From contig CALVOV010000001.1 in assembly GCA_944350385.1 (NCBI GenBank), forward strand, positions 68,631 to 132,630: 64,000 bases of DNA. Reading direction: 5' to 3'. The translations under genes were made by a program, and so were the position numbers. Origin of the DNA: an uncultured Bacilli bacterium. Lineage in GTDB: Bacteria > Bacillota_I > Bacilli_A > RF39 > UBA660. This document shows positions 1-64,000 of the stretch, piece by piece. The notes below the pieces were generated by a model, which did no database searches, was not told where the DNA came from, and was given only the letters and a program-made list of their open reading frames with translations. The stretch's first letter is position 1, and every line of letters starts with the position of its first letter.

Positions 1-17
1 AAAGTTAGGAGGATAGT

Positions 18-1166
18 ATGAAAAAAATTTTGTTTTTATTAGTTGCTTTAGGGTTTTTTATATTTCCAATGACTGTTTTTGGGGAAGAGTTAATACCCAA
101 TGCTACTAGTGGTATATTGATAGAAGCGGATAGTGGAAAAATTATATTTGAAAAAGACATGAATAAGGAAGTAGCAATTGCTTCAATGACAAAAATGGTT
201 GCTCAAATTATTATTTTGGAAGAAATTGAAAAGGGTAATATTAAGTGGACTGATAAAGTTAAAGTAAGTAAAAATGCTGCTGATATGGGTGGTTCACAGA
301 TATATTTATCTGAAGGTGAAGTAATTACAATAGATGATTTAATGAAAGGAATAAGTGTTGCTAGTGGAAATGATGCTACTGTTGCTATGGCTGAGGTGAT
401 AGCTGGTAGTGAAGAAAAATTTGTTAAAATGATGAATGATAAAGTAAAAGAATTAGGGCTTAAAAATACTCAATTTAAAAATTGTACAGGATTGGATGAA
501 GAGGGTCATTATTCTTCAGCATATGATCAAGCTATGATAGCTAGATATTTAGTAACGAAACATCCTAAAGTTTTAGAATATTCTTCTATATATGAAGATT
601 ATTTACGTGAAGATACTGAAAATAAATTTTGGTTAGTAAATACTAATAAATTAATTCGTTTTTATGAGGGTGCTGATGGTTTAAAAACTGGTCATACTGA
701 CGCAGCCAAATATTGTTTAGCTGCTACTGCAAAACGTAATGACTTAAGACTTATAGCAATTGTCTTAGGAGAAAATGATAGTAAAGTTAGAAATAGTGAG
801 ACAATGAGTCTTTTGGATTATGGTTTTAATAATTTAAAAGTAGATGTATTAAAAAATAGTGGAGAGGTAGTTAAAAAAATAAAATTAGACAAAGCAGATA
901 GAGAAATAGTACCAATAGTTTTAAAAGATAATTTATATGTTATAGAGGAACAATCGAGCAATAAGAATAAATATGATTATAAGGTTGTTATAGATGAATT
1001 TGAATTACCTATAAAGAAGGGAGATTCAGTAGGAAAAATTAAAGCTTATAGTAATAATAAGGTAATTGCGGAAGCTAATTTAACTGTTTTATATGATATT
1101 AAAAGGATAAGTTTTTTATCACTTTATAAAAAGACTTTACTTGATTTAATTACTGGTGTTTATTAG
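18..1166 (+). CDS. Serine-type D-Ala-D-Ala carboxypeptidase (PBP5/DacB/DacF-like)
   Basis: N-terminal signal peptide. SxxK (SMTK), SxN (SGND) and KTG (KTGHT) penicillin-binding motifs occur in canonical order. aggagga RBS at 6-12. Confidence 0.9.
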   Translation: MKKILFLLVALGFFIFPMTVFGEELIPNATSGILIEADSGKIIFEKDMNKEVAIASMTKMVAQIIILEEIEKGNIKWTDKVKVSKNAADMGGSQIYLSEGEVITIDDLMKGISVASGNDATVAMAEVIAGSEEKFVKMMNDKVKELGLKNTQFKNCTGLDEEGHYSSAYDQAMIARYLVTKHPKVLEYSSIYEDYLREDTENKFWLVNTNKLIRFYEGADGLKTGHTDAAKYCLAATAKRNDLRLIAIVLGENDSKVRNSETMSLLDYGFNNLKVDVLKNSGEVVKKIKLDKADREIVPIVLKDNLYVIEEQSSNKNKYDYKVVIDEFELPIKKGDSVGKIKAYSNNKVIAEANLTVLYDIKRISFLSLYKKTLLDLITGVY

Positions 1167-1206
1167 TGAAAGCTTATATGTTATAATCGCTTTAGGAGGA
1201 TTAAAT

Positions 1207-1575
1207 ATGAAATTTTATAAGTGCCCTATTTGTGGAAATATAATTACAATAGTTGAAGGAGATGTTCAAAGAGTTAGATGCTGTGGTAAAGAATTAGAAG
1301 AATTAATTCCTAATACTATTGATGCAGCTTTCGAAAAACATGTTCCTGTTTATACTATAGAAGACAATAAGATAAAAGTTGTAGTTGGCGATGTAGAACA
1401 TCCAATGATTGATGAACATTATATTATGTTTATTGCACAAGTATATAAAGATAATATAAATATAGTAAAATTACATCCAGGAGAAAGACCAGTAGCAACA
1501 TTCGACTATATTTCAGATTCTAAAATTTATGCCTATTGTAATCTACATGGTTTATGGTTAACAGAAGTTAAATAA
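1207..1575 (+). CDS. dfx: Desulfoferrodoxin (2Fe superoxide reductase)
   Basis: Desulforedoxin-type CxxC...CC (CPICG...RCCG) followed by neelaredoxin-type ligand strings (EHPM, EHYI, CNLHG). The track ORF starts at 1156, but ATG 1207 follows an aggagga RBS and gives the usual ~122 aa. Confidence 0.85.
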   Translation: MKFYKCPICGNIITIVEGDVQRVRCCGKELEELIPNTIDAAFEKHVPVYTIEDNKIKVVVGDVEHPMIDEHYIMFIAQVYKDNINIVKLHPGERPVATFDYISDSKIYAYCNLHGLWLTEVK

Positions 1576-1580
1576 TAATT

Positions 1581-1615
1581 AAGTATCATTTATAGTAAAA
1601 TGATACTTTTTATTT
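1581..1615 (+). terminator. Rho-independent terminator after dfx
   Basis: 9-10 bp stem (agtatcatt / aatgatact), 8-nt loop, then a T-run. Confidence 0.7.
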
Positions 1616-1676
1616 TAAAATAATTTACTTTTTTTATTTAAAATGATACTCTTATTGTAGAGTAGGAGAATATGCT

Positions 1677-2237
1677 ATGAAATGTAATGTATGTGGTAAC
1701 ACTCTACAAGAAGATGATAAATATTGTCCTAATTGTGGGAATAATATTAATAATCAGAAAATAGAGACTATTTTAGATAATGAAAAAAAGCCTAATATAT
1801 TTAAGATGATTTTTAGTATTATTCTTATTTTGTTCATAATTATCAGTATTTATTATTTAATTGTTAATTTAAATGATAATTTAACTGTTGTTGGGGATTG
1901 GAAGTGTGCTGATTACACTTCTCAAGTTACTTTAAGTGATGATAATGACTACTATTTTAATTTATCTTTTTTGGAAGATGGAACATTTAATCAGAAAATT
2001 ATTGATTCTCCTGATTATGTTAGAGGAATATATAATGAGTCTATGAGTGATAAAATGGTCCGAGGAGTTAGAGGATATTTGAATGTATATATCACTAGTA
2101 ATTCTTCTTTTAAAGATGGTATCTTAAGTAATAGTAATGAAACTACTCGTTATGAATTTGGAATATTAACAGACGATGAATATGCTTTAGTTATTAATAC
2201 AAAAAACTATAATGCATATCTTTGTAAAAGAAATTGA
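1677..2237 (+). CDS. Zinc-ribbon / single-TM protein with small two-Cys extracytoplasmic domain
   Basis: N-terminal CxxC-x11-CxxC (CNVCG...CPNCG), one hydrophobic helix (IFKMIFSIILILFIIISIYYLIV), and a C-terminal ~115-aa domain starting GDWKC and ending YLC. Confidence 0.6.
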   Translation: MKCNVCGNTLQEDDKYCPNCGNNINNQKIETILDNEKKPNIFKMIFSIILILFIIISIYYLIVNLNDNLTVVGDWKCADYTSQVTLSDDNDYYFNLSFLEDGTFNQKIIDSPDYVRGIYNESMSDKMVRGVRGYLNVYITSNSSFKDGILSNSNETTRYEFGILTDDEYALVINTKNYNAYLCKRN

Positions 2238-2248
2238 AGGTGATTGGC

Positions 2249-3202
2249 ATGTTTTGTAAGAAGTGTGGTGCTAAATTAAAAGATACTGATAAGATTTGTT
2301 TAAATTGTGGTTCATTAGTTTCTGAAACTGTTAATGATTTATATGCTGATATTAATAAAGATGAAGATGATGATATTGATCAATTTAGTGATGACTCTGA
2401 TAGTGATACTGAATATAATGCTGAATTGGAGGATTTATTAAATTCTTATAAAAAAGAAGATGGACCTGATTATAGTGCTTTTAAAAGTAATGAAAATTCA
2501 AAAGAAAAAAATAAGTCAAATAATTTTAATAAGGATAAATCAGACATGCAAGAATATACTATAGATGATTTAATATCTATAAAAGATGATGATTCTTATA
2601 ATAAAGATTATACTGATTTTACTATTGTTGATGATAATGAAAAGAAAAAGCGTAAATTTAATTTTAATAATATAAGTATAATTCCATTTAAAATTATTTT
2701 TGCAATTGGCATTATTGTTATGGTGATTATGCTAGGAATATTGGGTTATAAATATTATAAGAGTAATGATGGCGAAGAGTTAGAGTATGAGATTGATAGA
2801 GATAATCCTGTCGTTCCTAGTAAGTATAGTTTAAAAACTAATCCTAATTATATAAATGGTAAAACTTGGGTTTGTGGCTCATCAAAAGAAGATGGCAGTC
2901 TTAGTGATGATATTGATACTTATTTTCAATATGATTTTAATAAAAATAATACGTATGCTATGCAGTATTTAAATAAGAAAGAATCTTACGAAAATGGTAC
3001 GTTTAGTGTTTCCTTGGATGATATTTCAAATAATATGTATACTTATAAATTAACTATGGTTGCTAATTTAGAGGGTGGTTATAAAACTCGATATACTTTT
3101 ACACTAGTAACAAATAAGGAAGGAACAAAAGGAACATATAGATTAAATAGTAGTGTGTATAGTTGTGAAGAAATGGAGTATTTTAATAATAAAAATAGGT
3201 AG
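2249..3202 (+). CDS. Zinc-ribbon / single-TM protein, paralogue of the preceding gene with an acidic linker
   Basis: MFCKKCG...CLNCG zinc ribbon, Asp/Glu/Lys-rich linker, TM helix, and a C-terminal domain (GKTWVC...TRYTF...YSC) alignable by eye with the 1677 product. ATG 2249 is preferred over TTG 2234 because of a gaaggtga RBS. Confidence 0.6.
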   Translation: MFCKKCGAKLKDTDKICLNCGSLVSETVNDLYADINKDEDDDIDQFSDDSDSDTEYNAELEDLLNSYKKEDGPDYSAFKSNENSKEKNKSNNFNKDKSDMQEYTIDDLISIKDDDSYNKDYTDFTIVDDNEKKKRKFNFNNISIIPFKIIFAIGIIVMVIMLGILGYKYYKSNDGEELEYEIDRDNPVVPSKYSLKTNPNYINGKTWVCGSSKEDGSLSDDIDTYFQYDFNKNNTYAMQYLNKKESYENGTFSVSLDDISNNMYTYKLTMVANLEGGYKTRYTFTLVTNKEGTKGTYRLNSSVYSCEEMEYFNNKNR

Positions 3203-3210
3203 GTATATGA

Positions 3211-3939
3211 ATGATTAAGATTAAAAATGTTAGCAAAACTTATAATGGTAGAATTAAAGCTATAGATAATTTAAATTTAGATATAAATTCTGGTGAGATA
3301 GTTGGTTTTATTGGTTTAAATGGTGCAGGAAAAACTACTTTGATAAAATTGATGACTGGCGTTTTAAAACCAGATAAGGGTACTATTACAATCAATAATT
3401 TAGATATTGAAGAAGATAGTATTGAAGCTAAAAAAATAATAGGTTATATATCTGATAATCCCAATATGTTTTTAAGACTTACTGGTTTTGAATATATAAA
3501 TTTTATTGCTGATGTGTATGATGTTCCAGTAAAATCAAGAAAAAAGAAAATTTATGAATTAGCTGATAAATTTCATTTATTAGACCAATTAGATAAACCA
3601 ATGCAAAGCTATTCACATGGTACTAGACAAAAAATGATGGTAATTGCTACTTTAGTTCATGATCCTAAAGTTTGGATTCTAGATGAGCCATTGATTGGAC
3701 TAGATCCAAAGAGTGCTTTAATATTAAAGAATATGATGATTGAACATGCTCACTCCGGTAATATAGTGTTTTTTTCCACACATGTTTTGGAAGTTGCTGA
3801 AAAATTATGTGATAAGGTTGCTATTATAAATAAGGGTAAAATAGTTTTTTATGGAACTTTAGAAGAACTAAAAAGCAAATATGATCAGAAGGATGATTTA
3901 GAAAAATTATTTTTGGAGGTTATTGATGAATCAATATAA
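3211..3939 (+). CDS. ABC transporter ATP-binding protein
   Basis: Walker A GLNGAGKTT, signature-like YSHGTRQK, Walker B VWILDEP, H-loop FSTHV. Confidence 0.9.
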   Translation: MIKIKNVSKTYNGRIKAIDNLNLDINSGEIVGFIGLNGAGKTTLIKLMTGVLKPDKGTITINNLDIEEDSIEAKKIIGYISDNPNMFLRLTGFEYINFIADVYDVPVKSRKKKIYELADKFHLLDQLDKPMQSYSHGTRQKMMVIATLVHDPKVWILDEPLIGLDPKSALILKNMMIEHAHSGNIVFFSTHVLEVAEKLCDKVAIINKGKIVFYGTLEELKSKYDQKDDLEKLFLEVIDESI

Positions 3940-5575
3940 TTCTTTAACAAAAGTATTTATAAAATCTTTAGGTATGAGTGAAATTCATGATAAAAGAAAA
4001 AAAATATTTTTTAATATATTATTGTCTTTAGTATTGTTTTTTATCTTTATACCTTTTGTTTTTTTATGTGGACTTTTTGTTAAAGAGTTAACTACAGTAT
4101 TTGAAAGTGCTGGATTAGGTATTTTATGTTTGAAATTTGTTTGTGGTCTTATTTGTGTATTTACGTTCTTTTTTAATTTTCAAGTTATACTAAGTCAGTT
4201 TTATTTTAATGAAGATTTAGAAAACATTTTATCTTTACCAATTAAGTCTGAAATTATTTTAGCGGCTAGATTTACAGCTTGCTTTATAGCAGAGAATATT
4301 ATGCAATTTTTATTGATATTTGCAAGTGTAGTTGGTTTTTCTATAGCAGTAAATTTAAATATGTTTAATGTTTTATTGAGTCTTATTGGTATTATAACGT
4401 TACCTATAATACCTATGCTTTATTGTGCTATTATAAGTATGTTAATAATGAACTTTACTAAGTTAATAAAAAATAAAGAGATAGTCAGAAAAATTTCTAT
4501 TTTTTTTGTATTATTATTATTACTATTATTTGCATTTTCTATGAGTAAGTTACAAGCTTTTGATATTAACCCTTTCATTTTTATTAAGGATAATGAAAAT
4601 TTCTTTAAAATAATTAATATTGTTTTTCCACATATTAATTTATTTATAGATGTTTTAGTTAATAAATCTTTAATTAGTTTTTTGTTATATTTTATTCTTC
4701 AGTTTGCTTTTATAGGACTATTCTTAATTATAGGTAATTTACTTTATTTAGATAGTGTTTATAGCTTAAATAGTAAAAATAATACTAGTAAAAAAAATAT
4801 TAGTAAATTAATTAATTCTATGAAACAAAATTCTATATTTAAATCGTATATAATTAAAGAATTTAAGCTTTTATTTCGTAGCCCTGTATTCTTTATAAAT
4901 TGTATTTTTGTTAATTTTGTATGGCCATTCTTTATATATATTGTATATAAAATTTGCTTTTCTAATATGACTTTAGATATTTTAAGAAGTAAAGTAAATG
5001 ATTCTTCTTTTATAACGTTAATTTTATTATTTGTATTTGGAGTTTCAATATTACTTCCTGCACTAAATTCTATTGCTTCTTCTTCATTTTCAAGGGAAGG
5101 TGCAAACTTTAGTTTTATGAAATCTATTCCTGTAAATTATGAGGAGCAAGCATTTATTAAAGTTTTAGTTAGTTTTATTATAACTTTTGTTGGTGTTAAT
5201 ATTTTTACTATCCCATTTTATTTAATTTTAGGTTTAGATTTTTTAGTAATATTAGAATTAGTAATTGTAAGTGTTTTAGTAATTTTACTAATGTCATATT
5301 TTGGAGTTTTTGTTGATTCAATACAACCAAAATTAATTTGGGAAGATGAAGCTAATTCTTTAAGAGAAAATTATAATACATTTATTGTTATGGGATTTGC
5401 TTTACTACTATTTATAGTTTTTGGTGGAATTATTTATTATCTATATCATTTAGGAGTATCTTTTAATTTAATTTTAAGTGTGATTTTATCATTATTTACT
5501 TTATTTAATATTATAATGATTTTCATTAGTAAAAAGTATGTTAATAGTAATTTGATTGAGCAAGAAGAATTTTAA
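3926..5575 (+). CDS. Putative ABC transporter permease (polytopic membrane protein)
   Basis: ~550 aa with more than 10 hydrophobic segments. Overlaps the ATPase gene by 14 nt. ggagg RBS 6 nt before ATG 3926. Confidence 0.6.
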   Translation: MNQYNSLTKVFIKSLGMSEIHDKRKKIFFNILLSLVLFFIFIPFVFLCGLFVKELTTVFESAGLGILCLKFVCGLICVFTFFFNFQVILSQFYFNEDLENILSLPIKSEIILAARFTACFIAENIMQFLLIFASVVGFSIAVNLNMFNVLLSLIGIITLPIIPMLYCAIISMLIMNFTKLIKNKEIVRKISIFFVLLLLLLFAFSMSKLQAFDINPFIFIKDNENFFKIINIVFPHINLFIDVLVNKSLISFLLYFILQFAFIGLFLIIGNLLYLDSVYSLNSKNNTSKKNISKLINSMKQNSIFKSYIIKEFKLLFRSPVFFINCIFVNFVWPFFIYIVYKICFSNMTLDILRSKVNDSSFITLILLFVFGVSILLPALNSIASSSFSREGANFSFMKSIPVNYEEQAFIKVLVSFIITFVGVNIFTIPFYLILGLDFLVILELVIVSVLVILLMSYFGVFVDSIQPKLIWEDEANSLRENYNTFIVMGFALLLFIVFGGIIYYLYHLGVSFNLILSVILSLFTLFNIIMIFISKKYVNSNLIEQEEF

Positions 5576-5609
5576 TGTTATAATTAAATTATAATTAGGA
5601 GGGGTAATT

Positions 5610-6422
5610 ATGTTTGAAGAAGTATTTGATGAAGAAAAAGATGATTTCAGTACTATTGCCACAGATAATAGTTCATATTTTAATCAAAAAATAATTGATC
5701 GTGGAGAAGAGTGTTATTATTCTGGTGGCGTTACTAACGTTACTAGATTGGGAAATATTTTTGTTGCTGATGTAGTAGGTAGTGATGATTATACAGTTAG
5801 GGTTAGTATTTCAGATGATGAAATACTAATGAGTTGTGATTGTCCTTATGAAGATAATTGTAAGCACGAATATGCTACTCTATTAGCAATTCAAAATGCT
5901 GAATATAATGAAAAAGAATTAAAAGACTTTGTACCTGAGAATAAGTTGAAATTAGATGAATTAATCAGGAAAATTCCTGCTGAAGCTTTAAAAAAATATA
6001 TTTTATCTGATCATGGATTAGCTTCTATTTCTTTTGATATGAATGATTTGGAAAAGACTTTTGCAGAGTATGTTCCGAAACAGGAATATAATTATTATTA
6101 TAATAATTTATATAATAGTTATTTATTGAGAGATGACTTTCTAAATTTATATTATTCTTACTTTGATGAGATAAAAAAATTTATTGATACTAATGATTAT
6201 GAACAAGGATTTAATATTATTAAAGCTGTCATAGAAGTTACTCATGATTTAGATATTGATATTATTTCTGATTATCCTGAACTTGGTATGTATCTAAGAA
6301 TTTGTTATAGAAAAGCTTCAAAAGAGGTAAAGAAAATTATAGAAAAATATATTATGTCTTTAATATTTAATCAATATTATAATAATTGTTATCTAGAGGA
6401 CATGATTGTTCATATTAATTAA
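5610..6422 (+). CDS. SWIM zinc-finger domain protein
   Basis: CxCx(n)CxH signature CDCPYEDNCKHEYA following a beta-rich N-terminal segment. aggagg RBS upstream. Confidence 0.6.
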   Translation: MFEEVFDEEKDDFSTIATDNSSYFNQKIIDRGEECYYSGGVTNVTRLGNIFVADVVGSDDYTVRVSISDDEILMSCDCPYEDNCKHEYATLLAIQNAEYNEKELKDFVPENKLKLDELIRKIPAEALKKYILSDHGLASISFDMNDLEKTFAEYVPKQEYNYYYNNLYNSYLLRDDFLNLYYSYFDEIKKFIDTNDYEQGFNIIKAVIEVTHDLDIDIISDYPELGMYLRICYRKASKEVKKIIEKYIMSLIFNQYYNNCYLEDMIVHIN

Positions 6423-6520
6423 GTGTAAACTTTAGTAAACCTTTACTATTTGTTTACTTTGTAATATAATTACTTATTGTATTTATCATAATTAAAAGAA
6501 AATTAAAATATTTTCTTTTT

Positions 6521-6549
6521 TTGTATTTCATATGAGTGCATGATATAAT
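6521..6549 (+). promoter_or_regulatory. Sigma-A-type promoter with extended -10
   Basis: TTGTAT, 17-nt spacer, TGaTATAAT, ending 27 nt upstream of ATG 6576. Confidence 0.5.
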
Positions 6550-6575
6550 TTCTATAGTAGTGAAAGAGGGATAGT

Positions 6576-8429
6576 ATGGCTAAGAAGAAACAAATCAAAA
6601 AAACAAAGAGAAATGTTGAATTAGAAAAAAAAGTGGATTCTTTGGTTGATGAAATAGAGCGTACTAATAACTTTAAATTAGAAGAATTAACTAATGATGA
6701 TTCTTATATTAAAAATGAAGCGAAGAAAAATAAAAATAGTAAAGAAAATATTGAAAATGACAATTTCAAAGAGTATAAAGAAAAAGAAACTGATTTTTTA
6801 GATAATGAAAAAGAATTAGAAAATACAGAAAAATCAGAAGAAGAGAAAGATACCAATGTTGATTCAAATGATATCAATGAAGATTTTTTAGATAATGAAA
6901 AAGAATCAGAAGATATAGAAAAATCAGAGGAAGAAAAAGATACCAATGTTGATTCAAGTGATATTGATGAAGATTTCTTAGATAATGAAAAAGAATCAGA
7001 AGATATAGAAAAATCAGAAGAAGAAAAAGATATCAATGTTGATTCAAATGATACTGATGAAGATTTTTTGGATAATGAAAAAGAATCAGAAGATATAGAA
7101 AAATCAGAAGAAGAAAAAGATATTGATTTTGATTCAAGTGATACTGATGAAGATTTTTTAGATAATGATAAAGAATCAGAAGATATAGAAAAATCAGAGG
7201 AAGAGAAAGATGTCAATGTTGATTTGAATGATGCGGATAAAGATTTATCATCTAATAATGTATTTAAAGATGAGTTAGAAGATACTTCTAAAGAAAAATC
7301 TAAATTAGACAAGATTGATGAAGAGTTAGAAGAAAGTGGCTTTTTAGATGATAATAAAGATATTTTTAGTGATTTAGAAGATTCTAATAATACAGATGAT
7401 TTTGTAGATATTTTCGCAAATTCAAAGCCAATCGGACTAGATGATACCGAAGATGAAAAAGTGCAAAAAGAACTATCTGATAAGTATAAGATTTCTACTC
7501 AAAGGAATATAGAATATAAAGAAAAATATTCTGATTTAAATAAGACGAATTCTTATGATTTTAGTTTTGATGATGATAGATTGGATGAATTAGAAAGTCT
7601 TGATACTAGTTTTTTAGAAGGAAGAATTAATTTTTCGGAAAAAAAGAAAATCAAGAAGAATAGTAGATCTAAAATTAAAGAGGCTAGGAAATTAATTACT
7701 ACTATGCGTAGAAAGAGAATTTTAATTTTCTTAATAGTAATTTGTACTTTTACATTTGTAGTTGGAATTGCTTCTATTATTCAGGTTAATAATATTAAGT
7801 TAGAAAAAGCTAAAGAAGAATTGGAAAAACAAGAAAAGGAAAAAGAGCAAATAGAAAATGAATTGAACCAAGTTATTGATGAAAATTATTTATTTGTAGG
7901 GGATAATCTTACTGAAGATTTTATGGTAGATGATTATTTTGATAATCAACCTGTTGTTAATAGTAGTAAAGATGAATATACTACAAAAGATCTTTATGAT
8001 AATTTGTATGATATGGTTTTTAGATATAATCCTTCTAAGATATTTATTCAAATAGGCACTTATGATTATACTTTAGATGATGGAAATAATAGTATAGAGG
8101 AAAACATTCCTAAAATTATTAAATCTATTAAAGAAAATAGACCTTATGCAAAAATATATATTGAATCATTATATCCAATTAATGATAATGATGATGAGGA
8201 AAAGATTGATTTAGATATGGTTGATGAAAGAAATAATGAGGATATTGAAAAGATTAATGATGTAATCGAAGAGATTTGTAAAAAAAATAAGGTCAATTAT
8301 ATTGATCTGTATTCAAAATTATATAATGAAGATGATAATGGTTTAGATTTAGATTTTACAACAGATGGCTTTTATATTTCAGATAAGGGTTATGAAGTTA
8401 TAAAAGAAGAAATAGAAAAATATTTATAG
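6576..8429 (+). CDS. Acidic tandem-repeat membrane protein with C-terminal SGNH/GDSL-fold domain lacking catalytic residues
   Basis: Lys-rich N-terminus, five 30-aa DFLDNEKESEDIEKSEEEKD... repeats, a TM helix (ILIFLIVICTFTFVVGIASII), a coiled-coil segment, then SGNH-like blocks reading FVGDNL, IQIGTYD and TTDGFYISDKGY. Confidence 0.7.
   Translation: MAKKKQIKKTKRNVELEKKVDSLVDEIERTNNFKLEELTNDDSYIKNEAKKNKNSKENIENDNFKEYKEKETDFLDNEKELENTEKSEEEKDTNVDSNDINEDFLDNEKESEDIEKSEEEKDTNVDSSDIDEDFLDNEKESEDIEKSEEEKDINVDSNDTDEDFLDNEKESEDIEKSEEEKDIDFDSSDTDEDFLDNDKESEDIEKSEEEKDVNVDLNDADKDLSSNNVFKDELEDTSKEKSKLDKIDEELEESGFLDDNKDIFSDLEDSNNTDDFVDIFANSKPIGLDDTEDEKVQKELSDKYKISTQRNIEYKEKYSDLNKTNSYDFSFDDDRLDELESLDTSFLEGRINFSEKKKIKKNSRSKIKEARKLITTMRRKRILIFLIVICTFTFVVGIASIIQVNNIKLEKAKEELEKQEKEKEQIENELNQVIDENYLFVGDNLTEDFMVDDYFDNQPVVNSSKDEYTTKDLYDNLYDMVFRYNPSKIFIQIGTYDYTLDDGNNSIEENIPKIIKSIKENRPYAKIYIESLYPINDNDDEEKIDLDMVDERNNEDIEKINDVIEEICKKNKVNYIDLYSKLYNEDDNGLDLDFTTDGFYISDKGYEVIKEEIEKYL
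6792..7241 (+). repeat. Five in-frame 90-bp tandem repeats
   Basis: Units start at 6792, 6882, 6972, 7062 and 7152, each beginning gat ttt tta/ttg gat aat ga. Identity between copies is high. Confidence 0.95.
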
Positions 8430-8440
8430 GTAGTGATGGT

Positions 8441-9025
8441 ATGAGAGATAAGGAATTTTGGAAATATAATAAAAAAAAGATACTTTTATGTATTGTATTC
8501 ACATTCCTTATTTTTTTTTATTGTAGTTTTGTTATTTTTAACTATATGAGAGTAAAAAAATATGATGATACTGTTTTACCGAATTCTTATTTGCAAGATT
8601 ATGCAATAGGGGACTATTCATATTTTACTCTAAATGAATTTATTAATTTTATAAATGGTATTGTAGATGATCAGAAGGTTACCTTTTTAATTAATGGACA
8701 AGAAGTCAGTTATAAATATTCAGAAGTAGGCTTATACTTAAACACTAATAAAATTATTAAGAATATTGAAATATTTCAAAATGAATTAAGTTATACTGAT
8801 AAAATTCAAATTCTATATGATAATGATAAAATTATGTATTCTTATCAGTTTACTTATAATAGTGAGAAATTAATAAGATTTTTAAATAATTTAAAAATTG
8901 AAATAGAAAATTCTAATGATTCTTTTTCATTAGATGTTGATAAATCTTTTGATGTTATTGTAAAATCGCTAGATACTAATATTGTTGGTAAAAAAGTTGA
9001 GTTAATTGGAAATGTTTATAAATAA
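8441..9025 (+). CDS. Hypothetical N-terminally anchored membrane protein
   Basis: 194-aa ORF with one TM helix (ILLCIVFTFLIFFYCSFVIF). No motif recognised. Confidence 0.5.
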   Translation: MRDKEFWKYNKKKILLCIVFTFLIFFYCSFVIFNYMRVKKYDDTVLPNSYLQDYAIGDYSYFTLNEFINFINGIVDDQKVTFLINGQEVSYKYSEVGLYLNTNKIIKNIEIFQNELSYTDKIQILYDNDKIMYSYQFTYNSEKLIRFLNNLKIEIENSNDSFSLDVDKSFDVIVKSLDTNIVGKKVELIGNVYK

Positions 9026-9083
9026 TTTATAAAATGTGCATATTTAAATATTTTCTTCATATTATTTAATTGTAATAGAAAGG

Positions 9084-9353
9084 ATGATATTTATAGAAAC
9101 ATTAAAAGTAAGCAGTAAATCAAATCCTAATAGTGTGGCAGGAGCTTTAGCTAATGTCTTTAGAGAAAAGGGAACTGTAGAAGTACAAGCTGTAGGTGCA
9201 GGAGCGTTGAATCAAGCAATTAAAGCAATAGCGATAGCTAGAGGATTTGTTGCTCCATCTGGAAAAAATTTAGTTTGTATACCTGCTTTTTCTGATATTT
9301 CCATTGATGGAGAAGAGCGTACTGCAATAAAATTAATAATCGAAGCCAAATAG
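9084..9353 (+). CDS. spoVS: Stage V sporulation protein S
   Basis: Near full-length match from memory to B. subtilis SpoVS (LKVS.KS.PNSVAGALA...GAGALNQAIKAIAIARGFVAPSG..L.CIPAF.DI.IDGEERTAIKLI). Confidence 0.9.
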   Translation: MIFIETLKVSSKSNPNSVAGALANVFREKGTVEVQAVGAGALNQAIKAIAIARGFVAPSGKNLVCIPAFSDISIDGEERTAIKLIIEAK

Positions 9354-9362
9354 GCTTTTTTT
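9343..9362 (+). terminator. Weak rho-independent terminator after spoVS
   Basis: 5-bp stem aagcc/ggctt with a T-run. Confidence 0.4.
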
Positions 9363-9419
9363 CTTGCTTGTTTATTCGTAATTATATGTTAAAATAAATA
9401 TAATAAAGGTGGGAAAAAT

Positions 9420-10190
9420 GTGAAAAAAGTTGATAGTGATTTAGAAAAAGAAATCGAAGAAATAAACTCAGAAAAACAAATTATTACTGATAAAACTACA
9501 AGATATGGTAATGAAAAATTAGTTCGTTGTTCAAAATGTGGTCAATATATGCGAATAAGTGCTAGATGTTGTACCCATTGTGGAGAGTTAAATTATTTGA
9601 ATCAGAGAAATGATCGAATAAAGCCAATATTTTTTTTAGGAAAAAAGTTAAAAGCTAAAGAAGATGCAAAAAAAGCTAGAGAAGAAGAAAAATATTATGC
9701 TGGAATTGATGGAAAAGGTCGTACAAAAAAACAAAGGATATACTTGTATACTAAGAGATTGACAGCTTTATGTATAATTATCTTCTTAGCAATTGCTATT
9801 TTAAATATTCAAGATATTTATAGATTCACAGCAGACTTTAGAGCTAAATCATATTTGAATCAAGTAGATAAAATTATTACGCAATTTGATAATGACGTTA
9901 AAAATAATGTATGTGAACTAAGTACTAGTGATGATGGTAGTATTTACTTTAGTTTTTATGAATCACCTGATTTTTTTAAAACTTCAATTTCCTTATATAC
10001 TTTTGACTACTTTCATGGTTTCATAAGAATTACTGATAATGGTAATGGAGAATATAATTATTATCTTTCAATTAGCGATGGTAAGTATGGATTTGAAGAT
10101 ATTTTGTATAATGATGATTTAGATATAAGTGTTGTTAAAAAATTAAATGAAGATATTAGAGTTCCTGCTAGTTCTGTTACTTGTAAATAA
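9420..10190 (+). CDS. Zinc-ribbon / single-TM protein
   Basis: GTG start 7 nt after aaaggtggg. CSKCG...CTHCG ribbon, basic linker, TM helix LTALCIIIFLAIAIL, and an extracytoplasmic domain with two Cys. Confidence 0.55.
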   Translation: MKKVDSDLEKEIEEINSEKQIITDKTTRYGNEKLVRCSKCGQYMRISARCCTHCGELNYLNQRNDRIKPIFFLGKKLKAKEDAKKAREEEKYYAGIDGKGRTKKQRIYLYTKRLTALCIIIFLAIAILNIQDIYRFTADFRAKSYLNQVDKIITQFDNDVKNNVCELSTSDDGSIYFSFYESPDFFKTSISLYTFDYFHGFIRITDNGNGEYNYYLSISDGKYGFEDILYNDDLDISVVKKLNEDIRVPASSVTCK

Positions 10191-10227
10191 ATGGTTGATA
10201 TTTCAAATAATATGTGTTATATTAGTA

Positions 10228-10420
10228 ATCAGAAATCGATAATTAGAGATAATAATAAGAATGTTTATCATAGAGAATTCGTGGTTGGTGGAAACGATAT
10301 AGACGCTTATTTGTCTACTCTATAGTGAGTTTAATAAACTCCGGTGTTTACCGTTATTTAAATTAAGATAAATAAAGGATGGTACCGTGCTTTGCACTCC
10401 TTGGTACTATCCTTTTTTAT
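10228..10420 (+). promoter_or_regulatory. T-box riboswitch leader (Ser-specific) of serS
   Basis: Stem-I elements (AGAGA twice, distal GGTGGAAAC). T-box sequence AAAGGATGGTACCGTGC at 10374-10390. 13-bp terminator helix 10374-10386/10403-10415 plus a U-run. Candidate specifier UCU-A at 10314-10317. Confidence 0.8.
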
Positions 10421-10439
10421 TTTAAAAAGGAGGATTTAT

Positions 10440-10532
10440 ATGTTTGTTATGGAGACTAAAGTCTCGAATATTAGTAGTATATTTGAAAATAATAAAAATA
10501 TAGATAGAGGTGTAGAATATGATAGATATTAA
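10440..10532 (+). CDS. Possible 30-aa upstream ORF between T-box terminator and serS
   Basis: Perfect AAGGAGGA SD at 10427-10434, 5 nt before the ATG. Encodes MFVMETKVSNISSIFENNKNIDRGVEYDRY and overlaps the serS ATG by 14 nt. No homology evidence. Confidence 0.25.
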   Translation: MFVMETKVSNISSIFENNKNIDRGVEYDRY

Positions 10533-11808
10533 ATTAATTAGAGAAAATACTGAATTAGTAAAGGAAAATATTAAAAAGAAATTTCAAAATGAAAAGTTAC
10601 CTTTAGTTGATGAGGTAAAAGATTTAGATGTAAAAGTACGTGATGTACAAGTTAGAGCTGATAATTTAAAAGCTGATAAAAATAAGAAAAGTACTGAAAT
10701 AGGAAAATTAATGGCTCAAGGTAAAAAAGATGAAGCTGAGAATATAAAAAAGGAAATCACTACTATGAGTGATGAAATAAAAAAATTAGAGGAAGAACAA
10801 GAAAAATTAAATAAACGCATTAAAGATATTATGATGGTTATTCCTAATATTATGGATCCTTCTGTACCAATTGGTGAAGATGACACTAAAAATGTTGAAG
10901 TTCAAAGATTTGGAGAACCAAAAGTTCCAGCTTATGAAGTTCCACATCATGCTGATATTATAGCAAGATTTAATGGATTGGATAAAGAAAGTGCAGGTAG
11001 AACTAGTGGTGAAGGTTTTTATTACTTAATGGGAGACATTGCAAGACTTCATGAAGCTATGTTAGCATGTGCTAGAGATTACATGATTAATGCTGGATTT
11101 ACCTATGTTATTCCTCCATTTATGATTCATAGTGATGTTGTTACTGGCGTTATGAGTTTTCCTGAAATGGAAGCTATGATGTACAAAATTGAAGGTGAAG
11201 ATTTATATTTGATTGGTACTTCTGAACATAGTATGATTGGAAAGTTTAAAGGTCAAATTATTGATAAGGCCACTTTACCAATTAATATGACTAGTTATTC
11301 TCCTTGCTTTAGAAAAGAGGGTGGAAGCCATGGTTTAGAAGAACGTGGTTTGTATCGTGTTCATCAATTTGAAAAGCAAGAGATGATAGTTATTTGCGAA
11401 CCTGAAGATTCAATGGCTTGGTATGATAAGATGTGGAAATTAACTGTTGATTTATTTAGAAGCTGGGATGTTCCTGTAAGACAATTAGAATGTTGTAGTG
11501 GAGATTTAGCTGATTTAAAAGTAAAATCTTGTGATGTAGAAGCATGGAGCCCAAGACAACAAAAATATTTTGAAGTTGGTAGTTGTAGTACTTTAGGTGA
11601 TGCTCAAGCTAGACGTTTAGGAATTAGAGCAAAAGGAGATAAAGGAACATATTATTTACATACATTAAATAATACTGTAGTAGCAACTCCTCGTGGTTTA
11701 ATTGCTGTATTAGAAAATAATTATCAAGAAGATGGTTCTGTATTAATACCAGAAGTTTTACAACCTTATATGGGCGGTAAAAAAGTTATAAAACCTCAAC
11801 AAAAATAG
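10519..11808 (+). CDS. serS: Seryl-tRNA synthetase
   Basis: N-terminal coiled-coil arm, class II motif 2 (CFRKEGGSHG) and motif 3 (TLNNTVVATPRGLIAVLEN). Preceded by a T-box leader. Confidence 0.95.
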   Translation: MIDIKLIRENTELVKENIKKKFQNEKLPLVDEVKDLDVKVRDVQVRADNLKADKNKKSTEIGKLMAQGKKDEAENIKKEITTMSDEIKKLEEEQEKLNKRIKDIMMVIPNIMDPSVPIGEDDTKNVEVQRFGEPKVPAYEVPHHADIIARFNGLDKESAGRTSGEGFYYLMGDIARLHEAMLACARDYMINAGFTYVIPPFMIHSDVVTGVMSFPEMEAMMYKIEGEDLYLIGTSEHSMIGKFKGQIIDKATLPINMTSYSPCFRKEGGSHGLEERGLYRVHQFEKQEMIVICEPEDSMAWYDKMWKLTVDLFRSWDVPVRQLECCSGDLADLKVKSCDVEAWSPRQQKYFEVGSCSTLGDAQARRLGIRAKGDKGTYYLHTLNNTVVATPRGLIAVLENNYQEDGSVLIPEVLQPYMGGKKVIKPQQK

Positions 11809-11817
11809 TAAACCCTC

Positions 11818-11843
11818 AGCAGACTTAGATGTCTGCTTTTTTT
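11818..11843 (+). terminator. Rho-independent terminator after serS
   Basis: 7-bp stem agcagac/gtctgct, 6-nt loop, T7 run. Confidence 0.8.
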
Positions 11844-12577
11844 ATGTAATAAATAAAGTAAGAGGTAATAAGAATGTCAGCTTTTAAAATTATTTATCTA
11901 TTTTTCATAAAAACTTTAAAAATTATCGATTGTAATTTAGATATAAAGAAAAATATGCTATTATTATGCTTGCAATTAACTGACTTATGAAATTTTATGT
12001 ACTAAATAAATTATTTGAAAATCAAGTATTGGATATTGGATGTCATGTGAAAGTAGAAAAAACGCTGAAGTAAGTGATATTTTTTATCATCAACGTTAAT
12101 GGAAAATAGGATGATAGAATTATAGTAAGTTCAAAAAGTATAAAACTTATGTGTAATTTGTTGATAAAATGAGTAATTTATAATCTGATAGGAAATTTTA
12201 TTCTTGTTAGTCATATGTGAAATGAAAATGTTTTATTAGAAACTCATATTTCTATGATGAAAGATATTTATAAAACTTATGTCAAATTATCAATATTCTA
12301 TTGTTTTAATAGGATCTATCTATGAAAATGTGGGCGAAGAAAAGAGATACAGGATTAAATATTTCTATTTCTAATTCAACATGAGTCATTAAAAGAAATA
12401 ACACAAAAATTAAAACATATAAAGAAAATACAGCAATTGTTATCATATATAATGGGATATGATAATGATTAATAATTACCAAATCAAACTATATTGTAAG
12501 ATGATGGCTATCAAGTAATATCCTCAGAATGTTAAAAGAATATACTAATAAGAATAAGCAAACAAGATAAAAAAGTG

Positions 12578-12608
12578 TTGACTTGCCAGTCAACTGCTCT
12601 GTTAGTAT
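12578..12608 (+). promoter_or_regulatory. MerR-type promoter/operator
   Basis: -35 TTGACT and -10-like TAGTAT separated by 19 nt. A perfect dyad TTGACTtgccAGTCAA (12578-12593) overlaps the -35 and spacer. Confidence 0.4.
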
Positions 12609-12629
12609 TAAGTCGAGAGGAGGAAATTT

Positions 12630-13062
12630 TTGAGTAAAGGAGTAGATCATAAATATATAAAATTGGAGATTTTTCAAAAATAGTTAATATTCCTGTTAGA
12701 ACTTTAAGATACTATGCAGAATATGGTGTGTTAGTACCAAGTGAAGTAGATAAATTTACTGGCTATAAGTATTATAGTGAAGCTAACGTTATTGAATGCG
12801 AACTTATTAAATTATTAAAATCATAGATTTTACATTAGATGAAATCATTGAACATAAAGATAATATCAATGAAGAAATATTAGAAAAAAAGAGAAAAGAA
12901 ATTGAAGAAAGAATGTATTTATTAAAACTAAAGTATGAAAGATTAACATATATGAAAGAAAAAATAAAAAATAAAAATGTTTATACAAGAATTAATGAAA
13001 CAGAAGAAGAAAAAGTACTAAGGAGAAAATATGAAAAAAGAACTATTGGAAAGTGTTCTTAA
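12630..13062 (+). pseudogene. MerR-family transcriptional regulator, disrupted by two frameshifts
   Basis: TTG 12630 follows a gagaggagg RBS. The HTH reads YKIGDFSKIVNIPVRTLRYYAEYGVLVPS...TGYKYYSE in a second frame from 12656. A TAG at 12824 is followed by DFTLDEIIEH...coiled coil in a third frame. Confidence 0.6.
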
Positions 13063-14364
13063 TGCGCATAAAAATTTAATTGTTGAGGGAGATATTGCAT
13101 CAGGAAAAAGTAAGAATGTATTATTTCCTATTGTTGATAATGCTATTGAAAAAAAGAAAGCCTATTTATATTGGATTCCAAAGAAGAATATATAAATAGA
13201 TACTATGATAAGTTAAAATCAAATAATTATAATACTATAATAATAAATTTAAGAGATATGGATAAAAGTGAAGGTTGGAATCCATTAGAGTATCCATATA
13301 ATTTATATAAAAATGGTGATAAAGATAAGGCACAGGAATATCTTGAAAAAATAGGAAAAATTATTTTTCATGAATATTCTAGTCAAGATCCATTTTGGAT
13401 ATTAACAGCATCTGATTTCTTTACAGGAGTAACACTTGCTTTATTTGAAGACGGAAGTGCAAATGAAGTAAATTTAAATAGTGTTAATAATATGTTTAAT
13501 GAAGTTGATAAAAAAATTGGTGCAAGTGATTATATTACTGAATATTTTAAATCAAAAGGTGTTGCTTCAAAACCTTATATTTTTGCTTCAACAACATTTT
13601 TGGCACCAAAGGATACCAAAGAAAGTATTCTATCAGTTGCTAGACAAAAATTAAGATTGTATGTATCAAGAGAAAAATTATCACAACTTATGAATAAAAC
13701 AACATTTAATTTTGAAGATATAGCAAAGAAACCATCTGCAATAATTTTAATTTCACGAGATGAAAACAATTCTTTAAATTCGATATCAGCAATGTTTATC
13801 GAACAATTATATGCAGTATTAGTTGATTTAAAAGTAAAAAATAGATTTAATTTAATTTTGGATAATTTTGATAATATTGAAAAGTGCAATGATTTGGTCG
13901 ATATACTAGGATCTTGTATTTCAAGAAATATTAAAACGTATATTGCAACTCGTTCATTATTAGAACTTACAAATATATATGGAAGCTATATGCCAAAATT
14001 ATGTGATCTATTATCTATTGGAAATGATGATATACGATTAGTTATCAATAATGTTGAACAAAAAATGGATAAAGATTTTAAAACTGTTACTATTCAAAAT
14101 GGAAACATTGAATATCCAAAATTAAGTATTACTGATATTAAATTGTTTGATTTGGAGAAATTTGTTAAAGATATCAAAATACAACAATTAGAAAATATTG
14201 ATTTTGATAGCACTAATCTAGGTGAATTATTTGATGTAGATGCTTTAATAAAAAGCATAGACGAAAAAATAGCTCAAATTGAAATGAAAGAAAAAATAGA
14301 AAATAATAAAGAAAAAGAAGAAATTAAACCGAAAGCAAATAAGTCTAAAATAATAGATATTTAA
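13031..14364 (+). pseudogene. TraG/VirD4-like type IV coupling protein ATPase without TM domain, split by a frameshift in an A7 tract
   Basis: Fragment 1 (13031-13195) carries Walker A EGDIASGKSKNVLFP. Fragment 2 (frame open from 13150) continues SLFILDSKEEY...EGWNPLEYP...DPFWILTASDFF...NLILDNFDNI. The frames meet at A7 13149-13155. Confidence 0.5.
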
Positions 14365-14703
14365 TTATACTGGTTGTATAGCAAATTTTGATAGATTATA
14401 TGATACAGATAAAAATTATATGAAAAACTTATTTTAAAAGCTTGTTTTTTAGAAGTAATCTCAAAACGTAATATTAGATGTAAACATTATAAGAGTATTT
14501 GTAGTATACAATTTAAACTGATGAAATTAATTCAGAAATTTATATATGTATGTCAAATTATTATGATTACAGTGAAACATTATTAAATTTACATATTAAG
14601 AGTCATTAGTTATAAATAATTTATTATAAAAAGATATATCATTTTGATATATTTTTTTTATGAATTGTTATATAATTGATTTATATGATATGGAGGATTG
14701 ATT

Positions 14704-15861
14704 ATGATAAAAGTTGACTATATTTCGACTAGAGATATTAATAGGGTGGCTAAAATACATAGTAATAAGAAATATTATAATTGGATTATGAAAATCGTAG
14801 ATAATGAATATAGATTTTATCCTCCTATTGTTATTGAAGATGATGATGAATATGATGATTTTGATTTTAATACAGAAGAGGATAATTTTGAATTTGATGG
14901 TTTATTTAAGACAGAAGATTTGAAGTTTAACTTACCAATGTTTGGTGAACTTTGGGAAAATACTACTAAATTTTTTAAAGAAGAAAAATTCAAGTTTGTA
15001 AATATATTGGAATCTAATTTAGAAAAGAAAATGCATACTATAAAGAAGGGAATGAATTCATTAGCTAAAGTAGAAAAATATACATGTGGTAATAATTTTT
15101 ATAAATTATATCGTGTTAGACAAAATAATAGTTGTGAAAGTAAAATGAAAAGGTACGGAGGTGCTTTAATGAAATCTTATAAAATTACTACAAATATGTC
15201 TTCTAGGATAAAAAAAGAAAAAGCTAATGAAGATTTAATTAGAGGGATATCTAAAAATTTGACTACTGTTATTAAGAAAAAACAGTATGAGAAAGAATTG
15301 ACTTTGGCGACTTTACAAAAAATATTAAAGAAAGAAAAGTGTCAAAAGAAAGAAAAAGATATTTTTCAAATTATTACTAAATATAATACATCAAAAGTTA
15401 ATAAACCATCTCATGTGATTGAAGAATCTATCACTAAATTAATTAGTGAATGTAATACTTTTAAAAATATTAAATTAGATTATAGTTATAAGACTAGTAA
15501 TTACTCTAGAAAACAAGAATTGGAGTTAATAAGATTAGCGAAGAATAATTGTTATTATAAAAATATATTTTTTGGTGCTGTAAATTTTGATATTGGTTGT
15601 AGTGATTATGAATTAAAACAAAAAGAACAAGACATCATGAATTTAGTTAAAGAGTGTAGGAATATAGATAGTATTCAAAATACTAGATTAAAAAATTATG
15701 AGATTTCAATCATTAATATGGCCAAAGAATTTAAAGATATTAAAGAAATTCCAGATATTAAAGTTAGTAAAAATATGGCCTTTGTTGCTAGAATTAGTAA
15801 ATTTTTGCAGCAAAAGAAAGAAGAAATTGAAATTTTATCTTTTGATGAAGAATATGCATAA
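14704..15861 (+). CDS. Hypothetical Lys-rich protein
   Basis: ATG 14704 is 6 nt after tggagga, with TATAAT at 14671-14676. ~385 aa with an acidic patch (EDDDEYDDFDFNTEEDNFEFD). No motif recognised. Confidence 0.5.
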   Translation: MIKVDYISTRDINRVAKIHSNKKYYNWIMKIVDNEYRFYPPIVIEDDDEYDDFDFNTEEDNFEFDGLFKTEDLKFNLPMFGELWENTTKFFKEEKFKFVNILESNLEKKMHTIKKGMNSLAKVEKYTCGNNFYKLYRVRQNNSCESKMKRYGGALMKSYKITTNMSSRIKKEKANEDLIRGISKNLTTVIKKKQYEKELTLATLQKILKKEKCQKKEKDIFQIITKYNTSKVNKPSHVIEESITKLISECNTFKNIKLDYSYKTSNYSRKQELELIRLAKNNCYYKNIFFGAVNFDIGCSDYELKQKEQDIMNLVKECRNIDSIQNTRLKNYEISIINMAKEFKDIKEIPDIKVSKNMAFVARISKFLQQKKEEIEILSFDEEYA

Positions 15862-15887
15862 AAGTAAGTTTTCCTTACTTTTTTTAT
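15862..15887 (+). terminator. Rho-independent terminator
   Basis: 7-bp stem aagtaag/cttactt plus a T-run, directly after the stop at 15861. Confidence 0.7.
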
Positions 15888-15964
15888 TTATCTATTTTAA
15901 AATTTTTCATTTGTTAGTATAATTATAGTATATGTAAAAGTATATAAAGATAGGAAGTGGAGTA

Positions 15965-18900
15965 ATGAAAAAAAGTGCTTTTCTAATAGCCATGATATTA
16001 TTAGTGGTATTTAGTTTTACTATGTTTTTTATTACACGTTTTGATACATCAACTTTAATTGCCAGAGATGGATTTTTTGTATCTGGGACACAATTAGATG
16101 AAGTTTTACTTAATGAAAATAAACTTGCTAAAAGTGAAAGTGTTAATTTGGAAAAGATTTCTTCTTTAGATACTATGTATGTTAATTTGGATAAGATTTA
16201 CGTTGGTGAAGAAAAAAAGATTGAGGTTAATACTATTTATCCTTTATTTATCAATAATGGTTTAGGTATTGTTAATCTTGACGATAAATCTAAATTAATT
16301 AATAAAAAATTTGAATTATTTGATACTTATGAAAATTTTACCATTACTGGTGGAAAACTTTATAATTTTGGTGACTTTGAACAAGCTGATTATGAAGATT
16401 ATATTTTGTTACAGCTTTCAAATGGTACATATGTAAATTTATTAGATATGAGCCTTGAAACGATGAGTGGAAATTATTCTATTATGACTAATAGTATTAT
16501 CAATTTTCAAGAAAGTTATATTAATTATTACTATTACGATACTGAAGGTAAGTTAGTTTATAAGATTATTGATGGACTTAGTTTAGATAATACTATTTCG
16601 TTTGGTAAAAATAATTATACATATCAAGAATTTTTGGTGGGTATTGAAAAGATGACTTTACCAGAAGATGATACTATTATCGAAGATGAAGATGATTCAA
16701 GTGATGATGATTATATTATTGGAGAAAATGATAACAATAATAATACTAATTCTGGTACTAGCAGTGGTGAAAAAAAATATGTTGCTCCTAAAGTTAGTGT
16801 TACTAATTTTACAGCCAATGTTTATTCAGCTGATGCTACTCTTTCAATATCTGATCCTTCTAGAGTTATAGTTGGAGGAATTAATTTTCAATTTTTTGTT
16901 GATGATAAAGTATTTTTACGTAAAACTTTTTTAAATAGCGGTAATATTGAAGTTGCTGGATTAGTTCCTAATACTACTTTTAAAATTGTTGGTACATATA
17001 AGTATTATAACGAAGAAAGTAAAAAGATGGAGATGACTTTCTTTGAACAAGAGCTTACTACATTAGGTGTAGAAAATCTTGAACCTATCTCTTTAGAATT
17101 TGATAATGGGGTTATTTATCCTAATAAAATAGAATTAAATAATCTTAAAATATCATCTAATTTGCAAAGTGAGACTGTTAAGGGTGTTAATAAAGCAATT
17201 ATAATTATAAATGGTGAGCAGTTTAGTATTGCTACTGGAAAACTTACAGAGATTATTAATGGAAGAAGTATTACTTATACATCTCCAGCTAAAATAGAAT
17301 CTAATACAGTTATTAATTATGAAATTAAATTGTTAGATGCTTATTCTAATGAGATAAAGTTAGTTAATAATTCTGGAGTTACTAGAACAAGTAAAAATGC
17401 TCCAACTACTTCTATTAAAGTTGCTGATAGTGCTGTTAATGAGGTTAAATTAATTGCTAATTTAAAAAATATAGATAATGTTAATATCAATGATTATCGT
17501 TATGTAATTAGTGATGCAAATGGAACTATCTTTGAAGAAAAATCATTAAATTCTAATGAAGATAGTCAAGAAATAATTTTAAAAAATTTAAATCCAAATA
17601 CTACTTATAGTGTTGTGGTTTATGGAAATTATGATATTGAAAATGGTCAAGGTACAATGATTAATCAAGTGATGGGTGAAGGAAAGTTTACAACTTCTCC
17701 TTTATCTAGTTTGGGATTTTTTAGAGTTACAGCAACACCATTAGATTTGACAAGTTCTTCTGTAACTATTAGTTCTAGTTTAGATATTAATAATGTTTCA
17801 GCTATCTTATTAGAATTACTTAATAGTTTAACTATTTCTATTACTGATGAACAAGATAACATAGTATTTACACATACTTATAATGGTGATGCTTTGGATT
17901 TAATTCGTTCAGGCGAAGAATTTTCTATTGATTTAGATGGTTTATCATCTGTTACAACTTATAATGTTAATTATAGTGCGACAGTCAAGCAAGGTACTGT
18001 AGTTGAAGCAATTAATGTTTTATGTTCACTTAAATCTTTTAAAACTTATAAATTAGATGCTGAAGTACAAATACAAAAAGAGTTTGTTACTTCCAATATG
18101 ATAGATTTTGATGTTCGTGTTGTTGATTTAGATGGAGCGATTGAAAGTGGACGTGTTTTACTTGAGGTTCGTGATTCCATTGGTACTTTAGTAGCAAAAG
18201 AATACTTAGATATTAATGCAGATTATGTTCAACTTACTTATTCTCAATTGGAGGCAAGCCAAAAATATACTTTTAATTATATAGCTGAGGAATATAATAA
18301 AGGATTTTCTAATGCAACTTATGAGGGTGATTATAAGTTATTATCTAAGGATATAGTAACTGAAGAAGGTATTAGTGGGGAGATAAAACTTATTAATCTA
18401 TTACGTGATATTACAGGTAAGAATTTATTTAATTTGGAAGATTATAATCGTATTCGTAAAGAAGGAAATACTGGTTATAAGGAATATGATGTTCAAAATA
18501 ACACTGTAATGTTTGGAGCTAAAAATGGTTATGTTACATATTCTTATTTTCTACCTGAAGCTTATCATAAAGTAGTAAATTTATCTTTTAAGGCTAGATA
18601 TAATGAAGATACCCAAAATACTGCTCCTGTTTATATTTCTTTAGGTTATGGAAATAATAGAAATTATGCGGTAACTAATTTAACTGATCAATATAAAGAA
18701 TATAGTTTTACTTTTTATTCTACTTCTAATTATATTGGATTTAATATATATGAAACTGCTAATGCTAATAAAAAGACAACCGTTGATTTTAAAGATATAC
18801 AAATTTTAAGTCTTGATGAAGAAGCATTTTTAAATACTGAAAATTCTATGTCAATTCATCCATCACGTTATATTTTCTCAGATACTATTATGATAGATGG

Positions 18901-21900
18901 TAATAGTTCTATGCCAAATTGGAGTTCTGGTGGAACAATGATAGGTAATGCTGGAGCTGGACATGCTAGGATTACTAGACTTAGTGATGGAAAAGTTTAC
19001 GAGTTTAATTATACTGGTTCTCCACAAACTTTTGATGTTCCAACTTCTGATATATATAGAATAGAATGTTGGGGAGCCGCTGGTGGAGATAACTCTAATC
19101 CAGTTGGTTCTAATAGAACTTCTCCATCCACGGCTGGACGCGGTGCTTATACTTCTGGCGATATTACCTTGGATTCTAGTGCTACATTATATGTTTATGT
19201 TGGTGGTGCTGGAGTTTACAGTACTACTTCTAAAGCTGGTGGTTGGAATGGAGGAGGAAAAAATGGTGGTGGTTCTGCTGGATCTGGATCTGGTGGAGGT
19301 GCTACTGATGTTAGATTAATAAATGGAACTTGGAATAATTTAGAGTCATTACAATCAAGAATTATGGTTGCTGCTGGTGGTGGTGGTTCAGATAATGCTG
19401 GAGGAACATTGAACGGCAGTGATGATGGACGTGGAGGTTCAGGAGGAACTTTATTTGGACTTGGTGGTTACATAAATGGAGTTATTCAACCTGGTAGTGT
19501 AGCTACACAAGTTACTGGAAACGCTTTTGGTATTGGTGCTAATCCTACTACAGTTACAGATACTGGTGGTGGAGGTGGCGGTTATTATGGTGGCCTTGCT
19601 ACTAACAGTGGAAATGGTGGAGCAGCAGGAGGATCTTCATATATATCTGGTCATCAAGGTTGTATTTCTTATAACAATGCAGCTAATTTCTTAGCTTTTG
19701 AAAAATATCAAGAAAATTCTCAATATCAGGGAACTTTTGATATTACTATACAAGATTTGCGAGATGAAATTACTACTAACGACTATTATGTTAGAGTTTA
19801 TAGAAAAGGTGAATATCTTAATGAATATCATTATGATTTACCTGATAGTAATTTGATTGAAAATGATAGGCAAACATATGGATTTGATAAAAATGTAGAA
19901 TATACACTTACTTTATCTGTAAAACAAAGGGATAGGTATTATGATATTGATTCTGTAGAGTTTACTACAGAAACTGAAATACGTTCTATTACTACTGTAT
20001 CTGAGTTTTTTGCAATGCATCCAGATGGTAAGTACATTGTTTTAAATGATTTAGATTTTACTGGTTCAACTACTATTTATAGTTCATGGTTTTATGGAGA
20101 AATTGATTTTCAAGGATACCATATGACACGTAATGCTCAAGGTGCTGCTTTGAGGTTATTTGAACAGTTTAGATCTAGTGCGGTTATAAAAAACCTTGTT
20201 ATTGATTTCTATTTTGATAATTCATCAAGTAGAGAGTGGTATTATGGTTTAATTACATATAATTATGGTACTGTTGATAATGTATATGCAATAGTACATG
20301 AAGCTACCCTTGTACCTAATTATGTTCTTACTCTGTTTTGTTATGCAAATTATGGTACGATTAGTAATTTTGTAATTAATTCAAAAGTTAGTGTTTCAGC
20401 ATTAGCAGCTAGTGGATTAGCTACCTGGTCAAATCAGGGAGTATTACGTAATGGTTATGCTTATGGTGAAAATATTTATGCATATCATCAAAATGTTGAT
20501 AGACGTAGTAGAAAAGATGTAGCGGTTTTTGCTGGTGAAACTAATAATAATTCTCGTATAGAAAATGTATTTTCATTAATTAGTGTTGAAAAGTCAAATA
20601 GTTATGGAACTGGTGATAAAGAGTTATCTGTTGGTAATATGGTTGGTTATCATGGTTCTGGTTATATGGGTAATTCTTATTCTGTAGAACTTACTGATAA
20701 AACAAATACTAACATTTTAACTCAAGATCCTAATATTGGTAAGGTTTCATCTATTAGACAAAATAATCTTTATTATGTATCTGATAAAACTTATGGAGGA
20801 ATATATTCAAATAAAATTTCTAAATTGGCTTTGTATGATAAAAATTTCCAAAATCAAACATTGAATACTTATAATGGTTTTGATGTTGATCCAGTTGATT
20901 TAGGATATTTTCCACAATTAAAGTTAAATGATTGTATGCCTAAACAAGATTGGATTGAGTTGCCAACTGTTACAGAGGATGATTTGATTGATATTACTTC
21001 CATTGAAGTAGTGGAAAACAACGGAGATAATGCAGTTATTAAATTGTATATTAATAATCCATCTAATGAACAAATAACCCGCATGACTATTACAGATATT
21101 AATAAAATAGATATAATAAATCAGGTCAATTCTTTTGGTAAAACGACTCTTACTGTTAAATTGAGTCAACCACGTTCATATAAATCAAGATATTATATTG
21201 ATACTTTATGGATTAAACCAGCTTATGGACCTGAATATACTAGAGTTTATGAGAAAAATGAAAGATCTATTAATATTGATTTATATTATCCAATTTATAA
21301 TTTAAATGATTGGAAAATAATGGTTTCTAATCCTTCACAAAATTATAGTTTAATGGCTGACTTAGATTTTAAAAATGTGGCTTCTATCAGTAGTTATGTT
21401 GTTAATAGTACATTTAGTGCTAAATTGGATGGAAGAGGTCATACTATTAGTAATATTACGATTAGTAGTAATAATGGATTGTTTAATAGTGTTACTGGTA
21501 CAATTAAAAATTTATTTGTTAAAAATTATAAAAAAACAAGTAATACATCTTATGGTGGTTTTATCTATCAAGCAACTACTAATTCTGTTATAGATAATGT
21601 TCACATAGATGGTTGTCAAGTTTATGGACGTGATAGGATTGGTGGATTAGTAGGTTATTCTAATTCCATGACGATTAGAAACTCATCAGTCACGGGATTT
21701 AAACCTTCTGTTCCAGATGATCAAGAAAATTCATATATTGGTGGTTTAGTTGGGTATGCTAACTTGACATTTATTGAAAATTCTTACACTCAAGATCTTA
21801 ATATTAATATTGATAATGCTATGTCAACATTAGGTGTTGGAGGATTAGCAGGACGTATGGTTCAAGGCACTGTTTCTTATTCATACTCATCAGGAACTAT

Positions 21901-24900
21901 TAGGACTAATACTATTAATGTTGGTGGTTTAGTAGGTTGGAGTTCAGCTACTATTAGTAATGTTTGGAGTTATGTAAATATATCTACAGAACTTGATTAT
22001 GTTGGTGGTATAGTTGGTAAGTCTGATAACTCTAATGTAAATAATACCTTGGTTGCTGGTGCTATATATTCAAGATATGTATCTAATCAAGGAAATAATA
22101 TTCATAGAACCACAGGTAATGCACTTTCTGTTATTCAATCTAATTATGCTTGGGATAAGCAAAAATTTTATGGTTATGTTACTGGTGAAGCGTCAGCTGA
22201 AATTTTAGTAACAACAGAGAGCTTACAGGAACTTACTACTTACCAAGATTTAATTGGATTTGGAGAAATATTTGATTATTCTCAGATAGGAGATTCTATC
22301 TTACCAAAGATTAAAAATCCTGATACTGGAGAATTGTTACCAAATCAAAAAGATATAAATTTGGTAGGTGAAGAGTTTGATGTAAAAACTATAGAAATTG
22401 AGCCTACAGCAACTAATGCTACTATTCATATGATTATTGAAAATCCAAAACAATATGAAATAACTGGTATTGAATTTGATTATTTGCAAAAAATAACTGA
22501 GAGATATGTTAATAATGCTACTGATGGCACTACGGATGTTTATTTATCTGTTAGTCCGACTATGTATTTTGATAGTTACGCTTTTAATAAAGTAAATTAT
22601 ATAGATAGTAATGGAGAAGCTGCATCTTATGATAAAGTTGTCAGGATAGAATTACAATTCTTTAAAATATTGTCCTCTTTTGATGGTTGGAATCAAATAA
22701 GTACAACTTTTGCTGAAAATTATCGTATTACTGGTGATATTGATTTATCACAATTAGCTTCACCTAAATCCGGTGTTATTTTTGGTAGATTAGAGGGATT
22801 AGTTAATGATTCTGGTGTTAATTATAAAATAATGAATTATACAAAAACTGGAATTAAGGCATCTAAAACTAATTTAATTCGTAAAATTACAACTACTCTT
22901 AAAAATATAACATTTGAAAATATTGATTTAGAAACAACTGGCACTTCAACTTATTCTTATATGAATGTTATTTATTTAAATTATTCTGATATTGAAAACG
23001 TTCAGTTTAATTCAATTACAATCAATGCTCCTAAATCTAGTTATGTTGCACCTATAGGTGTTCATAGAGGACAAAATATTGATAATGTTCAAATAAATAA
23101 TAATAACATTACAGGAACAAGTTATGTTGCTGGATTGTTAGCATCTTCGTATAATACAAGTAGTACGGACGTTGTAGCAAGAGATTGTACTATTTATGGT
23201 AGCAATCAATACGTTGCTGGTATTGTAGCTTATAAGGATTATTTGAATGGATATAATACATTTAGATATTCAGGTTACAACATGAATGTTACTGGTAAAA
23301 CTGATGTTGGTGGGCTATTTGGTTATGCTGGTGCTCAAGATGCTAGAATATATGATTCAACAATCACTGGTATAAGTAATGGTAATTATGTTGGTGGTTT
23401 AGGTGGACGTAGTAGTTATGAACGTAGTGATATTCAATTGGTTAGTGGTTGTACAATAGTAGCTTCTTCTAATTATGTTGGTGGCTTATATGGTTGGGCA
23501 AGACATATGTATGATTGTACGGTAGAGAATACTACTATTACACAAACTAATTCTGCAAGAACTTATGTAGGTGGAGCTTTTGGATATCAAGATGGCTATA
23601 CGCATTCTAATATTGGTATTGTTAATGTTGATATAACTAATGCTGGAAATTACACGGGTGGAATTACAGGAAGATTAAATAATACTCCTGGTTTACATTA
23701 TGTATTTACAAATAATGTTACTATTAAAGGTAAAGATTATGTAGGAGGAGTTGCTGGAAGTAGTAATACAGGTCGTTTATATTATAATGTTACTAATGTT
23801 AATATAAGTGCAACAGGAAATTATGTTGGTGGAGTTTTTGGATATATTTCTTCAATACATGCAGTTGATAGTGCTTATTCAGCTGTTGTTTATGAATGTT
23901 TGGTAGCTAATTCGGTTGTTACTGGTAATAATTACGTAGGTGGTTTTGTTGGTAATACTAATGGAAGTCAACTTACTCCTGCCAAGTTCTACAATATTTT
24001 GTTAGTTGTTGATGTTAATTCAACTGCTTCTTCTAACGTTTATGCTGGAGCTATTAATGGAAGAGATAATAAAGATTATTCTACTATTCTAATGCAGAAG
24101 ATTAGGTTATATGAAAATAATAGATTGAATAATTCCACATTGAAGGCTTTACGCTTACCTATGATTCCTTCATCTAACTTGGTAACTACGACTAATTTAA
24201 AAACTCAAAGTTACTATACTGGATTTGGTTTTTCTACTGCAAGATGGGATTATGCAAATATATCTACAAGTTTTCCAAGAGTAAAGACTGCTTCTAACGG
24301 AAAGATTAGAGGAGAGCAAGAGCTATTGCCTGTTCCTACTTCAAATATTGTCTTTGCGAGAGCTATGCGTGAAATAGCACCTGTTGGTCATGAACTTCCT
24401 AAGATGTCAGCATATGCTAGTGGTATTAATTCTATTAACTTAGAGTTTAGTGATACAGATGAGTATTCATTCTTTGAAGTATATGACGGTGAGACTAAAG
24501 TATTTGAACAAAATGTTGATGAAAGAGCATTTACTATTAATTATGATTATCAGTCTAATATCAAGGTAATCTTAAGTGATGGAAGAAATTCTAAAGTTTA
24601 TGAATATAAGGCAAGTGATTTTAGAGTTCCTGCAAGTACTTATAATAAGAAATATGCTTATATTTATAAAGGCGATTTAAAAGGAAATGTTGATCCTCCT
24701 AATACCAAAGGAAAATTTATTCATATTTATAGAGATCTGGCTTTGACAGATGAGATGGAAGTAGTAAATATTATTACTGGTGAGATATCAGAAGGTAGCT
24801 ACATGTTCACAATTTCTTTAGCTGATAAAACTGTTCCATTGTTTGAATTTGATTATAAAGATACTCCTATTGAAACTTATTATAATTATTCTATTGTTAG

Positions 24901-25747
24901 AAAAGATGGTAATGATATTCTTTATAATAATCAAATCTTAGTTAAAAATGGTAATATTGAAATTGTTGATTCAATGTTAGAATCTTATCATAATATGGTT
25001 ATTTTAGATAATTATTCTAATAAAGATTATATTTCGGTTTTAGGAACTGATGGTTCATTATATGATTTGAAATCTCCGATTTCAATTCCTAATAATTTTT
25101 CAAATAAGGCAATTCGTTTTATATCTAATAATATATATAGTGATAATAGTGCCGTAATACTTATTTATAAAACTGGTAAGGTGGTAGTATTCGATTATCG
25201 AACTGGCAAAGAGATAGTACAAGAAAAAGCTACTGAAGATATTTCGATAGTAGATTATTTTAAAGAAAATTTCTCTTCTTCTACTCCTTTAATTGGCAGT
25301 AATATTACTTCTAATTATCAAGAAGCTTTGGACTTAAAGGAACTTCTTTTAGATACTCCTATTCAAGCTACTAGTAATGGTTCATTCACAATGGCCAATG
25401 AAGATAATATTGATTCTGACGATATTCTTTCTTCTATAAAAAAATCTAAAAATTATGTAACTTATTACAATTCGGTCAGAGATGATTATGATGTTTTAGA
25501 TATTTCTAGTCTTATAAGTGATACTGATAATACAATAAAAGATTCTGAAAATATAGTAACAGAGAACAATAAAATTTATACTTCAAATAATTTGGTACAA
25601 TTTTACATGAAAAAATCAGCAATTAAAGAAGTGTTAGAAAATATCAATGGTTTATATATTTTTGGAGCTTTATTCATTGGATTATTAGGAGCTTTGTGGT
25701 TAGGTTCTAGATATACTAAAAAGTTAAAACCGATAGAGGAGGAATAA
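15965..25747 (+). CDS. Giant (3,260 aa) multi-domain cell-surface protein
   Basis: Uninterrupted 9.8-kb ORF. N-terminal signal/anchor helix, FN3/Ig-like repeats, jelly-roll-like segment, glycine-rich domain, three GLUG-repeat beta-helix modules, and a C-terminal TM helix with a basic tail. No LPXTG. Confidence 0.9.
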   Translation: MKKSAFLIAMILLVVFSFTMFFITRFDTSTLIARDGFFVSGTQLDEVLLNENKLAKSESVNLEKISSLDTMYVNLDKIYVGEEKKIEVNTIYPLFINNGLGIVNLDDKSKLINKKFELFDTYENFTITGGKLYNFGDFEQADYEDYILLQLSNGTYVNLLDMSLETMSGNYSIMTNSIINFQESYINYYYYDTEGKLVYKIIDGLSLDNTISFGKNNYTYQEFLVGIEKMTLPEDDTIIEDEDDSSDDDYIIGENDNNNNTNSGTSSGEKKYVAPKVSVTNFTANVYSADATLSISDPSRVIVGGINFQFFVDDKVFLRKTFLNSGNIEVAGLVPNTTFKIVGTYKYYNEESKKMEMTFFEQELTTLGVENLEPISLEFDNGVIYPNKIELNNLKISSNLQSETVKGVNKAIIIINGEQFSIATGKLTEIINGRSITYTSPAKIESNTVINYEIKLLDAYSNEIKLVNNSGVTRTSKNAPTTSIKVADSAVNEVKLIANLKNIDNVNINDYRYVISDANGTIFEEKSLNSNEDSQEIILKNLNPNTTYSVVVYGNYDIENGQGTMINQVMGEGKFTTSPLSSLGFFRVTATPLDLTSSSVTISSSLDINNVSAILLELLNSLTISITDEQDNIVFTHTYNGDALDLIRSGEEFSIDLDGLSSVTTYNVNYSATVKQGTVVEAINVLCSLKSFKTYKLDAEVQIQKEFVTSNMIDFDVRVVDLDGAIESGRVLLEVRDSIGTLVAKEYLDINADYVQLTYSQLEASQKYTFNYIAEEYNKGFSNATYEGDYKLLSKDIVTEEGISGEIKLINLLRDITGKNLFNLEDYNRIRKEGNTGYKEYDVQNNTVMFGAKNGYVTYSYFLPEAYHKVVNLSFKARYNEDTQNTAPVYISLGYGNNRNYAVTNLTDQYKEYSFTFYSTSNYIGFNIYETANANKKTTVDFKDIQILSLDEEAFLNTENSMSIHPSRYIFSDTIMIDGNSSMPNWSSGGTMIGNAGAGHARITRLSDGKVYEFNYTGSPQTFDVPTSDIYRIECWGAAGGDNSNPVGSNRTSPSTAGRGAYTSGDITLDSSATLYVYVGGAGVYSTTSKAGGWNGGGKNGGGSAGSGSGGGATDVRLINGTWNNLESLQSRIMVAAGGGGSDNAGGTLNGSDDGRGGSGGTLFGLGGYINGVIQPGSVATQVTGNAFGIGANPTTVTDTGGGGGGYYGGLATNSGNGGAAGGSSYISGHQGCISYNNAANFLAFEKYQENSQYQGTFDITIQDLRDEITTNDYYVRVYRKGEYLNEYHYDLPDSNLIENDRQTYGFDKNVEYTLTLSVKQRDRYYDIDSVEFTTETEIRSITTVSEFFAMHPDGKYIVLNDLDFTGSTTIYSSWFYGEIDFQGYHMTRNAQGAALRLFEQFRSSAVIKNLVIDFYFDNSSSREWYYGLITYNYGTVDNVYAIVHEATLVPNYVLTLFCYANYGTISNFVINSKVSVSALAASGLATWSNQGVLRNGYAYGENIYAYHQNVDRRSRKDVAVFAGETNNNSRIENVFSLISVEKSNSYGTGDKELSVGNMVGYHGSGYMGNSYSVELTDKTNTNILTQDPNIGKVSSIRQNNLYYVSDKTYGGIYSNKISKLALYDKNFQNQTLNTYNGFDVDPVDLGYFPQLKLNDCMPKQDWIELPTVTEDDLIDITSIEVVENNGDNAVIKLYINNPSNEQITRMTITDINKIDIINQVNSFGKTTLTVKLSQPRSYKSRYYIDTLWIKPAYGPEYTRVYEKNERSINIDLYYPIYNLNDWKIMVSNPSQNYSLMADLDFKNVASISSYVVNSTFSAKLDGRGHTISNITISSNNGLFNSVTGTIKNLFVKNYKKTSNTSYGGFIYQATTNSVIDNVHIDGCQVYGRDRIGGLVGYSNSMTIRNSSVTGFKPSVPDDQENSYIGGLVGYANLTFIENSYTQDLNINIDNAMSTLGVGGLAGRMVQGTVSYSYSSGTIRTNTINVGGLVGWSSATISNVWSYVNISTELDYVGGIVGKSDNSNVNNTLVAGAIYSRYVSNQGNNIHRTTGNALSVIQSNYAWDKQKFYGYVTGEASAEILVTTESLQELTTYQDLIGFGEIFDYSQIGDSILPKIKNPDTGELLPNQKDINLVGEEFDVKTIEIEPTATNATIHMIIENPKQYEITGIEFDYLQKITERYVNNATDGTTDVYLSVSPTMYFDSYAFNKVNYIDSNGEAASYDKVVRIELQFFKILSSFDGWNQISTTFAENYRITGDIDLSQLASPKSGVIFGRLEGLVNDSGVNYKIMNYTKTGIKASKTNLIRKITTTLKNITFENIDLETTGTSTYSYMNVIYLNYSDIENVQFNSITINAPKSSYVAPIGVHRGQNIDNVQINNNNITGTSYVAGLLASSYNTSSTDVVARDCTIYGSNQYVAGIVAYKDYLNGYNTFRYSGYNMNVTGKTDVGGLFGYAGAQDARIYDSTITGISNGNYVGGLGGRSSYERSDIQLVSGCTIVASSNYVGGLYGWARHMYDCTVENTTITQTNSARTYVGGAFGYQDGYTHSNIGIVNVDITNAGNYTGGITGRLNNTPGLHYVFTNNVTIKGKDYVGGVAGSSNTGRLYYNVTNVNISATGNYVGGVFGYISSIHAVDSAYSAVVYECLVANSVVTGNNYVGGFVGNTNGSQLTPAKFYNILLVVDVNSTASSNVYAGAINGRDNKDYSTILMQKIRLYENNRLNNSTLKALRLPMIPSSNLVTTTNLKTQSYYTGFGFSTARWDYANISTSFPRVKTASNGKIRGEQELLPVPTSNIVFARAMREIAPVGHELPKMSAYASGINSINLEFSDTDEYSFFEVYDGETKVFEQNVDERAFTINYDYQSNIKVILSDGRNSKVYEYKASDFRVPASTYNKKYAYIYKGDLKGNVDPPNTKGKFIHIYRDLALTDEMEVVNIITGEISEGSYMFTISLADKTVPLFEFDYKDTPIETYYNYSIVRKDGNDILYNNQILVKNGNIEIVDSMLESYHNMVILDNYSNKDYISVLGTDGSLYDLKSPISIPNNFSNKAIRFISNNIYSDNSAVILIYKTGKVVVFDYRTGKEIVQEKATEDISIVDYFKENFSSSTPLIGSNITSNYQEALDLKELLLDTPIQATSNGSFTMANEDNIDSDDILSSIKKSKNYVTYYNSVRDDYDVLDISSLISDTDNTIKDSENIVTENNKIYTSNNLVQFYMKKSAIKEVLENINGLYIFGALFIGLLGALWLGSRYTKKLKPIEEE
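18900..19680 (+). other. Glycine-rich domain (Pfam Gly_rich / ALK-LTK GR-like) within the giant protein
   Basis: NYTGSPQTFDVPTSDIYRIECWGAAGGDN...LYVYVGGAGV...GGWNGGGKNGGGSAGSGSGGGATDVRL...RIMVAAGGGGSDNAGG...GGGGGGYYGG. Confidence 0.6.
19987..24300 (+). other. Three GLUG-motif beta-helix modules (about 19987-20930, 21290-22350, 22660-24300)
   Basis: Each module opens with a ...Y.(L/I).(N/A/G)D(L/I)D(F/L)... lead-in and closes with an FP.(L/V)K-like motif. Modules 2 and 3 carry 5 and 10 or more (Y)VGG(L/I/V/F)xG(Y/W/K/R) repeats. Confidence 0.6.
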
Positions 25748-25748
25748 A

Positions 25749-26303
25749 ATGGTTAAATTAAAATTAAGTAAAAGAGGAATTATATTTGTTGCAATTGCTA
25801 TAATAGTAGTGATATTACTAATTGTACTGGGACTTAGGGTACTTAGTAATGCTTCTGTTAAAACTCCTGTTGAATTAACTGAATCTTTTATGAAAAAATA
25901 TCAAATAGCAGATAGTGAAATAATGAATAAGATTGAATATCCTTTTGATGATCAGTTAACTGATGAACAATTGAAAAGATATAAGGATTTAATTGAGACT
26001 CAGTATTTAGCTCTTGATTATCAAATAGTTGAAGAAAATATTGGTGAACTTGATGCTATTATAAAAGTGGAGTTTAGTGTTTTTGATTATGCTTCAAGTT
26101 ATGATAAGGCTACTAATTATTTAAATGTATATGAAAAAGATATGAGCTCAATAAAACAAGTTGACTATAAATTGAAAGAGATGGAAAATACTCAGGAAAA
26201 AATCACTTATGCTATTACATTTAATTATTATAAGTTAGATGGTAAATGGATTATGTTAGAAGTCTCAGATACTGATTTGAGTAAATTATCTGGAACATAT
26301 TAA
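25749..26303 (+). CDS. Small N-terminally anchored protein, translationally coupled to the giant gene
   Basis: The ATG is 1 nt after the giant gene stop. Its gaggagga SD lies inside the last codons of the giant gene. TM helix IIFVAIAIIVVILLIVLGL followed by a ~150-aa alpha+beta domain. Confidence 0.6.
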   Translation: MVKLKLSKRGIIFVAIAIIVVILLIVLGLRVLSNASVKTPVELTESFMKKYQIADSEIMNKIEYPFDDQLTDEQLKRYKDLIETQYLALDYQIVEENIGELDAIIKVEFSVFDYASSYDKATNYLNVYEKDMSSIKQVDYKLKEMENTQEKITYAITFNYYKLDGKWIMLEVSDTDLSKLSGTY

Positions 26304-26304
26304 A

Positions 26305-26335
26305 AAAGATGGATTTAATAATCCATCTTTTTATA
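26305..26335 (+). terminator. Rho-independent terminator
   Basis: 11-bp stem aaagatggatt/aatccatcttt, 4-nt loop, T-run. Confidence 0.8.
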
Positions 26336-26389
26336 TTATTTTTATTATTAAGTATGATATAATAGAATTAAGATGGGATGTGATAATTC

Positions 26390-27430
26390 GTGGAGGTTTT
26401 GGACAATAAATGTCCAGGATGTGGTGCTAAAATAAATTTTAATCCAGTTAATCAAACGTGGGATTGTGATTATTGTGGAAGTAAGTTTACTTTAGAAGAA
26501 ATGCAGAAATATTCAAATGCTAGTAGTGTAGAAGTTAATACTGAACAAATTCAAAATAAAACATTAGATAAATTTGTTACTTATCATTGTAGTAATTGTG
26601 GAGCTGAAATAATGGCTGATGAAACTACTGTTGCAACTTTTTGTGTGTATTGTGGTAGTACAGCAATTTTAAAAGAGAAAATTGAAAATGGGAGAGCTCC
26701 TGACTTAATTATTCCTTTTAAAAATACTAAAGAAGATGCGTCTAAAGCTTTTTCTAATGTTACAAGGTATAAACCACTTATGCCAAAAGAGTTTAGACAA
26801 TTAAAGAATATTGAAAAAATTTCTGGTATATATATTCCTTTTTGGGCATATGATATTGTTTGTGATGGAAATGTTACTTTTTCTTGTACTGATACATCGC
26901 ATTGGTCAGATTCAAAATATAGATATACTAAAGTCGATAGATATAGTTCTACAATTGAAGGACATTTTGATTATGAAAAAGTATTAGCTGATGCTTCAAG
27001 TAGATTCAAAGATGAATTGATGGATTCAATAGAACCTTTTGATTATCAAGAATTAAAGGAGTATAATCATGCTTATTTAGCTGGATTTTTTGCTGAAAAA
27101 TATGATGTTAGCGAAGATAATGCTTATATAAGAGCTAAAGAACGTACTATGAATACCTGTGTTGAATTAGCACAAGGTGAAACCCATCATCAAAGTAGTA
27201 TTATTAATAACAATCAATTCAATTTAGTAAAATCTTCTACAAATTATATTATGTTACCCGTTTGGATGGTTAATATTAAATATAAGGATAAATTATATAC
27301 TTTTGCAATGAATGGACAATCTGGAAAAATGGTTGGTGATATTCCCATAGGCATTAAAGAAACTATAATTTGGGGATTAATTATTTTTATTGTTACTTTC
27401 TTAATTTGTTTATTAGTTGTGTTATTATAG
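26390..27430 (+). CDS. YdjG-like double zinc-ribbon protein with C-terminal TM anchor
   Basis: CPGCG...CDYCGS and CSNCG...CVYCGS ribbons and a C-terminal helix IIWGLIIFIVTFLICLLVVLL. TGaTATAAT at 26355-26363. Sits upstream of TPM and SPFH genes, as in B. subtilis ydjGHI. Confidence 0.55.
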   Translation: MEVLDNKCPGCGAKINFNPVNQTWDCDYCGSKFTLEEMQKYSNASSVEVNTEQIQNKTLDKFVTYHCSNCGAEIMADETTVATFCVYCGSTAILKEKIENGRAPDLIIPFKNTKEDASKAFSNVTRYKPLMPKEFRQLKNIEKISGIYIPFWAYDIVCDGNVTFSCTDTSHWSDSKYRYTKVDRYSSTIEGHFDYEKVLADASSRFKDELMDSIEPFDYQELKEYNHAYLAGFFAEKYDVSEDNAYIRAKERTMNTCVELAQGETHHQSSIINNNQFNLVKSSTNYIMLPVWMVNIKYKDKLYTFAMNGQSGKMVGDIPIGIKETIIWGLIIFIVTFLICLLVVLL

Positions 27431-27438
27431 AGGTATTT

Positions 27439-28356
27439 ATGAAAAAGAAATTTATATTATTTTTAGTAGTTTTAAATTTATTTTTATATTTACCAGTAAA
27501 TGCTAGTACTAATACATATGAAAGAACAAACGATAATTTATTAATACCTGATGATATTGAAGTAACAGAAAGTAATAGAAGTAATATCTTATTAACACCG
27601 GCAGTAAATGCTAAAGAAAAGATATATGATTTTGCTGATTTATTTTCTGATGCTGAAGAGTTAGAATTATATGCAAAAGTTTCAAATTATATTAATCAGA
27701 CAAGTTTAGATTTGGCAATAGTTACTATAAATTATAATAATAAGCATAATATTCAAGTATATGCTGATGATTTTTATGATTATAATGATTTTGGTATTGG
27801 TAATGGTAATTCTGGGTCTTTATTCTTGATTGATATGGATACTAAACAAATTTATATGACTACAACTGGTAATGCTATTAGGACATATACTGATCAACGT
27901 TATAATATTATTTTAGGAAATGTATTTACCTATGTTGCTAATGGACAATATTATAATGGAATAAATTCTTTGGTTGATTTAATGTCATCGTATGCGGAGA
28001 TAAATCCTTTAGAAGATGGTAATTATGTAATTGAAAATGGTAAAGTTGTTAAAGATAATAATGATATATTAGTCTGTTTGGGTATTGCATTAATAGTTAC
28101 TATCATTGCATTACTTATTATGGCTAGAATGAATAAAATGGTATTTAAGGCTAGTTCATCAAGAAATTACTTAAAGCATGAAACTATGAATATAAAAAAG
28201 ATAAACGAAGTTTTTCTTGGATCTAGTGTTACTAAGGTTAAGATAGCAGAATCTTCTACTGGAAGTGGCTCTAGAAGAGTTGGCTCTAGTAGATCTAGCT
28301 CAATCCATCGTGGTAGTAGTGGTAGATTTCATGGTGGCGGTGGAAGACGTTTTTAA
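27439..28356 (+). CDS. TPM-domain membrane protein (YdjH-like)
   Basis: Signal peptide, TPM signature region IYDFADLFSDAEELELYAKVSNYINQTSLDLAIVTI, TM helix, and a Ser/Gly/Arg tail ending HGGGGRRF. The track start 27370 was trimmed to ATG 27439. Confidence 0.75.
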   Translation: MKKKFILFLVVLNLFLYLPVNASTNTYERTNDNLLIPDDIEVTESNRSNILLTPAVNAKEKIYDFADLFSDAEELELYAKVSNYINQTSLDLAIVTINYNNKHNIQVYADDFYDYNDFGIGNGNSGSLFLIDMDTKQIYMTTTGNAIRTYTDQRYNIILGNVFTYVANGQYYNGINSLVDLMSSYAEINPLEDGNYVIENGKVVKDNNDILVCLGIALIVTIIALLIMARMNKMVFKASSSRNYLKHETMNIKKINEVFLGSSVTKVKIAESSTGSGSRRVGSSRSSSIHRGSSGRFHGGGGRRF

Positions 28357-28377
28357 AAAATAGGAAAGAGGTTTATT

Positions 28378-29487
28378 ATGGGATTAATTAAAGCTGCTGC
28401 AAGTGCTATTGGAAGTACTTTGCAAGATCAATGGAAAGATTATATTTTATGTGATGATTTAGGACAGGATATTCTTATGAAAAGAATATCTACTAAGAAC
28501 GATGTTATTTCAAAAGATAGTGCTATACAAGTGGCACCTGGTCAAATTGCAATTATTTTACAAAATGGAAAAGTATTAGATGCTACTGCTGAAGAGGGTA
28601 TTTATATATTTGATCAATCAACTACACCATCTTTTTTTGCAGGTCAATTTGGTGATGTTTTTAAAGATATGTGGACTCGTTTTACATATAATGGGGCAAC
28701 TGCTAAGGAACAAGCCGTTTTCTATTTGAATGCTAAGGATATTATAAATAATAATTATGGTACTCCTGCTCCTGTTCCATATCAAGATTGGTCACATCCT
28801 ATTCCAAATCAAATGACTGGAACTATTACTCCTTTAAGAGTAAATGTAAAATGTTTTGGAAAATATACATTTAAAATATCAGATCCAGCATTGTTTATGA
28901 GTAAAATAGCTGGTACAGCTGAGGAATATAGAAAAGATGAAATTATTGAACAAATGCGTGCAGAAGTAGTTGGAGCATTTCAAAATGTTTTAAATGAGTT
29001 AGGAAATTCTGAACATAAAGTTCCAGTATTGGAATTACCTAGTAGTACGGATGAGATAAAGAAATTAATGAAAGAGAAAGTTTTTGATCAACCAATACGT
29101 GAACGTGGATTAAGTATTGTAGGTTTTGTTGTTGAGTCTGTTACTCTAGATGATGAATCTAATAGAAAAATTGATAATTATGAATTATCTTCTAATGGTT
29201 ATATGCAACAAGGTTCTCTTGTTGGAGCATATAGTAATGCAGTTCAAGATGCTGCTAAGAATGAAGGTGGAGCAATTAATGGTTTCATGGGAGTTGGTAT
29301 GGTAAATATGGCTTCTAATGGTATGTTTGGTGGAGCAGTAAATAATACTAATCAAAATACTCAAGCTACCGCTGGACAAACTATAGGTACTGTTGGTACT
29401 ACTACTGAAGCATTGTTCTGTCCTAATTGTGGAACACCTAGTAAAGGTGGAAACTTCTGTACTAATTGTGGTACTAAATTAAAATAA
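28378..29487 (+). CDS. SPFH/Band-7-like protein with C-terminal zinc ribbon (YdjI-like, COG4260 type)
   Basis: N-terminus MGLIKAAASAIGSTLQDQWKDY, an SPFH-like core, a Gly/Asn/Thr-rich linker, and CPNCG...CTNCG at the C-terminus. Confidence 0.7.
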   Translation: MGLIKAAASAIGSTLQDQWKDYILCDDLGQDILMKRISTKNDVISKDSAIQVAPGQIAIILQNGKVLDATAEEGIYIFDQSTTPSFFAGQFGDVFKDMWTRFTYNGATAKEQAVFYLNAKDIINNNYGTPAPVPYQDWSHPIPNQMTGTITPLRVNVKCFGKYTFKISDPALFMSKIAGTAEEYRKDEIIEQMRAEVVGAFQNVLNELGNSEHKVPVLELPSSTDEIKKLMKEKVFDQPIRERGLSIVGFVVESVTLDDESNRKIDNYELSSNGYMQQGSLVGAYSNAVQDAAKNEGGAINGFMGVGMVNMASNGMFGGAVNNTNQNTQATAGQTIGTVGTTTEALFCPNCGTPSKGGNFCTNCGTKLK

Positions 29488-29491
29488 TAAT

Positions 29492-29526
29492 AAAAAAAGT
29501 TGACTTAGGCAAGGTCAACTTTTTTT
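29492..29526. terminator. Bidirectional rho-independent terminator
   Basis: 13-bp stem aaaaaaagttgac/gtcaacttttttt flanked by A- and T-runs, shared by convergent genes. Confidence 0.8.
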
Positions 29527-30479
29527 AATGATAAAATCATTTTTCTTTCTTTTTTCTTTTGTTCTAATACGTCTTCAATTGATGAAGTAATCATTTTAGT
29601 ACTTATTTTTGTATTGTTAGAGTGTGTTTTATATTGTGACAATATTTCTTTTATTTCTTTCTTTTTTAATAAATAAATACCAGACTTTAGGATTTGTAAA
29701 TCAATAGCAAATTTTGAAGCTTCTTCTTTATCATTTAAAATACTATCAGGATATATATAACAACGTGTTGCTTGTTCGTTAATATGAGTTGCTAATACAT
29801 CATTATAAATATAGTCAACAACTTCTAATTCATGGCCATTTTCAAGACATTTTTCATAACCATCAACAATGTAATTTTGGTTTAAGTATCTTTCTTCTAA
29901 TTGTTTATCAGTAAATAATAATCTGTTTTTTTGATTAATAGCTTTATCAGTAATTGATAAAGAATCGGCTGTTTCACTTAATTCGTTTAAGAATCTGATA
30001 ATACTTGTATTATAGTCTAATAATGCTTCGTGATGAATAGTAGCACGATCTTCTTGTAATCTTTTAACTATATTTGAGCTAGTTGATTTCTTTGGCTGAT
30101 ATCTAAATTTCATTATCAAATAACTTTCAAATCTTTTTAAAATTAAATCATTTACATAGCGTCTTTCATTTTTTATTAAATTGATGTATTCGTTCAAATC
30201 TTCTTTTAATTCATTGTTTTTAATATCAATCTTAAAATCTTCTAGCAGTGATTCATTTAAACTATTAACAAAATCTATATAAATTTCTTGAGAATTTTTT
30301 TCTTTAATATTTAATGTATCTAATAGATAATTTTCATTTTTTATTTGTTTTTTTAATTCTTTTTCTAGGACTTCTTTATTTTGTGAGTTCATGTTTTCAT
30401 AGATGCATTTTATATTATATGATGTATTAATTATATTCATAATAGTTTTTTCTCTTTGTTGTTTATTTAAATTATTCAT
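29505..30479 (-). CDS. Hypothetical all-helical protein
   Basis: 324-aa ORF, one of only two minus-strand genes. No confident motif. Confidence 0.5.
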   Translation of the reverse strand: MNNLNKQQREKTIMNIINTSYNIKCIYENMNSQNKEVLEKELKKQIKNENYLLDTLNIKEKNSQEIYIDFVNSLNESLLEDFKIDIKNNELKEDLNEYINLIKNERRYVNDLILKRFESYLIMKFRYQPKKSTSSNIVKRLQEDRATIHHEALLDYNTSIIRFLNELSETADSLSITDKAINQKNRLLFTDKQLEERYLNQNYIVDGYEKCLENGHELEVVDYIYNDVLATHINEQATRCYIYPDSILNDKEEASKFAIDLQILKSGIYLLKKKEIKEILSQYKTHSNNTKISTKMITSSIEDVLEQKKKERKMILSLKKVDLA

Positions 30480-30662
30480 ATTTATTCCCCTTTGTTTAAA
30501 TAGTTTCTTTGCATTTAAACTTGCTATATTATACCATAAAAAAGGTATTTTGTATAGTTTTTTTAATATTTACCATAATAATGGTAGGAGATGGATAATT
30601 TGACAAAGAAAACTTCTGATAGTATAATATATAACTGTCACGTATACAAAGAGGTGTTTAAG

Positions 30663-31355
30663 ATGTTTAATAGTGATAGTGAAATGCTTAATGCATGTAC
30701 GGAAGAGCCCTCCCTGATTTTTAATTTAATTAAACAAGGAGAGTTTGAAATCATTCAACTTTTGATTGATAAAAATAAAATCAATGTTAATTTATGTGAC
30801 AGTGTAGGAAATGATGTTGTTACTAGACTTTTGAAAGCTAAGCAATATGATTTAGTATTACAATTAATGAAAAAAAGAAATTGGGATGTTAATCATCAAA
30901 ATATAGAAGGTAACACTTTTGGACATATTTTAGCTCAAGATAATTCAGTATCTACATTAAAAATTGTTGATCAATTAGTAAAGAAGAAGAACTTCTTACC
31001 TAATATTAAAAATAATAAGGGAGAAACAATTTTAGATAAAGCAATTAACAACAACTATATCTGCACAACTTTTAAATTTTTGGAGGATAAAAGATTTACT
31101 AATATCGATGTACTATCTTTTCAAAAGTTATTTAATGCATATATTAAAAATACATATTATGGTAAATATTCAAAATTAAATAATTTAGAGATAATTGTTT
31201 ATAATTTGGATAAAAAAGAATTAATGCCTAATATGAAACATTTGGTTGAAGAAATTAAAGATAATATGAACATAATTAAAGAAGAAATTATGAATAATAA
31301 ATCTAGTTCTTTGGAAACTTTAATTATGTCTTCGTTAAATACAAGTATTGCATAA
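30663..31355 (+). CDS. Ankyrin-repeat protein
   Basis: About three ANK-like repeats (GNDVVTRLLKAKQYDLVLQLM..., EGNTFGHILAQ..., KGETILDKAINNN...). ATG 30663 is preferred (agaggtg RBS, TATAAT at 30623-30628) over the track start 30591. Confidence 0.65.
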   Translation: MFNSDSEMLNACTEEPSLIFNLIKQGEFEIIQLLIDKNKINVNLCDSVGNDVVTRLLKAKQYDLVLQLMKKRNWDVNHQNIEGNTFGHILAQDNSVSTLKIVDQLVKKKNFLPNIKNNKGETILDKAINNNYICTTFKFLEDKRFTNIDVLSFQKLFNAYIKNTYYGKYSKLNNLEIIVYNLDKKELMPNMKHLVEEIKDNMNIIKEEIMNNKSSSLETLIMSSLNTSIA

Positions 31356-31378
31356 AACAGTTTTTACTGTTTTTTTTC
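31354..31378 (+). terminator. Rho-independent terminator
   Basis: 7-bp stem aaaacag/ctgtttt plus a T-run. Confidence 0.7.
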
Positions 31379-31436
31379 TTGTTTTTATTTCTAAAATATT
31401 ATAATATATATTCAGTTTGAATGGGGAGGCAGTAGT

Positions 31437-32852
31437 ATGAGATTACCTGATTATAAAGAGGCTAGAACTCGTGACGTTCGTGATTATAAAACTATTCAAT
31501 TTAAATTTGATGAAAAAATAAAGAATAAATATTTGGGTAAAAAATATTATTTGAAAACTTATGGTTGTCAAATGAATGAACATGATAGTGAAAATATAAG
31601 GGCTTTACTTGAAAATATTGGCTTTTCAGAAATAGATGATTATGAAAAAGCTGACTTAATTTTATTGAATACATGTAGTATTAGAGAAAATGCACATAAT
31701 AAAGCATTTGGTATGTTGGGTAGAATAAAGCATTTAAAAGAAATGAGACCAGAAGTATTAGTTGGTCTTTGTGGGTGCATGGCTCAAGAAGCAAGTGTTG
31801 TTGAAGAAATACTTACAGATTACAAATTTGTTAATTTTGTTTTTGGTACACATAATTTATATGATTTACCAGAGATTATAGATAAAGCTATTGAAACAAA
31901 TAAGCAACAGATAGAGGTTTTAAGTCGTGAAGCTGATATGGTGGAAGGATTACCAGTAATAAGAGCTAATAAATTTAAAGCATATATTAATATAATTTAT
32001 GGTTGTAATAAATTTTGTACATATTGTATTGTTCCTTATACTAGAGGTCGTGAGAGAAGTCGAAAAAAAGAGGATATTCTTAAAGAGCTTGAGGAATTAG
32101 TTAAAGATGGATATAAGGAAGTTACTTTATTAGGTCAAAATGTAAACGCTTATGGAAAAGATTTATATGATGATTATAATTTAGCTAACTTGTTGGAAGA
32201 TGTTGCTAAAACAGGAATTCCTAGAATTAGATTTACTACTTCACATCCTTGGGATTTTACTGATGATATGATAGAAGTAATTGCTAAATATCCAAATATT
32301 ATGTCTAGTATACATTTACCTGTGCAGAGTGGTTCTAGTAGTATTTTAAAGAAAATGGGTCGTAGATATACTAGAGAGAGTTATTTGGAATTATTTGATA
32401 AAATGAAAAAAATTATTCCTAATGTAACAATAAGTACAGATATTATCGTAGGTTTTCCTGGAGAAACAGAAGAAGATTTTGAAGAAACTTTATCTTTAGT
32501 TGAGTATTGTAAATATGATAATGCTTTTACTTTTATTTTTTCAGCTAGAGAGGGAACTCCAGCTTGTAAATTGGAAGATAATACTCCTTTAAAGGAGAAA
32601 GAAGACAGACTTCAAAGATTAAATGAAGTAGTTAATAAATATTTCTTGGAAAATAATAAAAAATTAGAAGGAAAAGTACTTTCAGTTTTAGTTGAAGGTG
32701 TTTCTGAAAAGAAAAATATGTATTATGGTTATAGTGAAACTAATAAACTTATTAATTTTTCTTCTGATGAAGAAATAGAAGTAGGTAGTATAGTTCCTGT
32801 TCATATTACTAATGCAAAAACATGGAGTTTAGATGGAAAAATTGATAGATAA
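31437..32852 (+). CDS. miaB: tRNA-i6A37 methylthiotransferase
   Basis: UPF0004 N-domain (YLKTYGCQMNEHDSE), radical-SAM CNKFCTYCIVP, and a C-terminal TRAM-like domain. Confidence 0.92.
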   Translation: MRLPDYKEARTRDVRDYKTIQFKFDEKIKNKYLGKKYYLKTYGCQMNEHDSENIRALLENIGFSEIDDYEKADLILLNTCSIRENAHNKAFGMLGRIKHLKEMRPEVLVGLCGCMAQEASVVEEILTDYKFVNFVFGTHNLYDLPEIIDKAIETNKQQIEVLSREADMVEGLPVIRANKFKAYINIIYGCNKFCTYCIVPYTRGRERSRKKEDILKELEELVKDGYKEVTLLGQNVNAYGKDLYDDYNLANLLEDVAKTGIPRIRFTTSHPWDFTDDMIEVIAKYPNIMSSIHLPVQSGSSSILKKMGRRYTRESYLELFDKMKKIIPNVTISTDIIVGFPGETEEDFEETLSLVEYCKYDNAFTFIFSAREGTPACKLEDNTPLKEKEDRLQRLNEVVNKYFLENNKKLEGKVLSVLVEGVSEKKNMYYGYSETNKLINFSSDEEIEVGSIVPVHITNAKTWSLDGKIDR

Positions 32853-33165
32853 GGCAGTAGAAGAAGTTGTCAATTCAATCGTAGAAAGTCAAGAATATCA
32901 AGATTGCTTAGCAATTCGTCAAAAGATGTCTTTGAATACAGATCTTGTTTTGAAAATAGAAAAAATAAAATCTTTACAAAAAAAATATCTACGTACTGCA
33001 AATCAAGATATAGAAAAAGAAATTGTTGATCTAAAAGAAGAGTTAAATAATATTCCTATATACTATGAATATAATAGAAAATTATCTATAGTAAATGAAA
33101 AAATTAATTATGTTGTTGATGAATTGAATAATTTTTTTGATAATTTATTTAATGAAGGAAAATAA
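32833..33165 (+). CDS. ymcA: YlbF/YmcA-family regulatory protein
   Basis: 110-aa helical protein overlapping the miaB end. Same position as ymcA downstream of ymcB(miaB) in B. subtilis. Confidence 0.6.
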   Translation: MEKLIDKAVEEVVNSIVESQEYQDCLAIRQKMSLNTDLVLKIEKIKSLQKKYLRTANQDIEKEIVDLKEELNNIPIYYEYNRKLSIVNEKINYVVDELNNFFDNLFNEGK

Positions 33166-33178
33166 TCCTTCTTTTTTT
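33154..33178 (+). terminator. Rho-independent terminator
   Basis: Stem gaagga/tccttc plus T7; includes the stop codon. Confidence 0.75.
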
Positions 33179-33212
33179 GTTTTTATGATATTATTTAATT
33201 GGAGGTATGATT

Positions 33213-33656
33213 ATGGATTTTTTTAGTTATTTAATCAAGAAAGCACATGATGACGGAATAGAGAAAATAGTTGTTGGTGGAGTAATTATGGATTCTTCTG
33301 GGAAAGTTCTTATTTTAAAGAGAAAACAAGATGATTTTATGGGTGGCATTTGCGAATTACCTAGTGGAAATATGGAAAAAAATGAAACTATAGAAGAATC
33401 ACTTAAACGAGAAATTAAAGAGGAAACTAATTTGGATGTTAAAAAAATCAAATATTATATTAATAGTTTTGATTATTTATCTAGTAGTGGAAAAAAAGCT
33501 CGTCAGTATAACTTTTTAGTTGAAGTTTTTGATGGAGATATTTTACTTACTGAGCATGATGAATATATTTTTATGAGTATTGATGGTATCAGAGAATCCT
33601 CTAATATTAGTCGTGAAGTTAAAGATACTTTAGAAATAGCTTTTTTTAATGCATAA
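33213..33656 (+). CDS. NUDIX hydrolase
   Basis: Nudix box GGICELPSGNMEKNETIEESLKREIKEETNL. ATG 33213 is 7 nt after ggagg. Confidence 0.8.
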   Translation: MDFFSYLIKKAHDDGIEKIVVGGVIMDSSGKVLILKRKQDDFMGGICELPSGNMEKNETIEESLKREIKEETNLDVKKIKYYINSFDYLSSSGKKARQYNFLVEVFDGDILLTEHDEYIFMSIDGIRESSNISREVKDTLEIAFFNA

Positions 33657-33727
33657 GTTTTATGTCCCTTTTTATATTGATATAATTAATTAAAAATGAT
33701 AATATTTTATTAAGGTAGGTGTCTTTA

Positions 33728-34717
33728 ATGAAAAAGATTAGTAAAATAATTTTTGTTTTGATTACTATATTATTATTTGGAAATAAAAATGCTTTTGCTT
33801 TAGGTGGAACATATCAATATAATGGTTTTACATATACAATAAATAATATTCATTTAGATGTTTATAGGTCTAAACTTGATGCTGATAACAATTATGATGG
33901 CTATAATAAGAGATTACTTTATTCATTAGATTTACCTGATAGTTATACAATAAATCCTTCTTATTATGATATGGTAGATAATTCTAATTCTGCTATTCAA
34001 AGTAATAGTACTTATATAATATTAAATTTAAATATCACTAAAGATGAAATTTTAGAATTATTAAAGAGTAAAATAAATATAGTTGATAATGATAATCATT
34101 ATTTTATTAGAATGATGGTAGATTATACTATAAATGGTATTCCTAGTGGATTAAGTTATTATTATCAAGATGTTTATGATAATAGTAATAACAATATCAT
34201 TGAAAATAGTACTTCAGTAAATAATAGAACAAATATGTTGATGCCTTTATTAATTGGGCAAAGTTATTCTGAACCTTTTGCTAATTTTGAATATAAATTA
34301 GTTAATAATAATGCAGTTTCTAATTATACTACTGAATTTACTAAAGGTATGCCTATTTATTTAGATTATTATTTAAATTCAACTATTTATTCTTCTGCTG
34401 ATGAAACAAAAAATCAAGTATATGAAGTTGATGGTTATCAAACAGATGTTAGTAATGATAGTATTTTGTTAAATAATAAAATTATTAAAAGATTAAATTT
34501 TGTTGGATATAGCAATATTCAAGAAATTATCGAAAATAATTATTATGATAAGTATTTTATGCAGGAAGTTGAGAAAAAAGTTGTTCCAACAGAAATAGCT
34601 ACAGAAAATGGTATATTAAATTTATTTATATATGGATTTTGTACTATTTTAGTAATTATTGGCTCATTTTTGTTAGTTAGAGTTATCCGTGAAAAAATTT
34701 ATGTAAATGCTGAATAA
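33728..34717 (+). CDS. Hypothetical Asn/Tyr-rich secreted protein with C-terminal TM helix
   Basis: Signal peptide (IIFVLITILLFGNKNAFA) and a C-terminal helix LFIYGFCTILVIIGSFLLV. Confidence 0.5.
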   Translation: MKKISKIIFVLITILLFGNKNAFALGGTYQYNGFTYTINNIHLDVYRSKLDADNNYDGYNKRLLYSLDLPDSYTINPSYYDMVDNSNSAIQSNSTYIILNLNITKDEILELLKSKINIVDNDNHYFIRMMVDYTINGIPSGLSYYYQDVYDNSNNNIIENSTSVNNRTNMLMPLLIGQSYSEPFANFEYKLVNNNAVSNYTTEFTKGMPIYLDYYLNSTIYSSADETKNQVYEVDGYQTDVSNDSILLNNKIIKRLNFVGYSNIQEIIENNYYDKYFMQEVEKKVVPTEIATENGILNLFIYGFCTILVIIGSFLLVRVIREKIYVNAE

Positions 34718-34739
34718 AAAGTGATTTATTCACTTTTTT
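34717..34739 (+). terminator. Rho-independent terminator
   Basis: 8-bp stem aaaagtga/tcactttt plus a T-run. Confidence 0.7.
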
Positions 34740-34790
34740 ATATGCAATAAAATCTTTCTTTTGCATAAATTATTTTAGGGAGGAATACTT

Positions 34791-35324
34791 ATGGCAAATT
34801 ATAGAGAGATTGTTACTAAGGCTGTGATAGCTAAAGGAAAAAGATCTTTTACTTCTAATCATACAATTACTTTGGAAAATAAGCCTTCAACTATTTTAGG
34901 GTGCTGGATAATTAATCATAATTTTAATGGTGTTAAAAATGGTAACACTATAAATATTAATGGTAGTTATGATATAAATATTTGGTATTCTTATGATAAT
35001 GATAGTAAAACTGAAGTTGTTAGACAGACAAATAATTACACTGAAACAGTACACATGCGTAGTGTAGATGATGATGTCTTAAGTGAAGAAATAATTGTTA
35101 GAAGTTTAAAACAGCCTAATTGTATAAAAGCTGAAATAGATAATAATAATAATATTAATTATACAATAGAAAAAGAGTTAGGAATTGAATTGGTAGGAGA
35201 TATTAAAGTTAAAATTGAAGCTACTATGGATGAAGACCCTTGGGAGGAAATATTAGAAGAGTCAAAAGTTGATGAAGTTATTGATAAAGAAGTAAATGAA
35301 AATTATATAGAAGATAAAATTTAA
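34791..35324 (+). CDS. cotE: Spore coat morphogenetic protein CotE
   Basis: Aligns from memory with B. subtilis CotE (M..YREI.TKAV.AKG......NHTI....KPS.ILG.WIINH......DIN.WYSY....KTEVV......LKQPNC) and has an acidic tail. Position near ymcA is conserved. Confidence 0.8.
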   Translation: MANYREIVTKAVIAKGKRSFTSNHTITLENKPSTILGCWIINHNFNGVKNGNTININGSYDINIWYSYDNDSKTEVVRQTNNYTETVHMRSVDDDVLSEEIIVRSLKQPNCIKAEIDNNNNINYTIEKELGIELVGDIKVKIEATMDEDPWEEILEESKVDEVIDKEVNENYIEDKI

Positions 35325-35348
35325 ATAACCTTATGGTTATTTTTATTT
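35324..35348 (+). terminator. Rho-independent terminator
   Basis: 7-bp stem aataacc/ggttatt plus a T-run. Confidence 0.7.
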
Positions 35349-35398
35349 GACTAATTTTATTAATTTTGATAAAGTATTATCGCGATAGGGGATAGATT

Positions 35399-35932
35399 AT
35401 GTTAATTGATAAAGAATATGTTAAAACAAAAAATTCTATGCAGAAAGTATTAAAAGATAATCCTGATGATTTTTTAGGGTTTTTACAAAAATTTTATGCA
35501 GCTAATGTTGTTAGAGAAATTTTTGGAAGAGATGAAAAATTAAAAGCTGAGGCTGTACCAGTACTTAGAGAATATTTGAAAGAATTATATGCTAGTGATT
35601 ATTCTAAAAAACTAGTATCTGTTTCTGATGATAATAAAAGTTTTGTAGTTACTACTATGGCTTTATTAGAAACTATTTTTCCTGAATTCTTAGATGGAAG
35701 TTTTAGCCTAGATACTTTAAGTGAAGAGCAAAGAGAACTAGTTAATATATTGTTTACTAATTCTAGAGCATATCAAAGTAGTACAGTAGAATTTCAAAGT
35801 GATTTTCAAAAGATTATTTTTGAACCACTAGAGATAAAGCGTGATGGTTATCAAAAAGTTCATATAGCACCAGAATTAAAGGAATTATTATATGAAGATT
35901 ATGGTTATTGTAGGAATGGTTTAGAAAAGTAG
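35399..35932 (+). CDS. Hypothetical cytoplasmic protein
   Basis: 177-aa ORF. No motif recognised. Confidence 0.5.
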   Translation: MLIDKEYVKTKNSMQKVLKDNPDDFLGFLQKFYAANVVREIFGRDEKLKAEAVPVLREYLKELYASDYSKKLVSVSDDNKSFVVTTMALLETIFPEFLDGSFSLDTLSEEQRELVNILFTNSRAYQSSTVEFQSDFQKIIFEPLEIKRDGYQKVHIAPELKELLYEDYGYCRNGLEK

Positions 35933-35948
35933 TGTTATCAAAAAAAGG

Positions 35949-35977
35949 TTGACAAACAAGTTATAATTTACTATAAT
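35949..35977 (+). promoter_or_regulatory. Consensus sigma-A promoter of rpsP
   Basis: TTGACA (35949-35954), 17-nt spacer, TATAAT (35972-35977). Confidence 0.7.
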
Positions 35978-36010
35978 TTATATAGCTTTTAGAAATGGAG
36001 GGATAGTTAT

Positions 36011-36286
36011 ATGGCAGTTAAATTAAGATTAACAAGAATGGGTGCAAAAAAGAAACCAACTTATAGAATAGTTGCTACTGATTCACGTCGCCCTAGAGAT
36101 GGACAATATCTTGAACTAATTGGTACTTATGCTCCAGTTGGTGAAGGATCAGTAAAGATTAATGAAGAATTAGCTTTAAAATGGTTAAATAATGGTGCTG
36201 TTCCAACTGATACAGTTAAAAATTTATTTAGTAAAGCTGGTATTATGAAAAAATACGCTGATTCTAAGTCAAAGAAGGAAAATTAA
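36011..36286 (+). CDS. rpsP: 30S ribosomal protein S16
   Basis: [31 protein letters not shown]... Confidence 0.97.
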
Positions 36287-36289
36287 TTT

Positions 36290-36538
36290 ATGGATTTAGT
36301 AAAATTAACAGAAAATTTAGTTAAATCTGTAGTTATAAATGAAGATAGCGTTAGTGTTAAAGAATTTCCTACAGATGAAGAAAATGTCATGTTTATTCAA
36401 GTTATGGTAGCAGAAGAAGACATGGGTAGAGTCGTTGGAAAAAATGGCAATGCCGCTCGTGCTTTAAGAACTCTTGTTCAAACTGCTTCTTCACTCGAAG
36501 GTGGAAAATTCGTTAAAATTGATATTGATAAATTTTAA
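36290..36538 (+). CDS. ylqC: KH-domain RNA-binding protein (YlqC/KhpA-like)
   Basis: 82 aa with GxxG loop VVGKNGNAARALRTLV, immediately after rpsP. Confidence 0.85.
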   Translation: MDLVKLTENLVKSVVINEDSVSVKEFPTDEENVMFIQVMVAEEDMGRVVGKNGNAARALRTLVQTASSLEGGKFVKIDIDKF

Positions 36539-36566
36539 GAGAGTCTTTTGACTTTCTTTTTTTTTG
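36539..36566 (+). terminator. Rho-independent terminator
   Basis: Stem gagagtc/gactttc (one G-U pair) plus a T10 run. Confidence 0.7.
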
Positions 36567-36598
36567 TTCTTATATTATAATTATTAAGAGGTAATGAT

Positions 36599-37312
36599 AT
36601 GAGAAAAGATTTAGTTATACCTAATCATATAGGTATTATAATGGATGGCAATGGTAGATGGGCTAAACAACGTGGTCAAATTCGTAGTATGGGTCATCGC
36701 GCCGGTGTAGATAATTTTAAAAAATTAATGAAGTATATGAGTGAAGTTGGGGTTAAATTTGTTTCAATGTACATCTTTTCAACTGAAAACTTTAAAAGAG
36801 ATAAAAAAGAAGTAGATTTTTTAATGGATTTATTTGTTAAAATGTTTACTGATGAGTTTGATGAAATTATGAAGGCTAATGCACGTGTAGTTTTTTCTGG
36901 AAGAAAAGAACCTTTACCTGCTAAGGTATTAGAGGCTATGAAAAAAGCTGAAGAATCTTCTAAAAATAATACTGGACCAGTATTAAATTTTTGTATAAAT
37001 TATGGTGGGCAGTGGGAAATTGTTGATACTACTCGTAAGTTATGTGAAAAATACAAAAATGGAGAAATAAGTTTGAATGATATAACTCCTGAATTTATTC
37101 AGAAAAATTTATATCAAGATTTGCCTCCTCTAGATTTTGTTATTAGAACTAGTGGAGAACAAAGAATCAGTAACTTTATGTTATATCAATCAAGTTATGC
37201 AGAATATTATTTTCCAGAAACTTATTTTCCAGATTTCGGACCAGAAGAATTTGATAAAGCTATTGAAGAATACAATAATCGTGATAGAAGATTTGGAGGA
37301 ATAAAAAAATGA
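36599..37312 (+). CDS. uppS: Undecaprenyl diphosphate synthase
   Basis: IIMDGNGRWAKQRG, RTSGEQRISNF, and a C-terminal RRFGG. Confidence 0.93.
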   Translation: MRKDLVIPNHIGIIMDGNGRWAKQRGQIRSMGHRAGVDNFKKLMKYMSEVGVKFVSMYIFSTENFKRDKKEVDFLMDLFVKMFTDEFDEIMKANARVVFSGRKEPLPAKVLEAMKKAEESSKNNTGPVLNFCINYGGQWEIVDTTRKLCEKYKNGEISLNDITPEFIQKNLYQDLPPLDFVIRTSGEQRISNFMLYQSSYAEYYFPETYFPDFGPEEFDKAIEEYNNRDRRFGGIKK

Positions 37313-38106
37313 AATCTAGAGTGTTAAGTGCAATTTTATTAGTTGTTATATTTTTACCACTTTTAATAATAGGTGGAATTCCTTTTTCCATATTAATGGG
37401 TTTAATAGCTGTATTAGCTTTTTATGAATTAATTCATATTAAAGAAACAAAGAAAAAACTTCCTTTGTTGATAAAATTATTTGCTTATATATTGGTAATA
37501 TTCTTTACACTTCATTCAACATCAACTATTGATTTTCAATATAATATGGATTATATTGTTATGTCTATTATCATATTTGTATTTCTATCACCACTGGTAT
37601 TTATTAATAACTCAGAAAAATATAGTATTAATGATGCATTATATTTAATTAGTTCAGTTTTATTTATAGGGCTTAGTTTTAATCTTTTGATTGTAACTCG
37701 TAATTATGATCTTAGATATATTTTATATTTATTTTTGATTACTACTATGACTGATTCCTTTGCTTTATTTACTGGAAGATTAGTTGGTAAACATAAGCTA
37801 ACTAGTATTTCTCCAAAGAAGACAATAGAAGGATTGTTAGGTGGCACATTTATGGGTACATTTATTAGTGTTGCTTTTTATCATACTGTTATCAATCCTT
37901 CTATGCCTCTTCTTACAATTATATTTATAACAATTGCTTTATCTTTAATTGGTCAATTAGGTGATTTAGTTTTCTCAGCAATAAAAAGATATTATGGCAA
38001 GAAAGATTTCTCAGAATTGATTCCCGGTCATGGTGGTATTCTAGATCGCTTTGATAGTATTATATTTGTAGTTTTAGCATTTATTATAGTATTGAGAATT
38101 ATATAG
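37309..38106 (+). CDS. cdsA: Phosphatidate cytidylyltransferase
   Basis: ATGA overlap with uppS. Polytopic protein with signature SAIKRYYGKKDFSELIPGHGGILDRFDS. Confidence 0.9.
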   Translation: MKSRVLSAILLVVIFLPLLIIGGIPFSILMGLIAVLAFYELIHIKETKKKLPLLIKLFAYILVIFFTLHSTSTIDFQYNMDYIVMSIIIFVFLSPLVFINNSEKYSINDALYLISSVLFIGLSFNLLIVTRNYDLRYILYLFLITTMTDSFALFTGRLVGKHKLTSISPKKTIEGLLGGTFMGTFISVAFYHTVINPSMPLLTIIFITIALSLIGQLGDLVFSAIKRYYGKKDFSELIPGHGGILDRFDSIIFVVLAFIIVLRII

Positions 38107-38116
38107 GAGGGGTTTT

Positions 38117-39175
38117 ATGTTAGGCGTATTATGGAATTTATTCCTATTTGTAATTATTCTAGGCGTTATAGTATTTATTCATGAGCTAGGCCATTTTACT
38201 TGGGCTAAAATAGCAGGGGTATATGTTTATGAATTTTCATTAGGTATGGGTCCTAAGTTATGGGGCAAAAAAATAGGTGAAACAGAATATAATATTCGTT
38301 TGATACCAATTGGTGGATTTTGCTCTATGGCCGGTGAAGATTTAGAAATTGATGATGATGAAAAGATACCTAAGGAAAAAAGATTGCAATCTAAAAATTG
38401 TTGGCAAAGATTTTTAATAATGTTCTTTGGACCTGGTAATAATTTTATTTTAGCTATAGTTTTATTATTTTTTATTGCTTTAGTATGGGGTGGAACTACT
38501 ATGGATCCAGTAATTTCTACTGTTACTGAAGATTATCCAGCTGCAGAAGTTGGTCTTTCAAAAGGTGATAAAATTCTTGAAATAAATGGACATGAAATTA
38601 AAAATAGTGACGATGTTAGTTTATATTTAGCAATTGCTGATGTTAATAAAGAAAATAGTATTAAAGTTGTTAAACCTAATGGTTATGAAGTTGACTATAA
38701 AGTAAAACCAAAAGAAGTTGAAGAAGATGGTGAAAGTAGATACTATTTTGGTATTACTATTGAACAAACTAGAACTCATGGTATTGTTAATGCTTTTAAA
38801 TATACTTTTGTAAAATTTGGTTCATTAATTAAACAAATGGGATTGACTCTTAAATATTTGGTAACTGGTGATATTGGTTTGAATCAATTATCTGGGCCAG
38901 TAGGCATTTATTCTGTAGTGGGATCGCAAAGTAAAGCTGGAATTGAAAATATTTTGTTCTTAATTGCTTACTTAAGTATTAATGTGGGATTTTTAAATTT
39001 AGTTCCAATTCCTGCTTTTGATGGAGGACATATATTATTTATAATCATTGAAATGATTAGAAGAAAACCAGTTTCTCCAGAATTAGAAAACAAGATACAT
39101 GCGGTTGGTTTAATGTTATTGATGCTTTTAATGGTTGTGGTTACTATTAATGATATAATGAGACTTATTTTTTAA
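38117..39175 (+). CDS. rseP: RIP (site-2) zinc metalloprotease
   Basis: HELGH in the first TM region, a PDZ-like middle segment, and NLVPIPAFDGGH. Confidence 0.9.
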   Translation: MLGVLWNLFLFVIILGVIVFIHELGHFTWAKIAGVYVYEFSLGMGPKLWGKKIGETEYNIRLIPIGGFCSMAGEDLEIDDDEKIPKEKRLQSKNCWQRFLIMFFGPGNNFILAIVLLFFIALVWGGTTMDPVISTVTEDYPAAEVGLSKGDKILEINGHEIKNSDDVSLYLAIADVNKENSIKVVKPNGYEVDYKVKPKEVEEDGESRYYFGITIEQTRTHGIVNAFKYTFVKFGSLIKQMGLTLKYLVTGDIGLNQLSGPVGIYSVVGSQSKAGIENILFLIAYLSINVGFLNLVPIPAFDGGHILFIIIEMIRRKPVSPELENKIHAVGLMLLMLLMVVVTINDIMRLIF

Positions 39176-39259
39176 AGTCTCTTTTTTTGTAAAAAAAAAT
39201 AAAAAATAGATTTATTAATTTTATATAATTTGATAAAATAGCTATAGTAGGTGTTTAAT

Positions 39260-41815
39260 ATGAATAAGAGTAAAAGAGGTTTTACATTAGTAGAAGTTAT
39301 TGTTACTATTGCAATTTTAGGGGTAATTACATTAGTTGCTTTGCCTATTATTAGTAATGTGCAAGGTACTTTGAGATCATCAAGATTACAGGTTCATAGA
39401 AATGCAATTTCTTCTGCTACAAAATTATTTATGGATTCAAATCAAGAAGATTATTTTGGTAATCAAAATAGTGGATGTGTAGATATTAAATATCTTGAGT
39501 TAGTTGATGCTAATTTATTAGATCCAATTGATTTTTCAGATTTTACCGAGGTTAACCCAGACAATATATTTACGAGGGTTACTAAGGCTAATGACACTTT
39601 CGATTATGTTGTTTATTTGACGGAAACAGAAATTAATGGTGCTGGTAGCAGTTGTGATGGTTCTATTGACGAGAGTGGACCTAATATAGTTTTAACTCCA
39701 GATGGCAATTCTTCTCCTAACAAATATATACAAGTAACGATAAGAATTTCTGATGACTATGGATTAGGTGCAAATCAAAAGATTAAATATAAATGGATTA
39801 ATGAAAGTAATGCTACTATTGGTAGTGAAAAAACACATGATTTTGGTAATCTGATGACAAATAATAATTCTTCACTTAGTTTCACAGTTAATACGCCAAA
39901 TGATGTTACTGGAAATATAAGATTGGTAGTTACACCTGTTAACGTTGTTGATTCTCTTGGAAATCATACAACCATGAGCAAGACAAGTGCTCCATTTGTT
40001 TTGGATAATACTGGACCAAATATAGTTGTTAAAATATATAAATTAAATGGAAGTTCAAAGACTGGAAATGTTTTGTTAACGAAGACAAATAGTGATGCCT
40101 CTATAACTACTTGGCAAAATTATGGTTATTATTTTGATTTTAGTGATAGTAATGATACAAGTGGAATAGTTAAGCAGGAATGGAAGTGGAATGAAACCAA
40201 GAATGTTAATCTAGTAAAGAATTATGCTGGTGGAAGTACTACAAATTCTAGTGTTACTGATAAAACTTTTTCAGGACGTGGTGCTAGATATGGTACTGTT
40301 ACGATGTATGATAAACTTAATAATAAGACTTCTATGAATATTATTGTTTACATATCAACTACTTACACAATAAAATATGCCGGAAATGGAAATACTGGTG
40401 GAAGTACTGCTAATACAACCTGTTATTATGGTATTAATTGTACTTTAAGGTCTAATGGATTTAGTAAAACAGGTTATAAGTTTAATAATTGGAAAATAGG
40501 AAGTACTAATTATAATGCTGGAGCTACAGTTAAAAATTTATCTACTACTGATGGTGGCACAATTACAGCAACAGCACAATGGAGTGGTAATTCATATACA
40601 ATAAAATATGCCGGAAATGGAAATACTGGTGGAAGTACTGCTAATACAACATGTAAGTATGGTTCTAATTGTACTTTAAAAACTAATGGATTTAGTAAAA
40701 CAGGTTACCATTTTACAGGTTGGAAAATAGGAAGTACTAATTATAGTGCTGGAGCTATAGTTAAAAATTTAACTAGTAGTAGTGGAGGAACGGTTACAGC
40801 AACCGCACAATGGGCTGCTAATACTTATACAATAAAATATGCTGGAAATGGAAATACTGGTGGAAGTACTGCTAATACAACGTGTAAATATGGTTCTAAC
40901 TGTACTTTAAGAGGTAATGGATTTACTAGAACAAATTATAATTTTACAGGTTGGAAAATAGGAAGTACTAATTATGGTTCTGGAGCCACAGTTAAAAATC
41001 TAACTAGTACAAATGGAGGAACAGTTACAGCAACTGCACAATGGACTTTGAAAAAATATACAATTAGTTATAATGCTAATGGTGGTAGTGGAGCACCAGG
41101 ATCACAGACTAAAACACATGGTACTGCAATAAAATTAAGTGGTACTAGACCATCTAGGAGTGGTTATACTTTTGTCGGTTGGGGTACTTCAAGTACAAAA
41201 CATACTGCATCTTATCAACCGGGAAATAGTTATTCTGGCAATTCTAATGTTACTCTTTATGCTATTTGGAAAAAGACAATTACAATTACATTTAATAGAA
41301 ATAAAGCTGCATGGATGGGCAATTCTTCTAAAAGTTGTACAATGTGGAATTCTGACTCTGGTTGTTCTATAACTTCTCCTTCTATACCAAATCTTGGGGG
41401 AACAAACAAAACTGGGGATAGTTATAGTAGTATTTTAGATGTAAAAGGTTGGAGTACAAGCAGTGGTGCTACTTCTTCAAGTTGGGGTGCTAATACTAGT
41501 AAAAAAGTTAGTAGTAATGCTACTTATTATACTGTTATTAATCTAAAATTATTAAATAGAAATGTTAGGGTAACTTCTGATACTGGATTAATTCAAAGAA
41601 ATTCTCCTTGTAGTGGAAGTAAAGTTGGAGTTACACATTATCAATCTTATCTTAGAACAACAGGATCAAATACTGACTGGAAATATTGTAATGCAGATAA
41701 CCCAATTTGGATTCGTGCATGGTTTAATGGTAATGGAGTTTGTTGGGATAATAATGATAGATATTCAAGTTCAGCATGTAATGGCTGGTCTAGTACTAGA
41801 TATATGGATTGGTGA
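39260..41815 (+). CDS. Prepilin-type N-terminal cleavage/methylation domain protein with Listeria-Bacteroides repeats
   Basis: MNKSKRG/FTLVEVIVTIAILGVITLVALP class III signal, two Ig-like segments each starting GPNIV, four ~77-aa YTI.Y..NG..G....T..YG....L..NGF...GY.F.GW repeats, and a Cys/Trp-rich C-terminal domain. Confidence 0.75.
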   Translation: MNKSKRGFTLVEVIVTIAILGVITLVALPIISNVQGTLRSSRLQVHRNAISSATKLFMDSNQEDYFGNQNSGCVDIKYLELVDANLLDPIDFSDFTEVNPDNIFTRVTKANDTFDYVVYLTETEINGAGSSCDGSIDESGPNIVLTPDGNSSPNKYIQVTIRISDDYGLGANQKIKYKWINESNATIGSEKTHDFGNLMTNNNSSLSFTVNTPNDVTGNIRLVVTPVNVVDSLGNHTTMSKTSAPFVLDNTGPNIVVKIYKLNGSSKTGNVLLTKTNSDASITTWQNYGYYFDFSDSNDTSGIVKQEWKWNETKNVNLVKNYAGGSTTNSSVTDKTFSGRGARYGTVTMYDKLNNKTSMNIIVYISTTYTIKYAGNGNTGGSTANTTCYYGINCTLRSNGFSKTGYKFNNWKIGSTNYNAGATVKNLSTTDGGTITATAQWSGNSYTIKYAGNGNTGGSTANTTCKYGSNCTLKTNGFSKTGYHFTGWKIGSTNYSAGAIVKNLTSSSGGTVTATAQWAANTYTIKYAGNGNTGGSTANTTCKYGSNCTLRGNGFTRTNYNFTGWKIGSTNYGSGATVKNLTSTNGGTVTATAQWTLKKYTISYNANGGSGAPGSQTKTHGTAIKLSGTRPSRSGYTFVGWGTSSTKHTASYQPGNSYSGNSNVTLYAIWKKTITITFNRNKAAWMGNSSKSCTMWNSDSGCSITSPSIPNLGGTNKTGDSYSSILDVKGWSTSSGATSSSWGANTSKKVSSNATYYTVINLKLLNRNVRVTSDTGLIQRNSPCSGSKVGVTHYQSYLRTTGSNTDWKYCNADNPIWIRAWFNGNGVCWDNNDRYSSSACNGWSSTRYMDW
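40364..41275 (+). repeat. Tandem 231-bp in-frame repeats (three close copies plus one diverged copy)
   Basis: Units start at 40364, 40595, 40826 and 41057. The first three begin tay aca ata aaa tat gcy gga aat gga aat act ggt gga agt act gct aat aca. Confidence 0.9.
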
Positions 41816-41820
41816 TGTTT

Positions 41821-42354
41821 ATGAAAAATAAAATCAAATATATTTTATTGATAGTTGCGATTTTTCTAGTTGCTGTAGGAGGAGTATTATTTTATATGAA
41901 TATTCCTTCTGCAACTGAGCAGCCAGAGAAAGAACAAACTAGTCAAGAAGAAGATGATAAAGTATTAGGAATACCAGAATTTATAACTAATAAAGGTATA
42001 ACTGAAAATGTAGTTACTGATGCTAATGGCGTTAGAAGAAATTCAAGTGAAGCTTTTAATAAAGTTCATACTTATGGTGATTATTCTATAAATTCTCTAC
42101 AATTGTATTTTGATTCAGAAAATGAAGATATGGCTCATGTTAAATTTATTTTAAATAATAATGGATCAAAGCAATATAATAATACTGGCATAAATATAAG
42201 ATTTATTTTTGAAGATGGGTCTAAATCAGAGAAATTCTTTGCTATGACTTTAGATACTACTAAAGAAATTGAAATAACAATTTTACATAAAGTAATGGAT
42301 GCTGTTGATTATGAATTTAGTGTAGAAGAAGTTGTTGGTGAACCTCTTGGTTAA
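41821..42354 (+). CDS. Hypothetical N-terminally anchored protein
   Basis: Start lies next to the pilin-like gene stop. TM helix YILLIVAIFLVAVGGVLFY followed by a ~140-aa beta-rich domain. Confidence 0.5.
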   Translation: MKNKIKYILLIVAIFLVAVGGVLFYMNIPSATEQPEKEQTSQEEDDKVLGIPEFITNKGITENVVTDANGVRRNSSEAFNKVHTYGDYSINSLQLYFDSENEDMAHVKFILNNNGSKQYNNTGINIRFIFEDGSKSEKFFAMTLDTTKEIEITILHKVMDAVDYEFSVEEVVGEPLG

Positions 42355-42384
42355 AAATAGAACATATTGTTCTATTTTTTTTAT
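42355..42384 (+). terminator. Rho-independent terminator
   Basis: ~9-bp stem aaatagaac/gttctattt plus T8. Confidence 0.8.
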
Positions 42385-42430
42385 TAAAATATAGTAGTAT
42401 GTTATAATATCTTGAAGAGAGGAGGCAATA

Positions 42431-44596
42431 ATGGTAGCAGGAGTTTTAGTTGAATTATCTAATAAAAATATAGATAAAATTTTTGATTATAATGTTCCAA
42501 AAAATTTAGAGGATAAAATGAAAATTGGCATTAGAGTTGAAGTACCTTTTGGAAGACAGACCTTAGATGGATTTGTTTTAGAAATTAAAGATTTTTCTGA
42601 TATAGAGTTAAAAGATATATTAAGTATTAAAGATCACGATATTATTTTAAATAATGAATTATTACAACTTGGTAAAGCATTAAGCAAAGAGTATTTAGCA
42701 ACCTTGATTAGTTGCTATCAAGTTATGCTGCCAAAAGCTTTGAAAGCAAAAATAAATAGTAAAAATAATATAATATTTGATACTTTTTATAGATTAAATA
42801 ATGTTAATATTACAAAAGAAAAATTTAATGATAGTCAAAGAAGAATAGTTGATTGTTGTTTAGAGAAAGAATGTGTTTCTAGAGAAGAATTAAAAGCAAT
42901 TAGCCTAAGTAGCTTAAATACCTTACTTAAAAGAAAAATCCTTGTAGAGGAAAAAAGGGAACATTATAGATTAACTTATTCTGATTCTAAATTATCAAAA
43001 AAAGAATTAACTATAGATCAAAAAAAAGTTGTTGAAGAAGTTATTAATACAAATGATTCAGTTTATCTTTTATATGGTGTTACTGGTAGTGGAAAAACAG
43101 AAGTTTATATGGAGTTGATTGAGGAACAATTAAAATTAGGTAAAGGATGTATTGTATTAGTTCCTGAAATAAGTTTGACTCCACAAATGGTACATAGATT
43201 TCAAGAACGTTTTGGTAAGTCAATAGCTGCTTTACATTCTGCATTAAGTGATGGTGAAAAATACGATGAGTGGAGAAGAATTGCTAGAGGTGAAGCTAGC
43301 ATAGTTATTGGTGCTAGAAGTGCTATCTTTGCTCCTATAACTAATATTGGTGTTATTATAGTTGATGAAGAGCATAGTGAATCCTATAAGCAATCAGATG
43401 CTAATCCACGTTATCATGCTGTTGATGTTGCAATTATGAGAAGCAGATATCATCATTGTAAAGTTATTTTGGGTAGTGCTACTCCAAGATTGGAAAGTTT
43501 TGCTAGAGCAGAAAAGGGTAATTATCACTTGCTAAAGTTATTAAACAGAGTCAATGGAAAACCACTACCAAAAGTAACTGTTGTTGATTTAAATAAGGAA
43601 GTAGGTAAAAATTTTGGACATTTTTCTAATGCTCTTATATCTGCTATAAATTCTCGTCTAGAAAGGAAAGAACAAATAATTTTATTATTAAATAGACGTG
43701 GCTATTCTCCTTTTATCACTTGTAGAAATTGTGGCCATACTATTAAGTGCCCAAATTGTGATATAACCCTTACGTATCATAAATCTTCTAATACTTTACG
43801 ATGCCATTATTGTGGATATGCTGAAAAAAAATTAGTGAAATGTCCTAATTGTGGTGAAGAATCAATCCATGATTTAGGATGCGGTACAGAAAAGATAGAA
43901 GAAGAGCTTCATAAATTAATTGATGCACGTATTTTAAGAATGGACTATGATACTACTTCGCGAAAAGGATCTCATCAAAAAATGATAGAAGCTTTTAAAA
44001 ATCATGAGTATGATATTTTATTGGGCACACAAATAGTAGCAAAAGGTTTAGATTTTTCCTTAGTTACTTTAGTTGGTGTTATCAATGCTGATACTAGTTT
44101 AAATCTTCCAGATTTTAGAAGTAGCGAAAATACCTTTTCTTTGCTTAATCAAGTAGCTGGCAGAGCTGGTCGTAGTGAGCATAGTGGTGAAGTGATTATT
44201 CAAACATATAATCCTAATCATTATGCTATCAGATATACACAGGAACAAGATTATTTAAAATTTTATAAATATGAGATGGAAATAAGAAAAAAATTAAAGT
44301 ATCCTCCATACTTTTATCTTACATTTATACGTATCAGTGGTAAAGATTTAGAATTCATTTCTTTAGAAGCAGCTAAAATAAAGAAAAGTATAGAAAAAAA
44401 TTTAAATAATATCATTGTTTTAGGTCCAACTTCATGTACTCTTTTTAAGATTAATAATATATTTAGGTTGGGAATTTTAATAAAGTATAAAAGATGCGAT
44501 AATTTGAAGTTATTTTTAGATAAGATATTAAGTCATTATAAAAGTAAATCAAATATAAAAATCGATATAGATTTTAATCCTAGTCAAATGTTATAA
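42431..44596 (+). CDS. priA: Primosomal protein N' (replication restart helicase)
   Basis: Walker A GVTGSGKTEVY, DEEH box (IIVDEEHSESYK), and Cys-rich zinc region CRNCGHTIKCPNCD...CHYCGY...CPNCG. Confidence 0.93.
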   Translation: MVAGVLVELSNKNIDKIFDYNVPKNLEDKMKIGIRVEVPFGRQTLDGFVLEIKDFSDIELKDILSIKDHDIILNNELLQLGKALSKEYLATLISCYQVMLPKALKAKINSKNNIIFDTFYRLNNVNITKEKFNDSQRRIVDCCLEKECVSREELKAISLSSLNTLLKRKILVEEKREHYRLTYSDSKLSKKELTIDQKKVVEEVINTNDSVYLLYGVTGSGKTEVYMELIEEQLKLGKGCIVLVPEISLTPQMVHRFQERFGKSIAALHSALSDGEKYDEWRRIARGEASIVIGARSAIFAPITNIGVIIVDEEHSESYKQSDANPRYHAVDVAIMRSRYHHCKVILGSATPRLESFARAEKGNYHLLKLLNRVNGKPLPKVTVVDLNKEVGKNFGHFSNALISAINSRLERKEQIILLLNRRGYSPFITCRNCGHTIKCPNCDITLTYHKSSNTLRCHYCGYAEKKLVKCPNCGEESIHDLGCGTEKIEEELHKLIDARILRMDYDTTSRKGSHQKMIEAFKNHEYDILLGTQIVAKGLDFSLVTLVGVINADTSLNLPDFRSSENTFSLLNQVAGRAGRSEHSGEVIIQTYNPNHYAIRYTQEQDYLKFYKYEMEIRKKLKYPPYFYLTFIRISGKDLEFISLEAAKIKKSIEKNLNNIIVLGPTSCTLFKINNIFRLGILIKYKRCDNLKLFLDKILSHYKSKSNIKIDIDFNPSQML

Positions 44597-44634
44597 ATTA
44601 TGATATTCTATTTAATAGAATAGAGGTGTTATCC

Positions 44635-44919
44635 ATGGCTTTTTTTGATGATTCATTTATGAAGAAGGAAAATGAAAAAGAAGAATTACATAATAAAGAA
44701 ACATCAAATAATCAGAGTAGAAATAGTAATCAAAATGAATTAGAAATTAATAAGAAAAATCGTGAAGCATATGAAGATTTAATGAAAAATTCGCAAACTA
44801 GTTATGATTCATATTTTGATAAAAATAATGTATTTGTTAAATTAGTTTTATTTTTGTTATTTGTCTTTATTGTTATTGGTTCGGCATATTATTTATTACA
44901 ATATTTTTCTACTAAATAG
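44635..44919 (+). CDS. Hypothetical small tail-anchored membrane protein
   Basis: 94 aa with a polar N-terminal region and a C-terminal helix LVLFLLFVFIVIGSAYYLL. Confidence 0.4.
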   Translation: MAFFDDSFMKKENEKEELHNKETSNNQSRNSNQNELEINKKNREAYEDLMKNSQTSYDSYFDKNNVFVKLVLFLLFVFIVIGSAYYLLQYFSTK

Positions 44920-46050
44920 GTGGTGATTAATTTGCTTGATAATTTAATCAAAACAAAAGAAGTTCAATCTTTATTGATGCAGATTTTTAATAATCCAAAA
45001 TATTATGATAAAACTATTGAAGAAGTTTTAGAAAGTCAGTTTGTTTTACAAGAGAGAATTTTACTTTTATTTTATGATACTTTGTTTAAATATCAAATGC
45101 TTATTACTGATCATAAATATTTAAAAGAGTTTATGTTATCATTTGAAACTTTATTAAAAAGATTAGATAATGTAGATGATATTAATTATGGAGTTTCTAA
45201 GATAATTGGAAAAACCATTTTAAAAAAGTTAGGGATTACTCCTGAAGAAAAAGAAGAAAAAAAAGAATTTGTTCTTAAATATGTTTACGAAGTTTATATC
45301 AAGAATGGTTTTTATATAAAAGGACTTAGTAGGGTTGATTATTATAATATTCGTGGTAAAAGTTTGAATAAAAATATATTTTTACCTGAAGTTCAAGAAT
45401 TAAACGAAATTTTAAGTAGATATGATTTTAATATATTAGAAAGTCAAAATAATAATATTACTTTTAATACTGATATTATTAAAGCTTGTATGGAGTCGAT
45501 TAATTCACCAATCTATTTATATGATTTAGTTGTCAATAATTCTTTTATTTCAAAAAACAAAGATGCTTATTATTTAAAAGATTTACAATTATGTTTAGAT
45601 AATTTAAGTATTGTTCTTAAAGAGCTAAATGTAAATGATAAAGATAAGAAAAGAATTATTAAGTTATTTAAAAAGATTTGGCCTTTTTATAATACTGAGA
45701 GTAATAATATATATTTAATTTTTATTAAGAGAAGTAAATTAAATAGTATTATCGAATATAAAGAAAATTTTGATTTTGATTTTGATGAGGCGTTATATAA
45801 TTTGTTTAATACTTATAATGATTTTTATGTTACTGATAATATTAATGAGAAAATAGATTTTTCTTGTGAGTTACCTAGTTATTATCAATATAAAATTAGG
45901 AAGAATAAAAAAAATAAGGTTAAAGGAATAGAATTTATCGATGATGGATTTAATTTTAATAATAAATATGGTAAAGCTACTTTGTTTATTTTAATTGGTT
46001 CCTTATTGATTATTATTGGGGTTGTGTTTACTATAATATTTAATTTATAG
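44920..46050 (+). CDS. Hypothetical protein with C-terminal TM helix
   Basis: GTG start abuts the upstream stop (TTG 44932 is an alternative). C-terminal helix TLFILIGSLLIIIGVVFTIIF. Confidence 0.45.
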   Translation: MVINLLDNLIKTKEVQSLLMQIFNNPKYYDKTIEEVLESQFVLQERILLLFYDTLFKYQMLITDHKYLKEFMLSFETLLKRLDNVDDINYGVSKIIGKTILKKLGITPEEKEEKKEFVLKYVYEVYIKNGFYIKGLSRVDYYNIRGKSLNKNIFLPEVQELNEILSRYDFNILESQNNNITFNTDIIKACMESINSPIYLYDLVVNNSFISKNKDAYYLKDLQLCLDNLSIVLKELNVNDKDKKRIIKLFKKIWPFYNTESNNIYLIFIKRSKLNSIIEYKENFDFDFDEALYNLFNTYNDFYVTDNINEKIDFSCELPSYYQYKIRKNKKNKVKGIEFIDDGFNFNNKYGKATLFILIGSLLIIIGVVFTIIFNL

Positions 46051-46059
46051 GAGGTATTT

Positions 46060-46986
46060 ATGAAAATAATATTTATGGGTACACCTGATTTTGCAGTACC
46101 TATTTTGGAAGGTTTAATTGAAAAATATGATGTGGTTGGAGTGGTTAGTCAACCTGATAAAAAAATAGGTAGGCACCAAGAGTTATCTTTTACTCCAATA
46201 AAAAAAGTAGCACTTGATCATAATATTAAAGTTTTTCAGCCTGAGAAGATACGAAATGATTATGAAGAGATTCTTAGTTTAAATCCAGATATCATTATTA
46301 CCTGTGCTTATGGTCAAATCATTCCTAAAGCTATTTTGGATTTTCCTAAATTTGGTTGTATTAATGTTCATGCCTCTCTTTTGCCTAAACTTCGTGGTGG
46401 TGCTCCAATACATAGAGCTATATTAGATGGATACAGTGAGACTGGAGTTACTATTATGTATATGGATGTTAAAATGGATAATGGTGACATTATTAGTACC
46501 AAATCTACTAAAATAGAAGATAGTGATAATTTAGAAAGTTTGCATGATAGATTGAGTTTAATGGGAAGAGATTTATTGTTGGAGACATTACCGAAAATTT
46601 TTAATGGAACCAATAAACGTATAAAACAAAATGAGGAAGAAGTAACTTTTGGATATAATATTAAAAGAGAAGAGGAACACATTGATTTTAATAGAACATC
46701 TAGAGAGATATTTAATCATATTAGAAGTTTATGTCCTTTCCCTGCTGCTTATGCATTATTAGATGATGTAGAAGTAAAGATATATGATAGTTATATTGGA
46801 AATAAAAAGGCTACTTCTAGACCTGGGGAAATATGTGCAATTTATAAAGATGGTATTGGCGTTTCAACTAAAGATGGAGAAATAGTTATTACGTGTATTA
46901 AAATGGCTGGTAAAAAGAAAATGTTAGTTAAAGATTATTTAAATGGTCTTAGAGGAGAAAGTTTAATAGGAAAGGTATTTAAATAA
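46060..46986 (+). CDS. fmt: Methionyl-tRNA formyltransferase
   Basis: MKIIFMGTPDFAVP and HASLLPKLRGGAPIHRAI. Confidence 0.93.
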   Translation: MKIIFMGTPDFAVPILEGLIEKYDVVGVVSQPDKKIGRHQELSFTPIKKVALDHNIKVFQPEKIRNDYEEILSLNPDIIITCAYGQIIPKAILDFPKFGCINVHASLLPKLRGGAPIHRAILDGYSETGVTIMYMDVKMDNGDIISTKSTKIEDSDNLESLHDRLSLMGRDLLLETLPKIFNGTNKRIKQNEEEVTFGYNIKREEEHIDFNRTSREIFNHIRSLCPFPAAYALLDDVEVKIYDSYIGNKKATSRPGEICAIYKDGIGVSTKDGEIVITCIKMAGKKKMLVKDYLNGLRGESLIGKVFK

Positions 46987-47678
46987 TGAAAAAAGTCATC
47001 GAAATAATTAAAAATTTAAAAAAGACTCCACGAGGAAGAGGAATTTTATTTTTTACTTTTTATTTTTTCTTTTTTTTGATTCTTGCTATTGTGGCAAGAC
47101 TTTCACCAAATGATTCTACTATGGATGGAAAAGAAGATAATGAAAATGTATTTTCTTTTGTTGAGTATAATGGAGATAATTATAAGTATGATTATACTTT
47201 TTATGTAGATAGTTATACTGCATATGTAAAAGGAGAAAAGAATTCTGATAAAGAGTGGTTTAATTATTCTTTTGGTAATGAAAATCGTGATTATTATAAG
47301 GAAAATTTTTTATATTATAGCGATGGTGTTATTGTTAGTAAACCTAATGCTTTATTAGATATAACTGATTCAATAGATACTATTATAAAGAAATCTAGTT
47401 ATGATTCTATTACTAATTATCAAAGTGGAAAAAAAGTATATAGATATCAAATAAGTAGTGCAACTATTAATAATATTTTAGGCATGCAAGATTTGGATGT
47501 AGAAGAGAAACCTAATGAAATTGTGATTAGTGTTATTGACAATAGAGTTACAGATATTGAGTTTATTTTAGATAGCTATTGTGTTGCAACTAGAACTTGT
47601 TCTGATAGTATGAAATTAAATTTAAAATATAGTGATTTTGAAAGTGTTAAAGAGATTGTTAATGATAATAATAATTAA
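46986..47678 (+). CDS. Hypothetical N-terminally anchored protein
   Basis: TM helix ILFFTFYFFFFLILAIVA followed by a ~180-aa domain. Confidence 0.5.
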   Translation: MKKVIEIIKNLKKTPRGRGILFFTFYFFFFLILAIVARLSPNDSTMDGKEDNENVFSFVEYNGDNYKYDYTFYVDSYTAYVKGEKNSDKEWFNYSFGNENRDYYKENFLYYSDGVIVSKPNALLDITDSIDTIIKKSSYDSITNYQSGKKVYRYQISSATINNILGMQDLDVEEKPNEIVISVIDNRVTDIEFILDSYCVATRTCSDSMKLNLKYSDFESVKEIVNDNNN

Positions 47679-47731
47679 TAATTTCTTTTGTTTTTATGGT
47701 ATCATATAGAAGTGAAGTAGAGGTGGTATGC

Positions 47732-48754
47732 ATGAAGAATATTTATAATTTGACATTGGAAGAGATGGAAAATTATTTTTTAAGTATTGGATCTAAAAAA
47801 TTTCATGCAAAGCAATTATTTGAATGGCTTTATATTAAGAGGATAAAGAGCTTAGATGAAGCTTCTAATATAAGTAAAGATTTAAATCAAGTTATTAAAA
47901 AAGATTTCGAGTTTAATCCTTTGAAAATAGTGGAAGTTCAAGAAGATGTTGATGTTAAAAAGTATTTATTCGAACTTCATGATGGTGAACATATTGAGGC
48001 TGTTTTAATGTTTCATGATTTTGGAAATAGCGTTTGCGTTTCTAGTCAAGTTGGCTGCAATATGGGTTGCAAATTTTGTGAGTCTGGTAGAAGAAAAAAG
48101 GTTCGTAATTTAGAAACTTATGAAATGGTTTTACAGATATTAATGATTGAGGAAGAATTAGGAAAAAGAATTAGTCATGTTGTGGTAATGGGAATTGGCG
48201 AACCCTTTGATAATTATGACAATGTAATGAATTTTTTTACGATTATAAATAGTCCATTTGGATTAGCAATTGGTTCACGTCATCTAACCGTTTCTACATG
48301 TGGTGTTGTTCCTAAAATTAAGGAATTTGCAGAATTTCCTTTACAAGTTAATTTAGCTGTTAGCTTACATGCTCCAAATAATGAAATTAGAAATAAGATA
48401 ATGCCTATTAATAAAGTTTATCCATTAGAAAAGTTAATTCCAGCATTGAAGGAGTATTATAAAAAAACTAATAGACGACTTACTTTTGAATATATTTTAT
48501 TAGAAGGAATTAATGATAGTGAAAGTAATGCTTTAGAGTTATCTAAATTGGTTAAAGGAATGAATTGTTATATTAATTTAATACCTTATAATGAAACTAA
48601 TAATATCGAATTTAAAAGAACAAATACTATTAAAATTATGAAATTTTATGATATACTTAAAAGGAATAATATTACAGTTACAATACGAAGAGAATTTGGT
48701 AGAAATATAAGTGCTGCCTGTGGACAACTTAGAAGTAAGAAGGAGGAATTATGA
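47732..48754 (+). CDS. rlmN: 23S rRNA/tRNA A2503-C2 methyltransferase (radical SAM)
   Basis: SSQVGCNMGCKFCESG and a C-terminal AACGQL. ATG 47732 is 5 nt after agaggtgg. Confidence 0.92.
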   Translation: MKNIYNLTLEEMENYFLSIGSKKFHAKQLFEWLYIKRIKSLDEASNISKDLNQVIKKDFEFNPLKIVEVQEDVDVKKYLFELHDGEHIEAVLMFHDFGNSVCVSSQVGCNMGCKFCESGRRKKVRNLETYEMVLQILMIEEELGKRISHVVVMGIGEPFDNYDNVMNFFTIINSPFGLAIGSRHLTVSTCGVVPKIKEFAEFPLQVNLAVSLHAPNNEIRNKIMPINKVYPLEKLIPALKEYYKKTNRRLTFEYILLEGINDSESNALELSKLVKGMNCYINLIPYNETNNIEFKRTNTIKIMKFYDILKRNNITVTIRREFGRNISAACGQLRSKKEEL

Positions 48755-49497
48755 AATCTTTTTATTTAACTGACGCTGGTAAAGTTCGTGATCATAATGA
48801 AGATAGTGTCATAATTGTTAAAACAAGTGAAGATGATTATTTACTAGCGATTGCTGATGGAATGGGTGGACATTCTGCTGGTGAGGTTGCTAGTAGTATA
48901 GCTATTGGCTATTTGGGAAGACATTTTAAAGAAACATTTATTAATATGAGTAAAATAGACGCGGTTAATTGGATTAGAGATTCTGTTGATGAGATAAATA
49001 CTTTGATTTTTCAACATGAAAAGACACATCCTGAAAGTAAAGGAATGGGAACAACTTTAGTTTTAGCTATTTTAACAAAAGATTATTTATTATTTGGTAA
49101 TGTTGGAGATTCAAGTGGTTTTGTTATTAGGGATGATAAGTTACATAAGGTAACTTATGATCATACTCTCGTTAATTTACTAGTTAGTGCTGGAGAATTA
49201 ACAAAGGAAGAGGCTTCAGTTCATCCAAAGAAAAATGTTTTAATGAAAGCTTTGGGAGCAGCTTTAGAAGTTGATGTCGATATTTTTGATTGTGATATGG
49301 ATGTTTCTCAAATTTTACTTTCTAGTGATGGTTTAACAAATATGCTTGAGAAAGATCAAATAGAAAGAGTTTTATTAGGAGATGGAACTGTTGAAGATAA
49401 AGTAGTTAAACTTATTCGAAAAGCCAATAATAGAGGCGGAACAGATAATATTTCAGTTGCATATTTAGTTAGGTTTGAAGAAGGTGAAGTTAAGTGA
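48751..49497 (+). CDS. prpC: PP2C-family Ser/Thr phosphatase
   Basis: AIADGMGGHSAGEVAS, SDGLTNML, and RGGTDNIS near the end. Overlaps rlmN and prkC. Confidence 0.88.
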   Translation: MKSFYLTDAGKVRDHNEDSVIIVKTSEDDYLLAIADGMGGHSAGEVASSIAIGYLGRHFKETFINMSKIDAVNWIRDSVDEINTLIFQHEKTHPESKGMGTTLVLAILTKDYLLFGNVGDSSGFVIRDDKLHKVTYDHTLVNLLVSAGELTKEEASVHPKKNVLMKALGAALEVDVDIFDCDMDVSQILLSSDGLTNMLEKDQIERVLLGDGTVEDKVVKLIRKANNRGGTDNISVAYLVRFEEGEVK

Positions 49498-51311
49498 TAA
49501 CAAAGGGGCAAAAGATAAATGAACGTTATGAAATAATTCGTTCAATTGGTGAAGGTGGAATGGCGAATGTTTATCTAGGTTATGATGCTATCCTAGATAG
49601 AAATGTTGCTATTAAAGTATTAAGAGGAGATTTGTCAAACGATGAAAAGTTTGTAAGAAGATTTCAACGTGAAGCTTTATCTGCTTCTAGTTTAGCACAT
49701 CCAAATATAGTTGAAATGTATGATGTAGGTGAAGATGACGGACTATATTATATTGTAATGGAATATATTGAGGGAAAGACGTTAAAGCAATTATTAAAAA
49801 AGAGGGGTACTTTAACTTTATCTGAAGCTATTGATATTATGCTACAATTAACTGAAGGTATGGCACATGCGCATGATTCTTATATTATTCATAGGGATTT
49901 AAAACCACAAAATATAATGATTAAAGATGACGGACAAATTAAAATTACGGATTTTGGTATAGCAATGGCATTAAATGCTACACAACTTACACAAACTAAT
50001 TCAGTTATGGGTTCTGTTCACTATTTGCCACCTGAGCAAGCTAGTGGAAAAGGTTCTACTATTAAAAGTGATATCTATTCTATGGGCATTATTTTTTATG
50101 AATTGTTGACAGGTTCATTACCATTTAAGGGCGATAATGCTGTAGAAATTGCTCTTAAGCATATGCGTGATCCTTTACCTAGTGTTCGTGAAATTAATCC
50201 AGCTATTCCACAAAGTATTGAAAATATTATTATTAAAGCAACAGCTAAGAATCCAAAAAATAGATATGATAATGTACGTAGTATGCATCAAGATTTATTA
50301 ACGGCTTTAGATGATGATAGAATGAATGAAGAACCTTATAAATATAAATATCCTGAACATGAAGAACCAAAGAAAAAAGTAGAAGAAAAAAAAGAAGAAA
50401 TCATTGAATTAGAAGAACCCAAAGAAGAAAAAATAGTTGATACTGAAGAAAATATAAAAGAGGAAAAATCTTCTAAGAAAAGTAAAATAGTTATTATAAT
50501 TTTAAGTATTATAGTTGCGTTAATAGTTTTTGCTTTTGTATTTGTTATATTTATACTTCCAACTTTTTCTGAAAAAGAGGTAAAAGTACCTGATTGTACA
50601 GGATTAAAAGTTAGTACTTGTCAAAATAGATTAGAAGAAGCAGGTTTTATTGTTAATAGTAAAATTGAAAGTGTTGCTAGTGATGAGATAGAAAAGAATC
50701 GAGTTGTTAGAACAAATCCTAGTGCTAATAGAAATGCTAAAGAAGGTTCAGTTGTTACTATTTATAAATCCTCTGGTGATGAGACTTTTGTTTTAGAGGA
50801 TTATACTGGAAGAAATTATATCGAAGTAAAAACAATATTAAGTACTAATTATGGATTAAATGTAAATGTTGAAAAACGTGATGTTGGTTCTAATGATGAA
50901 GAGTTTGGTGAACAAGAAATAATTGGTCAGTCATTAGCTGCTGGCAGTCATGTTAAAGCTGGAGATACAATAATTTTATATATACCAAATATTGTTGATG
51001 TATTTCCAAATATGTCTGCCCTAGGATGGAGTGAAGCAGATGCTCAAGCTTTCTGCGATGAGCATAATCTTATTTTAAAAGTTGAACAGCAAGAAACAGA
51101 TGAAGTTGAACCAGGAAAGATAATTGATCAAAATCGTGCTCCAGATAGTCCAATTGTTGAAGGTCAAACATTTACTATAACAGTAGCAGTTAAGCCAAAA
51201 GAACCAGTAGTATCAGAAAAGCCTGAAGAAACTGGTCCATCGGATGAAGTTAATACTGATACAGATACTGAAGATAAAAAAGATGAAAATATTACAAATA
51301 CTACAGAGTAG
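49494..51311 (+). CDS. prkC: PASTA-domain Ser/Thr protein kinase
   Basis: Hanks kinase motifs (HRDLKPQN, DFG, YLPPE), a TM helix, and three PASTA-like repeats. Confidence 0.9.
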   Translation: MITKGQKINERYEIIRSIGEGGMANVYLGYDAILDRNVAIKVLRGDLSNDEKFVRRFQREALSASSLAHPNIVEMYDVGEDDGLYYIVMEYIEGKTLKQLLKKRGTLTLSEAIDIMLQLTEGMAHAHDSYIIHRDLKPQNIMIKDDGQIKITDFGIAMALNATQLTQTNSVMGSVHYLPPEQASGKGSTIKSDIYSMGIIFYELLTGSLPFKGDNAVEIALKHMRDPLPSVREINPAIPQSIENIIIKATAKNPKNRYDNVRSMHQDLLTALDDDRMNEEPYKYKYPEHEEPKKKVEEKKEEIIELEEPKEEKIVDTEENIKEEKSSKKSKIVIIILSIIVALIVFAFVFVIFILPTFSEKEVKVPDCTGLKVSTCQNRLEEAGFIVNSKIESVASDEIEKNRVVRTNPSANRNAKEGSVVTIYKSSGDETFVLEDYTGRNYIEVKTILSTNYGLNVNVEKRDVGSNDEEFGEQEIIGQSLAAGSHVKAGDTIILYIPNIVDVFPNMSALGWSEADAQAFCDEHNLILKVEQQETDEVEPGKIIDQNRAPDSPIVEGQTFTITVAVKPKEPVVSEKPEETGPSDEVNTDTDTEDKKDENITNTTE

Positions 51312-51319
51312 GGGGATTT

Positions 51320-52156
51320 ATGCAAGGACAAATAATTAAAATTTCAAGTGATTTACATTTTGTTAAATGTAATAATGAAACTTATCCTTGTAAATGTCGT
51401 GGAATATTTAGAAAAGAACATATTATTCCTTTAGTAGGAGATTATGTTCTTTTTAGTAAAGAAAAAAAATTAATAGAAGAAGTATTACCACGAAAGAATG
51501 AGTTTCAAAGACCAAAAGTAAGTAATATCGATCAAGCTTTTGTGATAACAAGTTTAGTTAATCCAGATTTTTCTTTGAATTTATTGGATAAACTAATTGT
51601 GTTAATGGAAATACATAAAGTAAGACCGATTATTATCATTACTAAAGAGGATTTAGTTTCAAGAGATAAATTAAAAGAAATATGGAATATTTTAGATTAT
51701 TATAAAAGTCTTGGATATGAAGTTATTTCTAATACAGATATTGATAGTATTAGAAAGATGATTGGAAATAAGACTAGCGTATTTACTGGTCAGACAGGGG
51801 CAGGAAAATCAACTTTATTAAATAAGTTAAATAAAGATTGGAATTTGGAAACTGGAGAAGTATCTTTAGCTTTAGGTAGAGGCAAACATACTACTCGTAC
51901 TGTTGAGTTATTTGATTTTTTAGATGGCAAGGTAATGGATACTCCTGGTTTTTCAGCTTTAGATTTTAAAGAAAATTCTAGCGATGAAATAAGAAATGCT
52001 TTTAGAGAATTTTCTAATTTTCCTTGTCCTTTTAAAGATTGTACGCATACAAAAGAATCAGAATGTTTAGTTAAAAAAGCTGTTTTGACGAAAAATATTT
52101 TAGAGAGTCGCTATGAAAATTATTTAAGTTTTATTGGTGAGGAGAATAAAAGATGA
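51320..52156 (+). CDS. rsgA: Ribosome small-subunit-dependent GTPase A
   Basis: OB fold followed by a circularly permuted GTPase (GQTGAGKSTLLN) and zinc knuckle CPFKDCTHTKESEC. Confidence 0.9.
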   Translation: MQGQIIKISSDLHFVKCNNETYPCKCRGIFRKEHIIPLVGDYVLFSKEKKLIEEVLPRKNEFQRPKVSNIDQAFVITSLVNPDFSLNLLDKLIVLMEIHKVRPIIIITKEDLVSRDKLKEIWNILDYYKSLGYEVISNTDIDSIRKMIGNKTSVFTGQTGAGKSTLLNKLNKDWNLETGEVSLALGRGKHTTRTVELFDFLDGKVMDTPGFSALDFKENSSDEIRNAFREFSNFPCPFKDCTHTKESECLVKKAVLTKNILESRYENYLSFIGEENKR

Positions 52157-52779
52157 AAGTAAGTGTTTCTTTTTTAAGTAGTAAGAATATACCTAATGAT
52201 TTGAAAAAGTTAGATAATACTGATGCTGATTATATTCATGTTGATGTTATGGATGGACATTTTGTTCGTAATAAGACTATGCCTTTTTCTGAAATGAAAA
52301 ATATTCATAAATATACTTCAAAGAGATTAGAAGTTCATTTAATGGTTGATGAGCCGGAAAAATATATTCCTTTATATGCTGAATTAAATACTGAATATAT
52401 TATAATTCATCTAGAATTAGATAAGGATATTAAATCATTATTAGAAATGATTAAAAGGTATTCTATTAAAGTAGGATTGTCAATTAAACCAAATACTCCA
52501 ATTTCAGCTTTAGTTCCTTATTTACCATTAATAGATGAAGTTTTAGTAATGAGTGTCGAACCAGGAGAGGGTGGACAATCATTTATAGAAAATACTCCTA
52601 ATAGAATTAATGAAATAAGAGATTTATTAAATGAATATAATTTAAAAGTTATTATTAATGTAGATGGTGGAATAAATGGCAATACTGTTAAGAAATGCTA
52701 TAACTGTGACATCGTGACAAGTGGAAGTTACATTATTAATAGTGATGATTTTCAAGAAAAAATTTCAAGTTTAAGATAA
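52153..52779 (+). CDS. rpe: Ribulose-phosphate 3-epimerase
   Basis: YIHVDVMDGHFV, MSVEPGEGGQ and VDGGIN. Confidence 0.9.
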   Translation: MKVSVSFLSSKNIPNDLKKLDNTDADYIHVDVMDGHFVRNKTMPFSEMKNIHKYTSKRLEVHLMVDEPEKYIPLYAELNTEYIIIHLELDKDIKSLLEMIKRYSIKVGLSIKPNTPISALVPYLPLIDEVLVMSVEPGEGGQSFIENTPNRINEIRDLLNEYNLKVIINVDGGINGNTVKKCYNCDIVTSGSYIINSDDFQEKISSLR

Positions 52780-52817
52780 TTATGTTATAATAAGAATATA
52801 ATAGGGAGTTGAGAATT

Positions 52818-53705
52818 ATGAATAATAATAATTTACCTAATAATGATGTTAACTCTACGCTAGATAGTGTGCCTAATACTTCTGTTCCTCCGGTTTCTCC
52901 TCAAGTAAATCAGACAGAAGTTTCAGAGGTTCCAATTGTTGCTCCACCTATTGTCAACCAAAATAATAATGTTATGGGTGAAGATGGAATATTAAAACCA
53001 TTTGTTAATCAGCCTGTTGAAAAATTAGTTTCAGAGCCAGTTGCTATACAACCTGATGTAATTGTTGATAATAATGGTGATTTGAAGAAAGAACCACCAA
53101 TTATTGAGAATACTAAGATGGAGAAAGTAAATATTGAATATAAACCACCAGGTAAGATAAAAGTGTTTTTTATGATACTATTTTTCTTTGTATTACTTGG
53201 ATCAATTTTATTTCTTCCAGAAATAAATCAATTTTTACAGAGTATGCAAGAAGAAAAACCACCAGTAGTAGATGAAACTGAAATATTAGATGGTTATTTA
53301 ACTTGTAATTTAGAGACAAGTAATGATACTTTTGATCTTATTTATGCTCTTGAGTTTTCTTTTGAAAATAAATTATTAAAATCATTAAATTATGATGTTA
53401 CTACCAGAGGAGATAAAACATTAGATTTTGATAGTTTAAGTTTACTTTATAATAATTGTAAGAGTCTTTCTGCGGAATTAAATCAGAATGATTTAGGATC
53501 TTCAATTAGTTGTGATATGTTTGATGGATTAGTTACTACTTCTGAATCTATTGATTATACTACTTTAAATTTAGATCAAGTAAATAAATTATATGAAAAA
53601 TATTCTATGCAGTTACCTAATTTTGAATTAAATGAAAATATTTCTGACATCGAAAGAAATTTAAAATCTAGTGGTTATACTTGTGAAATTAGAAAGAGTG
53701 ATTAA
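52818..53705 (+). CDS. Hypothetical membrane protein with Pro/Val/Asn-rich N-terminal region
   Basis: Central TM helix VFFMILFFFVLLGSILFL followed by a ~150-aa C-terminal domain. Confidence 0.5.
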   Translation: MNNNNLPNNDVNSTLDSVPNTSVPPVSPQVNQTEVSEVPIVAPPIVNQNNNVMGEDGILKPFVNQPVEKLVSEPVAIQPDVIVDNNGDLKKEPPIIENTKMEKVNIEYKPPGKIKVFFMILFFFVLLGSILFLPEINQFLQSMQEEKPPVVDETEILDGYLTCNLETSNDTFDLIYALEFSFENKLLKSLNYDVTTRGDKTLDFDSLSLLYNNCKSLSAELNQNDLGSSISCDMFDGLVTTSESIDYTTLNLDQVNKLYEKYSMQLPNFELNENISDIERNLKSSGYTCEIRKSD

Positions 53706-53741
53706 TTTACTCTTTCTTTATGATGATAGGATGAGATGATT

Positions 53742-54278
53742 ATGAGAAAAAGAAAAAGTATATTTTTAGTAGTTTCACTTATTTTATTTATCAGTATAGG
53801 ATTTTCGGTACTTTCTTCTAATATTTCAATTAATGGTTCATTTTCCTTTTTAAATAATACTTGGGATATTTATTTTGATAATTTGGAAGTTTCTCCAGGA
53901 AGTGTAGCAGCAATCGAAAGTGCAAAAATTATGGAAGAAGATAATGAAACAATAAATTATGAGATTAAATTTACTAAACCGGGTGATTATTATGAATTTA
54001 ATGTTGATATTGTTAATGATGGAACAATTGATGCAATGATTTCTAATATAACAAAGAGTCCATTAAATGAAGAACAACAAAAATATCTTGATTACGTTGT
54101 TAGTTATGAAAATGGTGATAGTATATTAGAAAATGATATAGTGAGGGCTAATGGAAGTGTAAGAATAAAAATAATAGTTAGTTTTAAAACAGATATTAGT
54201 GCTCAAGATTTACCTGTTAATGGAGATTGCTTGAATTTATCTCTTTCTACAGATGCTATTGTAGTTAATGAAATTTAA
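53742..54278 (+). CDS. Hypothetical secreted/anchored beta-rich protein
   Basis: N-terminal helix SIFLVVSLILFISIGFSVL followed by NNTWDIYFDNLEV... Confidence 0.5.
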   Translation: MRKRKSIFLVVSLILFISIGFSVLSSNISINGSFSFLNNTWDIYFDNLEVSPGSVAAIESAKIMEEDNETINYEIKFTKPGDYYEFNVDIVNDGTIDAMISNITKSPLNEEQQKYLDYVVSYENGDSILENDIVRANGSVRIKIIVSFKTDISAQDLPVNGDCLNLSLSTDAIVVNEI

Positions 54279-54296
54279 TATTAAATATAGTAAGTT

Positions 54297-54320
54297 AAAA
54301 ATCTAATTTAGATTTTTTTC
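54297..54320 (+). terminator. Rho-independent terminator
   Basis: Stem aaaaatcta/tagattttt plus a T-run. Confidence 0.7.
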
Positions 54321-54396
54321 TTTTGTAAAAATAAGTCAATAAAGTATTTAAGTCTTTCTCTTTATGATAAAATAATTATTGTTATGGAGGATTAAT

Positions 54397-56550
54397 ATGA
54401 ATGAATTGATTGTAAAAGGGATTTCGCTTGATTTAAATATTAGTGAGAAACAAGTAAATGTTGTTTTGGAAATGTTAAGTGAAGGAAATACTATTCCTTT
54501 TATTGCAAGATATAGAAAAGAAGCTACGGGAGCTTTAGATGAAGAAACAATTAGAAAAATAAATGAAGTATATGAATATCAAGAAAATTTACTTAAAAGA
54601 AAAGAGGATGTTATTCGTTTAATTGATGAAAAAGGATTGCTTACTGAAGAATTAAAGAATAATATTTTAAATTGCAATAAGCTGGTTGAAGTGGAAGATT
54701 TGTATAGACCATATAAAGAAAAGAAAAAAACTAAAGCTACAGAAGCTATAGCTTTGGGATTGGAACCATTAGCAAAGATGATAATGTCTTTTCCAACTAA
54801 TGGTAATATCAATGATTTAACTAGTAAGTTTATTAAAGATGATTTAGATCAAAATAAATGTATTGAAGGAGCTAAATATATAATAGCTGAATGGATTAGT
54901 GATAATGCTTATTATAGAAAAATTGTAAGAGCATATTTTTATAAAAATGGGATTATTGTTTCTTCGTTAAAGAAAAATGCGATTGATGAAAATAAGACAT
55001 ATGAAATGTATTATGATTATAGTGAATCGATTAGATATACAAAACCACATAGAATTTTAGCTTTGAATAGGGGTGAAAAGGAAAAAGTATTAAACGTTAG
55101 TATAGATGTAAATAAAGATGAAATTTTGGCCATTTTAGAAAAGAAAATAATTAAAAATCAAAATAGTTTCGTAGTCAATTTTGTAAAAGAGGCAATAGAT
55201 GATTCTTATAAAAGATTAATTGCACCTTCTGTAGAAAGAGAAGTAAGAAGTGAGTTAACTGAAAAAGGTGAGGCAGCAGCAATAGATAATTTTGGTAAAA
55301 ATTTGGAAGCTTTACTTTTAACTCCACCACTAAAAGAAAGAGTAGTTCTAGCTTTTGATCCGGGCTACGTTAATGGTTGTAAGTTAGCTGTTATTGATAA
55401 AAATGGTAAGTACTTAGATTCTATAGTAATAAAGCCTTTCTTAAATGGTAATACTGAAGAAAGAATTCGTTTAAGTAAAGAAGTTGTTTTACAATTAATA
55501 AGAAAATATAACGTTGATGTTATTGCAATTGGTAATGGTACTGCTTCTCGTGAATCAGAAAAATTTTGTGCTGATATGATTCATGAAAATAATTTAAAAT
55601 GTCAATATGTTATTGTAAGTGAAGCAGGTGCATCAATTTATAGTGCTTCTCCACAAGCTATTGAAGAATTTCCAGAATTAGCAGTTGAAAAGAGAAGCGC
55701 TGTAAGTATCGGCAGAAGATTACAAGATCCATTAGCAGAATTAGTTAAAATTCCTCCGGAAGGAATTGGCGTTGGGTTATATCAACATGATGTTTCTCAA
55801 AAGAAATTATCAAGTTCTTTAGACTTTGTAGTTGAAAAATGTGTTAATAGTGTTGGTGTTAATATAAATACAGCTTCAGCTTCCCTTTTAAAATATGTTT
55901 CAGGTATTACTAAAAAAGCTATTGATAAGATAATTGAATATCGTGAAAAAGTAGGTAAGATTACTTCTCGTGATGAAATTAAAAAGAAAAAACTTTTAAC
56001 TGATAAAGCTTATGAACAAGCCATTGGTTTTTTGAGAATTACTGATGGTGATAATATTTTAGATTCTACTGCTATTCATCCAGAAAGTTATGATTTGGCA
56101 AAACAAATTTTAAATGATATTGGCGAAGATGTTACAAAAGTTGGCAGTGAAGAATTAATAGATAAACTAGATAAATTGAATTTAGAAGAATACAAAGATA
56201 AATTAAAAACTGATATATATACTTTAGAGGATGTTGTTGCATCTTTAAAAAAGCCTAATTTAGACCCTCGAGATGAGTATCCACAACCTATATTAAAGAG
56301 TGATGTATTGGATATTAAAGATTTAACTATTGGAATGAAATTACAAGGTACTGTACGTAATGTAGTTGATTTTGGATTATTTATAGATATTGGATTACAT
56401 GATGATGGTCTTGCACATATATCTAAATTATCGAAAAATTTTATAAAACATCCTTCAGATTTATTTAGTGTTGGTGACATAGTAGATTGTTATGTTGATG
56501 ATATTAATCTTGAGAAAAATAAAGTTAGTTTAAGTTTATTAGAGAGATAG
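54397..56550 (+). CDS. tex: Tex-like transcription accessory protein (S1 domain)
   Basis: N-terminal IPFIARYRKEATG, a YqgF-like core, HhH segments, and a C-terminal S1 domain GTVRNVVDFGLFIDIG...HIS. Confidence 0.88.
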   Translation: MNELIVKGISLDLNISEKQVNVVLEMLSEGNTIPFIARYRKEATGALDEETIRKINEVYEYQENLLKRKEDVIRLIDEKGLLTEELKNNILNCNKLVEVEDLYRPYKEKKKTKATEAIALGLEPLAKMIMSFPTNGNINDLTSKFIKDDLDQNKCIEGAKYIIAEWISDNAYYRKIVRAYFYKNGIIVSSLKKNAIDENKTYEMYYDYSESIRYTKPHRILALNRGEKEKVLNVSIDVNKDEILAILEKKIIKNQNSFVVNFVKEAIDDSYKRLIAPSVEREVRSELTEKGEAAAIDNFGKNLEALLLTPPLKERVVLAFDPGYVNGCKLAVIDKNGKYLDSIVIKPFLNGNTEERIRLSKEVVLQLIRKYNVDVIAIGNGTASRESEKFCADMIHENNLKCQYVIVSEAGASIYSASPQAIEEFPELAVEKRSAVSIGRRLQDPLAELVKIPPEGIGVGLYQHDVSQKKLSSSLDFVVEKCVNSVGVNINTASASLLKYVSGITKKAIDKIIEYREKVGKITSRDEIKKKKLLTDKAYEQAIGFLRITDGDNILDSTAIHPESYDLAKQILNDIGEDVTKVGSEELIDKLDKLNLEEYKDKLKTDIYTLEDVVASLKKPNLDPRDEYPQPILKSDVLDIKDLTIGMKLQGTVRNVVDFGLFIDIGLHDDGLAHISKLSKNFIKHPSDLFSVGDIVDCYVDDINLEKNKVSLSLLER

Positions 56551-56566
56551 ATTTATCTCTTTTTAT
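56541..56566 (+). terminator. Rho-independent terminator
   Basis: 7-bp stem agagata/tatctct plus a T-run. Confidence 0.75.
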
Positions 56567-56616
56567 ATATATTTTTTTTTAATTTCATGGTAATATTTTA
56601 TTATAGGAGGCTTTAT

Positions 56617-57405
56617 ATGGAAAATGAAGTTGATATTTCTGGAAAAATAAAATCATGGATTATAGTCGGTGTAGTTTCTTTAGTAACTTTTATATTAGTA
56701 TTTTTTGTAACCAATATGCTTGTTAATGGTAATAAAAAAGATGATGAAACAGAAACTCCTGTAGAAGAAAATGTCACATATGCAGCATATGCTGAAGGTG
56801 ATGCTGTGACATTAAAGAATGGTACAAAGTGGCATGTTTTATATGATAGTAAAAAAGACGAACAGTATATTACTTTATTAAGTGATGAAGATGTAAATGA
56901 TAGCGATGTTTTATATGGTAATGTTAATAGTTTTTTAAGAGGAACATATAAAACAAATTTAATTAAAACCCTAGTTTGTGATAGTGCAGATATTGTTGAA
57001 GTAAGACTTTTAGCATATTTAGATTTATCTACAATTGCAAAAGCTAATTCTTCAGAATTTTTACCTGGAGTTGATATAACTAAGTATGATATTCCAAAGT
57101 TTATCTATGCCAGTGAAACAGTTACTGATACAGTATATCAAACTGATAAAGCAAATAATCCAATAATGATTTGTTTTAAAGATTCGGCTAATGAATTAGA
57201 AGAATCAGGTGAAGAAACAAATAATGATGATGAGATGGAAGAAAATGTATCTACTGGTGAACATTTTTGTTTAGCTGATTCTACAAAAGTATTGCCAGTA
57301 AGACCTGTTATCATTGTTAGTAAGACGATACTAGATACTAAAGAAGATACAAGTAATAGTGAAAATACTAATACTTCAGATGAAAGTGAAGAAATGGCAA
57401 AATAA
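56617..57405 (+). CDS. Hypothetical N-terminally anchored protein with acidic tail
   Basis: ATG 6 nt after aggagg. TM helix WIIVGVVSLVTFILVFFV. Confidence 0.5.
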   Translation: MENEVDISGKIKSWIIVGVVSLVTFILVFFVTNMLVNGNKKDDETETPVEENVTYAAYAEGDAVTLKNGTKWHVLYDSKKDEQYITLLSDEDVNDSDVLYGNVNSFLRGTYKTNLIKTLVCDSADIVEVRLLAYLDLSTIAKANSSEFLPGVDITKYDIPKFIYASETVTDTVYQTDKANNPIMICFKDSANELEESGEETNNDDEMEENVSTGEHFCLADSTKVLPVRPVIIVSKTILDTKEDTSNSENTNTSDESEEMAK

Positions 57406-57412
57406 TTTAAAT

Positions 57413-57440
57413 AAAAAACTAACAAATGTTAGTTTTTTTG
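57413..57440 (+). terminator. Rho-independent terminator
   Basis: 11-bp stem aaaaaactaac/gttagtttttt with a 4-nt loop. It engulfs the only in-frame ATG (57426) of the next ORF. Confidence 0.75.
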
Positions 57441-58154
57441 TTTGTTTGTCGAAACGATAGAAAAAAATTTGAACTTATTTTATATTTAAAATGTAGTTTA
57501 GATAGGAGGAGAAGAAAAGTAGAGGGTGTATTAGAGTATGAAAATTTAGTTTATAGTATTGTCCATAAATATGGAAAAAATTATGATCTAGATGATTTAT
57601 ATCAAGTTGGGATGCTTGGTTTAGTAGAAGCTAGAAATAGTTTTGATGATAGCTTAAATGTTAAATTTTCTACTTATGCGTATTATTATATTATTGGAGA
57701 AATTACTAAATTTATTAGAGAAAGCAAAGCTGTTAAGATTAGTAAAGATATGGTTAAATTAAATAAAAGTATAAATAAGGCTGTGGAAGTTATGACACAA
57801 AAATTAGGAAGAAGTCCAACCACACTAGAACTATCATTGTTTTTGGATGTAGAAGAGGAAAAGATTAATGAAGTTTTAATTGCTGTTCAAGACGTACAAA
57901 GCTTAGATTTCTCTTATGAAGATGATGGTAATGACTTATATAATTTAGTAAGCGACAAAGAATCAATTAAAGATGAATTAATAGATCTTAAGGAAGAATT
58001 GAAAAAATTAAGCCCTGAGGAGAAAAAATTGATTGAAGCTAGATATTATCAAGATTTAACGCAGACAGAACTAAGTAAAAAAACTGGTATAAGCCAAGTA
58101 CAGATTTCTAGAAAGGAGAATAAGATTCTGCAAAAATTGAAAAAAAGATTATAA
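57426..58154 (+). CDS. sigF: Sporulation-type group-3 sigma-70 factor (SigF/SigG-like); start codon uncertain
   Basis: Region 2 DDLYQVGMLGLVEA...NVKFSTYAYYYIIGEI, regions 3-4, and HTH TQTELSKKTGISQVQISRKENKILQKL. Lies directly upstream of spoVAC-AD-AE. The conserved part begins near 57531. Confidence 0.65.
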   Translation: MLVFLFVCRNDRKKFELILYLKCSLDRRRRKVEGVLEYENLVYSIVHKYGKNYDLDDLYQVGMLGLVEARNSFDDSLNVKFSTYAYYYIIGEITKFIRESKAVKISKDMVKLNKSINKAVEVMTQKLGRSPTTLELSLFLDVEEEKINEVLIAVQDVQSLDFSYEDDGNDLYNLVSDKESIKDELIDLKEELKKLSPEEKKLIEARYYQDLTQTELSKKTGISQVQISRKENKILQKLKKRL

Positions 58155-58179
58155 CTTAAGAATATTCTTAAGTTTTTTT
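58153..58179 (+). terminator. Rho-independent terminator after the sigma gene
   Basis: Palindrome aacttaagaa/ttcttaagtt plus T7. Confidence 0.7.
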
Positions 58180-58205
58180 GTGCATAATTATTAATGGTGA
58201 TAGAT

Positions 58206-58643
58206 ATGAAAAATACAAAATATGATAGGATTGCAGATAAATATAAATCAAATCGTCATGTTACTAAGAATGCGATAATTGCTTTTATTACTGGTGGAAT
58301 TATGGGGATTATTGGTGAAGGACTTATTGAAATATATATATATTTATTTAATTTATCTAGACAAGCAGCATCTACTTATATGATTATTACAGTAATCTTT
58401 TTCGCTTCTTTGTTTACAGCATTAGGTTTTTTTGATAAGATGGTTGGTTTTTGTAAAAGTGGTTTGTTAATACCTATTACTGGTTTTGCCCATTCAATGA
58501 CTAGCGCATTTTTAGATTACAGAAAAGAGGGATTTGTTTATGGTATTGGTTCAAACGCCTTTAAGTTGGCTGGTACTGTTATTGTTTATGGAGTACTATC
58601 TGCTTGGTTTTTTGGAATGGTAAGATTTTTATTAGGAGGATGA
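58206..58643 (+). CDS. spoVAC: Stage V sporulation protein AC
   Basis: Aligns from memory with B. subtilis SpoVAC (AF..GG..C.IG......TGF......GF..G.G.N.FKLAG.VI.). Confidence 0.85.
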   Translation: MKNTKYDRIADKYKSNRHVTKNAIIAFITGGIMGIIGEGLIEIYIYLFNLSRQAASTYMIITVIFFASLFTALGFFDKMVGFCKSGLLIPITGFAHSMTSAFLDYRKEGFVYGIGSNAFKLAGTVIVYGVLSAWFFGMVRFLLGG

Positions 58644-58645
58644 TT

Positions 58646-59632
58646 ATGACTTTTAAATATAATAATGTTTATTTAAATGAAACTTCAACTGTTACTGGTC
58701 CAGTGGAAAAAGATGGACCTTTGAAAGGATATTTTGATAAAACATATGAAGACATGTATTTTGGAGAAAAATCTTTTGAATTGGGAGAAGTAAAGCTTGT
58801 CAAGGATGCTTTAGTTTTGTTACTTAGAAAAAGTGGTTTATTAAAGAATGAGATAGATTTAGTAGTTGGTGGAGATTTATTAAATCAAATAATTGCATCT
58901 ACTTATGGAACAAGCGGAGTTGGTAATTCTTTCATAGGTGTTTATGGCGCTTGTAGTAGTAGTGTATTAGGAATGATTATTGCTGCTAATTTTATAGAGG
59001 GAGAATTTATAAATAATGCTATTGTTGAAGTTTCTAGTCATAATAGTTCTTCAGAAAAACAATTTAGAAATCCTGTAGAGTATGGTGCTCCTAAACAAGA
59101 TAGTTGTACTTTTACTTCAACAGGAGCAGCTGCTTGCTTATTATCAAATGAAAGATCAAATGTACGTGTTGATTGTGCTACCTTAGGAAAAATTGTTGAT
59201 TATGAGCAAAGTAATGTTAATGATATGGGAAGAGTTATGGCTCCAGCTGTTTACGAAACCTTAAAAAGTCATTTTGAAGAAACAGGGAGAAAGCCGGATT
59301 ATTATGATTTGATTTTAAGTGGCGATTTAGGAAAATTTGGTAAAGAAATTATTGTAGATTATATGCGTACTAATGGTTATGATTTAGAAAATTATAATGA
59401 TTGTGGAGTTATGCTTTATGATTTAGAAAAGCAAAAAGAAGTTCGTGCTGGTGGATCTGGTCCAGTTTGTAGTGCCTTAGTAAGCTATGGTTATATTTTT
59501 GAACAATTAAAGAAGAAAAAATTAAATAAAGTTTTAGTTGTCGCAACAGGTGCTTTATTTTCACCAACTTCTATTCATCAAGGACAAGATATTAATTCTA
59601 TTGCTCATGCAATAAGTTTGGAGGCGATTTGA
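58646..59632 (+). CDS. spoVAD: Stage V sporulation protein AD
   Basis: Thiolase/KAS-like fold with VYGACSSSVLGM. ATG 5 nt after aggagga. Confidence 0.88.
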   Translation: MTFKYNNVYLNETSTVTGPVEKDGPLKGYFDKTYEDMYFGEKSFELGEVKLVKDALVLLLRKSGLLKNEIDLVVGGDLLNQIIASTYGTSGVGNSFIGVYGACSSSVLGMIIAANFIEGEFINNAIVEVSSHNSSSEKQFRNPVEYGAPKQDSCTFTSTGAAACLLSNERSNVRVDCATLGKIVDYEQSNVNDMGRVMAPAVYETLKSHFEETGRKPDYYDLILSGDLGKFGKEIIVDYMRTNGYDLENYNDCGVMLYDLEKQKEVRAGGSGPVCSALVSYGYIFEQLKKKKLNKVLVVATGALFSPTSIHQGQDINSIAHAISLEAI

Positions 59633-59982
59633 TGTTACTTTTAAAATCATTCTTATTTTGTGGTTTTGTTTGTTTAATCGCTCAATTAATTCTTGATCAT
59701 ACTGATTGGTCTCCTGGACATGTAACTTCTTTATTTGTTATTTTAGGAGCTCTTTTAGATTTTTTTGGAATATATGATTTTTTAATAGAATTTGTAGGAG
59801 GGGGAGCACTATTACCAATTACTAGTTTTGGTCATTCATTAATTCATGGAGCTTTGGCTAAAACAGAGACTTATGGTTTTATTGGAATTATGATGGGAAT
59901 ATTTGATTTAACAGCAGCTGGTATTACTGCAGCGATTATATTTTCATTTCTATTTAGTTTGGTATTTAAACCAAAGCATTAA
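59632..59982 (+). CDS. spoVAE: Stage V sporulation protein AE (SpoVAEB-like)
   Basis: 116-aa membrane protein paralogous to SpoVAC (LPITSFGHSL). TGATG overlap with spoVAD. Confidence 0.8.
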   Translation: MLLLKSFLFCGFVCLIAQLILDHTDWSPGHVTSLFVILGALLDFFGIYDFLIEFVGGGALLPITSFGHSLIHGALAKTETYGFIGIMMGIFDLTAAGITAAIIFSFLFSLVFKPKH

Positions 59983-60014
59983 AAAAGTACTAATATTTAT
60001 TTAGTACTTTTTTT
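59981..60014. terminator. Bidirectional rho-independent terminator
   Basis: 13-bp stem aaaaaagtactaa/ttagtactttttt between convergent genes. Confidence 0.8.
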
Positions 60015-60315
60015 AATCTACTTTAGAAATTTTAATTATTTCTGACATATCATCATCTTTTGCCATAATATTTTTATGTTCTTGATGACACTTTTCACAT
60101 TTATAAATTATTTTATAGGTATCTTTAAATTTTTCTATTCCTATAGGCTTTAATAATCCTTTACATTCATTTTGTCTATCTCCAGGGTTAATATCAACAT
60201 GTTTTGAGTATAGACAATATGGACAATGGTCTCTAGCGGTATATCCCAAAGCTGTTACTTTTCTATGACATTTTTCACATGTAAAATCTTCATCAAGCAT
60301 ATTAAATCTTTTCAT
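60013..60315 (-). CDS. RNHCP-domain zinc-binding protein
   Basis: CEKCH...ARDHCPYCLYSKH...CEKCH pattern. Confidence 0.7.
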   Translation of the reverse strand: MKRFNMLDEDFTCEKCHRKVTALGYTARDHCPYCLYSKHVDINPGDRQNECKGLLKPIGIEKFKDTYKIIYKCEKCHQEHKNIMAKDDDMSEIIKISKVD

Positions 60316-60405
60316 GATATCTTCCTTCTTTATTTATTTAAGTTAATTATTTCTATTATAACATATTTTAGTATGATATAATTAATTGTAGTTCGGAGTG
60401 GTAGA

Positions 60406-61134
60406 ATGAATATTGAATTTAAGATTAATGAGTTTGAAGGACCTTTAGATTTATTGCTTCATTTGATTAAAGAATCTAAAATGGATATTATGAATATTGA
60501 GATTGAAAAAATCAGTGAACAATATATGGCATATTTAGATTCACAAGAAAAAATGAATTTAGAGATTGCTTCTGAATATTTAGTTCTAGCATCAGAGCTT
60601 ATTGAGATAAAATCTAAATTACTTTTACCTAATGTTAAAGTTGAACATGATGGTGAAGAAGTTACTGAAGATCCTCGAGATGAATTAGTTAAAAGATTAT
60701 TAGAATATCAAGCATATAAAGAAATAACTAAAGTTTTACATGAAAAAGAAGAAATAAGAAGTATGATTTATACTAAAACTCCAGAAAATTTTGCTAATTA
60801 TAGTGATGGGAAAGTTGAAGTTAAAGTTACTTATGAAGTTGAGGATTTAGTTAATGCTTTAAAAAACTATTTAGCAAGAAAAAAAGATAGTAAACCTTTT
60901 AGTACTAAGGTTACCATTAATGAAATTAGTGTTTCTTCTAGACGACATGATATTAAAAATATTTTAAAAAATAAGCGAAGAATTTCTTTTTTTGAGTTAT
61001 TTCCTGTTGCCTCTAAAGAATATATAGTAGCAACGTTTTTGGCTATTCTGGAGATGGCTAAATCTAGTGAATTAATTATTAAGCAGGAAGATAGTTTTGG
61101 TGAAATAATTTGTGAGGTGATTGATGATGAATAA
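60406..61134 (+). CDS. scpA: Segregation and condensation protein A
   Basis: EFEGPLDLLLHLIKE at the N-terminus. TGaTATAAT at 60374-60382. Confidence 0.9.
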   Translation: MNIEFKINEFEGPLDLLLHLIKESKMDIMNIEIEKISEQYMAYLDSQEKMNLEIASEYLVLASELIEIKSKLLLPNVKVEHDGEEVTEDPRDELVKRLLEYQAYKEITKVLHEKEEIRSMIYTKTPENFANYSDGKVEVKVTYEVEDLVNALKNYLARKKDSKPFSTKVTINEISVSSRRHDIKNILKNKRRISFFELFPVASKEYIVATFLAILEMAKSSELIIKQEDSFGEIICEVIDDE

Positions 61135-61696
61135 GAAAGCTATATTGGAAGGATTACTCTTTGTAGTTGGTGAAGATGGCTTAACTTTGGATCAAATAGA
61201 AGAAGTATTAGATATTAATGAAGATGAATCGCATGAATTATTGACGGAATTAAAAAATGATTATTTAAGTGAAAATCGTGGTATTAGAATAGATTTTTTA
61301 GGTAATAGATTTAAGTTAACTACTAAGAGTGAACATCGTGAATATTATCAAAAATTGATTGAAAATCCTGAGACTAATGTTCTTAGCCAAGCTGCTTTGG
61401 AGACTTTAGCAATTATCGCTTATAATGCACCAATTACACGTGTTCAAATAGATTCTATGCGTGGAGTAAGTAGTGTTTCAATACTAAGAAAATTATTAGC
61501 TAAGGGATTTATTAAGGAAGTTGGAAGAAGTGAATTGCCTGGTAGACCAATATTATATGATACTACTTCTGAATTTTTAGATTATTTTGGACTTTCTACT
61601 AAAGATGATTTACCATGTGTAGATGATTTTATTGAAGAATCTGAAGATGATGAGGATAAAGATTTATATACTTCTAAGTATCAAGAGGAAAAATAG
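61127..61696 (+). CDS. scpB: Segregation and condensation protein B
   Basis: ILEGLLFVVGEDGLTL, two winged-helix halves, and GRPILY.TT.EFL. Overlaps scpA. Confidence 0.9.
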   Translation: MNKKAILEGLLFVVGEDGLTLDQIEEVLDINEDESHELLTELKNDYLSENRGIRIDFLGNRFKLTTKSEHREYYQKLIENPETNVLSQAALETLAIIAYNAPITRVQIDSMRGVSSVSILRKLLAKGFIKEVGRSELPGRPILYDTTSEFLDYFGLSTKDDLPCVDDFIEESEDDEDKDLYTSKYQEEK

Positions 61697-61737
61697 TTAA
61701 ATTTATAAAATTTTTTTAATAAATTAGTATTTTTATA

Positions 61738-61765
61738 TTGGTTTTTATTTAAAATGTGTTATAAT
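61738..61765 (+). promoter_or_regulatory. Promoter of tRNA-Leu
   Basis: TTGGTT, 16-nt spacer, TGtTATAAT, ending 8 nt before the tRNA 5' end. Confidence 0.5.
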
Positions 61766-61773
61766 TTACCTAT

Positions 61774-61859
61774 GCATGTGTGGCGGAATGGTAGACGCGG
61801 TGGACTCAAAATCCACAGTAGGCAACTATGTATGGGTTCAAGTCCCTTCACATGCACCA
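61774..61859 (+). tRNA. tRNA-Leu (anticodon CAA)
   Basis: 7-bp acceptor stem gcatgtg/cacatgc, anticodon loop ctCAAaa (61807-61809), long variable arm with a GCAA loop, TTCAAGT T-loop and encoded CCA. One U-U mismatch in the T stem. Confidence 0.92.
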
Positions 61860-61895
61860 AATTGATTTCAACGATATTTATTCGTCATAATATAA

Positions 61896-61923
61896 ACTAA
61901 CTAGAAATAGTTAGTATTTTTTT
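61896..61923 (+). terminator. Rho-independent terminator after the tRNA
   Basis: 8-bp stem actaacta/tagttagt, GAAA loop, T-run. Confidence 0.75.
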
Positions 61924-61993
61924 ACTCATCTTTACCTTTTACTTGTAATATCTGGAAAAATGATTATAATAAGAGGCATTTAGAGGTGATTAC

Positions 61994-62845
61994 ATGAGTG
62001 TTATTACAATTTTAATTTATTGTTTAGTTGGTTTTATCTTTTTTACTTTGCTTTATTTTTTAAGACATAAGTATAAAATAAGTAGATTATATAATACTTT
62101 GTTTTCTATTTTCTTATTAGTTATAACTGCTACTATTTTTAATTATTTAAAATTAGATTATTTGAATGAAAATATCTTTTTAATTTTTTTGTTTCAATTT
62201 ATTTTTGATTTTATGTATACTACTTATATTTTAGAAGAAGACTTCTTTATTAAAAATGAAGCTAATTTATTATATTATTTACTTTTAATTTTCTTTGGCG
62301 TATTTTTAAATAATGTTTTTATCAATAAAGTTGATCAGATATTTTTAACTGGAGAAGAATTTAGATTATTAGTATGGACTTTCTTATTTATATTTATTTA
62401 TAAATTTATTAAGGAAGAAAAAATATTTGAAAATAGTTATCATACTAATAAGTTATTAGATGAGGGTAATGTTTTGACAATGTTTACTAAATTGAGAAGA
62501 CGTTATCTAAATGATATTATGGTAAATGATTTACAATTAAAATTAGCAATTTATTCTATTATGATTGTTAATAATAGTAAGCGTAGTCCGATTTTACGCT
62601 ATTTTGATAATATAATTTTTAGAATAACAGGAAGAAAAAGAAAACTTGGAATAATGCAGATAGAATCAAAAACTTTTATTACGGATATTGAGAGTATTGA
62701 TTTAGTTACAAAAGATATAAAAAAATTGATTGGTAAAAAGAGTGGATCTGGTACTTATGAGTCTGCTTTGAGTACATATATGGGTGATAATAATTTAGAA
62801 GTATTAGAAGTGTATAATATTCTTAAGAATTTCTTTAAAATTTAG
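61994..62845 (+). CDS. Hypothetical polytopic membrane protein with soluble C-terminal domain
   Basis: About five hydrophobic helices followed by a ~130-aa domain containing LGIMQIES. Confidence 0.5.
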   Translation: MSVITILIYCLVGFIFFTLLYFLRHKYKISRLYNTLFSIFLLVITATIFNYLKLDYLNENIFLIFLFQFIFDFMYTTYILEEDFFIKNEANLLYYLLLIFFGVFLNNVFINKVDQIFLTGEEFRLLVWTFLFIFIYKFIKEEKIFENSYHTNKLLDEGNVLTMFTKLRRRYLNDIMVNDLQLKLAIYSIMIVNNSKRSPILRYFDNIIFRITGRKRKLGIMQIESKTFITDIESIDLVTKDIKKLIGKKSGSGTYESALSTYMGDNNLEVLEVYNILKNFFKI

Positions 62846-62886
62846 TGTAGGTATGATATATTTTATATGAAGATAAGGTGGTACTT

Positions 62887-63711
62887 ATGAAAAGAGTAAA
62901 ATATATCATACTTTTTATTTTTATTTTTATTTGTATTGGTTGTAGCTATAAATATGGTTCATCAATAAGAAATATTAGACATAGTGGATTTAATCTTTCT
63001 AAAAGTGAATTTGTTTGTGATGTGATTGCTACAGAAGATGAAATAAAAGATCCAGTTAAATTTTACGTTGGTAATTATTTAATCACTGAGAGTGGTAATA
63101 TTTATGAAACTAATTTGAGTAAAGTATATTCTAATGATATGAATTGTAAAAAGCCAGATTTTGATGTTTCGATAAAAGCAATTTTTGATTTATCTATTTT
63201 AAAAGGGACGGATAATAAATATTATTATGTTGGTGGTACAAATAATGTAGCTGCTTTTTCAGAAGTTTCTACTAATGATGAAGATTATGTTTTATATGAT
63301 TTATTATTAAAAGAAGATGATGTTTTGAAAGCTAGTACAATAAATGCTAAAGATGGCACTTATTATGTATTAAAAGAAGATGGAAATATTTATCAATATA
63401 CAATTATTAAGGAGAATGAAGTTTATAAGTTGATAAATTCTTTCTTATTATATGATAGTTCTGATTATGATTCTAAAATATTAGATTTTAATTATAATGG
63501 TTCTAGTACAACTACATTTGTAAAGACTGAAAAGAGTTATTATAGGATGCAGGTTACGAATAGTGAAGAATGTTACAAGTATGCTGATGTTGCTTGTAAA
63601 TATGAAATGTTAAAAGATGAAAAATTAACTGAAGAAAAAGATAGAATAATGGCCTATAGTGGTAGTACACTAATTACTAATTATGGTAGAGTTTTTAATG
63701 TTAATAATTAA
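62887..63711 (+). CDS. Putative lipoprotein
   Basis: Signal peptide ending in a lipobox-like ICIGC. Repeated GNIY..T/Q strands suggest a beta-propeller-like fold. Confidence 0.55.
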   Translation: MKRVKYIILFIFIFICIGCSYKYGSSIRNIRHSGFNLSKSEFVCDVIATEDEIKDPVKFYVGNYLITESGNIYETNLSKVYSNDMNCKKPDFDVSIKAIFDLSILKGTDNKYYYVGGTNNVAAFSEVSTNDEDYVLYDLLLKEDDVLKASTINAKDGTYYVLKEDGNIYQYTIIKENEVYKLINSFLLYDSSDYDSKILDFNYNGSSTTTFVKTEKSYYRMQVTNSEECYKYADVACKYEMLKDEKLTEEKDRIMAYSGSTLITNYGRVFNVNN

Positions 63712-63786
63712 AAGCTCTTTTTCTTTCATATAACCTATGGTATAATATGGTTACTTTAAGTCCTATTATTACTAGGGGGAATATAT

Positions 63787-64000
63787 ATGTATATATTAGG
63801 AGAATTGGATAAAGTAAATAATAGTTATCGAAGAAAAGTTGGTTTAGAAAATATAAAAAATGTTAATGAAGTTATTAATAAATTTGAAAATATTATGCTT
63901 TTTAATTATTCATTACCAGAAAAGTATTTAAAGTTAGGGCAATTAAAACATAAATATAAAAAAATAGATAGTGTTATGGTAGATTCTTATTTTAACAATT
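63787..64000 (+). CDS. Hypothetical protein, 5' part only (runs off the window)
   Basis: ATG 6 nt after aggggga, with TGgTATAAT at 63738-63746. The frame stays open to the window end. Confidence 0.4.
   Translation, partial: MYILGELDKVNNSYRRKVGLENIKNVNEVINKFENIMLFNYSLPEKYLKLGQLKHKYKKIDSVMVDSYFNN

Follow-up and report, generated by a model that had tools for sequence, protein, structure and literature searches.

A giant surface protein of uncultured gut Bacilli with a transmembrane helix at each end, and the linkage of its homologues to an F1Fo-like ATPase cluster

F1-like ATPases coupled to anchored surface proteins have precedent (PMC3369863, PMC11864180, PMC12994834). Such ATPases, powering surface systems and not ion transport, are so far known only from mycoplasmas, where they are the proposed drive of gliding and are needed for antibody cleavage. 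In the gliding machinery of Mycoplasma mobile (Gli123, Gli349, Gli521 and the Type 2 'G1' ATPase), anchored giants of more than 3,000 residues are tied to F1-derived alpha, beta and gamma subunits; Gli349 and Gli521 each have transmembrane (TM) segments at one end only. The surface-protein genes of this species can sit apart from the ATPase cluster (PMC11864180). The mycoplasma MIB-MIP system consists of TM-anchored surface proteins of roughly 80-100 kDa, which bind and cleave IgG, encoded beside an atypical F-type cluster (Type 3, 'F1-like X0'). The Type 3 ATPase is required for MIB-MIP function, and the association is sometimes broken by relocation, with co-occurrence persisting (PMC12994834). 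The MIB-MIP cluster has seven genes, including those for 12-TM and 2-TM X0 proteins, lacks a c subunit and has an alpha-like subunit without an N-terminal helix. Across Types 2 and 3, the X0 sector comprises a 12-TM protein and a 2-3-TM protein, with neither a c subunit nor a peripheral stalk.

Large surface proteins of Gram-positive bacteria provide a second point of reference. YueB / PIP / EsaA of the Firmicutes is a long extracytoplasmic fibre held by TM helices at both ends, with several of these at the C-terminus; it is about 900-1,100 residues long and presumably unrelated in sequence to the protein described below. Staphylococcus epidermidis Embp is a giant of the same type as Staphylococcus aureus Ebh, which carries a YSIRK signal peptide that is cleaved off, together with helical repeats of the FIVAR/GA and DUF1542 kinds, and for which we know of no linkage to an ATPase. 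Ebh, with a signal sequence and a TM domain, is the sole large surface protein without LPXTG (PMC4856396).

The window analysed here is a stretch of 64,000 nucleotides from an uncultured member of the Bacilli. In line with an earlier note made from its letters, one unbroken ORF of about 9.8 kb, starting with the ATG at 15965 and encoding 3,260 residues, takes up 15.3% of the window. This ORF (hereafter the giant) and its surrounding features are as follows.

15862..15887, + strand: AT-rich terminator-like hairpin and T-run after the upstream gene (direct sequence reading)
15896..15923, + strand: promoter-like TTTAAA-16-TATAAT (promoter scan, 10/12 matches)
15952..15962, + strand: ribosome-binding site AGGAAGTGGAG, preceding the ATG of the giant
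15965..25747, + strand: giant gene, 3,260 aa, stop codon included (ORF; 68 homologues from search)
25749..26303, + strand: partner gene, 184 aa, single-pass membrane protein with an ectodomain of ~150 aa (ORF, homologues)
26303..26332, + strand: intrinsic terminator closing the two-gene unit (13-bp stem, T-run)

The TATAAT noted earlier at 15918-15923 is present in the sequence, and promoter-like matches in this AT-rich window occur at chance density (95 found versus 92.7 expected). The upstream terminator holds as a hairpin followed by a T-run, but is not called by the terminator scan because it has too few G-C pairs; the terminator past the next gene is confirmed, at the coordinates given by the scan. 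The view that the giant forms its own unit is true locally, except that the unit also holds the 184-aa partner gene, which starts 1 nt past the stop codon of the giant and has its Shine-Dalgarno site inside the last codons of the giant (GAGGAGGAA). The two genes are predicted to be co-transcribed and translationally coupled. The partner directly follows the giant in all clade A (the clade of the window) and clade B loci where its position can be checked by sequence; a 176-aa gene after the giant in locus L020 has no detectable homology to it. NCBIfam holds no family for either protein, and an Rfam scan of 11500-27000 gave no match. A phage or plasmid origin was rejected, as the region 12000-30000 has no megablast match and the flanks consist of chromosomal housekeeping genes.

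The ORF is confirmed as real, mis-assembly being excluded as far as sequence data allow. The earlier note had considered that it might be interrupted or mis-assembled at internal repeats; it is unbroken, and a repeat scan found no long direct or tandem DNA repeats within it (none longer than 43 nt, and those found below 80% identity). About 30 orthologues align over 99-100% of its length at 43-72% identity. Given the lack of internal DNA repeats and the colinear homologues, an assembly chimera was rejected. A near-identical gene occurs in an independent ENA assembly, where it is listed as 100% identical, with residue 8 being I in the window and T in that copy.

The protein has hydrophobic helices at aa 5-24 and aa 3230-3247, which bears out the proposed TM helix at both ends. 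Exactly two hydrophobic helices, one per terminus, are found in the full-length members of a set of 68 homologues (24-100% identity), and the same pattern recurs in 65/68 additional representatives with a length of 2,700 aa or more, so that two terminal helices mark the family. The C-terminal helix occurs in every one of the 68 homologues. Positive charges lie at both ends of the giant, on the predicted cytoplasmic side, and distant homologues have 15-50 basic residues, predicted to be cytoplasmic, ahead of the N-terminal helix. Because of these long basic tails, the N-terminal helix probably serves as a signal anchor that is not cleaved, and the giant would therefore be tethered at both ends, a property extending to the whole family. 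As Gli349 and Gli521 are generally described, the helix at each end sets the giant apart from both.

The reported absence of a recognisable wall-anchoring signal also stands. The one match of a regular-expression search for LPXTG on the giant is NPDTG at aa 2118, over 1,100 aa away from the C-terminus, and no Pfam match to SLH, LysM, CWB2 or choline-binding domains was obtained with the whole giant (E<=0.01) or with ten 400-aa segments (E<=1). Of the features of a sortase-anchored C-terminus, the hydrophobic segment and basic tail are present and LPXTG is missing. Retention by a C-terminal membrane anchor had been considered unusual for a Gram-positive giant; S. aureus Ebh, likewise a giant with no LPXTG and a C-terminal TM anchor, is a precedent (PMC4856396). 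Unlike Ebh and Embp, the giant has no Pfam matches to FIVAR/GA or DUF1542, and its structural models are beta-rich. A wall-less, mollicute-like host as the cause of the missing wall anchors was rejected, since the window encodes a DacA-type PBP (E 1e-60), a PASTA Ser/Thr kinase (E 1e-178) and CotE (E 1e-51).

Between the terminal helices lies an array of domains, in keeping with the earlier description of a modular surface giant; the protein is modular and very probably surface-exposed. Its regions are as follows.

15977..16036, + strand: N-terminal TM helix, aa 5-24 (hydropathy 2.5; conserved in full-length members)
16037..16669, + strand: all-beta N-terminal domain, family-defining, aa 25-235 (AlphaFold pLDDT about 80-95)
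16670..16777, + strand: acidic/Asn-rich disordered linker, aa 236-271 (sequence; model pLDDT below 50)
16778..18394, + strand: about five FN3/Ig-like domains, aa 272-810 (first by model, rest by sequence pattern)
18395..18829, + strand: jelly-roll-like domain, aa 811-955, approximate boundaries (sequence reading only)
18830..19696, + strand: glycine-rich domain cassette of the ALK/LTK GRD type, aa 956-1244 (Pfam PF12810)
19697..19972, + strand: Ig-like spacer, aa 1245-1336 (sequence pattern; conserved across the family)
19973..20959, + strand: beta-helix-like module 1, aa 1337-1665 (sequence pattern only)
20960..21286, + strand: Ig-like spacer, aa 1666-1774 (sequence pattern)
21287..22204, + strand: beta-helix module 2 with GLUG motifs, aa 1775-2080 (Pfam Glug, Peptidase_M26_N-like)
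22361..22657, + strand: Ig-like spacer, aa 2133-2231 (sequence pattern)
22658..24139, + strand: beta-helix-like module 3 with repeated YVGGxxG turns, aa 2232-2725 (motifs at aa 2448-2658)
24389..25228, + strand: beta-sandwich and beta-propeller-like region, aa 2809-3088 (AlphaFold pLDDT about 90-97)
25229..25504, + strand: helical and alpha-beta membrane-proximal stalk, aa 3089-3180 (AlphaFold model)
25652..25705, + strand: C-terminal TM helix, aa 3230-3247 (hydropathy; conserved in homologues)
25706..25744, + strand: basic cytoplasmic tail SRYTKKLKPIEEE, whose last codons form the Shine-Dalgarno site of the next gene

The domain order given in the earlier note holds in outline, although a GLUG match is found in module 2 only and not in modules 1 and 3. 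The per-module Pfam scan that it had suggested matched GRD and GLUG above their gathering scores and fn3 weakly. For the N-terminal domain, a Foldseek search with the model of aa 25-372 found no PDB fold match for aa 25-235 beyond the adjacent FN3, which was part of the search model and whose matches dominated the result list; an exhaustive search detected the domain in 264 clusters, and in every target it occupies the extreme N-terminus. The first repeat is an FN3 domain (same model, AlphaFold; Foldseek target-normalised TM 0.57-0.66), and the weak Pfam fn3 match of the segment scan falls at about aa 505-557. The jelly-roll-like domain has no Pfam match and is partly kept in distant clades. 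Structure prediction used an alignment of 23 rows.

The glycine-rich domain is a clade-specific cassette. ALK_LTK_GRD (PF12810) matches aa 1030-1255 with E 3.6e-43 and 148.7 bits, against a gathering cut-off of 24.5 (E 9e-49 on the scan segment). The GRD is present in only two family clades and is absent or replaced in distant ones; depending on the family member, this position holds a GRD, a LamG-type domain or no domain. The domain model is that of ALK/LTK, here within a bacterial surface giant, and the cytokine-binding role of the vertebrate GRD cannot be transferred to it.

Module 1 has no Pfam match, to GLUG or otherwise, in the scan segment aa 1281-1680, and module 3 has no Pfam GLUG match, its Gly columns being nearly invariant in the family alignment. 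In module 2, Glug (PF07581) matches with E 8.8e-11 and 4.9e-9 (41.9 and 36.4 bits; cut-off 20.5) in the 400-aa segments aa 1601-2000 and 1921-2320; with the whole giant at E<=0.01 no GLUG match was reported. Motifs of the form [VIL]GGxxG lie at aa 1892-2013 of this module, and a Peptidase_M26_N region in segment aa 1601-2000 (E 3.5e-6, 26.9 bits) falls below the 27.7 cut-off. GLUG motifs and this match to the M26 N-terminal region are what module 2 has in common with streptococcal IgA1 proteases of the M26 type. Unlike these, the giant has no catalytic M26 domain and no LPXTG; motif and Pfam searches of the giant found no HEXXH and no protease domain, which also distinguishes it from MIB and MIP. 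The C-terminal model resembles the propellers of WD40 proteins, BamB, YncE and Sevenless/ROS1 (Foldseek E 2e-6 to 1e-3).

The 68 homologues, more than 60 of them full-length, come from independent metagenomes, and the family falls into at least 200 clusters at 50% identity, its members being 2,800-6,200 aa long. Its hosts are uncultured, low-GC gut Bacilli with peptidoglycan and sporulation genes; reduced-genome orders of Bacilli have been placed between Mycoplasmatales and Erysipelotrichales (PMC10868615). Source databases name the homologues only as hypothetical or glycine-rich-domain proteins. The family is a large, conserved and wholly unannotated component of common gut bacteria. That the domain combination is not a described family agrees with the lack of any NCBIfam or PDB sequence match, the whole giant retrieving from the PDB only spurious scFv-linker matches (E>0.07); a full-length match to a characterised adhesin family was found neither in these sources nor among the homologue names. 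The term adhesin used earlier is itself an assumption. Length and domain order are colinear down to 24% identity, with identity even along the chain, and this conservation is not the pattern of a repeat-variable adhesin.

In all seven lineages examined outside the clade of the window (L003/L013, L005, L006, L008/L009, L018, L019, L020), the giant directly adjoins a conserved F1Fo-like cluster of about 12 genes as the last large gene, although the giants of these lineages are only 24-45% identical to that of the window. Besides F1Fo-like alpha, beta, gamma, epsilon and c subunits, the cluster has genes for several single-pass membrane proteins and for a second giant of about 1,750-1,950 aa with an N-terminal anchor only. 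The usual order is second giant, a 457-557-aa bitopic protein, c-like, b-like, alpha-like, gamma-like, beta-like and short epsilon-like subunits, a 5-TM protein, a 233-421-aa bitopic protein (g10) and then usually the giant. The g10 gene is immediately upstream of the giant in 6/7 lineages, L006 having another gene order; one cluster-carrying lineage is represented on more than 100 contigs. Profile comparison gave no significant match that would indicate an N-terminal domain common to the giant, the 457-557-aa protein, g10, the partner and the second giant. No description of such a cluster outside mycoplasmas was found in the literature. A conjugative-element surface protein was rejected, there being no conserved linkage to conjugation genes; the upstream VirD4-like gene, which is broken into two frames, reaches 114 bits where the cut-off is 250, and the orthologous locus L010 does not have it.

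In clade B the order is g10-GIANT-partner-thiI-SASP-ackA, and in clade A (loci L014, L016 and L017) the cluster ends g10-thiI-SASP-ackA. By this gene order, the giant and its partner have left their place between g10 and thiI in the clade of the window. A MAG of this clade still has the cluster at its ancestral site, as does a contig (L017) from the sample of the window; the locus tags of P0229 (IJ193_02870) and of the giant P0012 (IJ193_04840) belong to a single MAG. The L017 sample, ERZ17292904, is also that of a near-identical copy of the window's locus, and L017 and the window may belong to one genome, as judged only from the shared sample and similar GC contents (27.7% and 26.7%).

The ATPase of the cluster is of an unusual kind. 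Its beta-like and alpha-like subunits have their best matches among genuine bacterial F1 subunits (E 1e-115 and 4e-97; beta versus G1-ATPase beta, E 1e-92), and the Walker A sequence GGAGVGKT and GVGERSREG are intact. The c-like subunit (81 aa, PF00137) has T, T, T, T, N, A or T in the canonical carboxylate column in seven clusters. In L016 and L017 an Asp occurs at position -1 from the canonical site, so that ion binding is less firmly excluded in L017. The epsilon-like subunit has only 80-96 aa, and the cluster has no Pfam matches to ATP-synt_A, ATP-synt_B or OSCP (no a, b or delta). The cluster departs from a canonical F1Fo ATP synthase in the Glu/Asp of the c subunit, in having no recognisable a, b or delta subunit and in its shortened epsilon. 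The b-like protein consists of a TM helix and a coiled coil. An Arg that is conserved in one TM helix of the 5-TM protein could represent residual a-subunit function, and the cell could have no F-type ATPase other than this odd one.

From this gene neighbourhood, and by analogy with the mycoplasma Type 2 and Type 3 systems, we lean slightly towards regarding the giant as the surface arm of an F1Fo-derived ATPase machine. It would be the main extracellular arm of an ATP-hydrolysing envelope machine in which rotation or torque, instead of pumping ions, acts on the membrane-embedded helices of associated proteins, since a c-ring of this kind would not bind the coupling ion. The giant would reach through the wall and present its cassette (here a GRD), GLUG beta-helices and propeller as binding modules, and the ATPase would power a conformational cycle (catch, pull, release) or the deployment of the giant. 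Since the giant is not beside the ATPase genes in the window, their joint action need not persist in this organism.

The likeness to M. mobile lies in giants of comparable size tied to F1-derived subunits, and its split loci for surface protein and ATPase resemble the clade of the window. The likeness to MIB-MIP lies in TM-anchored surface proteins beside an atypical F-type cluster. The Type 2/3 arrangement, with alpha-, beta-, gamma- and epsilon-like genes beside TM-anchored surface genes, occurs in the homologous loci and in the clade of the window, but not in the window. The Type 2/3 X0 sector is not matched here: in contrast to both mycoplasma systems, the cluster has a c-like subunit, as well as a b-like stalk, and no 12-TM protein. 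The host, unlike M. mobile, appears to have peptidoglycan and sporulation genes. With a thick wall, a gliding leg of the mycoplasma kind is mechanically less obvious.

The same neighbourhood might be historical or regulatory only, the giant being an autonomous adhesin or coat protein that is Sec-exported, retained by its helices and bound to host glycans, mucus or other cells through GRD, GLUG and propeller. We consider this rather unlikely. In the window's clade, giant and partner do form a separate two-gene unit with its own promoter-like site and terminator, far from the ATPase genes; bacterial adhesins often have FN3/Ig arrays, GLUG beta-helices and propellers, tandem paralogues occur (L012, L008) as in adhesin families, and Ebh shows that a C-terminal TM helix can hold a Gram-positive giant. 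However, adjacency to the cluster is kept across seven lineages despite the divergence of the giants, clade A genomes retain the cluster, and its further conserved bitopic ectoproteins have no role in a normal ATP synthase. The colinear length, domain order and even identity are likewise atypical of adhesins that vary in repeat number.

It is improbable that the cluster is instead an export or assembly motor for the giants, comparable to the F1-like FliI/FliJ of type III export, with the giant as cargo and later a passive adhesin or spacer. The cluster linkage fits this equally, proteins of 1,700-3,600 aa crossing membrane and wall might need help, and relatives of rotary ATPases do drive protein export (PMC11864180). 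Both giants nevertheless have ordinary N-terminal Sec-type hydrophobic segments, no recognisable pore-forming component is present, and the gamma-, epsilon-, c- and b-like proteins make up a whole rotor-stator, which known export ATPases have not kept. A structural protein of the envelope or spore, serving as a fixed-length spacer or scaffold across the wall or a spore layer without ligand binding, would agree with the strictly conserved length and colinearity, with CotE in the window (E 1e-51) and with SpoIVA, SpoVIF and SASP near the cluster, yet is very improbable, given the absence of similarity to known coat or cortex proteins and a swappable cassette (GRD, LamG-type or none) that suggests adaptive ligand recognition.

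The reading of the giant as the surface arm of an ATPase machine bears on two questions, the origin of the F1-like ATPases of surface systems and the route by which their torque reaches surface proteins. The cluster retains a c-ring and a stalk-like protein, and would accordingly be a less-derived version whose genes reveal the membrane coupling partners. A broader and more tentative proposal, possible though doubtful at present, is that walled, spore-forming gut Bacilli have an unrecognised envelope machine in which an ion-blind, F1Fo-derived rotary ATPase turns ATP hydrolysis into mechanical work on giants tethered at two ends, and which is either an evolutionary stage on the way to the Type 2 and Type 3 motors or a parallel to them of independent origin. 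If this is true, the principle would not be limited to wall-less cells, and motors once thought to be inventions of the mycoplasmas would have a counterpart in gut Bacilli.

The window has a G+C content of 26-27%, a strongly positive GC skew and almost all of its genes on the + strand. A single ORF, opening with ATG, encodes a 3,260-aa protein (the giant), and the features of this gene and its surroundings are listed below.

Features of the giant gene and its transcription unit
15862-15887, +, AT-rich hairpin and T-run upstream of the giant gene, seen in the sequence and uncalled by the terminator scan
15918-15923, +, TATAAT upstream of the giant gene
15952-15962, +, ribosome-binding site of the giant gene, upstream of the ATG
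15965-25747, +, giant gene
25749-26303, +, partner gene (184-aa single-pass membrane protein), starting 1 base past the giant's stop codon
26303-26332, +, strong terminator 3' of the partner gene, from the terminator scan

The number of promoter-like matches does not exceed that seen in shuffled sequence. The partner's Shine-Dalgarno sequence, GAGGAGG, is formed by the last Glu codons of the giant and, since the partner starts at the giant's end and is followed by a strong terminator, the transcription unit comprises the giant and this coupled partner. The possibility that the ORF is an artefact is ruled out: there are no tandem or long direct DNA repeats within it (the longest families of repeats span 25-43 nt, at 61-81% identity), a near-identical copy with a difference at residue 8 is present in an independent ENA assembly, and alignments covering 99-100% of the length are obtained with about 30 orthologues, which have 3,196-3,307 aa and are 43-72% identical.

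Domain anatomy of the giant; boundaries are approximate for domains without a Pfam match or model
aa 5-24, TM helix (hydropathy)
aa 25-235, N-terminal domain, all beta (AlphaFold pLDDT about 80-95; no match to a fold in the PDB)
aa 236-271, acidic/Asn linker (disordered in the AlphaFold model)
aa 272-810, about five FN3/Ig-like domains (the first is FN3 by model and Foldseek; Pfam weak)
aa 811-955, jelly-roll-like domain (from sequence reading alone)
aa 956-1244, ALK/LTK-type glycine-rich domain, GRD (PF12810, E 3.6e-43)
aa 1245-1336, Ig-like spacer (sequence pattern)
aa 1337-1665, beta-helix-like module 1 (sequence pattern; no GLUG match)
aa 1775-2080, beta-helix module 2 (GLUG, E 9e-11 and 5e-9; M26-N-like, E 3.5e-6)
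aa 2232-2725, beta-helix-like module 3 (repeated YVGGxxG turns)
aa 2809-3088, beta-sandwich and beta-propeller-like region (model pLDDT above 90; Foldseek matches to WD40, BamB, YncE and Sevenless propellers, E 2e-6 to 1e-3)
aa 3089-3180, helical or alpha-beta stalk (model)
aa 3230-3247, C-terminal TM helix (hydropathy)
aa 3248-3260, basic tail (sequence)

The beta-helix modules are set apart by Ig-like spacers, and the whole giant contains no LPXTG near its end, no HEXXH and no wall-binding repeat. Pfam, hydropathy and the homologues confirm the modular protein that the earlier note had described, with a TM helix at each end and no wall-anchoring signal. Its view that the domain combination belongs to no described family also stands, as the giant is matched neither by NCBIfam nor by any PDB sequence. 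Calling the predicted C-terminal membrane anchor unusual was too strong, because Staphylococcus aureus Ebh is held in the same way (PMC4856396).

The predicted two-ended topology extends across the family. Among 68 homologues (24-100% identity, 2,774-3,673 aa), the full-length members have exactly one hydrophobic helix per terminus and a basic tail after the last helix; the first helix is missing in P0013, which is N-terminally truncated, and in P0023, which has a short start. This helix is best read as an uncleaved anchor, because 15-50 mostly basic residues precede it in distant members; a plausible signal-peptidase site occurs in a few lineages (P0067, P0068). With aa 1-272 as the query, an exhaustive HMMER search returned 264 clusters at 50% identity (219 at E<=1e-10), with the domain at the extreme N-terminus of the target in every match. 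A further 68 representatives, each 2,700 aa or longer (up to 6,237 aa), were examined, and 65 of them have a helix at each end.

Compared with the window protein, members of all clades show an even level of identity over their length, except in the GRD (aa about 956-1244). This domain is missing in distant clades, with a clean deletion in P0033-37, and its position holds other inserts in P0040 and P0045, the latter a LamG-type Pfam domain. Judged from these alignments, the family therefore combines a fixed scaffold with a single swappable cassette. Tandem paralogous giants occur on one contig (L012 1851-21560), where two GRD-bearing copies of 3,258 and 3,264 aa are followed by a single partner-sized gene (181 aa). 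On another (L008 8001-24745), a second family member lies 1.8 kb downstream of the first giant.

The earlier note's picture of a gene standing alone holds in the window's own clade (clade A) only. In 7/7 other lineages looked up, on contigs with family members, the giant adjoins the same F1Fo-like ATPase gene cluster, whose order was read from the fullest examples, L013 and L020.

Gene order of the F1Fo-like cluster
Gene 1, second giant, about 1,720-1,960 aa, N-terminal helix only
Gene 2, bitopic protein, 457-557 aa, with FN3-like parts
Gene 3, c-like subunit, 81 aa (PF00137)
Gene 4, b-like protein, 229-254 aa, N-terminal TM helix and coiled coil
Gene 5, alpha-like subunit
Gene 6, gamma-like subunit
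Gene 7, beta-like subunit
Gene 8, epsilon-like subunit, 80-96 aa
Gene 9, 5-TM protein, 170-204 aa
Gene 10, bitopic protein (g10), 231-421 aa
Gene 11, giant
Gene 12, partner, 183 aa (L013), or a non-homologous small bitopic protein, 176 aa (L020)

In 6/7 lineages, g10 is the gene immediately upstream of the giant; L006 and L018 have a rotated order (giant, second giant, 457-557-aa-type protein, c-like subunit). The alpha- and beta-like subunits, which best match genuine bacterial F1, match the Mycoplasma mobile G1-ATPase more weakly (E 2e-79 and 1e-92), and keep Walker A, the catalytic GERxxE region and the alpha arginine. Conservation of the c-like subunit is high, but its ion-binding Glu/Asp column is occupied by Thr, Asn or Ala in 7/7 clusters examined; in two clade A copies, the residue just before this column is Asp. 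The epsilon-like subunit is without C-terminal helices, and no a, b or delta subunit is recognisable in the cluster by Pfam. In the 5-TM protein (L013 8733-9272 and orthologues, three copies aligned), an Arg is conserved inside a hydrophobic segment and recalls the essential Arg of the F-type a subunit.

In clade A and its sister, clade B, the alpha-like subunit reaches 809-966 aa with a C-terminal extension of 400-500 aa that is acidic, repetitive and rich in Glu, Val and Pro (L013 3925-6354; L014 4169-7069; L017 2489-5152); in other lineages it has 441-486 aa. Matches to genuine F1 alpha stop near residue 430 of roughly 500-residue chains. In L006, a V-type ATPase operon (1-6078) lies just upstream of the giant, with the F1Fo-like cluster beginning downstream; a separate rotary ATPase is therefore available for ion pumping in at least that lineage.

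Apart from the giant and partner, none of the cluster genes lies within the 64-kb window. A search with a single g10 sequence picked up orthologues, 47-53% identical, on clade A contigs (L014, L016, L017) that carry the whole cluster, ending g10-thiI-SASP-ackA, whereas the sister clade order is g10-giant-partner-thiI-SASP-ackA. The comparison indicates that giant and partner were excised from the cluster end, the cluster itself being kept in the genome; their present position is between serS and a Zn-ribbon/TPM/SPFH gene set. One MAG's locus tags are on both a g10 protein (IJ193_02870) and a giant (IJ193_04840). Sample ERZ17292904 is the source of both L017 and a near-identical copy of the window's locus, both contigs being present in NCBI as well. 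G+C is similar for L017 and the window (27.7% and 26.7%), and the two are likely from the same genome.

The genes downstream of the partner (26390-29487) encode a 346-aa Zn-ribbon protein, a TPM-domain protein and an SPFH/Band-7 protein with a terminal Zn-ribbon; they are conserved in clade A, with the first two missing in L002. Directly upstream of the giant, 14698-15861 encodes a 387-aa protein that has no family match and shows no evident hydrophobic segment. The N-terminal part of this protein (KVDYISTxDINKVAKIHSNKKY...EYRFYPP) corresponds to a 208-221-aa protein at the same position in other clade A loci, the window's version being about 170 aa longer by extra internal sequence. Further upstream (11809-14364), a 1.2-kb stretch after serS without an ORF of at least 100 aa is followed by a VirD4-like (CD1115-family) ATPase gene, below its cut-off (114 versus 250 bits) and in two frames (Walker-A ORF 13031-13195, main ORF 13171-14364). 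The appearance is that of a mobile-element insertion in decay, or else of a sequencing frameshift; the orthologous locus L010 has an unrelated 664-aa gene at the position of the VirD4-like gene. Elsewhere, in the 617-aa protein encoded by 6576-8429, a long region of acidic near-tandem repeats (DEDFLDNEKESEDIEKSEEEKD...) precedes a hydrophobic segment, which is followed by a GDSL lipase/acylhydrolase domain. The 854-aa protein of 39251-41815, unusually large for a pilin-like protein, combines a prepilin-type N-terminal methylation motif with four Listeria-Bacteroides repeats.

All homologues are from MAGs of uncultured gut, rumen and faecal bacteria, which carry the label 'Bacilli bacterium' or 'Firmicutes bacterium' apart from single MAGs labelled 'Clostridia bacterium' and 'Ignavibacteriales bacterium'. 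In the window, genes for a DacA-type PBP (D-Ala-D-Ala carboxypeptidase, 18-1166), CotE (34791-35324, E 1e-51) and a PASTA-domain Ser/Thr kinase (49494-51311) indicate, as gene content, peptidoglycan and sporulation in a low-GC member of the Bacilli, and rule out a wall-less host as the explanation for the missing wall anchors. SASP, SpoIVA and SpoVIF genes occur in related loci. The host genome is probably small; small-genome Bacilli orders, in which wall and spore phenotypes are mixed, are placed between Mycoplasmatales and Erysipelotrichales (PMC10868615).

Literature searches found no published description of such a cluster. The Type 3 'F1-like X0' ATPase co-occurs with MIB-MIP and is needed for its function (PMC12994834). 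Compared by ATPase gene cluster and host, the mycoplasma systems differ in that here a c-like ring and stalk-like protein are kept, there is no 12-TM protein and the host is a walled spore-former.

All conclusions are based on sequence and gene order. The conserved linkage to a cluster with a carboxylate-less c subunit tips the balance slightly towards a functional link of the giant with the ATPase; that the giant is exposed at the surface is far more probable, and any specific mechanism (catch-pull cycle, deployment, motility) far less so. It is doubtful that the giant is an autonomous adhesin with a purely historical ATPase neighbourhood; its separate operon in this window speaks for this reading, and linkage retained at 24-45% identity and the other ectoprotein genes embedded in the cluster speak against it. 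That the cluster serves as a dedicated motor for export or assembly, and the giant is its cargo, seems improbable, and a structural wall or spore spacer very improbable. If the functional link holds, the giant would be the extracellular arm of a machine with an F1Fo-derived motor, in which ATP hydrolysis would act on membrane-anchored surface proteins rather than drive ion transport.
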